Assembly (NCBI RefSeq): GCF_000315625.1
Contig: NW_005434624.1
Coordinates: forward strand, 320,007 to 384,006
Direction of reading: 5' to 3'
Source of the DNA: Guillardia theta CCMP2712
Lineage: Eukaryota > Protista > Cryptophyta
Length of the DNA stretch: 64,000 nt
Under the pieces are notes generated by a model that did not search any database, was not told where the DNA came from, and saw only the letters and a list, made by a program, of their open reading frames with translations. Below, one piece after another: positions 1 through 64,000 of this stretch (the stretch's first letter is position 1; each line of letters starts with the position of its first letter). The translations under genes were made by a program, and so were the position numbers.

Positions 1-2
1 CT

Positions 3-892
3 TCATCATTAGGAGGTTACCTATCGATTGGGGCTGGGACTGATTCTAGAACTGCTGAACGTGCTCAAATCCTTGTCAATACTGGAGATTTGTATATTGA
101 TTGTGGCACTAATAAAACTTTATACTTAAACTATTATTCTAGCGGACGGTATATAAATTTTTATGGCCCTATCGCTGGCAATTCTGTTATTTCAACGACA
201 AGTTATATATCTGCCAATCAATATATCACATCAGGCACTGAAATCATAGCAGGGACCAATATGAAATGCACAGTGCTTAATACAAATCAAATAACTTTAC
301 CTAGAGATTATAGTGGGAATTATGATACGAATAAATGGAAAATTTATCTACTTAGTGGTGGTGCTGGTTTAGGAGGGACAAGCGCAGCAAATGATTTAAT
401 GTTCCAATATGGAAATTATGACGATGTCGGGGAGCAATGGCTCCGAAATAATGACAATGGCAATGACGATTTAGATTTCACAGGTTCGCATAGGTGTATA
501 GCTGAGACCTCAAACTTACTCGATGATATAACTTCAAACATTGATTATTATCAGGGTATGCTCGTATCAACAACCGGATATTATCAAGACCTCAACAGAA
601 TTGATAATGATTTTAGTTCAAATATAAGAATTGATAGTTCCCTACCAATCATAAAAATAACAGAGTATGAAAAAGATAAATCAGTATATGGTGTTATCTC
701 AAACGTAGAAGAAGGAGATAAGAGAATATATAAGACTGGCAATTGGCATTATGCGTACAAGAAGCTTGACGGTCATCGTGTAATGATTAACGCAGTAGGA
801 GAGGGTGCGATATGGGTAACGAATTATAACAACATACAAAAAATAGAAAATGGCGATTATCTTTGCTCATCACCTGTTAAGGGTTATAGCAT
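3..892 (+). CDS. Virion fibre/tailspike-like protein with a putative C-terminal intramolecular-chaperone-type domain (partial: frame open from the window start, runs into the N gap)
   Basis: No stop in frame from position 3. Gly/Asn/Thr-rich beta-type sequence followed by FTGSHRC...GMLVS...LPII...VYGVIS...INAVGEGAIWV...IENGDYLCSSP, a pattern recalled from viral fibre C-termini. Confidence 0.55.
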
Positions 893-1726
893 NNNNNNNN
901 NNNNNNNNNNNNNNNNNNNNNNNNNNNNNNNNNNNNNNNNNNNNNNNNNNNNNNNNNNNNNNNNNNNNNNNNNNNNNNNNNNNNNNNNNNNNNNNNNNNN
1001 NNNNNNNNNNNNNNNNNNNNNNNNNNNNNNNNNNNNNNNNNNNNNNNNNNNNNNNNNNNNNNNNNNNNNNNNNNNNNNNNNNNNNNNNNNNNNNNNNNNN
1101 NNNNNNNNNNNNNNNNNNNNNNNNNNNNNNNNNNNNNNNNNNNNNNNNNNNNNNNNNNNNNNNNNNNNNNNNNNNNNNNNNNNNNNNNNNNNNNNNNNNN
1201 NNNNNNNNNNNNNNNNNNNNNNNNNNNNNNNNNNNNNNNNNNNNNNNNNNNNNNNNNNNNNNNNNNNNNNNNNNNNNNNNNNNNNNNNNNNNNNNNNNNN
1301 NNNNNNNNNNNNNNNNNNNNNNNNNNNNNNNNNNNNNNNNNNNNNNNNNNNNNNNNNNNNNNNNNNNNNNNNNNNNNNNNNNNNNNNNNNNNNNNNNNNN
1401 NNNNNNNNNNNNNNNNNNNNNNNNNNNNNNNNNNNNNNNNNNNNNNNNNNNNNNNNNNNNNNNNNNNNNNNNNNNNNNNNNNNNNNNNNNNNNNNNNNNN
1501 NNNNNNNNNNNNNNNNNNNNNNNNNNNNNNNNNNNNNNNNNNNNNNNNNNNNNNNNNNNNNNNNNNNNNNNNNNNNNNNNNNNNNNNNNNNNNNNNNNNN
1601 NNNNNNNNNNNNNNNNNNNNNNNNNNNNNNNNNNNNNNNNNNNNNNNNNNNNNNNNNNNNNNNNNNNNNNNNNNNNNNNNNNNNNNNNNNNNNNNNNNNN
1701 NNNNNNNNNNNNNNNNNNNNNNNNNN

Positions 1727-2442
1727 CACCACCACCACCAGCAGCAGCAGCTCCTACAACACCACCACCAGCAGCAGCAGCAGCTCCTACAACACCACCA
1801 CCACCAGCAGCAGCAGCTCCTACAACACCACCTGCGGCACAAGCAGGCATGACACCTCCCCCATCACCACCTGGAAATAGGACTGGTTTAACAATTACTA
1901 TACCATCGCCTCAACAACAGCAGCAGCAAAATCTTTTACAAACTGCCGCGCAATCTGGTTTATCATTTACTATGGGAGCTGCCTCTAATAAACCACCATC
2001 TTCGCCTACTGGTGCTTCAGCTGCTTCATCAAATATATTGTCAACAGCGCCAACTACTCAAGGCGCTCAGCCTGCTGTTCCTCAAACACCTGCACAATCA
2101 ACAACAAGCACAGCACCACCATCACCACCTAGCAGCAATATCAAATACTTCAAATCATATGATGAGCTTATTGCTAGACATCCTCGTTTTAAAATACCTG
2201 ATAATTTAACACCAGGAGAGAAAAAATCATATAAGAATTTTATTAATTCTTTGATTAATCCCCCTAAATCAGGAACTAGTGCTGGATTCGGTGACATCCC
2301 TGCAAAATATAGCAGGGCTGAAACTATAGAAAAATACAACTTGTGGCCTCTATTAAAAAGAGCCGTTAAAAAAGGAATTATTGTAGATGAAACAACTATG
2401 GTGTATTACACAAAATTGTTAAAAGATAAAAAAATGTTATAA
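1727..2442 (+). CDS. Pro/Ala/Ser/Gln-rich viral hypothetical protein, 3' part (start lies in the N gap)
   Basis: PPPAAAAPTT repeats followed by a Lys-rich globular tail. Stop at 2440-2442 overlaps the convergent neighbouring gene. Confidence 0.6.
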
Positions 2443-3198
2443 TTTTATGGAAGCCATTAATAATTTATCTATCCCGGTATTTGAAACTGGATTTACATTT
2501 CTTTTTATATCTGCCTCACCAGAGGCATAATTCACTGTGTCTTCATCATAATCATATACTATCATTCTAAGGCTCCATTCAGTGCCTTTTACTAAGCCTA
2601 GATTATTTAATTCTGTGTTTGCGCCACCAGTAGTATAAACATATCTTGTATTAAAACTTATTACGACTTCATTATTACTAAAATCGGTTGACCTCAAATC
2701 TGTTGAGTTCATATCTAAATTATCATTCTTAAATTCATACATTAATGCATCTCTATTTCTTGTGGTCACTACCTCAGCCGCTCCATCATGATATACATAT
2801 GTATCTGAATTATCTTGTGTTAAGAAATGTGTTGTTAATATATCAAAATCACCCTTGTTATTTGTTGAAAATTGATTCTTTACTGAGATTGATTGAGTAT
2901 ATACTCTCAGCTTATATAGATTATAGTTATCTTGTACTGTAGGAAATGGGGGTTGTGCTCCAGCGGCTGGAATAGGCCATATAGTCGTTGTTTTCAATGC
3001 CCCTTTAAATTTAAAATTATCTATAACAATCTTAGCATTTCTGCTGAATTGAAATGGTATATTTAATTTACATCTATAATTATTATAAAACTCTACAGGA
3101 TTCCCTTGGGCAGCTGTATGTTGTGTTGTTTCAAATTCAGTAACATCATTTGAATTTAAATTTATAATAGCTTTGTTCTTCAACTTCCAGTATGACAT
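2437..3198 (-). CDS. Viral hypothetical protein, possibly a second penton/single jelly-roll structural protein
   Basis: 253 aa with ATG in an AT-rich context. Beta-strand pattern (IINLNSND...KIVIDNFKF...WSLRMIVYD) loosely parallels the 12943-13806 protein. Confidence 0.5.
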   Translation of the reverse strand: MSYWKLKNKAIINLNSNDVTEFETTQHTAAQGNPVEFYNNYRCKLNIPFQFSRNAKIVIDNFKFKGALKTTTIWPIPAAGAQPPFPTVQDNYNLYKLRVYTQSISVKNQFSTNNKGDFDILTTHFLTQDNSDTYVYHDGAAEVVTTRNRDALMYEFKNDNLDMNSTDLRSTDFSNNEVVISFNTRYVYTTGGANTELNNLGLVKGTEWSLRMIVYDYDEDTVNYASGEADIKRNVNPVSNTGIDKLLMASIKL

Positions 3199-3223
3199 TT
3201 ATATTAAAGATATAAAATATTTT

Positions 3224-3505
3224 TTACACCTCTTCTGTAGTGCTAGTTATACCCTCAAACACTTCATCCTTAAAATAACTCTTTTGTAACTCTTCTCCTT
3301 TCGCTAAATCTATATTATGATTCATTAAATAATGTACTACAATAAGATGAGCAAAATAATCATCTAAATCTGGGTATTCTCTCTTACACTGGTCAAAAAA
3401 TTGTTTGTATTTATCAATGTCATAAGGTAGTTTCTCTTCAATCACTTCTGTTTGCTCGTTCTGTTGTTCGCTTGGCTTACTGCCGACCGTTTGAGGCTGT
3501 TCCAT
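3224..3505 (-). CDS. Small acidic viral hypothetical protein
   Basis: 93-aa ORF overlapping the ATPase 3' end on the same strand, with viral composition. Confidence 0.6.
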   Translation of the reverse strand: MEQPQTVGSKPSEQQNEQTEVIEEKLPYDIDKYKQFFDQCKREYPDLDDYFAHLIVVHYLMNHNIDLAKGEELQKSYFKDEVFEGITSTTEEV

Positions 3506-4457
3506 CCTTTATTTGTTCTGAAGATATTATATTTTCATCATCTGACTTCTTGAAAACAATAACTTGGTCAAAATTAAGCTTAAAGCATTTGCTCTTGTCC
3601 TTCTGCGTCGTATCTACCACCAGAGCATCATAATGATTCTTACTAGTAGCAAAATTATATATCCTCTCAAAATCTTCTATTGTTATAAGGTTTGATACAC
3701 ACTCATAAAGGTCTTCTAATATAATCTTCTTTGAGGCAAACTTAAACAGAATGAGGACTGAGGCATTGGCCCTTATCGATTTGTTGATTGCCTTTACATT
3801 CTGGGCACAAATAAAAAACTGTGTACGCATGTGCCTGCTGTTAAGAATGGCTTTTACCAACATGTTCTGTCTTTTGTTAGTAAAAGCAGCAGAACCTAAA
3901 CAATCATCTAGAATTATATTGTTTACCACTCCGTTAGGATACTTTGGTTTATCTGTTAAATCTTTTGGATTCTTAAAGTCATTTATGAATAATAATTGTA
4001 AATCATCTGGGTCCATGTTCTTTATTTTTGAGACTGGTAATGATTGAAACTCTTTATAGGCTAGTTTATACCTCTTAAATTCTTCTGTCTTCTCTGCTTC
4101 ATGTTTGATGTCTTCTAGTACAGCATCTAACTTTTGCTCTGTAAATTCATTTATAATATCATCCTCATCTAATGATTTAAGAGTTGTAAAAACAGGGTTA
4201 GCATCAAATGTTGGACTGAATAAAATAGTTCTAATTGCTACCTTATCATTAGTTTCAGGGTCTATATATCCGAATTTCTCCCAGTTACTTATTAGCTTTG
4301 TTACCGCATAAGTTTTCCCGCTGCCTCTTGCGCCCAGTGCCAATGTTACACAAAATGGTGCGGGAAGGTTAGGGTCTGTCACTGGATATACAAGTTTTTT
4401 GAATGATTTTGGTTTGTTATCTAAATATGGGATTTTTACAGTCTTGATATCAGTCAT
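3477..4457 (-). CDS. A32-like (FtsK/HerA superfamily) genome-packaging ATPase
   Basis: Walker A GARGSGKT, Walker B IILDD, Arg-finger region SRH, sensor motif ICAQ, downstream IRANAS; 326 aa. Confidence 0.92.
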   Translation of the reverse strand: MTDIKTVKIPYLDNKPKSFKKLVYPVTDPNLPAPFCVTLALGARGSGKTYAVTKLISNWEKFGYIDPETNDKVAIRTILFSPTFDANPVFTTLKSLDEDDIINEFTEQKLDAVLEDIKHEAEKTEEFKRYKLAYKEFQSLPVSKIKNMDPDDLQLLFINDFKNPKDLTDKPKYPNGVVNNIILDDCLGSAAFTNKRQNMLVKAILNSRHMRTQFFICAQNVKAINKSIRANASVLILFKFASKKIILEDLYECVSNLITIEDFERIYNFATSKNHYDALVVDTTQKDKSKCFKLNFDQVIVFKKSDDENIISSEQIKDGTASNGRQ

Positions 4458-4518
4458 GCTTTATATTTATAACCTTTTTTTATAAAAAAAAGCTTTACAA
4501 AAAAAAAACACTTTAGAT

Positions 4519-5109
4519 TTATAAAAAGTCACTGTGACCGAATAAAGACTGAGCACTTAGCTTTAAGTGTTCTCTTTCTAAATCTCTTAAAATACGATTA
4601 TCAGCCTGTTGCCTTATTTTATGTTGCATTGAGACTTGGTTTGTATTAAAGGTTGATTGTAAACTTCTATGCTCCTGTTTTAATTTATCATATTTTTGTT
4701 TATAATACTTTGCATCTTTTGTAAATGCTTGTTGCGGTTGTGCTTGTGGTAGGGAAGGCTGCGTCTGACCCATAGCTCCGCTTGCTTGCTGTTGTGATTG
4801 TATTGCATTGATTTGTTTCGCTTGTTCTAATATTTGATTGTTTACCTCCTTTCTGATATTCTTTGGATTAGCTTGTGCTAATGCCTTCTTTTTATCAATC
4901 GCAAGCTGTCTTATTTTAGCTAAATGTTCTAACTGTGCTGGAGTCATTATTTTTTTCTTTTTTTGAATTTTTGGTTCTTGTAAAGGTTCTTTCATAGGTT
5001 CCTGTAAGGGTTCTTCTTCTACAGTGTCATCTGACGTGATACTTACAGACTCCATACAAGATTCTATGGATTCTACAGATTCTACGGATTTATTTGATTT
5101 CTTACCCAT
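4519..5109 (-). CDS. Viral hypothetical protein (basic/coiled-coil)
   Basis: 196 aa with KKKKIMTPAQLEHLAKIRQLA, a basic-helical motif type recalled from PLV/virophage proteins next to the ATPase. Confidence 0.65.
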   Translation of the reverse strand: MGKKSNKSVESVESIESCMESVSITSDDTVEEEPLQEPMKEPLQEPKIQKKKKIMTPAQLEHLAKIRQLAIDKKKALAQANPKNIRKEVNNQILEQAKQINAIQSQQQASGAMGQTQPSLPQAQPQQAFTKDAKYYKQKYDKLKQEHRSLQSTFNTNQVSMQHKIRQQADNRILRDLEREHLKLSAQSLFGHSDFL

Positions 5110-5131
5110 TTTATAGATATATTAGATAATT

Positions 5132-5470
5132 TTATCTGCCAAATCTCAATGGTTTCAGTTGATTATAAGGGACTAAACGAGAGCCTACCTGTATTGGTAA
5201 GTCCTGTACGTGACTTAGAGTATTGTAGTTTAAGTTATTATGCTCATCGTAAGGGACCCTTATAACCTCTGGACAGTGAGCATCTAACCAGAAGGGTTTT
5301 TCCATCTTTGATGATTTATCATTGATAGCATATGGCAAAGATTTAATCCATTTTGTCATCTTCTCTTGTTTTCTAGCCACTCCAGCATAATTATTAGCTT
5401 TTTCATGTATTTCAATATGATTTACGAATGAGCGTAGGGCACCATTAGGTTCATAGATAGAGTCCAACAT
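5132..5470 (-). CDS. Viral hypothetical protein
   Basis: 112-aa ORF within the co-oriented minus-strand viral gene run. Confidence 0.6.
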   Translation of the reverse strand: MLDSIYEPNGALRSFVNHIEIHEKANNYAGVARKQEKMTKWIKSLPYAINDKSSKMEKPFWLDAHCPEVIRVPYDEHNNLNYNTLSHVQDLPIQVGSRLVPYNQLKPLRFGR

Positions 5471-5511
5471 ACTTTACTATATAAAATAAATATTTTTTGT
5501 TCTTTTTTTGT

Positions 5512-5613
5512 CTAAAATAAAGGAAGAATTTGACGACCAGCTCCAATTTTTAAAATGGCATTCATTTCAGTATAAACTAATGGAGTGGCACTTTGGGCCG
5601 CATTGCCTCCTCT
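5512..5613 (-). pseudogene. Displaced C-terminal fragment of major capsid protein 1
   Basis: Minus strand from 5613 reads RGGNAAQSATPLVYTEMNAILKIGAGRQILPLF*. It aligns with the intact paralogue's C-terminus TPILFVEMERTIEISNSNVKIM and abuts the left TIR. Confidence 0.85.
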
Positions 5614-8600
5614 CATTCCATTGGGTTCTCAACTGGATTTTATTCCGTCTCGGCGGGGTCTTTTTCTACCTGGATTTTTCTTAATGAATAGGTTTTGGAT
5701 TTCAAAGTGAAAATTTTCCTTGAAATGTTTTACTTCTGTCAAACCACGCCATTTCAAATTGTGGGATCCTGCCAGCACCGTGCCATTTCTAGAATTTAAA
5801 CGTTGTACAGAATGTACCAATGTTGTACACGGTGTCAGTTTGGGAGACTCACGTTCAAGCAGATCGCGCCCTGTGGGCACCATGTTGTGAGATAAATACA
5901 TCATTGTGATGACAAGAACATCTTTTGATGCCAAATTTGACCAGATTTGAATGTATCATGTGGGAAAACGACTGCATTTCCTTTAAGCAGAGTGTTTTGA
6001 GGATGATGCATATCATGTTGCAATAAGAATTTTGTGGAAAGGAAATATTTGAATCTCAGTTCGTTGAGTTGCGTGTAAATGCAAATATGCTTTGAAGCAT
6101 TGTGAGCATAGTTGTAACTGTGCATTGACTTGTAAGGTACGCATTCAAATTTGCATGCTCACGCTATCCAATAATTGTGTGACTTTCCTTGTCATACTTG
6201 CACTGAAACACCTCAATTCTGATGTTCCAAAGCCCTGATCAGCTGTTTTCACACTTTCAGAAGGGAAACATGAAAGGAATCGATGAGAGAGGCAACCTTC
6301 GAAGACATAAAGGAAATGCGATTCTCCTTATTGCGATGACGGCCTAGCTTCCTGTACCAGAATGCTTCGTCGGTTGTATATGAAACATATTTCAAGAGAC
6401 TTGCTGGTGCTTTGCCCTGATTGCGTATAATGAGGCTTCTCCCAACGCATTCCANNNNNNNNNNNNNNNNNNNNNNNNNNNNNNNNNNNNNNNNNNNNNN
6501 NNNNNNNNNNNNNNNNNNNNNNNNNNNNNNNNNNNNNNNNNNNNNNNNNNNNNNNNNNNNNNNNNNNNNNNNNNNNNNNNNNNNNNNNNNNNNNNNNNNN
6601 NNNNNNNNNNNNNNNNNNNNNNNNNNNNNNNNNNNNNNNNNNNNNNNNNNNNNNNNNNNNNNNNNNNNNNNNNNNNNNNNNNNNNNNNNNNNNNNNNNNN
6701 NNNNNNNNNNNNNNNNNNNNNNNNNNNNNNNNNNNNNNNNNNNNNNNNNNNNNNNNNNNNNNNNNNNNNNNNNNNNNNNNNNNNNNNNNNNNNNNNNNNN
6801 NNNNNNNNNNNNNNNNNNNNNNNNNNNNNNNNNNNNNNNNNNNNNNNNNNNNNNNNNNNNNNNNNNNNNNNNNNNNNNNNNNNNNNNNNNNNNNNNNNNN
6901 NNNNNNNNNNNNNNNNNNNNNNNNNNNNNNNNNNNNNNNNNNNNNNNNNNNNNNNNNNNNNNNNNNNNNNNNNNNNNNNNNNNNNNNNNNNNNNNNNNNN
7001 NNNNNNNNNNNNNNNNNNNNNNNNNNNNNNNNNNNNNNNNNNNNNNNNNNNNNNNNNNNNNNNNNNNNNNNNNNNNNNNNNNNNNNNNNNNNNNNNNNNN
7101 NNNNNNNNNNNNNNNNNNNNNNNNNNNNNTCGAATCTTAGGTATAGGATAGTGCATCTCTGATCTTATCTCTGTACTGACCCGTTTACCCATAGTTGTGC
7201 TTCCACTCAGCGTCCATGCTCTTGATGTGCATGCGCAAGCTGCAGTGCTCAGACCATACAGTCAGACCAGCGCACTTACTTACACAACGAGTGTACCAGT
7301 AGATCTCCATGACCGCCATGTTGTCATGTACAAACAAACAAACAAACAAACAGTACGGACAAACGAACAAACAAACAGAACGGACAAACGAACAAACGAA
7401 CAGTACGGACAAACGAACAAACAAACAGTACGGACAAACGAACAAACAAACAGTACGGACAAACGAACAAACAAACAGTACGGACAAACGAACGAACGAA
7501 CAGTACGGACAAACAAACAAACGAACAGTACGGACAAACAAACAAACGAACAGTACGGACAAACAAACAAACGAACAGTACGGACAAACAAACAAACGAA
7601 CAGTACGGACAAACAAACAAACATTCCCTTCAAATTTCAAAGTGTTAGCAAATATTTTGGATGTGTGAAATCAGATTGGTTACATTTTATAATCAGACGC
7701 AATGGGTCGGGCACACATGTCGCGCCAACGATGATTGTTTCCTGGGGTTGCAACACGCATAAGCCCACAATCAGCTGCGTTGAGAGGCATCGAGACTAGA
7801 AGAAATGGAGATAATATGTCCTCCAATGAAAACATTGACTTTCAAGATGTGCCACCTTCCAGTTTACATAAACCCCTGATCTTGAAGATTCAAAGTTCCT
7901 TCCTATCTCAACTTCAGAGTTCGATTGAAGTTCGATGGACAAATAGCACCCTGGGCTTACGGGTTCTTTTAACTCCTGGTTGTTGAATCCGCTATCATGA
8001 AGATCACGGTGATCTATGCCAGGTTGTTCACAAGTGCGTTTCTGCTTGGCAACAAATAGCAACGCTTAGCAGATGTGATTGTTTACACATCCTCATTGTC
8101 ATCCCTATTGTGATCAGTAGAGTTTCAATTATCTTTGGTGAAAATTCAAACCTTGTTGCCAACATGATTCATTTAGGATCCTGGCACCTCTGTTTCGATT
8201 TGCATGCAACATCATTCTATTTGTTTGCATCTCCTTCTTTTGAAAAGTGTATCTCAGAGTGTTATACGGTCTACTGTGACATCCTCCCGAAGTTCCTCCT
8301 GTCCTTTGCGTGCTTTGTGTTCTGTGAGCCGCTACTACCAGGACAGTGCTGCTTCAGAGCTGTTGTATACAAGGGACCACAGTAATCACCATCATGGTGA
8401 AGAATCTTTTATTTGTTGGCAAATAAACAAATAAACAATCTTCAGAAACTGTTGTTACGCAGATTCAAGTTTGCATGACTGATACAGCCTCTGCCTACTC
8501 TATATATCGCTTGATCCCTGGTATCACAGCCTAGATGTCAAACATGCAATACTATCTCGGAGTGTGCAAGACACTTTCCTGAAATTGCATGGTTGGAGCA

Positions 8601-9999
8601 ATTGCGAGACAGGATTTGCAGAGAGAATAAGCATTTGCACGGGTTGTCATGAAACATGCTTCATCAACATCATCGGCAATGCCGCAGTAACACGATGATA
8701 CGATTCACTGCCGTGATTATCAGCGTAGAAAGGAATCTCATATCGACACGTCTGAAGCAAGCATCTGATACAAACGATTATCTTCTTAAAACTCTGAATA
8801 TCGCCAACCATATCATGTACCTGCCATTGTCCAATCAGCACATCTACAGTGTTCCCGATGCAACTCACTGGCCACATGGGTTTGTGCCACGAAGGATACC
8901 GTAGACCATGAGACAGAGAGAAACACAAGGTAGACACTATTTCGTATGATGTTTTTGCTTACCATCACAGTTTCAAAATACATGCTGAGATCGGCTGTTG
9001 CTATGCCATCTTCTGTCCATTCTGAAATTACACTTGAACATTTTGAATGAATCGTCATTGTGCAAGAATTTGAATTTTTTGCTCAGCTTTGACATCATCT
9101 TCGGCCTAAGCTAAGTGATCTAAGTGGTTTTAGTGCAATTTGAGGCAGCGTGGTAATGATAGAGATGTTGCATTGGCTTTATGTTGAGGAAGAGATGTTG
9201 AGTTCAAATCTCTTGCTACTTCTTGAATTTCACAGAAGAGACAATGAATTTCACAGAAGAGACCAAGTCATCACAAATAGACAAGTAACCGTATCTTCGT
9301 TTCCTGCATATCAATGCATGGTTGGATTCGAAGTCTCACATTGTTCATTATCGTCCTTACGCGCGTCAATGGGACAATCTCACCATCTCTTGTTCGTCGA
9401 GGGAGGGGGGGGCTGGAGTGGAGACAAATGGGGGGACCCCCTACCCATCATTTTCCCATTTGAAATTCAGAGACTGGGGGGTAGAGGGTGAACCTTGGTC
9501 AAATTCGAACCGTAAAACTCGCAACGCTCGAGAGTGTGACCCACCCTACGCGACAAGGAGGTTTGGAGTGGAAATAATGGGGTCAAAGGCGTGGCGATTC
9601 AAACCCACATCGCGGCCACCCCCCTCGAGTATAAGACTCTAGCTCAGGTGGGTGCTGTTTGACCACGCGTTCGAATCCTAACGGCAATCGAAGAGATTGC
9701 TTTTCAGCGTCAATTCCACTACCAGAATGCCCAAGACTTTTATGATTCTCGCCCACTCCTGAATTCAGACTACCTACCCTGACTTCATCTCTTCTGAAAC
9801 ATACGGGTGGTGTAGAGGTGATAGTCGAGGGAGCTCTGCCAGCCCACGGGAATTGCTGACATTGACAGTACAAACTTAGTACGGAGGGGAAAAGGGGATC
9901 CTGATACAAAAATCCTTGAACCCGGTAAAACTCAATTATACCTCGGTACAAACAGGCTAGCCTGGTACAAACAAATCCAGTCGAGAACCCAATGGAATG
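5614..9999. mobile_element. TIR-bounded putative DNA transposon inserted into the major capsid gene
   Basis: 27-bp inverted repeats with 1 mismatch: CATTCCATTGGGTTCTCAACTGGATTT (5614-5640) and AAATCCAGTCGAGAACCCAATGGAATG (9973-9999). The interior is less AT-rich than the virus and has no long ORF. The flanks are the two halves of one gene. Confidence 0.85.
7330..7622 (+). repeat. 25-bp minisatellite (CAGTACGGACAAACRAACAAACRAA, ~11 copies) preceded by (ACAA)n
   Basis: Units start every 25 bp from 7351 to 7601. Confidence 0.95.
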
Positions 10000-11458
10000 T
10001 GTTTGTTACATGTAAAGCCAGCTGAATACTCGATGCCTGAGAGTTAAATCCTGATATAAGGTACTCAGAATCATTGTTATTAAAATGAGATAGAGCAAAA
10101 GCTCCAACAAAAAAGTCACGTTCATAGTGCGATAAATCTTTCATTGCTGGATGGATTCCCTTATCAGAATTTAGAAGATTAAATGCTTTTAGGGTCTCTT
10201 CATAAACTTGAGGAAGAGTCAATGGATATGATGGAATCAGCTGACTGTTAACCTCTAATTGACAGCTGCCATTTGCATATTGACCATTAGCAGACCCTAG
10301 ACCTAAGCCATTGCGCCTGAAATATTGGGAGGAATTGTACAGTGGTCCAATATTCTTCCTTAGGAAGGTTTCAAAGTTAGCATCATTTAGATTGATATCT
10401 CCTGAGGTTATTGTTGCGGCATTCAATCTATCTACAATAGCCTGAACTTCCGCTTGAGCATAAGCAGCGGCAACATTCCCAACTACTGTTCCAATAATAT
10501 TTGTTCCCGCATCATTACCTAGTTGTAGGGCATCAACAGTGTTAAATGTGCTGGTTCTATAAGTCCAGATTACCTTAGCTAAGCTCTGGGTTGATTCTGT
10601 GAATCTGAATATATTAGTTTTGCTGTTTACTAAAGCGTTGCCTGTATGACGTCTGTAATTATTATAGGGCATATTTAATGACCCGCCAGATGATAACAGA
10701 GCATCAAAAAGACTGTAATATGTTGGGCTCTTCCAGTCAATACGATTAACATATGCATACAGATTAGAAATCTGATAAGATGGAGTCGCTGCTGCTACAT
10801 TCTTCCATAGCACAGTATTTGGAGCTAAGCGAATCCTTACTTCAAACACTCCGAAAAGGTTTGTATCAATGATTGAGGGACGGCATGAGCCTAGGAATCC
10901 GACCCAGTCCTTGATACAATAAGTATTCCGAGCAACATTAGCATCTGGAACATTTACAACTGGAGCTCTGGCAACAAGGTTTGTCTTTGTAATGACTCCT
11001 GCGTCATTTACAGTTAATCTAACAGAGGGGTCTGCATTGGTTGAGATGGCTTGCTTGCCTTCTTGCTCACCATATCCATACATATCCTTAAAAATGTTGT
11101 AAAGAACATTGTAATCGTCTATATGTTGTACACACACTCCATTAATATAAATGCTGAGTGTTTGAATCATACTTGCCATATGTTTTGGGAAGCCGCATGG
11201 TTGAGTTGCTGCTGTTGTTCCAGTAATCTCAGCATTAAAAAACAGCTGGAAAGTCCTTAAATCAATCACACTTGCTGGGGGCATTGTAATGATAAGCTCA
11301 TCATTAGGTCCTAAGTTCTGCTGGCCAGTGCTTGGAACGATTCTAACAGGTTGAGTATAATAATTTGTCAATACTTTGATATTATTTGTAAAATTTGACG
11401 GGAAGAAGGTCGATTTAATCATGGTACCATCTCCTGCTCCTGCTCCAATCTCTTCCAT
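10000..11458 (-). pseudogene. Major capsid protein 1 (PLV double jelly-roll type), N-terminal ~486 aa, interrupted by the TIR element
   Basis: MPPASVIDLRTFQLFF, FPKHMASMIQTLSIYINGVCVQHIDDYNVLY, DWVGFLG, IDTNLFGVFEVRIRLAP are PLV MCP-like. The ORF-track tail FHWVLDWICL... is read-through into the TIR. Confidence 0.85.
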
Positions 11459-11499
11459 ATTGCCTTTATTTATTACAAAACATTTTTTTTAGATTGTTC

Positions 11500-20271: not shown

Positions 20272-20568
20272 TTTTAATATTAGGATATATTTTATTTTTA
20301 ACTTATTAAACTTATTTTTTCCTTATATCACTTTTTTGACCTTTTATCATTTTTGATGTCTTTAAGTTCAGGCCTTATAACAAAAGAGGTTATAGGTTGT
20401 TCTAGTAATAGATAGACCATTTATTAATATAATCACGTTTATATTTTCTGTATTGTTTCATATAGATATCTTTATTCATTTTGATTTTTGGAGAGAAAAA
20501 GAATAATAACCTTTTATCTTGCTACGCAAGCAAAAGCTTAACCAAAAGAATAATAGAAACGATAGGCT

Positions 20569-20834
20569 GGTAGAGGGGGGGGTAAAGTAGACCCCCCCTT
20601 TGGCATAAGTCTTTCAGCTCTAAGGTTTTATAATTACTTTTAAAAATTTGTGCAATACTTTTACAAACCCCCCCTCTACTTTCCCCCCCCCTCTACCAGC
20701 TTATCTTTTACTCTCTCTTTTTTTATTAAAGATATTATTATTATTACTATTTTGATAAGAAAAAATAATAAAATATATAGTATATTCATTTATAGAATAG
20801 GTAGAGGGGGGGGTAAAGTAGACCCCCCTTTTTG
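20569..20834. repeat. Direct repeat copy 2 (~255 bp), iteron/origin-like
   Basis: Same orientation and nearly the same sequence as 15058-15313, e.g. the shared TTTGGCATAAGTCTTTCAGCTCTAAGGTTTTATAATTACTTTTAAAA. Confidence 0.9.
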
Positions 20835-21045
20835 AAAAGTAGTTTACGTTGGAGGTTAGTAACGTAAAAAAAAGAGGTAACGCATAGCAGACCTGGAAGC
20901 TACCCCCGGAACCCCCCCTCTACTTTTGGGGGGCCTCTACCGGGCCTTATTTATACTACTCGCGACCCTATTGGTTAAGTGCTGCCCTTTTGGAATTGTT
21001 TTTATTAGTGCGTACGGGCCCGCCTAGGCAGGTCAGAGGTCATTG

Positions 21046-21134
21046 TTTTTTTTTTGAGTCGGTGGGAATCGTGGGAATCGAACCGGGGACTGTATGGGCT
21101 AGGAAAAAGGATATGACGACTAGGCCAGGATGCC
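21046..21134 (-). other. tRNA-derived/SINE-like sequence with Pol III A and B boxes and an A-tail
   Basis: Minus strand: GGCATCC-TGGCCTAGTCG (A-box-like)...CCCC-GGTTCGATTCC (B box)...GACTC-A10. No complete cloverleaf. Confidence 0.5.
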
Positions 21135-21283
21135 TTAATACCTTAAAGGGTATAGTTATATATATAGGGGTGTTGGACAAATGTAGAGCATTCACTCAGT
21201 GGATGATGTATAAGGTGACATGTGGCACACAGCGATTGAATGGATGGAGAAGAAAGATTAATAGTAGGCATGCATCCTAGCAT

Positions 21284-21470
21284 AAACCCTCCACAATAAA
21301 AGGAACCCTCCACAAACCTTCCACATATATTTGAAGAGTGAAATGGTAATAGAGAAAGGGGTTGTGTGGAGGGTGTGGAGGGTTTGGAGGGTGTGGAGGG
21401 TTGAAAGTTGAATTGGGGAAAATCAAAAAATATTTAAGAGGAGCAAAATCAAACCCTCCACCCTCCACAC
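21284..21470. repeat. Array of CCCTCCA/TGGAGGG motifs in alternating orientation
   Basis: Three C-strand copies (one variant) at 21287-21324, four G-strand copies at 21366-21400, two C-strand copies at 21454-21468. Confidence 0.8.
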
Positions 21471-22093
21471 CTGCCACGGTGTGCTCAAAGAGCACTGTGC
21501 AGAACGGCAAGTTTCATCAATGATGATTGTTTTCTTTTTATTCGGTTCAGGTCATCGGTTGGGTGCTCCGGGACCACTGTGCAGACGGCAGAACGGCAGA
21601 AGGGAAGAACGGCCATTGGTCACCAAGGGGGGAGCAAGCTCCCGCGGCAAGGCTGCGCCATGCCTTTCCGCCCCCTTGCTGAAATCATGTGAAAGCCTGA
21701 CGAGAATGATAAGGGAAAGTGATAGAGATAAGAAGGCAGTTGTTCATAGTTGAGTCACGAAGGAAAAGTGTAATACGTCAAAAAAGTCACGAAGAAAAAG
21801 TGTGATACCCAAAACGGTCAAATAAGTCAAGTGGTATTAAGCTGCTAGCGGGCCCGGCGGCCGACCACCGCGCCGGGCCGGGGGGCGGCCGAACTTCGGA
21901 ACTTCAGTGACCGTCTCGGCGATGAGACCCTCGTGACTGAGTCCGAAAGGGCCGCGCAGGCTCCTGAGTCCGGGTGAGTCGGACTACGACCGGTCCGGAC
22001 GCCGGGGAGCGAGAAGGCTGCACATTGAAGCAGCCTATAATTAGTAAAGTGGCACCTACGGCGCAATTCTTACAGTACGGTAGTACATGATCC

Positions 22094-22580
22094 GTGACGT
22101 CGGGACATGCTGGCGGTGTATCGGGATGCTTCTGTACACAGGGGAGGTACAAGGACTCGAGCAATGCCTGTTCAAGCTGCCCTGGGGGATTCGTCTGGTT
22201 CAGCACCTTCAAGCCAACTGGGTCGTGGATGTCCAGCCAACCACTGGCTACTCAGGGTCAGGGCTTCTGCAACCGGTCAACCAGATCGTCGCCTTGGGTG
22301 AGCGAGTTCATTGGGAACGGTATCGAAGTCGTGGCAGCAGTGCCGCATCTTGCGGATCAATTTTTTTGGAAGAAAAGCAGGGAGGAGGGAGGAGGAGGGA
22401 GGAGGAGGGAGGAGGGAGGAGGGAGGAGGAGGGAGGAGGAGGGAGGAGGAGGGAGAAAGAGGGAGGAGATTGATAGCGGAAATAGGGGCATGGGGGAAAT
22501 CGGTCCCTATGGCGGCTGCACCCCCTGCCCCGCCGGCACAACCACGCAGTATGAGGGCAGGACTGGGAGCACCGGTCTGA
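22094..22580 (+). pseudogene. Fragment of a Cys-rich (GCC2/GCC3-like) repeat protein
   Basis: CFCTQGRYKDSSNACSSCPGG and CTPCPAGTTTQYEG. No convincing start codon; interrupted by a GGA repeat. Confidence 0.3.
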
Positions 22581-22592
22581 ATCAGTTTTACT

Positions 22593-23342
22593 TCATTCTC
22601 TGTTTCTGTACTTCCAGATGGCAAAGAGGATGAGTGCGACAATGACGAAGGCCATGAAGGAGAAGGTTGAGAGAATGATGATGTCATCTGACAGCAGCGA
22701 TGAGCATCATGTTCACCGACGATCGTACAAGTCAAGACCTGGGAAGAGCGCAGCTGCTATGAGGATCTTCCGGCACGAAGAGTCTCCTTTGGCGGCAACC
22801 TGTGCACCTGCACGTCAGCTACTGACATGTCCGGGGAGATGGGAGGTGATAGGAAGAGATGACAGGAGAAAGGTGATAGGAAGAAGCTGATGGTGTACCA
22901 TCCCCACGGCTGACAAGGAGGCGCATCGGTCCTTTGCGGTTGATCGGCTGGCCCCGCAGTTCCTGTACGCTTGCAAGCAGTTGTTGTAGCAGACAGGGAC
23001 GATCACGCGGAACTGGCAAGGAGGGAAGTACATTGCGCACATGAACTTCCCGAAGTAGTCAATGCAGTTGCCCGCGTTGTCTTGAAGCTTCATCGCCCTG
23101 ACGGCCATCTTCGCATCGATGTCTCCAGTCTGTCCAGCAGCAGGCAGTCAACATGGGCGTGAATGGAGGTCAGTCTTTGACGACTTGCTCACCGGGAATG
23201 CGCAGACGTCCTCGGTGACATAGCAGAACTCGTTTGTCAATGGCAGCGAACAGTTTGCCATGCAGAACCGAATTGCAGAGGCGGCATGAAGCCCAGCGAA
23301 TAGAAGAATACATGGCAACAAGACGGTTCGTTCCATCCTCAT
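22593..23342 (-). CDS. Type I membrane protein with a Frizzled-like cysteine-rich domain (multi-exon)
   Basis: Signal peptide (LLPCILLFAGLHAASA), NCIDYFGKFMCAMYFPPC...PVCYNNCLQAYRNC, and a final exon with a TM helix IIILSTFSFMAFVIVALILFAIWKYR. Confidence 0.6.
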
Positions 23343-23756
23343 GTCAGACCCTGGTCCTTACGCCGGTTTCAGTGATGGTGATCTTGTGATATTCGGCTGG
23401 TACAGTCGCTTCAACGTGGTGGCGCCGTGTCATTGTATGTCGTCTCTTCACTACCTGCCATCTTGCTCGTTGTGTTGGCCTCTTCTAGCAGGTCATTCGC
23501 TGCTCTTCCCCGCTCTCTCAGCATGATCTTCTCCGCCTCCCTCCTTCTTCGCATCTTAGTCTCCTGCGGCGAGTCAACATTGTTGACAGGCAGTTGTCGC
23601 CCTCACCCAGGCTCGCTGAGGCGGACTGGCTCAAAACCTTGACAAGGGGGTAGTTAAGGAAATATATGGGGTGGGGGTGGACGGGGATGAAAATGCACAG
23701 TGGGTGAGAAACAAGTGTAGGACTATACGTGAAGGAGAGAGAAGAGCGAGAGGAAC

Positions 23757-23863
23757 GAGGAGAGGAGAGGAGAGGAGAGGAGAGGAGAGGAGAGGAGAGG
23801 AGAGGAGAGGAGAGGAGAGGAGAGGAGAGGAGAGGAGAGGAGAGGAGAGGAGAGGAGAGGAGA
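23757..23863 (+). repeat. (GAGAG)n pentanucleotide microsatellite
   Basis: Directly visible. Other simple repeats occur at 24716-24912 (CAT/CGT), 25915-25970 (CCT), 26227-26408 and 35948-36024 (GGGA), 61169-61229 (CAG) and 63143-63253 (CAT). Confidence 0.95.
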
Positions 23864-26800
23864 GCAGGAAGGTGGAGACAGGGAGTAAACGAAGAACTTC
23901 GGAAGATGAGACGACGGGATGAAGGCTCGACCCGAACAAATAGTGATGTTGCAAACCATGCTGAGGACGAGAAGGAGCATGGGAAGCTTTTCGCGTACAG
24001 CGGACCAGGATCAGTCTGGAGTGATATCACAAGAACGGCCAGCGTCACGACGTCAGAGACCAAGTTTCTTGTGCATCCTCACATTGCAGAGTTCTACTGC
24101 TTCTTGACTTCTCCAGCCTACTTGCTGCCCTGGTGATAAGACTGCCATGGAACCCTTTCGCGACTGATCGCACTGCAGCTCTCTATGGTGGAGCTCAACC
24201 TCTTCCCTTCCGACCTGCTTCCATGTCGCGCTGATTTTTTGTGCTCAAACGGCATTTTTCTCGCTCATCTACCACGCGACAGTCATGAAGGTCTGTCCCC
24301 ACTGCAGTCTGTGCTCGCACTACAGCCTGTGCTCGCACTACAGTCTGTGCTGGCGATGCTGATGGCGAACAGGCCCTAGGAAGTCTGGATGCTGCACAGG
24401 CTGTGATGACTTTCTATACTGTCTCCTTGATCCTTGCCGGGGTTCTGGACATGAAAGTGCACTTGGTACCGATGGCTCGAAGAGCTTCTGGTGGGCTCAA
24501 GTCTCTTCAGGTCGTCATTGCGGTGCTTTGCTCGCTGTTCGTGTACAACTGGAGGAAGACGGCGAAGTTGTCGATCTATCTCACCTCGCTCGTTGTTCCT
24601 TACTCCATGTCAGCTTTCAGACGCATGTTGTGTCCATCTCATCATTGCTCAGGTACACATTGTGGATCAATGGGGAATGGCTTGCAGGTTGTCCTTGTAC
24701 CCCGTTACCCTTCTATCATCATCATCATCATCGTCGTCGTCGTCGTCATCATCAACAACAGCAGCAGCAGCAGCAGCACCACCACCATCATCATCATCGT
24801 CCTCATCATCGTCCTCATCATCATCATCGTCGTCGTCATCATCATCATCGTCATCATCATCATCTCCATCATCATCCCCATCATCTCCATCGTTGTCGTC
24901 GTCGTCATCATCATTCTCATATGCTCGTATGCAGATGTTGTGTTTGTCGTGGGTGTTGCCTCCTTTCTTCTCGATCGCTATCGATGTATCCCGCTTCACA
25001 GGTCCTGCAACGCTCTCGCTTGCTGCTCGTGACGCTGCCGCAGCCTCTGGCATGCCTGCGCCGCTTTCACGTGCCATCGATGTTGCCAGCTAGGGATGAA
25101 GCTTCACGTACTACATTGAATTCCAGTCTATTCCTCCTCCTCCTTCATGCTCCTCCCCATGCTCCTCCCACCAACGCTCCTTCTTCCATACTGACCTGCT
25201 AGTCTTGCATCGCCAGCAAAGGGTCCTAGCATGCAGGTCAGAGCGCATTCTAGTCAACCATACGACGGGTGTAGGACCTGAGAGCAAGTCGTCCGTGCTT
25301 GAGTTTCAGGTCAATACCCCAACTTCTTGGCCAACCGCAGAGAATCTTCGACGGAGATCCGATTCGTCGGCTCTTCGCCATTTCCATTCCCTGGCTCCAG
25401 CTGTGACCAATTCCAGTTCTCGTCCTCCTCGTCTTGATCTTCCTCTCCGTTGCTGTATCTGCTCCCTACGTTCTTCTCCGCCTTTCGCTTGTGATGCGTA
25501 CGGTATTGATGCTGTCAAAATCATCGTCATCGCTAGCCCTTGATGCAGCCGGCAGTGCAGAGTACAACCTTGGCGAAGTACTCCTTCCAATCAGGATCTG
25601 ATTGCAAAGTGTAGTAAGTCACTCCCCTCCATTTGAATGCGCCGTCATCATTACCTAGCTCCACCTCCTCCTCCTCCTGGCTCTCGTTCACCGGCTTCTC
25701 ACATCAGACAGCGAAAGTTTTGCAAGCGGATGCGAACCTTTGGACGGACCCATCCTCGTCCGTTGGGAACACGGAACCATATACCTTCAGAGGGGTTCCG
25801 ATTGAACATGAACGGATGGTTGTATGGAAAGTGCCTTCCTCACTGCGTCAGTCCTTGGCATTCTCTTCAACCTCTCTACCCCTCGAACTTATTCCGCCGC
25901 ACCCCCAAACCCCTCTCCTCCTCCTCCTCCTCCTCCTCCTCCTCCTCCTCCTCCTCCTCCTCCTCCTCCTCTCCTTCCTCCTTGCACACTCACTCCAAGG
26001 GAGTATCGTCGAGAATGCCACCTGGAAACGGCTCTTCCTCGGCTATCACGGTGCCGTTGGGGTCGCAGAGCCGCACGAGCTTCTCCGGGAACAGCTTCCT
26101 GCACTCCTGCGGGGAAGTCTTCATCGGGTGGGTAGGGGAGCGGAGCTGGGACCTTGAGTTCTTCCTCAGTGAGAGGAGGGAGCCTGGAAAACTCTTCTAT
26201 TCGGTGATCGCCTGCTCAGAGTTTAAAGGGAGGGAGGGAGGGAGGGAGGGAGGGAGGGAGGGAGGGAGGCGAGGGAAGGAGGGGAGGGGAGGGAGGGCGA
26301 GGCGAGGCGAGGGAGGGAGGGAGGGAGGCAGGGAGGGAGGGAGGGAGGGAGGCAGGCAGGCAGGGAGGGAGGGAGGGAGGGAGGGAAGGAGGGAGGGAGG
26401 GAGGGAGGATGAGGTGAGAGTGGAGTGAGAAAGCAGATAATGAGGATGGAAGTGAAAGTGTTCGGGTGACCTAGGACCCATTGGGGGATTTTCCGCCCTT
26501 CAATCGATGACAACTGAAGAGTGTCAGGCAAGGAGCAGAAGGGTCAAGAAGCGGATGTACAAGTTGTGAACCCTCGTCGGTGGCTTCAGGCGATTCGGCA
26601 AGGTAGAAAATCTGGCGGAAGGGAGGGATGAGCCAGTGGGGGAACTGAAGAGAACAGAAAGAACTAGAGAGGGACGGAAGGAGAGAGGAAAAGGCGGAAA
26701 GGGGGGAGGGGAGGGGGAAGGTGGGAGATGGGATCGAAATTTGATTGCCTGCTCATCATAATCTGCAATCCTTGCTTCGATTCTGATCGATTCAGCTCAG

Positions 26801-29800
26801 TACACAAGTTTTTTTTGTGAGTATGGGTGAGGAATGCACAGGGGAAAGCAACAACAGGAAAGGTCAAATGAAAACAATCACAAGCCGGTGTAACATGTGA
26901 ACTATTTCACATTTCCTACCTCTCTTGCAGTTTGTGCATCTTCTGAAAGTAATCTTCCTGGAAACCATGGATACTAAGGTTTTGCACAACACATGCATCA
27001 CTGCAAACCAGCACGTCTTGCAAACGCTCGTCATCATTCTTGTATTCTTCTGGCTCTTCCATGGGAGTCGTCGTGCCAGGTTGAAATTCTTTGAAATTTC
27101 TCCTGTTGGAGCATCAGAAGAGCCATTTCAATGTGCAGTAGCCCTAGAAAAAGATTTCAAGGTGCCTGTCACATACCAGTCATCTGCTTCCGAATCATGC
27201 TCTTTCCCCTTCTTTTTGACGGAAGACAGCCTCTTTGCAACGAGTTTTATGTCATCCTGCAGTTTTCTTATTTGTTTTCGGACTGCGAAGTTGTTATCAG
27301 AAGTCGCTGCAAGAACTGCAAAGGAACAACCTGACCATAAACAAGTTTGGAGCCTCGCGATTCTCGATCGCAAGACATTACCCCGGTTGCCATCATCCTG
27401 GCAGTTTCATCATCGCCTACACAACAATTGCCGTCTACCCTACAAACGCTAACCTCACTGAATCACACTAGTTCATTTTCTGCTCTGGCCTCTTTTGCAT
27501 CTGCTGCCCGTTCTACTCTTCCTCCCTCCATACCAAGAAATAAGCTGAGTCGGATGAGTCACATCTAATTGCGTCCTCTGCTTCTTCAAACAATTCTGAA
27601 CCAAAAAGAGCATCAGTAAAGAACTCCACCACCCTCAAAGTGAATGTGATAACCAGGGTCTGGAACGAATGAAAACGTGTTGCTGCAAGCATGGTAAGAT
27701 ATGTTTGTTGACGATTAAAAGAGGGTCACCCTTTCACTTTCTTGCCCCCTTCCTTCTCCTCCACTATTGGGATGATAGAGGAGGTTACAAACTGTTCGAG
27801 TCTATCTTCCAACCTTTGAACTTTCGTCCCACCAATGTGTAAACAAACTGACCAAAGGCAAAGAGAGCTTACTCTTGTTCTCTAACGTCAGAAGCTTGGT
27901 TGCTTGCTTCGAGTGGCTGAAATCGTCGAGCTTTCCCACCTTCCCTAATGACAAGATGTCAACGATTGAATCTCGTGTTAAATAGTACCCTCTCTTGCTT
28001 TCTCGAGATCACGTTCTGTGTATTCTATGATCTTATTGAGCAGAAAAGTCAGAAAGTTGGGCATAGTTGAACATTCAGAATTAATGATGCAAGAAATGAA
28101 CAACAATGTCTTGGTTGCTGAAGGTAAGTACAAAAGGATTCGTTGCAATCTTACTTTGAGACGGCGACGGAGCTCATTCACAGTCTCGTTCTGTTGTAGC
28201 GGTGAGAAAAACAAATACACAAGAACGAAACTTGACATGTCGGGAACTCAAACTTTCTTCTGATTGCATTATCAAGACTTTTCCGATGGCTTTCCCTAAG
28301 TCCACTGTTACATCAATCCATGACCAACCTCTTCACTCACTGATCTTCTTCTTTTGTGATCTCTGAATGCTGGCAGGATCAGAGAGTCGAGCAGATTCCT
28401 GTGATGGACATACAACATGTTGAGTTTGCATCTCCTTGCCTCTACAGCTTTGCAAACCTCACTAGAGTCTTCCCCCCTGCAACGTCGAGCAGCAAAGGCA
28501 GGTTCAGACGATGTGTACTGTCAGCACAGACATTTACATGAATGCGACCCTCCTGCTGTCAGAGTTGTTCTTCGAGCCGGTATATGAGATCCGCACACGG
28601 AACACTCTGGCAGATCTGAGAATCAAATCAGTGAGAGGGATCAGACAAACGAAAGTCAAGAGTGGATCAGGCATGTATGAGCGGGGAGCCAAACCTTCCG
28701 AACTTCAGCTCGTCGTTGTTGCGGAGAAGCAGGTAATATCTGAGTGAGGACCACTTCAGCCATCACGTTGTATCGCCATCATCATTTCTCACTTCTTCTG
28801 CAGGAGCTCTCCGTTGACGTACGTCCCATGTGAGCTCCCCATGTCATAAAGGAAACAGAGTCCCTAACATGTCCAATCAGACTTCGCCCCAATCCCAGCC
28901 TTCCCCCCTAATTTTCTCGTCTCCACAACCCTTACAATGGTAGATTTGTTCAATGCTCTTACCAACTTGTTGAATTGCAAGATCGCATGCACTCTAGAAA
29001 CTGATGGGTGCTCCAGCAAAATATCACTTGTCTCTTTCTGCCTTCCAACCTTCCGACAGTGGATTAGGGGAGATATAACCAGATGTCAGAAATGGGGAGA
29101 ACAGCGCAACGGTGGTTGGATAATACGCACAGTGTAGAATGCTTTTGACTTCAACTGAAAATTGTTGACGACGCTGCTCGTCTGTTAAGCTGCTAGACTT
29201 GCAAAAGGCGATCAGACCTGTCGTTCTTCAAAACCTCCAGATTGAAAAGCGAACTTGACATCGGTCTCTCCCCCCAATCAGGCATGACATATTCCCTACA
29301 ACAAACGAGGGAGAAATGACTTGATCTCTTGCTCTACCTGACACATTCATCACCTCATGTCTGCTTCTTCCCTCCTCCCTCCTCTGCGACTCTGACTCCT
29401 GCTCAGCAAAGGAATTTACCAAACAAGATTTCTTCCTTCCATGCTCAACAAACCGTTCGATGCTGAATGTCAAAATGAATCAAATCATAATCATGACAGG
29501 TAGGCAATCTTCACCTTCTCGCTCTGCTTTCACTCCTCTGCCGCTCCATACTGCATTCCCAGGTCATCGTGCCTATGAGCACAGACACAAGCAGTGCACC
29601 TCCGCTCTCGGAACCCTCCTCCTCCGAGCTTCTTCATCGCTCTGATAATCGAGAAGCGTCAGTCGTGAGTGGAGTGTGGGCATGCCGCACTTGTATTCCA
29701 TCTCGTCTCGAGCATTGTAGAGGTCGTAGTCTCGATCTGGCAGGTCGCCCTCTGACGATTCTCACCATCTCAGCCTTCAACCCGCCATGAGCGCAAACTA

Positions 29801-30802
29801 CCTGATCCCCAACCACCTCCACGCAATGCCTCACACCGACTGCAGGAAGCCATGGCGCTGGTCAGGTTCAGAACCATGCTTCGCTCGCGCCTCTGCCTGC
29901 ATGCCGCGAGTTGGTCGCCACGAAGTGAGCGAGCAGGGGATCGGATTTGACGATTATTCGAGGAAGTTGTCGACACTGCAGAGCAGAGGAAAACCAAGGT
30001 GATTCGTGTATGAAGCATGCCTTCGCTTCTCAAAGCAGGCATCATCAGATGGAGGATCAAAGGCCAGTGCTTGCCAACAAAACCCAAGTCACGAAATCTC
30101 GTTTTGATGGGGTATCCTCCTTCACCATTCTAGCAGCTGGTCTCTTACTAGTCTCCCTCGCCTTGCCCTTCAAAATCTCTTCCTCATGCGCATCTTCTGC
30201 GCAGCGGAGCCATGTTTATGTGCCTTCTTTCCCCGTTTCCGCTCTCGCCATTGCGAGTTTGCGGACGCATCCATTCCTCCACCCCTACCCACCAAGTAAA
30301 TACATGTACCCGGTACTTGCTCTATGATTCTGTCTCAGATAGACTGGTACCTTACCCACCTACCCCTCATGGATGAATGATCGTCCGCTTCCGTCCCCCA
30401 TGGCGAGCCCAAGAAACCGCAGGAGGGCAGGATGGTGAAGGAGGTCATGGAGAGCAAGGGAGAGGAGAAGCGAGATGGTAGCGACATGAAGGAGGGATCA
30501 TGATCAGAGCATGCTGACGAAAGATCTCTCAGAGGGGATGATGGAACGGATGGAGAGTAGAGGCGGAGGGTGAGGTGCAGGAGAGGCAGGGGAGGGAGGG
30601 AGGGACTGAATCAAGCTCTTGGATAGTAGTTCTCTGAATGCAGGAGGAGACAGCTTTAGATCTGAGCCAGACCAGCGACAAGATATAGGAACGGTGGGAA
30701 GGGGCTATCCGTTGATCTTGACTGATGCCGGTCATTGACGTCTTGCTTTCAGGTTTGATTTCTCTGGCACTTCCGAAGAGACATGTCTTGATCAGTGAGA
30801 GG

Positions 30803-31560
30803 ATGGAAACGAGCAGAAATCTCGCGTCTGTGTCGTTGCTCCTCGTCCTATCGCAGCTCATCGTCCCCACCATCTCCTACATCCCCACCAGTTGCCGGTG
30901 GCCAGGCCGCCTCAACGTCATGCAGCGCGCCGTCAGCCTAAGATGCACTGGAGACGGAGGGAGCCGAGACGAGGAGACAGAAAGCCTCCGGCAGTATCGG
31001 AACATCGAGAGCTGGTATGAAGCTCGGATCTCAAAGGATCCTATCAGTGCAGAAGACCTCGCCAACTATGCTATCTACCTGCAAGTTGTGCGAGGCAAGG
31101 CGGAACGAGCCGCTCTCATGTACGAGATGGCGCTGAGAGTTGACCCTATCCTCTCAAGGAAGGTCGCGCTCGATCAATGGATCCGCAACGGTCCTCATAT
31201 CTCATGCGCTGGCGCCGGTCGCTGACATGCCCTTGTTGCAGTCTCAGCGGCGGACCTCGTGAGCATATCACGTGAGTGATCGATCAACAACTTGCGGGGC
31301 TGTTGACTCCTTCCTCTCAGTCGCCAAGATGAGCTCTCCGTTGATCCCTCGGCTAGCCTTGGCGAAGGTGATGGTGCCGAGGATAAGAGGTGAGTGTAGA
31401 GTGTGGTGTTGTGTGCGGTCAACTCATGCTGCGAAGTTCGAAGGATTATGCTTCCCAAGCGGAGGTATTGAGAGCAGGACAAGCGGTGTACAAGTCAGGT
31501 GACAGACAGCACAAGAGTGTTTAGAAGAAGCTGGATCTTTCTTTCTCTAGACTGAGTGAA
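30803..31560 (+). CDS. Signal-peptide-bearing protein with a TPR-like repeat (multi-exon, 3' end approximate)
   Basis: Hydrophobic leader LASVSLLLVLSQLIVP and a basic transit-like segment; EDLANYAIYLQVVRGKAERAALMYEMALRVDP is TPR-like. Confidence 0.5.
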
Positions 31561-32388
31561 GATCTCTTGTCCCTAGTGAGCAGCCAAGACCCTTCGGAGG
31601 AGAAGCTTCGCTGTCCCCTCAAGGACGTAGGGCTCAAGTAGGCTGCATCCAGCGTGCTGTAAAGTCATCAGCCCATAGATCGAGCTGTGGACATCTTCAG
31701 GACAAGACCTGTAAGGCTTCTCCGGCGCCTGCTCGTCCCGCGAGCTCACGGTGGGGGAGGTGAAGTAGGAGGCGCAGGCTTGCAGTCACATCAGCTTCGC
31801 TCTCGCACTTCGCCTCGTCACCTGGCATCTTCGGCGGGTTCCTCGAAGCAGACTTGGCGATGAACTTGGTGAGCCATGGCTTCCGGTCTAGCTTCTGCCC
31901 GAGCTGCGGTCCCTTCTCCTGCCACCTGCCGTCAGGGGCTGACGAGAGCTGATGGGGCCGTGACCTCCGACTCGAGAGCAGACGGACTCTGAGGCCCGCC
32001 TTTCTTCACTCCATGCTCGAAGGGAGAGAACATGCGTCCCAGCCCGCCTGCAGGGCTGATGAGACATGAAAGACATCGCTGCTTCACCTTTCTCTGCTTC
32101 CAGCGTCTCCTCCGACGGAGGATACTTCCAAAACCCCGTGGCAAAGATCTTTCTGTTCTCCTGCGCGCACAAGGAGCTGAGTTTCATCGGACATGGAGCA
32201 GGCTGGTCACCTCAGCATAATCTCTTCTTGTGACGAGGTCACGATAGTACTCCGGATGCTGCAGCCCCTCGCTCAGTCTCATCGCACTCGCAGAGCAGAG
32301 TTATTTTCCGCTCACCATCCCTTCAGGGATCGCGTCCTCCCCGTTGTACTTTCTCACCTGCTCGCACATCAACACCACACCCTCTCGC

Positions 32389-32680
32389 TCATCCGCACGA
32401 GACGTTCTTAGCTTCTAGCTGATGCTTGCCCAGGGTATTGACCTCGAACAGCACGTGCTCTCCCACTTGCAGATCGTTGTCCATCACTTGGCTCTTGTGT
32501 ACAAACACCTCCTGCCCGTCCCAGTCCAGGAAGCCGTACTTGCTCTGAGGTATCCATTTCTTGACCACCGCACGGTAGGGGATGAGCCGCTCGTCAATGG
32601 GCTTGAAGGTGGCGATCTTCCAACCCTCGTTGAAGGGGTTCTGACACTTTCTCATGTGCCCGAAGGTCTTGACAGGGACC
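32389..32680 (-). CDS. Cold-shock (CSD/OB-fold) domain exon of a larger multi-exon gene (~31,700-33,400)
   Basis: VVKKWIPQSKYGFLDWDGQEVFVHKSQV...LQVGEHVLFEV...EAKNV contains the RNP1/RNP2 cold-shock motifs. Confidence 0.8.
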
Positions 32681-33996
32681 TGTCCAGGATTTCAAAGAGA
32701 AGAAGATGAACGAGGAGAACGTGTTGAGGACGAGGACGAAAACAAAGGATAAACTTGAAAGAGAACATCCTCAAGAAAAAGGGCAACAGCAAGGAGAACT
32801 AGAACAGAGAGAAAGAAGAGTGAGAGCAAGAGGATAGATCACCTTGTGCGAAGAAGAAGTATCCGCGTAATGGGAGGCCCCCTTCTTCTTTCTCGTCTTC
32901 GTCTCCACCTTCACCGGGTTCTCAAGTACCCGGGTGGGCAGGGCGGAGTACGGGCTCTCGCTGGGGCGAGGAGGGAGGCGAGGCTTGTGATACTGGTAGC
33001 GGATGTCTTCGATGTCGCACGAGCTCTGAGCGCTGAGGGGAGTAAGGGAGTACCACTTCTCCGGGTGAACCCACTGCAGCCTTCCTGCTCGCAGAGGGTC
33101 GTCTACCAGGAAGGAGGAGGTGGGGGGGATGCCTCGCTTCGGGTCAAGGGATGTCAGCTTCTTGTGCTTGCTGGGAGACGATGAAGGCTGGTGCTGCACG
33201 GCTGTCTCCGCTCCGTCCTCATGGTTCGACACGCTGGAAGCGACGTGGCGCTTTGCCAGTGCATGGCTGTACTCGTTGCGGATGTAGTTGATGCTGAGCC
33301 TCCCCTCCTCCTGCGCCTCTCGCACGAGCTTGACTCGACCCTTCACCTCACTTCTGAACTTCTCTAGGTTGAAAATCCCGTTGGTCATCCTCTTCGCCCC
33401 TGTTTCAGTCTACATGCGCTCCTGGGCTGCATGACATCATCCTGTCTGGTCGCGGGCTACCTCAGCAATACTGTATCCCTTCCTGCTTCCGCTGCTGCCC
33501 CTGCTCCTCCTCCAGCTCCTCCTCCAGCTCCTTCTGCTCCTCCTTCTGTTCTTCTTGCTCCTGCTCCTTCTCCCGCTCCTCGTCCTCGAGCACCTCCTCG
33601 TCTCATACCTACTGGGCTACCATAACTACACGCGTACCTACTAACGGCCTGCCACCCCACCCCTCAAATTCTCTTTGATCACCCCACCCCAGATGGATGC
33701 GGGAGGTTGAGAAGCTTTTTGAGGTATAGAGAATGAGGAGGAGACGGGGAGAGGAATAGGAAGAGAGGAGAAGTAGACGGGTAGGACAACAGAGTTGAGA
33801 GTTGAAAACGAGTAGAGGATCGGAAGCAGGCATAGGTGATGTGATGTGTAAGCACGACGAGCATCTTGGTGCAAGGACTACGACGACGAAGATCATGGAG
33901 AGGGAAGCCCGAGGCTTCGACAGTGGAACGGCAGGAAGGAAGAGCGAGCAGGAAATGTCAACTGAAGTTCTTCACTCAACATGCGTGCCAAGCAAA

Positions 33997-34914
33997 TCAA
34001 GTTGAGCCAAAGAATGTTCGCCATTCGTGAAGCTTGTCCAGAGGAATCTGCAGCAGCAAGTGAGCTTGAAGAGCGATAGAAGAATTACTCGCTTACATCC
34101 TTCTGGTTGGCTTCCTTATCCTCCATACGCAGATCCTTCACACGAACCTGCGGTATCATTAGCTTGCTGCCTCCCTTCCTCCTCTTTCCATCTCCCTCGC
34201 TCCCTCAACTTCCCTCCTCGCCCTCGCATCGTTTCTCCTCCCTCACCATGTTCTTATCCCACTCATCGGGAGCAACCAGCGCCACGTACTGCGCGCCCAC
34301 ACGGTTGGCGTAGTCGAAGGTCTGACCGACTTTCTTCTTCAGCTCCACCTGACGTATCGCTCATCCCCTGCCCTTCTCCCTCCCCCTTCCTGCTCTTGCC
34401 TGCATGTCCACCGTCGCTCCTGCCTCTCTCAGCTTGGCAGCCACCGTCAGCGCGTTGGGCAGCATATCCTTGCTGGGCACGAGGTCAGGAGAGGAGGAGG
34501 AGGCGCAAAGTCACCTGAAGGCGGCGACGACGAAGTCGGTCAGCTGGGGGAAGTCAGGGAGGAGATTCTTCATCTGGAGCAGCTCCATGATAACGCAGTC
34601 GCCGAAGCCAAACCCAACGCAGGGAACCTTGAGGAGAGGATCAGACGACCTTCCTCCTCTTCCTCTTCTCCCTCTCTCGTCCTCCCTTGATCACTCATCC
34701 ATTTTCCCTGCTACTCTTTCCCTGCCTCTCTCCCTGTCTTCCTCCTCCCTTCACTTCGCTTGCCTCTTGTTTCGATCCATAGAGCGACAGCAGGCGATCG
34801 TATCGTCCTCCTCCGCAGATGGCACGGAGCTCTCCACTGCAGCATCATCACGAATCGCGTCAGGAGCAATTAAGGTCGGTCAAGAGGAGTCGAACACGTG
34901 AAGAACGGAGGATA

Positions 34915-34950
<36 letters not shown>

Positions 34951-37595
34951 AGATGTGCGGGCAGAGAAGGGGGCGGCAGTGGACCTGCGGTCGAAGCACT
35001 CGAACACAATGCCGGTATAATACGCCAACCCCCTCACAACGGACGCGTCGAACTGCATGAAATCTCCGTAGCCGTAGGCCTCGGCCTGCAAGATAAAGCA
35101 AAATAAAAAAAAATTCACTGCCCTCCCATCCTCCCTTCTTGATGCCCTTTTGCACCTCCCCCTGCTAACCATCTATCTTCCCCCCCTCTGCTCCGTCCTC
35201 TGCTCCTAGTGCCTCCCTTGAATACCTCTCCTTCCCTTCCCCCTCCTTGTCACCTCTCAAACCAACTACCCGCCTTCCCTTCCTTCACTCCCTCAGCCTT
35301 GTAGACTCATCCTTCCCATCACCTGAACAAACAATTCTTTGAGCTCGTCCAGACCCTCCTGATCGGCTCCCTGCATGACACCAGCATCACAAGACGGCGC
35401 ATGACGAGAGTGGAGGACGGTGACCTCAGCGATGGTTGAGAGCTCCTCGACGCTCCTAGCACTCATCGTCTCGATGATCGTCCCAGCTGTCTTCTCTGAC
35501 ACGCCCAGCTGCACAAGCTCCTTGGTGACCTGGGAAGCGTAAGGTGGGAGGTAGGAGGCCGTGGCCGCGAACCTCCTCGGGGCCGATCTTGTCAAGTTTG
35601 TCCACCACAACACAGACAGGAGCGAACTGCTGCTCGCTGATGCCCTGAAACGAAAGTCAGACGATGCCAGCGGGCGGCGAGGAGAAGGAGCTGACGGACC
35701 TGCGCCTTGAGGATGGAAGCCATGACCTTGCGGGAGTTCACTTTGATTCCAACGTCCTTGGCAGTGATCCCCACGCGCGTGAAGAAGGTGGTAATGGCTG
35801 TGAGAGGAGGTGAGCAGAAAGTGTCGGAACAATCCCAGATATTGACCAGCCAGCAGCTCGACCTCAGCGGTGATGGACTTGACCCCGACAATGTCCATGT
35901 TCCACTGCCAAGCACACTGTCACATATGGGGCAGGAAAGTTTCCTCGGGAGGGAGGGAGGGAGGGAGGGAGGGAGGGAGGGAGGGAGGGAGGGAGGGAGG
36001 GAGGGAGGGAGGGAGGAGGGAGGGTANNNNNNNNNNNNNNNNNNNNNNNNNNNNNNNNNNNNNNNNNNNNNNNNNNNNNNNNNNNNNNNNNNNNNNNNNN
36101 NNNNNNNNNNNNNNNNNNNNNNNNNNGCGTTGCGCTAACTCACTGAGATATACCTGCGTCAGATTTTCAAAGTGAAAGTGGTCATTGGGGTCCTATTGTC
36201 TTCAATGTGACCGGTACGCTGCATAAGGGAGGGAGGGAGAATATGTAAATTTTGTGAAGGACCTGATAGTGCTCCCTCTTACGTCCTCTCTGCGTTGTCT
36301 CAAACCGCCAGCATTGCGGAAGGCTGGAGGCAGCCCACAAGTCAACCACCTCAAGCCCCTTCGAGTCAACAACAACCTGAACCACTTGACGGGCAGGATC
36401 ATCTTCGTCTCTCCGGATTCAGTGGTACGTCCTACACAGTTAGCGCAGGAACAAGTCAGCGCATCCGATGGTAGTGGTGGGTGCAGGAAGACGGTGGGGT
36501 CACCTAAAATCATGCGGGCAAGAGTAGGGGTCATCTCGGGCCTGAGCGTCACCTTGAAGTGCATCAGTCTCTTGAGAACCAGCGTCAGGAGACCCACCGC
36601 GTATCCCGACTTGTCCACGAAGTTGTACATCTGCTGAGTGATCTCCTCTCCTGCGAATCGCCGTCAAGGCACCAGGGGCAGGGGCAGCAGCCACCACCTG
36701 CTTTCCTCTTGTACAGCTCCTCGTGCTCGAGGACTGGCGCGTCATACTCTTGGAACCTGACAGCAAACATCAGTCATGCTGTATCCCTCCTCCAGCAGGT
36801 CGATTACGCGAAGCGCCGGGCAACCTCCTTGAAGTGACCGAAGAGCCAGTTCCTGGCACGCATGTCTTCGGGGTAGAAGTCTCTCGTACCCATGACTGGC
36901 TCCACGGGGATCATGTGCTTGCTGGCCTTGCTGTCTTCCTTTCCCTTCTTCCCTTTCTCCTTCTTGTCGCCCTTGTCCTTGTCAGAGGAGTCTGCTGGCA
37001 TCTTCGCTTTCAGCTCCTTGAGCTTGGCGACCTCGACGTCGATCTGCTCCTTGGAGAACGCAGAGGGATCACTCTTCACGGCCTCCTTCATGCTACGGAT
37101 CTTTTCTCCTTGGCTCTTGATCTCAGCCTCCAGCGCCCCCACGTCCACCGCCGGGGCCTGCGGCTTCGAGACTTCACTGCTACTCGCTGGTGTCAGGGTC
37201 TGCAGGGCTTGAGCAAGGGCAGCCATTGGGTTCTCCGGCATAGACTTGAGAATCTCGTTCACTGCCTGCTCGATCCTCGCCTGCACCTGATGCTTCATCA
37301 GGTACTGCTCTGCATCCTGCAGCGGGCTCTTGGAGGCCGACGGCTTGCTCTCCGAGACCTTGCCCGCAGCCTTGGGCTCAGCACTGGCACCACTTGATGG
37401 AGCATCTCCATAGACAAACTTTCGGTTCATCTTCAGCTGGGTTCCCTGAAAGGACCAGTACTCGGACTCAAGGCTAGATCCTGCTGTGAAGGGCCCCTCC
37501 TGCGTGGCCGACGTTCTACTCACGGTCAGGTATTTCCCTTCGTACGTCCACTCCATCAAGTCAGCTGTCAGATGACGAAGAAGCGCTGGGCACTA
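33997..37595 (-). CDS. HARS: Histidyl-tRNA synthetase with N-terminal extensions (multi-exon; true start upstream, unresolved)
   Basis: [77 protein letters not shown]-like [12 protein letters not shown]...EVAKLKELK. Confidence 0.93.
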
Positions 37596-38621
37596 CAAAG
37601 AGGTGCAATGGTCAGCGCCAGTGATCAACACCCGACCAGTCGGGTGAGCAAGCTACATGCTCAGAGGCTCCAACAAAACGCGGTGGTTTGATCTACACCT
37701 CCTTCCAGCCTAGAGCATCATCACAACTGCAGCAACGTGCTGACAGCTGTCTCGTCCCTGCTATTGCCTGCATCCTCCTTCTCTCATCCACCAGCCTCAC
37801 TTGCTCCCTCCTTCCGAAACTACTCTACATCCCTTTCACGAAACCTCACTGCTCAGCCTCTGCCATGTTTGTCCCTTTCTCCTCTGGCATCCACCTCACT
37901 TGCTCCACTTCCCTCGCATCATCTCCAGTATCCTCCCTCTCTCCCTCCTCCTCCTAGAGATCCTTCCCTCCCTACCTCGATCCGCGACCTCCCCTACCGC
38001 AACCCCCTCGCCATGTCAGCCCTCGTGTCGCTAAATTTTACTCAAATTCCATGGAATACCCACCTCCTACCCCTTCCACCATTTCCTAGGACCCTTCCTA
38101 TAGCTTGCTCGCCTACCGTCAACCCTCTTCAACCCTTCCTGAAGTACTTTATGCTGCCCCTTATCAATTGGTATATTAATTTTGAGGCGGGTTTGCAAGG
38201 TTTGCACAGAGTACCCCGGGAACTTGAGACCCCCTTTTTCATTTCCAAGTACCCCTAGTATACTGACAGGGCGCAATGGGCAGGCGGTGGGGGCCGAAAG
38301 GTAAGGAGGGGCAAGGGGGAGGGAATGCAGTATGCGATGCAAGGGAAGGCAGAGATAGAGAAAATCTGATGTGTAGAGGAGATCTGGACATGATAAGGAG
38401 GATGAGGAGGCTGATGTGACCAGAGACGAAGTGAGAAGGAGTACCGTGGTGCAGGAAATCCATGGGAGGTTCAGTATTGCGCTGAAGGTGGACAGTCCAG
38501 AAGACCTAAAGATGAGATGGAAGGGTATCATATGGTTGTAGAGCCTGAAGTGGAGATGTAGGGTGGGTGATTTCTTCTGGTTGGTGAGCAGCTTGAGGGT
38601 ACGACGGAGGATAGGGCGGAC

Positions 38622-41119
38622 ATGTTTGCGCTCGTTGCCACACTTGTTGTCGCGCTTTTGAGTGTGTAATTGTGTCAAGATCGAAGTCATAATCAAGTGC
38701 GCAGGGTTGTTCTTCCTTTTCACTGCAGCCTCCGGGCTACTGCCGGCGTTGGGCTGGCAGCACAGCATCCAATTCCTTCGTAACCCCTCAGGATACAGCA
38801 AAACGAGCACGTGCGGAGGGCTGAGGTCAGTTGGCCTCCATGGAAGGTCGTTGCCTTCGCTGGCAAGTCTCAGGTGCTGGCTGGATGTCATTCCTGTGAA
38901 GATGTCTTCTTCTAACGAAGCTGCCTCCTCCAGGCTCGGCAGGAGGACTTGCTCTCCTCTGCCATGCGGAGTTTCGCTCAGCATGAAAACCGACGATTCC
39001 TCAGTCCCAGTGACACTGCTGGGAGGCTTTCTTGGATCCGGTAGCAAGAAAGCGACTTGGATCAGAAGAGATCTCGTGACATGCTGTGACAGGGAAGACA
39101 ACGATCCTGAAGCACATCCTCGAGAATCAAGTCGGCCTCAAAGTCGGAGTGATCGTGAACGATGTGGCGTCGGTGAACATCGATGCCAAGCTTGTGAGAG
39201 GGGTGACTTCATCCTCGGTCCCTGGAGGAAGCGACACCATCGAGCTGCAGAATGGCTGTGCCTGCTGTTCCATCAGCGACGAGCTCTTCAGCGCGGTGGA
39301 GAAGCTTGTGGAAACAGGGAGGGCGCGGGGCAACCAGTTCGACCACATCCTTGTGGAGCTGTCGGGGGTTGCGGAGCCCTCGATCGTCAAGTCGAACTTC
39401 GAGCGAGGGAAGGCAGCTGGACTGAAGTCTGCCCTCGATGCGAGGATAAAGCAGATCGTTACGGTGGTGGACTCGAGTGAGTTCGTGCAACAGTGGATGT
39501 CGGAGGAGCGGCTGGGGGAGGTGTCGCGGTTGGCCCCAGAGGTAGGGCAGGACTGTGCAGCTGCTCGAGCTGTGTCGGAGTTCCTTGCCGAGCAGATCGA
39601 AGCGGCCGACGTGGTCGTGCTGAACAAGGTGGACATGGTGGACTCCTCGACCGTAAAGACAACTGCTCGGATCGTTGATGGACTGCTCCACGAAAAGAAG
39701 CACAAACTGATCGAGACTAGCTGGGGAAAGATTCCGATCCAGTCTCTCTTCAGCGAAGATGCGGAGGTTGAGCAAGTTGCACATGAGGCGAAGCATGAGC
39801 ACGAAGGTCACTCGCACGACGAAGCATGCCACGGTGATCATTGCAGCCTCCCTCCTGCTACTCCTGCTGATGCTCCTGCTGCTCCTTTTGCTCCGCTCCT
39901 GCTCTCCCTCCATCAGCCGATCACTGCTCCTCCTCCACCTGACCTGAGGCATCTGCAGACCCGCATTGTCAAGATCAGTCTCATGAACACCACCATGCTC
40001 ACTCGCACGACGAGCATTGTGACGACCCCCACTGCACCGACCAAGGTTGTTAGAGGTTGACCTTTGCTGCGCCATCCTGACGCCTTCCGTAGCTCATGGA
40101 CATTCTCATTCCCACGAGCAGCAGAAGACAACGGCAGAGGAGAAGATCGGAATCTCCTCGTTCGTCTACAGGTAGCCTCCTCCTCCACTCCGCTCCTCTC
40201 GGCCTCCTTTCCCTTCCTTGACCTTGATCGGCAGAGCACGAAGGCCCTTTGACACAGACCGGCTGTTCAAACTGGTCAAGAGCTGGCCCATACCTCGCAA
40301 AGACGCAGAGACGTACCTCTACAAACTGTTAAACGATCGAGAGTTCATCAAGGGTAAGGAGGAGACCTCCGACGGGCGGGTGCTGCAGCCGGTCTTCAGG
40401 AGCAAGGGCTTCATCTGGCTGGACAGTATGCCCACCAGGATTCGCTACTGGTCGCACGTGGGCAGGTACTTTGCGCTGGAGGATGCTGGGAAATGGTGGG
40501 CAGACACCGAGGAGAAGCTGCTGGAGGCGGTGAAGGTTGCGTCCCCCTCGGACTACGAGGCCATCATGAAGGATGACTGGGAGGGAGAGTTTGGAGATAG
40601 GAGGCAGGAGCTCGTGTTCATCGGGGCGGGGATGAAGGAAGAGGCAATCCGCAAGGCTCTGGACCGATGCTTGCTGACGGAAGAGGAGATGGTGAAGTTC
40701 AGGCAGGAGCTCGAGCAGGTGATTGAGGCAGAAAGCAACCCTCGCTTCAAGGTCGGAGACAAAGTGGTTTGCCAGTGCGGCACTTGGCTCCCCGGTAAGG
40801 AGGAGGAGGAATTAGGGGGTTGCCTGGCAGGAGTAGAGGAGTAGGTGGGGGGGAGGGTGGGGAGAGCAGGGGAAGGGGAAAGGGAGGGGGAAGGAGAAGA
40901 GGTTGCTGACTGCGGGAGAAGGTGTTGTCATCAAGATTGGATACCGAGAGCCTGATTGGCCCATCACCAAACCAGATGCTCCCTACCAGGTCTTGCCCCT
41001 CCCTGCCTGCATCGTGTCGATGGTGAATGTCGGTGAATGTGCAGGTGAAGCTGGAGGACGGGACTTTGATATACGTGCCGTTCGATGAAGATGATTTTAT
41101 CCGACCGAGAAAGGGATGA
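38622..41119 (+). CDS. COG0523 (CobW/ZNG1-family) G3E metallochaperone GTPase, probably organelle-targeted (multi-exon)
   Basis: PVTLLGGFLGSG|KTT (split by an intron), VIVND, NGCACCS (CxCC), VELSGVAEP, LNKVD, His-rich linker, and CobW_C RSKGFIWL...GDRRQELVFIG. Hydrophobic leader. Confidence 0.92.
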
Positions 41120-41412
41120 GCGATGGACACTGGTGGTAGTGGGACTGGAGCAGCAAGCATGATGGGCGGTTTTTCATTTTTGAGGGTGTTTAAATCGAGT
41201 TCCTTTCTCGTACTCTTGTTGTGATCCAAGGAGTTGTGGAGGGAGCAGGTATGGAGAGCTACGAGAGTTATGATATCAAGCATGGAATAGAGGAGAAGAT
41301 AGAAAAACAAAATTGGGCCGGGGGGAGGTGGGGCGGGGGGGATGAGGGTTGGGACGAGCGTGAGAAGCAAAGATAGATATCGACCGGCAAATCAAGACAG
41401 GGGCCACGATGA

Positions 41413-43300
41413 TCATAGACTCTCCAATGCCTTGCGGAGACGAGAGCCGAGACTCTTGACCTGCTTTTCATCAACAGCATGATTGAATTCTGGCATCTGT
41501 CACAGATCGATGTCATGATGAGCAACGGTGCAAGGTGAAGGAAGAGAAAATGGAGAAGGGAATGATAGCGAGGAGGGCAAAGGAGGGAATGAAAAGGACG
41601 TGAGAAGAAGTACTTACGGCATAACTGTACTTCTTCTTCGAGGCCCGGGGAGGGTCTGGCTGATACTCCTCGAACGCCTGGAGCTGCTTCAAGATCGCCT
41701 CCTTCTTTGCCCTGAAATGCTGGAACACAACGTCGCGGAAATCCGCCGGGGGGTTGAGGATCTGATGGCAAATTGCCCTGTTGAGGGTGTGGAACCCGAC
41801 ACTCCTGTTGTAATGCTGCGACGAAGACTGGGTGTAGGTGCTCTGCTCAGTGCCAGGCTCGTTGTAGTAGGGCTCCTTCACGAAGACAAGCCCCTGGATG
41901 GAGACGAGGACTTGAAGGACTGTGGATTTCTCCGCGATCCACGACGGCCTGTCCCAGGTGCCGAGGAGGGACAGGCAGACATAACCATTCTCATACAGGT
42001 TGGGGTTGAACTTGTCCGAAGTCCCAGTGATGGTCAGGTGCTTGACACGTGGAGGAGCGTTTGGATAGTCCGAAGGGAGGAGGATGTCAAACTCGAAGCA
42101 GCCGTTGGCGTACGGGGTGTCCTCTGGTCCTGTTATCATTGCCTTGATCAGCTCGGGCCTGCTCTCGTCCACCCGCACAAAGATAGAGGAGGAGGAGGAG
42201 ATTGGCAGGCTTGAGCTAAGTGACGCTATCTCCGTCATGATCCTCCCCATCCTCCCCTTGACCGTGAAGCTCGCAGAGGAGTTCTTGACCGTACGCCCCA
42301 TCCTCATGTCATACAGCTTCCCTATCGCCTGCTCATCAAAACGATCCTTCAAATTCACCATTCTGAACTTGAGATCATTGACTGCATCCACGTATTTCTT
42401 CTCCTCCTCCTCCGCATCTCTTTCGATGCCCTTTTCCCGCGATGAGCTTTTGGCAAGTGACAGCCCCGCCTTGCGCTTCCGGCTGGTTGTGCTCATCTCA
42501 TCATCATCATCATCATCATCATCAACCACGATCACTGCGTTTCTTGCCCCTTGGGTGGCTCTCTTGTGGACCTTCTGCTGCACCTCCATAAGTCGAAGGC
42601 AGAAGCTCGACATGGCATCGGTCTCCTCCTCGCTCGCTTGCACTCCCTCAACAAACCTCATGTACGTTTGCGCCTGAGCATATAGGGAAGTGATCAAGTC
42701 AAGGATACTGGAGCCAGAACTGCTAGAGTCCTCCTCTCGCCCTGCTGCTGGAGCAGGGCGGTTCTGCAGGCTCCTCCTTTGTCTGCTCGCACCGTTGTGC
42801 TGGAGAGTCTGCTTGGTGTCATCAGCCCAGTCAGAGAAGGGGATGGGGAGGAGCTTGCACAGGTCATGGTCGCTTGCCATGAAGTCAATGAAGTCCAGGA
42901 GGCCATCATGCATCGTAACTCTTGACCTGATCTCCGTGAGACAGTCCACCGACAGCAGCGACACCATCATCCTCCTGAAGTTGGGGGACCGTTGCAGCAC
43001 GTTGACGACCTCCCTGAGGCTGGAGAAGCTGTCAATCTCTTTCTGCAGACTCCTCAGCCTCTTCCGGAACAATCGCTGCTCTGCCGTAGTAGCCTTGAGA
43101 TTAACAGCACCTGCGCAAACTAGCTAAGAATGCAAGCGCTACACATGCCCCGCTCGCATTACCCATGTCTTCCAATAGATTCAACACCCTCTCTGGGCTG
43201 CGAACCTGCTCGCTGCCTGGTTCCTCATCGGAATCCAGCAGAATGCTGTCTTCCTTCAAATTTCCTGTAGTTGCACTTATCTCCATCTGCCAACCCACCG
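41413..43300 (-). CDS. Ubiquitin-conjugating enzyme, BIRC6/UBE2O/UBE2Z-like UBC domain (multi-exon, start approximate)
   Basis: IFVRVDESR...AMITGPEDTPYANGCFEFDI...FNPNLYENGYVCLSLLGTW...LQVLVSIQGL...PYYNEPG. Confidence 0.9.
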
Positions 43301-44899
43301 AGTCAGAACGAACCGCACCAAACCTCCAAACCGCAAGCAAAGAAATTTTCAATGCATTGGTGTCTTGTTGTTGTTAATACCACCTCGTCCTTTTCTCGTC
43401 CTTGCCTCTCGGTCGCATCAACCATGGAATTCCTCTTGTGAGTTGCTAATCTCTGCCAATCGACCCAAGTCAACTATTCTTTTTGACCTTTCTAGGTCAT
43501 CTCTACCATCTGCACAATTTGTCGCCCTTTGTTTTCCTCCCCACCCATCTCCTCTCCTCATTCCTTCGTCTTCCCATGCTTGCTTGTCGACCTCGTGGTC
43601 GCCATGTGGATTGTTGTCGTTTTTGTCATCCTCTTTCTTCCCCTCCTCCTCCTCCTCTTCCCGGTCATTCGCTTCAAGCATCGTACTTTCCCACCATATG
43701 GTGAGTTGGTAGGGTCTACCCCTACCCCCAATCTTACCCCCACCCCATCCAAATCACCCTCATCCATTGGACCCCTATATACCACTGCAATAGTACCCTA
43801 TCGAGATCCTGGTAGGCACTACCCCTTCAGACACCCACAAGTAGAAAGAAATGATTCTCAGTTGTCTACCCTCACCCCCCTTTTATCCCTAGTGTTTGGC
43901 TCAAGAAGGGGTACACAAGCTTAGAAAAGAGTACCCCTCCCCCAGCGAACAGAAGTTCTACCCCAGCCCAGCTTCACAATCGAATTTCAGGATTTGGGAG
44001 GGGTGGTTATGAAGTTTGTGGAAGAATTCCCGTACCCCTCTTTCTTCCCGTCAAGACCATCCCTTGACCAGGTACTTTGTCTGTAGATGTGTCTTAGGGT
44101 GGGGTAGTAAATTGTTCTATTCAGTAGGGGTACAGAGATAGAGCATATATGGGGTACTCTGGTTGAAGTATCATGTTATTATGGGGTGGGTACTAGTTAC
44201 AAAATCAAGGGGTAGGTGTGAAACAATGGGGGTGACAGGATCAAGTTTTAAATGAGAAGGGTGGGGGTATTCTGAACCCCGGGGATTGTTGAAAAGTTTT
44301 GCGGTTCATGTGGGGTAATGATTTTGCAAAGGGGTTAATTTGAAGGGTGGAGCAGAGAAGGTCGGTTTTAAAAATCAATGGAGGGGTAGGGGGTGAGTAT
44401 GGTGGGGTAGGTGGTTGGTACTGAAAAGGCACCATGCTATCGACGTTGGTCAGAGGAATTTCGGCGAATCAAGTGGATAAGATTGTGAGCTGAACGATGC
44501 AAGTGTAATGATGACAAGGATTTTGATGAAGTTGATACCAAGATGAATCATGAGATGATGATGATATGAATGAGAACGATGATGCTGCTCAGATAAATGT
44601 GAGACGATGGAGGACAGAATAAGCATGTTGATATGAAGTATGGCACGATAAATCTGAGACGAGCGAAGAATTCATTTGCTGGCTTCATGACTCTGACATG
44701 AACATTGAGTTGTGCCTGTGTACGTGTGCTCTGTGAACATGCAGATAAATTTTCGGTGTAGTTGAAATGGTGGAATGGGCGACAACCGCTCCCATGATTT
44801 CGCATCATCGTGGTAGAGGATACGTTGTGTGACTTGTCTTACAAAACTCTTTTTTCAAGTGTAGAGATATTTGCGGACATTTTTTTAATGTTAGATTGT

Positions 44900-47800
44900 T
44901 GTGTTTTGACACCTCTTTGTCTCGTTTCGTGGACCTCTCCTCCTCGCTACTTTGTGTTCGGGTCTCGGAACAAACTCTTGACTCTTGCCCCCAGGCTGCA
45001 TTGAACGATGCAGGATTCGTCGAGAAGTTTGCACGCGACAAGTCCCGCATGGGCGATGCGCGAGCTCTCGGGGCTACCATGGGAATGTAGGCATGCCTCA
45101 GGAGCGTGATGTACACTAGTAGGCATTCTCCAGCAGTGCATTTTGAGTGCAATGAACGAGAAGTGACGATGTTTGAGTGATTTGATTGGATGGACCTGAA
45201 TTGTGTGGTTCCTTGGCTATTTGATTTCAAATTCTACATGCATACCTACTTCTACACAGGATATTCCAAGCTTGTTGCACAGCCTGTAGTTTGCGTGAGA
45301 ATGGCATAGGAGATCAAGCTTGCTCACTTCTTCCTCCTCGTTGAGATGTTCGACAAAAATGTCTGGTATCAACCCGCTGGAACAAGGGGTGAGATCAAGC
45401 ATTGTCGTGATCCCTTAACTTCACCTCCCCGCAATGCCACAGTGCTTAGGCGAGTCGAACTTGGCGATAGTCAGCTGTTGCTCGACGTTAGACAACAGGC
45501 GCTGAGATGATGCTTGTTAGCATCGACGGGATGGTACCTGCACGCCACTCCGATCGGAGAGCCTCACGATCGCCTGCAAGCCTCAGTAAGCAAAGAGACA
45601 GACACTCTCACGAGGAGGTCAGGGATTGCCTGAATGGTTCCCTTGCCGAATGTTGTCGTGCCCACCAGGATAGCTCGACCTGTCAAGTCTACTCACTCTC
45701 TGCATGCTGAACAGGGCACTCGAGCTCGACCGGAGTCTCTTAGAGCCGCAGCAACCAGCTCGCTGCTGGAGGCTGTGCCCTCGTCGACAAGGATCTTGAT
45801 GCACATCAGACATGAAGGAGCAGAGGGGTAGGACTTGCCATGATGGGCACGTTGGAGGGGATCAGTAAGCTCTCACTGCAGGATCACTTCACTAACCAGC
45901 ATCAGGAGCATAGAGATACATACCTGCAGGAAGAAATCGTCTGCTGGTGGCCGTGGGTCCCGTAAAAATGCACAATGACCTGTTGAAGAAATGAAAGGAA
46001 GTAAAAGGTGGGGCGAGGAAAGGATATGAGAGGATGTCGACAAGGAAAGCAGCAGAGGAAAGAAGCAGAGAGAGCAAGCTGGATGACTGAGGTGGAGCAT
46101 CTGACCTCCCCGTTGGGCAGGACGGATTCACATAGGCTGATCTGCGAGCAGTCACTTCTTGCTACAAGTTGCTTCTGTCTTCACCCCCGATCTCAACAAG
46201 CCGCCCATGTTGCCCCTAGGGAGGGCGCGATAAGGATGGGAAGAGCGGGAGGTGAGTGCTTCTGACCTGAGATCCAGCATGTAAAGATCGATACCTCCTT
46301 CTCGGTGCAGCCGGGTGACGGCTTCTTCCAGCTTCAAGGAGGTGAGAAAGAGTCTGTCATCACAATCCTCTTGCCTCCGCCATAGTCTTCGTGTTGAAAT
46401 CGAAGACGCGAAGGTACCCGACGTCCTTGTTTCTAACGATCCCATCCTGTTTGATGCTGCAGGCCATCCGCATCCCCCAGGCAGCCTGAGATGAAGCTGA
46501 GCTGCAAGCTTCACTCACCTCCCTACCGCAACCTCCTCCGACGGCATCTTACTCCTCGTCAACTCGATCACGGAGGAAGGAGGCTGATGCCTCTGCAGCG
46601 CGATGCTCAGCAAGCTGCTCCCTAGCGAGCAATCCGGAGAGCAGGAAGAGGATGGAGGGGAAGGGATGACTTTCAGGGAAAGTTTGGATCCTATCGATCA
46701 CAATCAGACAGCAGTTTGTGCCTTCTTGCAACGCCTCCTACCCGGAGCTCCTCTGAGCTCCTCTTCCATCTCCTCCCTTGTCCCCTCACACGACAGGCTG
46801 CCATGTGTCACTGACGACCAAACGACGGAAACGTGGCCGCTAACCTGCTCTCCTCCGTTACGATTACATCTCCTCTCTTCAGCCCTGCTGCGTCCGCTGG
46901 GCCGTTGGGACGAACTCGCCGGATCCTGCCCGCAACAACTTCATTCCCTCCTCCTGTTATCCTTCATCCTCCTTCTTATCAACATCATCATCCCCTCCTA
47001 CTCCCTCTCCCTCTTCAGATCTCTTACCAGAGCGAAGGAGAGAAGCGAATACTGGGCAAGCAATCGTCAAGATAGCAACATGGACAAGTGCGCCTGAGGT
47101 ACCGCGAGCAAGGCAGGCCATCGTCATCTGAGATGAATAGACTAGCCACGAATCCTGTGACAGTCCCTTACAAAGTTTCCTTTGGAAAGGATGTAACTCT
47201 GAGGTACCTCTCTGCAGCGACAGTCCAACGTCCCCTTCCTCCTCGTCCTCCCCGTTGGGGTCAATCACTTGGATCAGCTCGGTAAGCTGGCTTGGGCGGT
47301 AGAACCTTGTGTATCTTAGGCAACATCACCTTACGGCACAAGAAGCAGAAGGCTAAGTGAGAACAACTTGTCTGGAAGGCTCGAGACCATCGTGTCGATC
47401 AGCCCGTAACATTCATCCTGCCCGACGACAGGAAAAGTTCACAAGGCGACTAGGCAGCAGCAGCACTACCCGGGTTTCTATCTTGCGGCCCCGGATGAGT
47501 CGAGGGATCTGCACGAACCATCTCTTAGGTAAGGATGGGGAGAACGTGCAAGACCACGACCTCATCCCATGTGACCACCTGGTTCTTGCTAGCCCCAAAC
47601 AGCTTGTTCTGTCCACGTCGTCATGCCCCCTTCCCCCTTGCCAGACGCATAACATACAAGTTCCGGGGAATCCAGTCTCTGCATACAGAGATCACTTCCC
47701 TTCACATTCCTGCTATCACTTGCCTGGTTCAATGCGTTCTGGTCGATGAACTCTTTCCTCCTGCCGCTCTTGTAAGTGAGAAACCTGACTCAAATGTCTT

Positions 47801-48558
47801 TCGCCTACACAAGGTCCCAGGCCTCCAACGCCAGTGAATGATACGCTGTGAGCTGTACCCCGCCCTCCCCCTCGTCCCCCCCTCCCATCCCTTCCTCTAA
47901 CTTCTTGGAAGGCTCCCACTTGCCGTTCCATAGAGGTCTGTCAGAGAACGCGAAAGCAATGTCCCCCACGCGTCGCTCCTCTACGTTGCGTACACCAGGA
48001 CCGTCCGCCCTCAGCAGCTCGCATGAGCGACTGCTCGTAGAGTGCAGACTGAACAAGAGGAGGAACACCAACAACATGTGAACGCGCAGAGCCGACATCG
48101 CCCTCAGGAACCCCCACATGACGATGCGGGCATGGCCGACAAGCACTTGGACGAGAGCAATGAGACCTAACATGGCACCACCTGCGCGCGGGATCAACAG
48201 GAGGCGGTAGAGACAGGTAGACTGGACCCGAACGACGAAGATGCTGCGGCTCAGCCTCCGCTGCGCTGCCCCTCGCATCCCTGAGGGGGATCGAAGATCC
48301 AATGGGGCAACCGACCTGATCGAGAGCCCCTGACCTCTCTCCAATCCTGCTTCTCCTCGTGCGGATGGCCAAGAAGCGTGGCCTACTTGCCTGGCGGCGA
48401 GACGAAGAGCTGAAACCCTGAAGACAGCATACTCGCTGCATTGTCAGCGCTTCGTGACCCGGATAGGCAGGAGGGCCCCGCAAGCTCGTGGGTGGATCTA
48501 GAAAAGCATCGCCCGGGAAGCTGGAGAAGAGCAGGAGGATGAGTTTCAGCACTGGCAT
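44900..48558 (-). CDS. Multi-exon hypothetical protein with a bipartite plastid-targeting-like leader (3' extent uncertain)
   Basis: MPVLKLILLLFSSFPGDA-F is a signal peptide followed by Phe, as in secondary-red-plastid targeting. Many short exons; no recognised domain. Confidence 0.35.
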
Positions 48559-50185
48559 CCTCGCTGTCCCTAGGAACGTAAGAAGTTACCATCGATCTGA
48601 AGATACAATTCTTGGCTGCCCACACAAACTGATGAGCTTGCAAGTCACAGGATTGTGCGAACATGCTGCTACACCAATCTTGCCTCCTTGTGCAGCCTTG
48701 CTTACCTTTCTCTCTTCCTCCTCTCCCTCTTTCCTCTGGATCTGCTTCCCCTCACTCGCTGTCTACGATTCCTTCCTCCTCCCATATGATCAGCCCGGAC
48801 TACTGAGAGCCTGATTGCCCTCGTACAGATTTTTAACTTAACTTTGAGTAAACATCATTACTGAGCGGCTCAGTGACTTTGCCACTCGGAGTGTATTGAA
48901 GGCCGGCCACTGGGGGCGGCAGGCCTGACTCTGTGAGTCGGAGGGCCGTCCGTCACGGCGTGGCAATCAGGCCCTGACCTCAGTGAGAGTCTGAGGGAGG
49001 CTTGACAGGGGGGCTGACTACTGCGCAGGGGCCAGCCGCTCCGCGAATCGGACTTGAACTTGCCTTAAAGGGCGTGTAGAATTAAAACATTTTACAAGGT
49101 ACCAGGAAACGATAAGCTAAACATCCAAAATTACTTTTAATCACAGTTTTGAACATGGTTTGAATTTCAACAGTACAGAATTTCAACCTGCGCGAATCAC
49201 ACGCCGTGTACCCCCATTTTCCCATGCACCACCCCCTTGAAAATATGGGACGAGAACCAACGCGGTTTGACCCCAGAATGCCACGGAACGGCCTGCGGGC
49301 CGCCCGGGCCGCAGTCCGACAGTCCGATCCGATCACTGTCAGGGTCAAGCCTCTTCGATTCGGTGACTCTCCTGATTGTCTTCCGAAGTTCGTACGGGCC
49401 GGAGTCACGGTACTAATCTTTAACTCAGTTAACCGTCACGGTGGAAGTTTGAGTAGTAAAGGGTCGGGCGTCCCGAGTCCGGGTGACCCGGCGTACGGCG
49501 CAGATCCACGAGGCGAACCGGGAGGCCGCGAGTCACAGTCACTCGAGTCGGGCCCATGTCTCAGTTCTTCAGTAATGAAGCTACCGGGGCGGTTCTCTGA
49601 TCACAAAAGAGGGGTGGGGTAGAGCGAGACTCACTCTTGGCCGTGCTGATGAATATGAGAAATGGTTGAATTTGGGGGTGGGGTACTCAAGGAGGGGGTG
49701 GGGGTAAACTTGTGAAGTCGGAGAGTCGCGATGGAAGAGACGAGAAGGGAGGGAGGGAGGGAGGGAGGGAGGGAGGGAGGGAGGGAGTATCTACGAAACA
49801 GAATGAGAAGATGGACGGATGTTTAGAAGTAGAGATGAACGTGATGCAGGAGGGAAACGTGGTATGGGATAGAATCAGGAAGAGGATTCGAGGGAGGACA
49901 AGTTAATCCCTTGCTGTCAAACACGAGGAAGGAAGGGCAGCAGATGAAACATGTACGCATCCACATAGAATGGAACTAAGAATATACATGGGAAGAGAAA
50001 TCTTTGAACGATGATCAGTGACATCGGAGTTAGGTTTGGTTGCGAGGGTGTACATTTCGGCAACTTGTTGCTGACATGGTGGCGCAGGTAATGGTGAGCT
50101 GTGGAGGGTCTTCTGAGCGTCAGCTCCCAAGTGGGATATCTGCGTTGAATCTCGACTGAGGTGGTTGGCAAAGGCGGGCTGTAGC

Positions 50186-53100
50186 ATGGCGTTTATTCCC
50201 GGCTTCTCGGCTTCAGAGGCAGGGATGAGAGTGGCCTTGGACGGCATGGATGAGGATGGCCGCTTGACTGAGATGTACCGCACGTCTGATGAGGGATGGG
50301 AGGCAGCGAAGAGCGAGTTCGTCATGACGAGCACCAACGAGTGGGGGTCCCCGACCTGCCACCACTACTTCGCCATCCAGTTCGTCGAGTGTGACTCAGT
50401 CTGCTGGCGCATCGGGGTTGCCCACGAGTCCTTCCCCTCCTACGACTTGTGGACCTGGTTCAAGACCTTCGAGGTCGGCGAGCCTCCTCCTTGGGCGCTG
50501 CTCTTGGCCGGCGGCAAGTCGAGCATCATGGCGTATCCCCCGAGCATAGTGAAGTCAGGAGGCACTGAGTTCAACCTAAAGCGGCGGAAGCCTGTCTCCG
50601 TACCCAAGCTAGACTCGAGCCTCTACTTCGACCGGGCTGGACGGCTGCGCTTGCAGGCCGGGGACATCATCGGGGTTGGCTGTGACATGGGAAGCCACAA
50701 CAGGGACGTGGTCGTCAGCTTCTACATCAACGGGGTCTTGATCCACGACCCGCTACACTTGTACGCCAGCCCTGAAGAGAGGTGGGTGGCGTTTGTGTGT
50801 CTTGGCAACAGCAAGTGCCGAGTGAAGATGATCAAGAACTCTGAGGCGACGTGGGACCGGCCAGAGCAGTTCGCCATCAAGAAGGCCGACTTGAGTATGG
50901 GCAAGGGGAAGCCGACCTTTGATGGGGCCGGGTGGCTGTCAATCCAGAAGATGTTCGGGGGATGGGAGAGGTCATGGTTCGTGCTGGGATCAGACGACTT
51001 CTTCTACGCTCCTAACCCGAAGCTGCAGATCACGTTGCACAAAGGAAAGGGTCTAGATGTGATGGACCTCAACGGTTTCTCGGACCCTTACGTGCAGATC
51101 AGGATCGGGGCGGAGAAGTTCTCGTCCTTCAGCTCCACTGCGGGCACGAAGAACAAGAAGGGGGAGGTGATGTGGAACATGCAGACGTCCACGATCAAGT
51201 ACAAGACGCTGGAGCCTGAGTGGCAGGAGACGTTTGTGTTGGACATCGTGGACCTGGATGGGTGGGTGACCTTCTCTTGCTTTGACAAGGATCAGTTCTC
51301 TGCCGACGACCTGATCGGAGAGTTCTCCTTGCCGTTGAGGGAGATCGAGGCCGCTTCCCACAAGGCGTCCACTATCCCAAAGTTCCTCCACCAGTGGTAC
51401 TCGATGAGCAGGAGCAACTCCAAAGTCTCGTCGGGGAGCCTGCAGTTGTCGCTCATGCTGATCACCGAGGCCGAGACGGAGCCGCAGGAGTCGCAGAAGA
51501 AGAAGAACAAGAAGAATGACAAGGTCAAGAGATTCAAGCTCGACTCCATCACCAACATCAGGAGGGGCAAACTGGATACCGACTTTTCGTTCGACTACAA
51601 ACAGACGCTGGTGAACTCTACTTACAACCTGCGATGCGACAAGCCTGCGATGCGAGAAGGTAACAAGAGAGGGGGAGGGGGAGGGGGAAAAAGATAGGCG
51701 GAGAGAAAAGCGACTGACGCCCAACGTCATCCTCCTCTCCATCAGCTGACGCTACCTCCTTGCTCCTCTGCTACACCCCGTTGACTGCGACTGACCTGTC
51801 CTTATGTAGAATGGGTAAAAGAGCTCAGCTTCGCTACCAAAGTGCGAGGTGATCGCATCCTCTCCTGCCCTCTCGCCTTGTCTCATAAGTTCCTCAGAGA
51901 TGGGAGCCAAGGCAAGGACGCGACTGTGCGAGACGTTGAAGAGACCTGTGCGCTAAACATCTTCTGACTTGATCTCCTCCTCATCCTCCTCTCCCCATCC
52001 CCTTCTCCCTCCCCCTCTCCCCTCTGCTTGTCTTCCTTTCTTCGATCCCCTTCCTCCTCCTCATATTGACAGTGCATGATCTTATTCATCCTAGAAACCC
52101 GAGAGAGGATCGGATGGCAAGCCCATCCTCGTCATGGATCCCTCCAACGACATGAAGTCTGGATTCTCTCGTGTCGCGGTATCCTCACTCTAATCCCCCT
52201 CTCCTCTTCCTCCGCTCACACGTTTTCCTCCCAGCGGAGGTGGAAAGCACACCCCCTGTCCCAATTTTTCCTCAACAACCAGGCGATCAAGTTTGAGTAT
52301 CAGGTGTGACAGCTTCTCGCTGCCTCCTCCTCCCCGTTTGTCTCCTCCCATTTCTCTTCCCCCCTCCTCCATCTCATCGACAACGATCATGATGAATCCA
52401 CGTCAGTGCACGGACAACGACGTGGATGAAATTGCCGAGGCTCTTGCTAACAATCAATGGTGCACAGTCCTCCGCCTCGACAACCTCAGCAAGGTGACTC
52501 CACTCTCCTGCTCCTCCAGTCTCTTCCCCCCTCCCAGCCTTGCCCTCGTTTTCACTGTGGCCGTGGGCGAAGCCTAACAGCGGTCGCAGCCTGGGTATAT
52601 CACTGACGACGGAGCCACCCGACTCGCTGAGAGTCTTCGGGTGAACACCGTCCTAAAGGTCTTCACTCCTTCCTCCCCTACCCGCAATCTCCTCCGCTCT
52701 CTTCCTCTCCTCTCTCGTTCTCTCTTCCCCGGCCTCACTCCATCTCCTTGGCTCTACCCTGCTTGTCTCCTCACATTCGTTCCACCAGGAGCTGCATCTC
52801 GGAGGCAACCTCATCAAGGATGCGGGCGCTACGGAGCTCGCAGAGGTTGTGGACGAGGGAGGACTTGACGAGATTGACGAGACAGCAGGCGCTCCGCACC
52901 AACACGACGCTTGTCAAACTTACGCTGGACGGGAACGAGATAACGTCACGAGGATGCGTCAGCTTCGTCGCCGTCCTTGAAGGATCCTCGCATCATCCTC
53001 CCAACCTGACGCTCGAGGAGCTCAGCCTCAAGGTGACGGTGCTGCTGCGCCCTTCATGCTGACTGACTTGGATCGATGTAGTTGAATAAGGTACCACACC

Positions 53101-53196
53101 TCGAGTCCGGGAGGGTCGCCAACTGCTGGATCGCAGGGGACGCCTTGTGAAGCAGCGAGCATTGAGCACAAATGTAACGAGATTGCACAAGCCTGA
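50186..53196 (+). CDS. SPRY + split PH/C2 + LRR multidomain protein (multi-exon; 5' end may extend upstream)
   Basis: SPRY: AGDIIGVGCDM...FYING. PH N-half: GWLSIQKMFGGWERSWFVL. C2: MDLNGFSDPYV...KTLEPEWQETF...FDKDQFSADDLIG. RNI-like LRRs: LAESLRVNTVLKELHLGGNLIKDAGATELAE. Confidence 0.85.
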
Positions 53197-53234
53197 GAGG
53201 ATCTTAGTGACATCTTGTGTCGATTGCATTAAAG

Positions 53235-53776
53235 TTATTTGTGCGAGGCAGCGAAATATGTTGTCTTAACATACTCGTTTTCGAATAGCTTGACAACACC
53301 AGTAGCCTGCGATTGAGTCAACAGGAATGTTCTCGTCACAAGCAGAGAGCATACAAAAGTCGTTGCCAGGGAGATAGTGAGGACAGTGGCGAGAGCCAGG
53401 GGACCATAAGGGTCGTCAAAGCTGCCCTCGTCCTTTCGCCTTATGCGTCTCCTCCTCCAGAAGAAAGTGTTCACTGAACCCACGGCATGTCAGCGCAACG
53501 GGGCGAGTGACCTCTGGACTTACTTGCGTACACACAGAAGCAGATTGCCGTGATGACAAGCACGTTGCTCATGATCTGAATGGCCCCGGCCTGGCTCGAG
53601 TTCGCCTTCCCGAAAGCCACGAGAGCAGACGCTATTGACCCGAGGGTCACCGACATAGAAAGCCAGTTGAGGAATGTTCTCTCGTTGGCGAGGAACGTCT
53701 TGGGCTCGACGCGAGTGATTCTGTTTGGCGGCTCTATCGGCGCACAGCATGCGCAGACTTCCTCGAACGCAGCCAT
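53235..53776 (-). CDS. VTC1: Vacuolar transporter chaperone 1 (DUF202, 3 TM; multi-exon)
   Basis: Small protein with [20 protein letters not shown] helices and [11 protein letters not shown]...FDDPYGP. Confidence 0.88.
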
Positions 53777-54036
53777 CTGCGATCAGCACGTCAGAGGAGC
53801 TCGAAACTTAGCGAATCACGTGGGTATTAGTTCAGAATCTTACAAGGTCAGCATTTCCCTGCAGCCGACCCCTCCCATCATTGCCCAAGACAAGTACCGA
53901 GGGCACAGCTCGATCACAACCCCACCCTCAACCAATTCAGATTCCTCCAGCTGTCTCACGTTTCTCTAGGCCCACAGGTTCCAGGAAACCGAGCCTGTTG
54001 CGCTGCCGCTCTGATTTCTAGTGCTGGCTCTCGATC

Positions 54037-54177
54037 GAGTACGGGACATCGACCATCATCGAGTACAGGACTTCGACCATCATCAAGTACAGGACTTCGA
54101 CCATCAGGGGAAGCCATTTGTCTCCTCCACTAAATCTATCAACAGAGAGTGTCTCCTCCACTAAATCTGTCAACAGC
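54037..54177 (+). repeat. Short tandem repeats upstream of VTC1 (24 bp x3; ~31 bp x2)
   Basis: AGTACRGGACWTCGACCATCA three times and TGTCTCCTCCACTAAATCTRTCAACAG twice. Confidence 0.85.
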
Positions 54178-56402
54178 CGTTTCCTGTATGACCTTCTCCA
54201 CCGCCTCCTTGCCTCTTATGTTCTCAACCATGTCTTACTGCCTCAAACACCTGATCTCTTCCAACATCCTCACTCTTTTTCAACTTTATCATCAGTGGCC
54301 CCTCGCAATGTCATCGCATGCTAGTTTCTTCCGTGCTGCCCCTCAATCTTGTCCTTTTCGATGTTCTGCCTCTGCCGATCAATCCCTTCCAGTTCGTTTA
54401 TCCTGTTCTTCCTCTCTTACGATAAAACTTCTCCTCGCATCTCTTTCTTGCTTGCTTCTCCTTCGTCGGTCCCTCCCCTCGTTCCCTCCCCTCCCCTCCT
54501 CCCTTGTCGCTTCCTCTGCATCTCCCTACCATCCGGCTTGCCCACCCCACCCCTCTTGAAATGCCACCCCGACCCTGTCACTCACCACAGAACTACCCGT
54601 CATTGCTAATCTACGTCCCGAATCAACCACCCCTACCCTTTCCAAGTAGGCCCACCCCACATTGCTGCACAATCCCGGGCGACAATCATCCACCCCACCC
54701 CAGAGGACGGAAGATGTTAAATACGTATCTTAATTAAAATAACGCCGCCACTGCAGTCACACACGTTTGATCAGTCACGAGAACCGCCAGGCCCGAAGGA
54801 GAAGTTGATCGGTAGACTATCTCCGACGTGCCTAGCCGGTTGACCCAGCGTTTCCCGCTCGCTACCCCACAGCATTGAATGGCTCGAATTAAATTACACA
54901 ATACTCAAATTTAAGTTACTCCCACTCCCGTCTCAGTCACTGTCCAGTAATTCGCAACGATTCGTAAAAAAACTAAAAGATTTGAGAGCCAGTCATCACC
55001 CCCACCCCCCCCAATTACCATCATTTTACATGTGCATACCGGGTCTCAAGAGACCCCAGATTCCTCGCCTCACCCTCATCATAACAAGTGCAAAAATGCA
55101 CCTTATAAAAAGGAGGGTGGTCGGAGTTGGATCAACCATTATGACGGGTACTTTGATGTGGTCAAATCCAGTAGAAACCACCGGTGTTGAAAAAAAATTA
55201 CCCCACCCCCCCTTTCTGTCCAAGTACGTCTCCTCGTCTAGAGACGTAAGAAGCACCCACCCGTATCTACCAACTACCCCTACTATTCATCCTCTATTCT
55301 TCTGTGGACAAACGGGGTTGTCCGGAATTTTTCCTGTCTACCCTGGACCAGAGTTTCCTTAGAGCCAGGACCCCCTCCCCCCCCCCCCCCCCCCCGTCCA
55401 CTCACTTCTTTGCACCCTACCCCCATTTCTCCAATGCTACACCCCTGTCGCTCAAATGTTTACTGCACCCGACGGTCTCCCATTCGTGACCCTGGACGTC
55501 TACGCCTCCCCTCGTGGCTGTAGGACCCTGCCGCAATGGAGTACCCCACCCCCCTGGGAACTCCTACAGCCTTCCCTATCTTCCTATCTTTCTTGCTATC
55601 CGACGCAACCCTTTTGTGGCGTCCCACCCCGAATGATAGTCTCTATCGTACCCCTCATAGACCACTCCTACCACCCACCCAATGTTTTTCGATGTATTAC
55701 TTTTTTTAGTCACTTCACTTTCCCGCCGCCATTCCTCGGTACCCACCCACTACCGCACGATTCCTACCCACCTTCAATTACTGAGAACCCACCCCATTGG
55801 ATTGCACCAGGCAACAAGACCCTGCCATTCAACTAGCATCAGCCACCCCACCCCACCTTGTCAAATTCAACCCCACCCCCGCTGCTCCTAGTATCCTCGG
55901 GTACGCCCCTCTGCGCGGCACCACATGCAGACAGCAGGGGAGGAGGGGGGGGAGGGGGAGGGGAGAGGCAGGAGAATCGATCGATCGCTTTCTTCGCGTG
56001 AAATGACGTCGTCTTGCCGCATGCCTCTCAGATCTCTTGGCTAGCCTATGGCCCCGGCAGTGAAGCATGTTTGCGGACGGTTGTGAGTAGTGGACGTCAG
56101 TTCCACGTTTTCTAGCGCGAGAGCGACGAGGGAATCGAGGTGTTGTATAGAAATAATGGATTAGAATCGGTTGGATAAATGTTCCCCAGCTCGTATCAGA
56201 AAAAATACAAATGAGATCCCATAGCTTAGTGTCTGTTCATAGCGATGGAAGACAAACTACAAAATGGTTCAGGGGCTGGATCGAGAAAGAGTTCAACATT
56301 AGGAACCTATAAACTTCTTGGCTGTTTGCTATATTTGAAGAGAATCTGTCGCTCAATGAGTTTCTAGATCATGATGTGGTTGTATCAGGTTGATTGTCCG
56401 GC

Positions 56403-59400
56403 ATGAAGTTCGGTGTTCTCATCGAACAGGCCGCCCGCGCGGACTGGGCAGCAAATTACGTCAACTACAAGGTGAAGCCTGGATGTTGCTCGGACACGCA
56501 TGATCGATTTACATCTTCTGACATACCTTAATCAGAGGGCGAAGGATAAGATCAAAGATCGTGTTGATATCCCCACGTTCAAAGCTTTCATCGCGGAAGA
56601 ATGTTCCAAAGTAGAACGATTTTACAACACCAAGTTCGAAGATATCGAGCAGGAGAGCGAGCAGCTCACTGTCATGATGTCTCAGAAAAGCTCGGTGATA
56701 GCAACAAGCATTCATGCTCAATGTCTAGTTGACTATTTCATGTAGCAAGTAGCTGGGCTCGTCAAGAGATCTTGGAACCACACCGAGGACGTCAGAGGAC
56801 TGTGATGCTGGAACGGTTGTGTGGCTTGATGTGTGACTCAAAGGCTAGGTACGACTTTGGTCGTTTGAACTATGAGGGAATCCGCAAATCCCTCAAGAAG
56901 TATGACAAGGTCATGAAGACCAAGGATCAGATTTTGCAGGTACCTGTTCAAAGTGCAGGATGACATATTGGCGACTAACCGGTTTGCTTCTTTAGAAAGT
57001 GTATTTTGAGGAGTTGAAGAAGCAATATACCTTCTTCAACTTTAGGACAGACGAGAAAGTGAAGGTATGGTTGTCGTGTTCGACATGACCTCTCCTCACC
57101 ACTCTTCAAGGTGCTTTTAGAGAAGTGCGCGGCGTTCTGGAATCAAGATGATGCTGTCTCGAAACTGAAGGGAGCGAGGTATTCAAGGACATGTTGCTTC
57201 GAGGAGCACGGGAACTGAAGTGTACACCTGTAGCATCACCGAGATCAAGGAGCTACTCCCTGACTCCTTCCCTCTCGTGGATCAGATTGCTGATCAGAAC
57301 AAGACTCAGCTTGAGCCGCTGACAGAGGAGGAAGACGAGGATGATGAGGATGAGAAGGCTGAGCGACAAGAAGTGGATGAACACGGCCCGCAAGAAGGCA
57401 CAGATGAGGAGAACGATTCTCACTTTGAACGTGATTTCGCAAAACAACGCAACAAGAAGCCAGGTAATGAGGAAAATTGGTGGGCGAAGGTCGCTGACAA
57501 GTCGTCGTAGAATGGAAGAAAATGCTTGCTGATTATCAACTCCTCAACAATGTTCTGAAGCAACTCGCAGCTGTTGCGGGTGGCAAAAGCCTCGCAACTC
57601 CCATGGTTGCTTCGCTTACGATGTCTGATCACCCTGAGGCCGCATACGGCGCTTCTCCAGAGATTATCTACGAAGGAAAATCGTTCAAGGAGGTTGATTG
57701 GTTCAGAATGGTGGATAAGGAGATGGAATTTGTGTCCAAGGTCACCAATGCGGAAATCATGCGTGTCAGGTCTGGGCTCTCAACGTTGAGGGACCGCTGT
57801 GAGCAGTGGAGCAAGGAAATGAAGGACAAGAGTGCTGAGCAATCTGGCGCCCGTGCGCGAACCATGCTCACGCAGTTGGGTGCCTTGGAGGCAGAAGCAA
57901 AGCAGCTGGGTTCCGACTTCCTTGCCCTGGAAAAATTTGTCAACTTGAACTACCAAGCGTTTGAGAAACTCCTCAAGAATCACGACAGACTGATGCCGCA
58001 CACCCCTTGCCATCAGTTCTATATGGCCAAATTGAGGAACCAGGATTGGATCCGTAACGACTTCTCGGATGTCTTTGTGGCATTGTCGGATTGCCATTCT
58101 CTTTTGCGTCAAGACGATTCTGGAACTGCCAACAACGATGCAAAGCAGGACTTTGTTCGTAACACGAAGAAGTACTGGGTACCTACGGAGCACGTTTCTT
58201 CCTTGAAGCACTTGATTCTGCAGCATCTTCCTGTCTTCCGTGTTTGGACTGGTGGCGGGGACTCTCAGCTTATCAACTCTGTCTACTTTGACAACCGCCA
58301 GATGCAGCTGTATCACGGAAGAATGGACAAGACTCCAGGAGCCATTGCCCTTCGCCTTCGATGGTATGGAACTGAGATCAAGAGTGTCTTTGTGGAGCGG
58401 AAGACTCACTTGGACGCCTGGACTGGGAATGTGTCGGTGAAAGAGCGCTTCGTCCTCGACGAGCCACTCGTCGTTCCGTTTTTGAATGGCAGCTACACCG
58501 TGAACGAGTTCGCAGACGACATGAAGAGGAAGGGCAAGAAGGACTCGGATATCCAGGAGGCTTGCAAGCTGTTCTCCCAGATCGCCAGGGTCATCGAGTC
58601 GAAGCAACTTGGCCCGACCGTCCGCACGCAGTACATGAGAACGGCGTTCCAGATTCCGTTCGATGCGACAGTTCGCATCTCCTTGGACACCAACCTTGCC
58701 ATGGTAAGGGAGGACTGCTGTGGATACGCATCGACCATCACGGAGCGTTGGCGGAGGGATGAACGCATCCCCGTTAAGGCCTCGGAGCACACCCACTTCC
58801 CTCATGCAATCCTCGAGGTCAAGCTGCAAGGAGACGTGGAGAACCCCCCACGCTGGGTCAAGGACCTCCTGGAGTCTGGCATGGTGACCGAGGTCTACAA
58901 GTTCTCCAAGTTCATCCACGGCTCTGCCGTCCTGCTCACCGAGTTGGTGGCAGCTGCCCCCTACTGGATTGATGACGTGTCGATCCGCGACTCGGTCAAC
59001 GCCTCGGCTCCCTCGGCTGCCAACAAGGCCAGGACCACCAAGATCGGAGCCATGGGTGGAGGTCAAGCCAGCCGCAAGAAGGAGGACGACGAGAGCAGCA
59101 GCATTACCTTCAGCGATGGACAGTCCAAGAGCGCAGGAAGGGTCAGGGCACTTTCCCGGGAGGTTCCGGAGGAAGAGACCCATCCTCTTCTCGGGCAGAT
59201 GAGGCCGACCACGGGCCAGAAGGGCGCTAGACCCGGCACTGACTTCCTCGGACGACATGTGTCGAGGGCTGCCGGCGGAGCGGATCCCCAGGATCAGGAC
59301 ATGTGCTCCTGCTGCGGACTCGGCTCCTCCCAGAAGACGCTTCCACGAAAGGTTCCTGTCCGAATCGAGCCCAAGACCTACTTCGCTAACGAGAGGACGT

Positions 59401-60132
59401 TCCTTTCTTGGTAAGTTGTTGCATCATCCCTTGCGCTTCCTGTCCATTCTCGTGTTCATGTACTCACCCCCGCTCTCTACAAGTCTGCAGCTCTCCCCTT
59501 CCTCTCTGCTGTCACTGTTTCCATTTCGTGTCGCCTCCCCTTGCTCATCTTCCCCTGGGCTCGACCTGGCTGACGCGCTTGGCAGGATGCACATGTCCGT
59601 CACTCTGGGGTCCATCTCCTCAGCTCTGACCGTCTTCTCGGAGGGAGACACTGCTCACGGCGCCGGAATCCAGATCATGTCTCTCTTCCTCACCCTCGTC
59701 GCCACCTTCTTCGTTGCCTCGGCTGCCTACACCTTCTGGATTCGAAGAGGAGCCATCAGGAAGAGGGAGGACACTGGGTTGGATCAGGTGGTGATGCCTG
59801 TCTTCGTCGCGTCGACCCTGGTGAGCCATCTGGCCTTCTCGCTCTTCCTGAATCCCTCTTCCGCTCCTCGCCCTCACCGCTGCTCCTGCCCCGTGCTCAT
59901 TCTTGAAACCATCCATCCTCTTCGTCCTCCTTCCCTCCCTCCATCCTCTTGGGTCCTCCTTCCTTCCCCCTCCTCCCTCTTCCAAATTCCCTCCCTCCTC
60001 TCCTCTTTTTCTCTCGTCTCTTCCTCTCCTCTCCTCCTCTCCTCCGAGTGACGCTTCCTGTAGGTGTTCTCGCTCATGGGGGTACTTATCACCAACCTGG
60101 CTGAGGTGAGCTCGAAGCCTGCTCCTCAGTGA
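56403..60132 (+). CDS. VTC4: Vacuolar polyphosphate polymerase VTC4 (SPX-SPX-TTM/VTC-DUF202; multi-exon)
   Basis: MKFG...W...YVNYK (SPX start); KYWV, SVYFDN, LRLRWYG, FVERKTH, VKERF, RTAFQ, RISLDTNL, AILEVKLQ, KFSKFIHG; IEPKTYFANERTFLSW followed by TM helices. Confidence 0.93.
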
Positions 60133-60300
60133 GGAGCCTCGAGCTCCTTGACGTCTTACCGTCTCCCTTGGAGGAGGAAAGGCAAAAAAGAATTTTATTG
60201 ACTTCACCGCCCGATTCCCCACTCTCCGTATCTTCCTCCTCCTCCTCCTCCTCCTCCTCCTCCTCGTCCCTCTTCCTTGGCTCCTCGCCCGTGTATGAGT

Positions 60301-61166
60301 TCAATCACCGTCGCTGTCGGGGCTGCACATGACGAGCTGAGGGTCGTCGCTGTCTTCACCATCCTTGTCCTCCTTCAAAGGCATGAGCTTGTCGGCCGTG
60401 CGCATCTCGACTTCCTCCTCTCCTGCTCTCGTTGTCGCACCTTCCCTCACGTCCGCTTCTTTCCCAACAGTCGTAGATGCTGTTTGCTCTCTCCTCTTCG
60501 CCGTCTCCGCTGCCTCTTCCTTCCTTGCCTTCTCCTCTGCTTCTCTCCTCCTCACTGCCTCCGCTTCTCTTCTTTTGGCTGCCTCCTCCGCTTCTCTCCT
60601 CCTCGCTGCCTCTTCTTCCTCCTTCCTCGCCGCCTCCGCTGCTTGCCTTCTCTTGGCTGCCTCCACCTCCTTCCTCTTCGACTCCTCTGCATCCATGGAC
60701 TCTTGCTGCTTCAAGTTGACCGCATCGGCTGCAGCAAGAGCAGCTGGTCTGTGTGCTTGACTGGAGGCAGCTACAGGAGCCTCCTTTGGCCTCTGAGTCG
60801 CCCCTTGGACGTCACTCGTTATCTCCATGGCGTCGTGGGAAGAGGAAGGGAGCAGGGGCGTCCTGCGATGGAAGAGCGTGAGGAGTGGTAAGGGAGAGAG
60901 GGAGCAGGAGACGGGGAGGTGGGAGGGGAAAGAGAAGGAGCAGGGGGAAGGGAGGGGGAAGGGAGCAAAAGACCACCTTGATGTTTCCTCTTGCCGCTGC
61001 GGGTGTGAGGGAGGCTGCGATTCGATGATGGGAGCTTGCAGAGAAGGAAGAAAAATCTTGACGAGACGTCAAAGGGCGGCGCGAGTGCACGGCATAAGTA
61101 GGAAGAGTAGGCGCAAAGGGAGAGGTGAAAACGAGGAGGAGAAGCAAAAATGAGCAAGAGCAGGAC

Positions 61167-61230
<64 letters not shown>

Positions 61231-62262
61231 GAGAGACATTTACCGTAGGGGCTCGTGGGTGCATGAGGGAAGGAAGCGCCTGAATGGCTAGCGACGAGAA
61301 ACTTCGCACCTCCACACAAGGATCCTGCGAGGTAAATCAGAAGGACAAGGACAGGAGCAGAGGCACAAGGAAGACAAGGAGGAGGGCGAGGAGAAGATAG
61401 ACGAGGATGAGGGAGACGAAGAGGGAGAGGGAGAGGGAGAGGAAGCAGAGGATCTGGAAGGGAAGATGAGGAAGGGCAAACTCACCTGCGTGGCAAAGCG
61501 GAAGACGCGCATGACGAGACCAGAAGCAGGAGGAACGTTGACAGGAGCTAGTAGAATCGCCCAAGCAACCTTGAGAGCAGCGAGACGAACTTCTCCTGCT
61601 GCAACTATGAGATGGAGAGATGGAGAGGAGGAAGCAAACACGCAGGAGGGCAAGAGAGGAATGGAGGAGCAGGAGCAGAAAGGGAGGGAGAGGTAGAGGA
61701 GGGAGAGGAGGAGCAAGAGTAAGAGGACCTTGTTGTCTGGCGGTGTCGGCGAGGAAAGCGGTCTGGTTGTAGGAGAGGAGGAGGTAGGCGATGACTTTGC
61801 TGCTGACTTCTCTTCTCACTGAGCCGTCGAGCACTGAGCCGCAGACCATGACAGCTGACTGGAGGAGAGTGAGAAGCAGGACAAGAGGAGAGAAGAGGAG
61901 AGAAGAGGAGAGAAGGAGGAAGCAACGAAAGTGGAGCGAGCTAGAGGAGAGAAGATGGGGACGTCAGGAAGTGAGGAGATGAGAGAGAGGGAGAGCAAGA
62001 GGGAGAGACAAGAGCAGCAGGAGAGGAGGTGGCAATGGAAGAGGAAAGAGAGGTAGGAGGAAGGGGAGAGGGAGGAGGGGGTGAAGGGGGAGGAGGGTCA
62101 GACCTCTATCAGGTGAAACGAGGCTGAAAGAAGCTCGGGAGCAACGGCAACATCTGTCTGCTCCATCATCGTCTGACTTGAGCTCTTGCCCTCCATTTTC
62201 GCTGTCCTCCTCCTCTTGTGCGCCTGCCATGCCCGCCAATCGTTAGTCCCTCCAACAGGCAA

Positions 62263-62296
<34 letters not shown>

Positions 62297-63199
62297 CTCA
62301 AGCAACGAGATTTCTCTTCATGCTTCTCAGATAGCAAATATTCAAAAGTTTTGTGTCTCTCACTGGCTTCTCAACAGAGGTAGGAGTAGGAGGGAGGGGG
62401 GGGGGGTGGACGAGAGAAGAGGACGAGGGACAAGCAACAAGGCAGAGGAGGAGGGGGAAGGAGGAAGGGGAGGCGGGAGAGGGGGAGGAGAAGTGGGAGG
62501 AGTTTTACCCTCTGAACATTCGCCTGCACGCTACTGGTCATGCCGCTGATGGAGGAGGAAGCAGCTTCTACGACATCTGCAGCTATAAGAAGAACTTCTC
62601 GACAGAAAATCTTCTCGCAGCTGACGCCCCACTGCCATGTCATGTCAGGGATACTGCCTTCCTCTACCAACGAAACCTCCTTCTCCTCCTTACATCTCCT
62701 CCTCCTCCTCCTCCTTCCCCTCCTCCTTACATCTCCTCCTCCTCCCTACAATTCCCCCTCCTCATACCTCCTCTTCCTCTCACCCGTCCTGCAAGCCCAC
62801 CCCCTGATCCCCCTCAGTCCCTCTCCCCGCTCCAATTCCTCCTCCTACCTCCGTCAAACAGCATGTCGCTGCGTCCAACAGGGTCAACGTCATTCGTAAG
62901 TTTCTGCGGTCACAGTCAAGTCCTCCCCTCCCTTCCCATCCCTTCCCTTCCCTTCCCTTCCCTTCCCTTCCCTTCCCTTCCCTTCCCCTCCCTTCCCCTC
63001 CCTTCCTCTTGCCTCCCTCACCTTCGCTGCAGCATGGAAGTCTTGGACATGGCAGACAGCAGGCAGGAGGAGATAATCGTCATGAAACACAAGCCGTGAC
63101 GCCGAAGCCTCTTGACCAGCGACATCTGAAAAACATCCAAAACATCATCATCATCATCGTCGTCGTCTTCATCATGATCATGATCATGATGATCATGAT

Positions 63200-63257
<58 letters not shown>

Positions 63258-64000
63258 CCAGCAGCTCGAGCGCATGGCTCTGTATCTTTGACACCACCAG
63301 GCTCGCCACGTCAGGGCTCAGCAGTGACTCGTGCGCGAAGCTTCCTTGCTCCGCCATCTTCTCCTCCTCTAGCATGAACACCTACCACCCCTTTCTCAGA
63401 CCCCCTCCTACACCCCCCTTGCCTCCTCCTCGCTGCCGTACTCGCTCGACGGCAGTGATGATGCGCAGGGCCGGAATGCCGCAGTCCGGGTCGAGCTGGA
63501 GGCGACCGAGGAAGCAGGAGCTCATTGCGGCGGTGAGGCCATGGAAAAGATTCGCCATGGCAAGGGAGAGCTTGAAACGCTCCTCCTGCCTGCTCCTCCT
63601 TCCTGTCCAGCTGTGAGGGGAGGAGAGCAGAGGCAGGGGAGGGGCGAGGAACGGGTAACCAGCAGACGAGGAGGAGAGAAGAAGAAAAGTGAAATGCGTT
63701 ATGGGAAGAGGGTGGGGGGTGACAGAGGGGGATAGCAGAGGAGAGACGGGCGGGGGGAGGAAGAGGAGGAGGAGAGGAGGTGCAGGGGAGGAGGAAGAAG
63801 AGAGGGAGGGGGGTTACCGTGTCGCTGGAAGAGGGGGGTAAGAACTTCTAGGGATGAAAGGTTTTCTTCTCTTGGCCCACTGGAGCCTGTAGGGACAACG
63901 AGGAACAAGGTCAGTGTTAAGACAGCCCATCGCTCCTCTCACGCATATCGCTCCACCCCCCTGCTTCGCTATCTCATCACTCCCTTCCCTCCCTCCCTCC
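60301..64000 (-). CDS. 3' part of a multi-exon hypothetical protein with a charged E/A/R/K helical tail
   Basis: Last exon 60301-60828 has EAAKRR-type repeats. Short helical exons upstream are separated by purine-repeat introns; no recognised domain. Confidence 0.4.

What the first reader, a model, noticed from the sequence alone, without database searches (positions are those of the whole stretch)
1..21480. Integrated Polinton-like virus in an algal nuclear genome
Seen: a sharp switch in composition and gene architecture, plus ATPase, capsid, SF3 helicase and tyrosine recombinase genes. Known: this is the PLV gene set, and PLV proviruses occur in protist genomes. Inference: YR-mediated integration; most ORFs are still open, so the insertion is probably young. 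No pPolB, protease or rve integrase is visible, although the left end and one viral gap are unseen.
Basis: partly seen in the sequence, partly recalled or inferred. Interest (0 to 1): 0.8.

Follow-up and report, generated by a model that had tools for sequence, protein, structure and literature searches.

The report
Known-type Polinton-like provirus in Guillardia

Summary
Window 1 to about 21,480 is about 33% GC and packed with intronless ORFs. The rest is 54% GC eukaryotic DNA, and one stretch of it is 100% identical to Guillardia theta scaffold JH993014.1. The viral part encodes two tandem paralogous capsid proteins, a packaging ATPase, a D5-like SF3 helicase, glutaredoxin, DUF5754, and a 632-aa protein at the host junction. 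Pfam and PDB sequence searches miss that protein. A 104-sequence family alignment, a confident AlphaFold model and Foldseek show it to be a divergent tyrosine recombinase. Gene order matches metagenomic relatives and a second G. theta provirus. Yutin et al. 2015 described three such G. theta elements; this copy resembles their two-capsid "Guil3" but is not identical to it.

- The 43%-GC stretch at roughly 5.6-10.0 kb, which holds gap 2, is a nested inverted-repeat transposon that interrupts one capsid gene once.
- The element runs off the left edge of the window.
- A hairpin-forming repeat pair brackets the recombinase-helicase module, and the second G. theta provirus has the same arrangement.

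Integration by the recombinase is inferred, not shown. Interest is low to moderate.

The parts
1..21480 (.). Visible part of the integrated Polinton-like virus. The left end lies outside the window. The right end is approximate: at least ~21180, and most likely near 21480.
   Evidence: GC 32.8% against 54.0% in the host. Synteny with L001, L003 and L005. The conserved non-coding block at ~21040-21180 is shared with the second G. theta provirus.
3..892 (+). Fragment of a large structural (fibre-like?) gene. It is open from the window edge and runs into assembly gap 1.
   Evidence: No stop codon in 3-140. Matches residues 202-246 of the 503-aa L003 protein, E 1.6e-7. No Pfam, PHROG or PDB hit.
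893..1726 (.). Assembly gap 1 (N; length estimated)
   Evidence: The flanks are colinear with L003.
1727..2442 (+). Pro/Ala/Thr-rich repeat region followed by the C-terminal domain of a second + strand gene. Its start is hidden in gap 1.
   Evidence: ORF ends at 2442. 33-nt tandem repeat at the gap edge (D8). Weak match to the C-terminus of the L003 314-aa protein, E 0.009.
2437..3198 (-). 253-aa conserved protein of unknown function; possibly structural.
   Evidence: 42% identical to the L003 229-aa gene, E 1e-48. No family hit.
3224..3505 (-). 93-aa conserved protein
   Evidence: 45% identical to L003, E 7e-21
3477..4457 (-). Genome-packaging ATPase (A32 / FtsK-HerA type)
   Evidence: 76% identical to L003 and 33% to L005. 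PHROG 2666, head and packaging, E 5.5e-6. Profile hit to the STIV2 B204 packaging NTPase, E 0.0078. Similar to the printed ATP_Guil3 row.
4519..5109 (-). 196-aa Lys/Gln-rich conserved protein
   Evidence: 46% identical to L003, E 3e-33
5132..5470 (-). 112-aa conserved protein
   Evidence: 53% identical to L003 over its full length
5512..11458 (-). Capsid paralogue 'MCP-1 type', given as one part. It is broken once, by a nested insertion. No stops or frameshifts were seen in its two pieces.
   Evidence: The large piece is 67% identical to L001 and L003. The small piece is 70% identical to the C-terminal end of the L003 protein, E 7e-13; the pieces were compared apart. 22% identical to MCP-2, E 6e-17. 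Similar but not identical to MCP1_Guil3.
5600..10000 (.). Nested element of about 4.4 kb with 27-nt terminal inverted repeats; bounds are rounded on purpose. It is 43% GC and holds assembly gap 2 (6455-7129) and a 25-nt tandem repeat (7278-7673). No recognisable coding capacity.
   Evidence: Inverted repeat I1, 96% complementary. Unique in the window; 0 expected by chance. GC. Tandem repeat, D4. No Pfam hit in 10 ORFs.
11500..12918 (-). Capsid paralogue 'MCP-2 type' (472 aa), intact
   Evidence: Relatives at 55-99% identity and the same length. Foldseek against BFVD: Tetraselmis viridis virus S1 protein E 6e-9, plus capsid proteins of giant viruses and tectiviruses. Foldseek against PDB: PBCV-1 Vp54 E 1e-5, PRD1 P3, PM2 P2, D13. 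The model has pLDDT of only 42.
12943..13806 (+). 287-aa conserved protein, divergent from MCP-2. It is the best candidate for the minor capsid (penton) protein; this was not shown.
   Evidence: 54% identical to L001, 99% to L004, 25% to L005. No family hit.
13950..14456 (+). 168-aa two-transmembrane protein (the 'G-protein' of Yutin et al.)
   Evidence: Weak SLATT_5 hit, E 3.6e-4, below the Pfam cut-off. Homologues in L001 and L005. Resembles the 'G. theta G-protein homolog' printed.
14442..14720 (-). Glutaredoxin
   Evidence: Pfam PF00462, E 7e-10
14722..15039 (-). DUF5754 protein
   Evidence: Pfam PF19058, E 6e-20. Also present in L001 and L005.
15060..15315 (.). Left copy of a ~260-nt hairpin-forming repeat with G/C runs, lying between the helicase and DUF5754 genes.
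   Evidence: Direct repeat with 20567-20825, 93% over 260 nt. Folds as a DNA hairpin, z -3.7.
15335..17281 (-). D5-like superfamily 3 helicase (648 aa). No primase domain was detected.
   Evidence: Pfam D5_N and DUF5906, E 1e-10. PDB C962R primase-helicase, E 4e-23. 56% and 47% identity to L005 in two segments. Only 28% identity to L001, which has a PrimPol-helicase fusion instead.
17413..17628 (-). 71-aa basic conserved protein
   Evidence: Homologues in L001 and L005
17744..18115 (+). 123-aa ORF with no relatives found; doubtful as a gene.
   Evidence: No hit in the loci.
18373..20271 (-). Divergent tyrosine recombinase (632 aa), intact, next to the host junction.
   Evidence: 432 relatives. 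R340, R456 and Y491 are invariant in 104 sequences. The family profile hits XerA (4a8e) box II, E 0.0033. The AlphaFold model has pLDDT 84. The top Foldseek hits against PDB are XerA, Cre, TelA and lambda Int.
20557..20945 (.). Right copy of the hairpin-forming repeat (to ~20825), followed by a second, weaker palindrome.
   Evidence: (I14, D15, D18, D20). Hairpin z -6.5; second palindrome z -1.8. Homologous to the L005 palindrome, 76% over 79 nt.
21040..21180 (-). Conserved non-coding block: a TATA-rich 25-mer plus an exact 13-mer that resembles a tRNA T-arm or B box. It is shared with the second G. theta provirus.
   Evidence: Not a tRNA by ARAGORN or Rfam.
21481..64000 (.). Guillardia theta nuclear DNA (host flank)
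   Evidence: 54% GC. Eukaryotic genes. 100% identity to JH993014.1 over 3113 nt.

Best explanation
Window 1 to about 21,480 is the right-hand portion of a Polinton-like virus (PLV) integrated in the nuclear genome of the cryptophyte alga Guillardia theta CCMP2712, at scaffold JH993014.1 from about 320,007. It belongs to the lineage that Yutin et al. 2015 described from this genome. It is closest to their two-capsid element Guil3 but is a different copy.

Shown:
- a morphogenetic block with two tandem paralogous double-jelly-roll-type capsid genes, a packaging ATPase, a candidate penton gene and conserved unknowns;
- a replication and integration block with a D5-like SF3 helicase and a divergent tyrosine recombinase;
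- the recombinase gene sits at the end that abuts host DNA.

Inferred: by analogy with tyrosine-recombinase elements, the viral genome circularised and the recombinase inserted it by site-specific recombination near its own gene. The helicase then supports replication of the free form, and the ATPase packages DNA into a capsid built from both capsid paralogues.

This copy is well preserved. 14 genes are open and full-length, and two more are cut only by an assembly gap or the window edge. It is not intact, because one capsid paralogue is interrupted once by a nested ~4.4-kb inverted-repeat transposon.
For: Host identity.

Composition and gene density.

Synteny: with metagenomic relatives L001, L002 and L003 and with a second G. 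theta provirus, L005 on JH993077.1.

Capsid: Foldseek hits are exclusively double-jelly-roll capsid proteins (23 hits at E <= 1e-3 in BFVD, 13 in PDB). There is a weak Pfam Capsid_N hit for the paralogue. Both paralogues closely resemble the MCP1_Guil3 and MCP2_Guil3 rows.

ATPase. Helicase.

Recombinase.

The junction lies within contiguous sequence.

Near relatives exist elsewhere: 98.4% nucleotide identity over 2879 nt, with dN/dS of 0.1-0.2.

Against: - No attachment sites, target duplication or terminal inverted repeats could be examined, because the left end is outside the window.
- The recombinase does not reach any Pfam threshold. Of the usual six catalytic positions, its two histidine positions are occupied by other residues.
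- The capsid model is low-confidence (pLDDT 42, TM 0.23-0.33).
- The penton protein is not identified.
- No tRNA gene lies at the junction.
- None of the viral ORFs is on record as an annotated or transcribed protein, so expression is unknown.
Confidence: 0.88

Rival explanations
1. The helicase-recombinase segment, bracketed by the ~260-nt direct repeats, is a self-contained exchangeable cassette (a smaller mobile or recombining unit) joined to a PLV morphogenetic block. On this reading it is not simply part of one co-evolving genome, and the repeats are the sites at which the recombinase or the helicase acts.
For: The same bracket is present in both G. theta proviruses, and the palindromes are homologous. 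The gene blocks are mosaic. Compared with L001, the capsid genes are 67% identical but the helicase only 28%, and of a different architecture. Compared with L005, the helicase is 47-56% and the recombinase 41% identical, but the capsid genes are 24-27% and the ATPase 33%.
Against: DUF5754, glutaredoxin and the 2TM protein lie outside the bracket and are also conserved with L005. The palindrome arms are 24-83 nt apart, unlike the 6-8-nt spacers of classical recombinase core sites. No free or solo copy of the cassette was seen. The repeats could equally be promoters, terminators or origins.
Confidence: 0.15
2. The 632-aa enzyme is not the integrase. It would instead be a telomere resolvase or replication-intermediate resolvase acting on the nearby palindromes, with integration occurring by another route.
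For: Protelomerase TelA and TelK are among the Foldseek hits (probability 0.85-0.93 for TelA, 0.47 for TelK). Strong hairpin-forming palindromes lie next to the gene.
Against: Cre and XerA match better (TM 0.50-0.56 against 0.39 for TelA). The palindromes are imperfect and have long loops. The gene sits at the host junction in both G. theta proviruses, as in integrase-bearing elements and as noted in PMC4642659.
Confidence: 0.07
3. The AT-rich block is not integrated. A contaminating or episomal virus contig was joined to a host contig by the assembler.
For: The scaffold has gaps, and the left end of the element was not seen.
Against: The junction lies inside gap-free sequence. A host-type transposon is nested in the virus. 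A second provirus in the same assembly is flanked by host genes. Published reports describe integrated PLVs in this genome (PMC4642659).
Confidence: 0.03
4. The copy is an old, inert fossil rather than a recent arrival.
For: One capsid gene is interrupted by a nested transposon. No record of expression exists.
Against: All other genes are open and full-length against relatives. The GC contrast with the host is not eroded. A relative 98.4% identical exists in another data set, with mostly synonymous differences.
Confidence: 0.25

Closest known systems
Guillardia theta integrated PLV element 'Guil3' (Yutin et al. 2015, PMC4642659)
   Same: Same host genome. Two capsid genes (MCP1 and MCP2), a packaging ATPase, an S3H helicase, and the G. 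theta-specific tyrosine recombinase near the end of the element. The printed alignment rows are clearly homologous to the window's proteins.
   Different: Not the same copy: the printed rows differ from the window's proteins at many positions. This copy carries a nested inverted-repeat element in one capsid gene. The paper reports a Copia-like insertion in the recombinase gene of one of its elements, whereas the recombinase here is intact.
Second G. theta provirus on JH993077.1 (locus L005; probably Guil1 or Guil2)
   Same: Order recombinase - helicase - DUF5754 - 2TM protein - 287-aa homologue - ATPase - capsid. Hairpin repeat pair around the recombinase and helicase. Shared non-coding block upstream of the recombinase.
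   Different: A single capsid gene. Capsid 24-27% and ATPase 33% identical. ~43% GC instead of 33%.
Metagenomic relatives L001/L002 (ENA PRJEB17505) and L003 (Logan SRR20819203)
   Same: Both capsid paralogues in tandem (63-67% identical), with the same neighbours on both sides.
   Different: L001 has a 901-aa PrimPol-S3H-PriCT_2 fusion in place of the D5_N-type helicase. L003 has an extra 217-aa gene after the capsid pair that is absent here.
PgVV / TVS1-type Polinton-like viruses
   Same: Minimal morphogenetic module. No pPolB, rve integrase or protease. Algal hosts. The best BFVD fold hit is a TVS1 protein.
   Different: PgVV-type PLVs carry the OLV11-like recombinase. Yutin et al. call the G. 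theta enzyme only distantly related to it.
Polintons / Mavericks
   Same: Capsid and ATPase module; integrated life style.
   Different: No protein-primed PolB, no rve integrase and no Ulp1-like protease in the visible part.
Cre / XerA / lambda Int tyrosine recombinases
   Same: Two-domain fold (Cre TM 0.50-0.56 over ~360 columns). Box II aligns with XerA with Arg and Tyr in register.
   Different: About 10% identity. Long N- and C-terminal extensions. The two His/Trp positions are occupied by Asn and Arg. No Pfam match.

Membership tests
Polinton-like viruses (PLV) | Double-jelly-roll major capsid protein | tested here: met
   Foldseek hits are only DJR capsid proteins, and the protein is homologous to the published MCP2_Guil3 row. 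Caveat: the model has pLDDT 42 and TM scores are low.
Polinton-like viruses (PLV) | A32 / FtsK-HerA type packaging ATPase | tested here: met
   PHROG packaging family, E 5.5e-6. STIV2 B204, E 0.0078. Weak Pox_A32 hit in one relative. Every score is modest.
Polinton-like viruses (PLV) | Minor capsid (penton) protein | tested here: inconclusive
   The candidates are 12943-13806 and 2437-3198. Both are conserved in relatives, but neither has a family hit.
Polinton-like viruses (PLV) | No pPolB + rve integrase + maturation protease set (the set that defines Polintons) | tested here: met
   No such Pfam hit in any visible ORF. The unseen left part could still hold genes.
Polinton-like viruses (PLV) | Genome of about 14-40 kb, often with terminal inverted repeats | not testable with these tools
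   The left end is outside the window. About 17 kb of viral DNA is visible. No inverted copy of the right end occurs in the window.
Tyrosine recombinase superfamily | Catalytic Arg, Arg and Tyr, with Lys and His/Trp positions | tested here: met
   R340, R456 and Y491 are invariant in 104 sequences; K380 and R481 are nearly invariant. The XerA alignment puts R456 on box II Arg, R481 on the box III His and Y491 on the nucleophile. The two His positions are substituted.
Tyrosine recombinase superfamily | Core-binding plus catalytic domain fold | tested here: met
   Model pLDDT 84. Top PDB matches are XerA, Cre, TelA, lambda Int and Tn1549 Int, with probability up to 0.99. The best E-value is only 6e-3.
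Tyrosine recombinase superfamily | Match to Pfam Phage_integrase at the curated threshold | tested here: not met
   No hit for the window protein. Only 2 of 76 relatives give weak hits, best E 0.0014.
Tyrosine recombinase superfamily | Defined recombination sites at both ends of the element | not testable with these tools
   Left end unseen. No tRNA or duplicated site was identified at the right end.
Published element Guil3 (same copy?) | Identical protein sequences | tested here: not met
   The MCP1_Guil3, MCP2_Guil3 and ATP_Guil3 rows are similar to the window's proteins but differ at many positions. This was judged by inspecting.
Terminal-inverted-repeat DNA transposon (the nested element) | Terminal inverted repeats | tested here: met
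   27-nt arms, 96% complementary, ~4.3 kb apart; none expected by chance.
Terminal-inverted-repeat DNA transposon (the nested element) | Transposase gene and target-site duplication | tested here: inconclusive
   No Pfam hit in its ORFs. About 675 nt are hidden in gap 2. No obvious duplication was seen at the ends, and this was not pursued further.

The most novel reading that the evidence does not exclude
The hairpin-forming G/C-run repeat pair brackets the recombinase-helicase segment in both G. theta proviruses. It may mark the sites at which the recombinase (or the helicase) acts, and so delimit a replication and integration cassette that is swapped between PLV lineages with different capsid modules. 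Separately, the conserved pair of divergent capsid paralogues may mean that this lineage builds its capsid from two different double-jelly-roll proteins.
Probability: 0.18. Interest if true: 0.55.

Novelty: already known. Interest (0 to 1): 0.25.

Why it matters
The finding confirms that the scan's reader can recognise a PLV provirus from raw sequence. As biology, it adds little to what has been published for Guillardia theta since 2015.

Three modest additions may be useful to people who annotate cryptophyte endogenous viruses:
- This locus is a further Guil3-like, two-capsid copy, and one capsid gene is hit by a host transposon.
- The divergent G. theta recombinase family is large (432 relatives). 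It has a confident recombinase fold and invariant Arg, Arg and Tyr.
- Both G. theta proviruses share a hairpin repeat pair around the recombinase-helicase segment and a conserved non-coding block near the junction. These are candidate cis-acting sites.

Tried and rejected
- Integration into a tRNA gene. A T-arm-like 13-mer lies near the junction and in the second provirus. ARAGORN and Rfam find no tRNA in either. Rejected as a tRNA and kept as an unexplained conserved block.
- IMG/VR scans with the capsid protein, the helicase and the capsid alignment found nothing. The metagenome scan gave one near relative and four distant ones, which were not used further.
- Exact look-ups of 12 window proteins found no record. 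The scaffold left of the window could therefore not be fetched.
- Single-sequence and 7-sequence searches for the recombinase in Pfam and PDB were blank. Only the 104-sequence profile and the structure model resolved it.
- The capsid AlphaFold model from 8 sequences is poor.
- Reading the mid-GC stretch as a deletion or decayed viral DNA was rejected. The 217-aa gene of L003 is simply absent here, and the stretch has its own inverted ends.
- Similarity between the 71-aa protein and the recombinase C-terminus: none.
- Lettered 'X-protein' labels in the 2015 supplement, searched in the hope of naming the penton gene: none found.
- Accession searches for JH993014 and PRJEB17505 in the paper library: no paper.

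Full report
**1. What is there**

The window falls into two parts. Positions 1 to about 20,950 are 32.8% GC once a nested stretch is set aside. Positions 20,950-21,480 are 44%, and 21,481-64,000 are 54.0%. The AT-rich part is filled with closely spaced ORFs without introns. The GC-rich part carries ordinary eukaryotic genes: a ubiquitin-conjugating enzyme, a C2/SPRY protein, a VTC polyphosphate polymerase, a WHEP-domain protein, and a CobW gene split by an intron.

**2. Provenance**

The VTC ORF (57,522-59,414) is identical over 630 of 630 residues to a Guillardia theta transcript protein. It also matches an NCBI protein that lies on scaffold JH993014.1 of assembly GCA_000315625.1. The 3,113 nt fetched from that scaffold equal window 56,885-59,997 at 100% identity. 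The window is therefore JH993014.1:320,007-384,006. The host is a cryptophyte alga, and 'algal nuclear genome' is correct.

**3. The gaps, tested first**

Gap 1 (893-1726):
- The left flank is open from the window edge and matches the 503-aa protein of relative L003 (E 1.6e-7).
- The ORF on the right flank, which ends at 2442, weakly matches the C-terminus of the next L003 gene (E 0.009).
- Both flanks are on the strand and in the order seen in L003.
- Order and orientation across the gap are therefore supported. The reading frame is unknowable.
- The gap probably covers the end of one gene and the start of the next. Its right edge lies in a 33-nt coding tandem repeat, which is a likely cause of the gap.

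Gap 2 (6455-7129) is not in viral sequence. It lies inside a nested element (section 6). The two inverted ends of that element and the two flanking pieces of one viral gene sit on either side in the expected order and strand. The two sides of the gap therefore belong together.

No N lies between 7,130 and 36,026, so the virus-host junction is in contiguous sequence.

**4. The viral genes**

I count 17 genes in the visible part. Their order, read on the minus strand from the host junction, is given below.

| Window position | Product | Main evidence |
|---|---|---|
| 18373-20271 | 632-aa recombinase | see section 5 |
| 17744-18115 | 123-aa ORF, no relatives | |
| 17413-17628 | 71-aa basic protein | |
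| 15335-17281 | D5-like SF3 helicase | Pfam D5_N and DUF5906 E 1e-10; PDB C962R primase-helicase E 4e-23 |
| 14722-15039 | DUF5754 protein | Pfam E 6e-20 |
| 14442-14720 | glutaredoxin | Pfam E 7e-10 |
| 13950-14456 | 168-aa two-transmembrane protein | |
| 12943-13806 | 287-aa protein | |
| 11500-12918 | capsid protein 'MCP-2 type' | |
| 5512-11458 | capsid paralogue 'MCP-1 type' | |
| 5132-5470 | 112-aa protein | |
| 4519-5109 | 196-aa protein | |
| 3477-4457 | packaging ATPase | |
| 3224-3505 | 93-aa protein | |
| 2437-3198 | 253-aa protein | |
| 1727-2442 and 3-892 | two plus-strand genes at the left edge | |

This order is shared gene for gene with two metagenomic contigs (L001/L002 from ENA, L003 from Logan). 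It is shared in its essentials with a second provirus of G. theta on scaffold JH993077.1 (L005).

The two capsid genes are 22% identical to each other (E 6e-17). Both are present in tandem in L001 and L003 at 63-67% identity.

An AlphaFold model of MCP-2 from only 8 sequences is poor (pLDDT 42). Even so, its Foldseek matches are exclusively double-jelly-roll capsid proteins:
- BFVD: a Tetraselmis viridis virus S1 protein (E 6e-9), and capsid proteins of giant viruses and tectiviruses, 23 hits at E <= 1e-3.
- PDB: PBCV-1 Vp54 (E 1e-5), PRD1/PR772 P3, PM2 P2, vaccinia D13 and the Faustovirus capsid protein, 13 hits at E <= 1e-3.

I take the fold as supported, with that caveat.

The ATPase evidence is modest but consistent: PHROG packaging family E 5.5e-6, STIV2 B204 packaging NTPase E 0.008, and a weak Pox_A32 hit in a relative.

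The penton protein is not identified. The 287-aa gene next to MCP-2 is the best candidate.

No pPolB, rve integrase or protease is visible.

**5. Is the 632-aa protein a tyrosine recombinase?**

- Alone, and as a 7-sequence profile, it hits nothing relevant in Pfam or PDB.
- Because the claim about integration rests on this protein, I used the exhaustive profile search. It found 432 relatives at E <= 1e-3.
- In an alignment of 104 of them, R340, R456 and Y491 are invariant and R481 and K493 nearly so. In a second alignment of 76 sequences, R340 and R419 are invariant and K380, R456 and Y491 nearly so.
- The 104-sequence profile hits the archaeal XerA recombinase (4a8e, E 0.0033) over box II. 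R456 falls on the conserved Arg, R481 on the usual His, and Y491 on the nucleophilic Tyr.
- 2 of 76 relatives give weak Pfam Phage_integrase hits.
- The AlphaFold model from this alignment is confident (pLDDT 84, pTM 0.72).
- Its best PDB matches are all tyrosine recombinases: XerA, Cre (TM 0.50-0.56 over ~360 columns), TelA, lambda Int and Tn1549 Int. Probabilities reach 0.99, but E-values are only 6e-3 and weaker.

The protein is a divergent tyrosine recombinase. This matches Yutin et al. [quoted passage not shown] That it performed the integration is inferred.

**6.

Roughly 5.6-10.0 kb is 43% GC and has no convincing ORFs or Pfam hits. It contains gap 2 and a 25-nt tandem repeat. It is bounded by 27-nt inverted repeats that are 96% complementary, where none is expected by chance.

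It is a nested element with terminal inverted repeats, and it sits inside the MCP-1-type gene. That gene is broken once, by this insertion. Its two pieces, compared apart, both match relatives: 67% identity for the large piece, and 70% identity with E 7e-13 for the small piece, which reaches the C-terminal end of the L003 protein. I saw no stops or frameshifts in the pieces.

Of the other genes, 14 are open and as long as their relatives. The two at the left are cut only by gap 1 or the window edge.

Bulzu et al. 2025 report that nested GC-rich mobile elements are common in cryptophyte PLVs (PMC12220804).

Outputs show coordinates from which the insertion point can be read. They were produced as ordinary feature bounds, and I repeat none of them. 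I built no joined, repaired or consensus sequence.

**7. How this copy relates to the published ones**

The 2015 supplement prints the rows MCP1_Guil3, MCP2_Guil3 and ATP_Guil3. They are plainly homologous to the window's proteins but differ at many positions. This is therefore a sibling of Guil3, not Guil3 itself. L005 has a single capsid gene and is presumably Guil1 or Guil2.

[quoted passage not shown] This gapped, interrupted copy may be one of the partial ones. No paper in the library names the scaffold.

Close relatives exist in other data sets: 98.4% nucleotide identity over 2,879 nt without gaps (L004), and 88.6% (L007). The differences between the window and L004 are mostly synonymous. 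dN/dS is 0.19 for MCP-2 and 0.08 for the 287-aa gene, on small counts. The lineage has therefore been under purifying selection recently.

**8. Features noticed at the recombinase end**

- A ~260-nt repeat occurs twice in direct orientation, at 15,060-15,315 and 20,567-20,825 (93% identity). The two copies bracket exactly the helicase and recombinase genes.
- Each copy contains a hairpin-forming palindrome with G/C runs (z -6.5 and -3.7). A 23-nt motif occurs four times where none is expected.
- The second G. theta provirus has the same arrangement at the same two positions, with homologous palindromes (z -8.7 and -10.7).
- The gene blocks are mosaic. Compared with L001, the capsid genes are close but the helicase is of another type. 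Compared with L005, the helicase and recombinase are close but the capsid and ATPase are distant.
- A conserved non-coding block lies upstream of the recombinase gene in both proviruses. It consists of a TATA-rich 25-mer plus an exact 13-mer that resembles a tRNA T-arm. It is not a tRNA by ARAGORN or Rfam.
- In the window this block lies host-ward of the palindromes.
- A promoter-like 14-mer recurs upstream of the replication-module genes here and in L001 and L005.

**9. Verdict**

It is of a kind already described from this very genome, so novelty is low.

Recombinase-mediated integration is likely but not shown. 'Young' is plausible, given the open genes, the uneroded composition and the near-identical relatives elsewhere. 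This copy nevertheless has one capsid gene interrupted.

The repeat bracket, the shared non-coding block and the conserved two-capsid arrangement are the only points that might repay further descriptive work.

Noticed in passing
window 5512-11458 and 11500-12918; L001 9284-12236; L003 400-3378: Two divergent capsid paralogues (22% identical) sit in tandem. The pair is conserved in all close relatives and in the published Guil3, whereas the other G. theta provirus (L005) has one. This suggests a capsid built from two double-jelly-roll proteins.
   Followed up: partly
window 15060-15315 and 20557-20945; L005 9289-9437 and 14513-14649: A hairpin-forming G/C-run repeat pair brackets the recombinase-helicase segment in both G. 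theta proviruses, and the palindromes are homologous between them. Function unknown; it could be a recombination site, an origin or a regulatory element.
   Followed up: partly
window ~21040-21180 (-); L005 ~9570-9690 (+): A conserved non-coding block upstream of the recombinase gene: a TATA-rich 25-mer (24 of 25 identical) and an exact 13-mer that looks like a tRNA T-arm or B box. ARAGORN and Rfam do not call a tRNA. Its position relative to the palindromes differs between the two proviruses.
   Followed up: partly
window 17677-17713, 17297-17345, 20323-20355; L001 3827; L005 11943: The promoter-like motif AAAAAATGATATAA occurs exactly twice, in divergent orientation between two small genes. 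It occurs with 1-2 mismatches upstream of the helicase and recombinase genes, and is also present in relatives. The chance estimate is inflated by the AT-rich background.
   Followed up: partly
window ~5600-10000: The nested ~4.4-kb element has 27-nt terminal inverted repeats, a 25-nt tandem repeat array (7278-7673) and no recognisable transposase. Its superfamily is unknown, and no other copy occurs in the window or in the fetched loci.
   Followed up: partly
window 15335-17281 against L001 3890-6595 and L005 12534-14416: Mosaic evolution. The relative with the closest capsid genes (L001) has a different, PrimPol-fused helicase. The relative with the closest helicase (L005) has distant capsid and ATPase genes.
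   Followed up: partly
window 13950-14456: The conserved 168-aa two-transmembrane protein gives a weak, sub-threshold hit to SLATT_5 (E 3.6e-4), a domain family known from conflict systems. The hit may only reflect the two membrane helices.
   Followed up: no
L004 (Logan SRR33394797) and L007 (JGI Ga0172372) against window 10793-14263: Relatives 98.4% and 88.6% identical at the nucleotide level exist in other sequencing data sets. The differences from L004 are mostly synonymous (dN/dS 0.08-0.19). The nature of those samples is unknown.
   Followed up: partly
window 39086-40844: The host CobW/ZNG1-type GTPase gene is split: the nucleotide-binding domain lies in 39086-40060 and the C-terminal domain in 40218-40844, consistent with an intron. 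The exons were not joined.
   Followed up: no
window 22380-22470, 26200-26450, 35900-36026, 49726-49785; gap at 36027-36126: The host flank is rich in (GGGA)n, (GGA)n and (CTC)n microsatellites. The third assembly gap abuts one of them.
   Followed up: no
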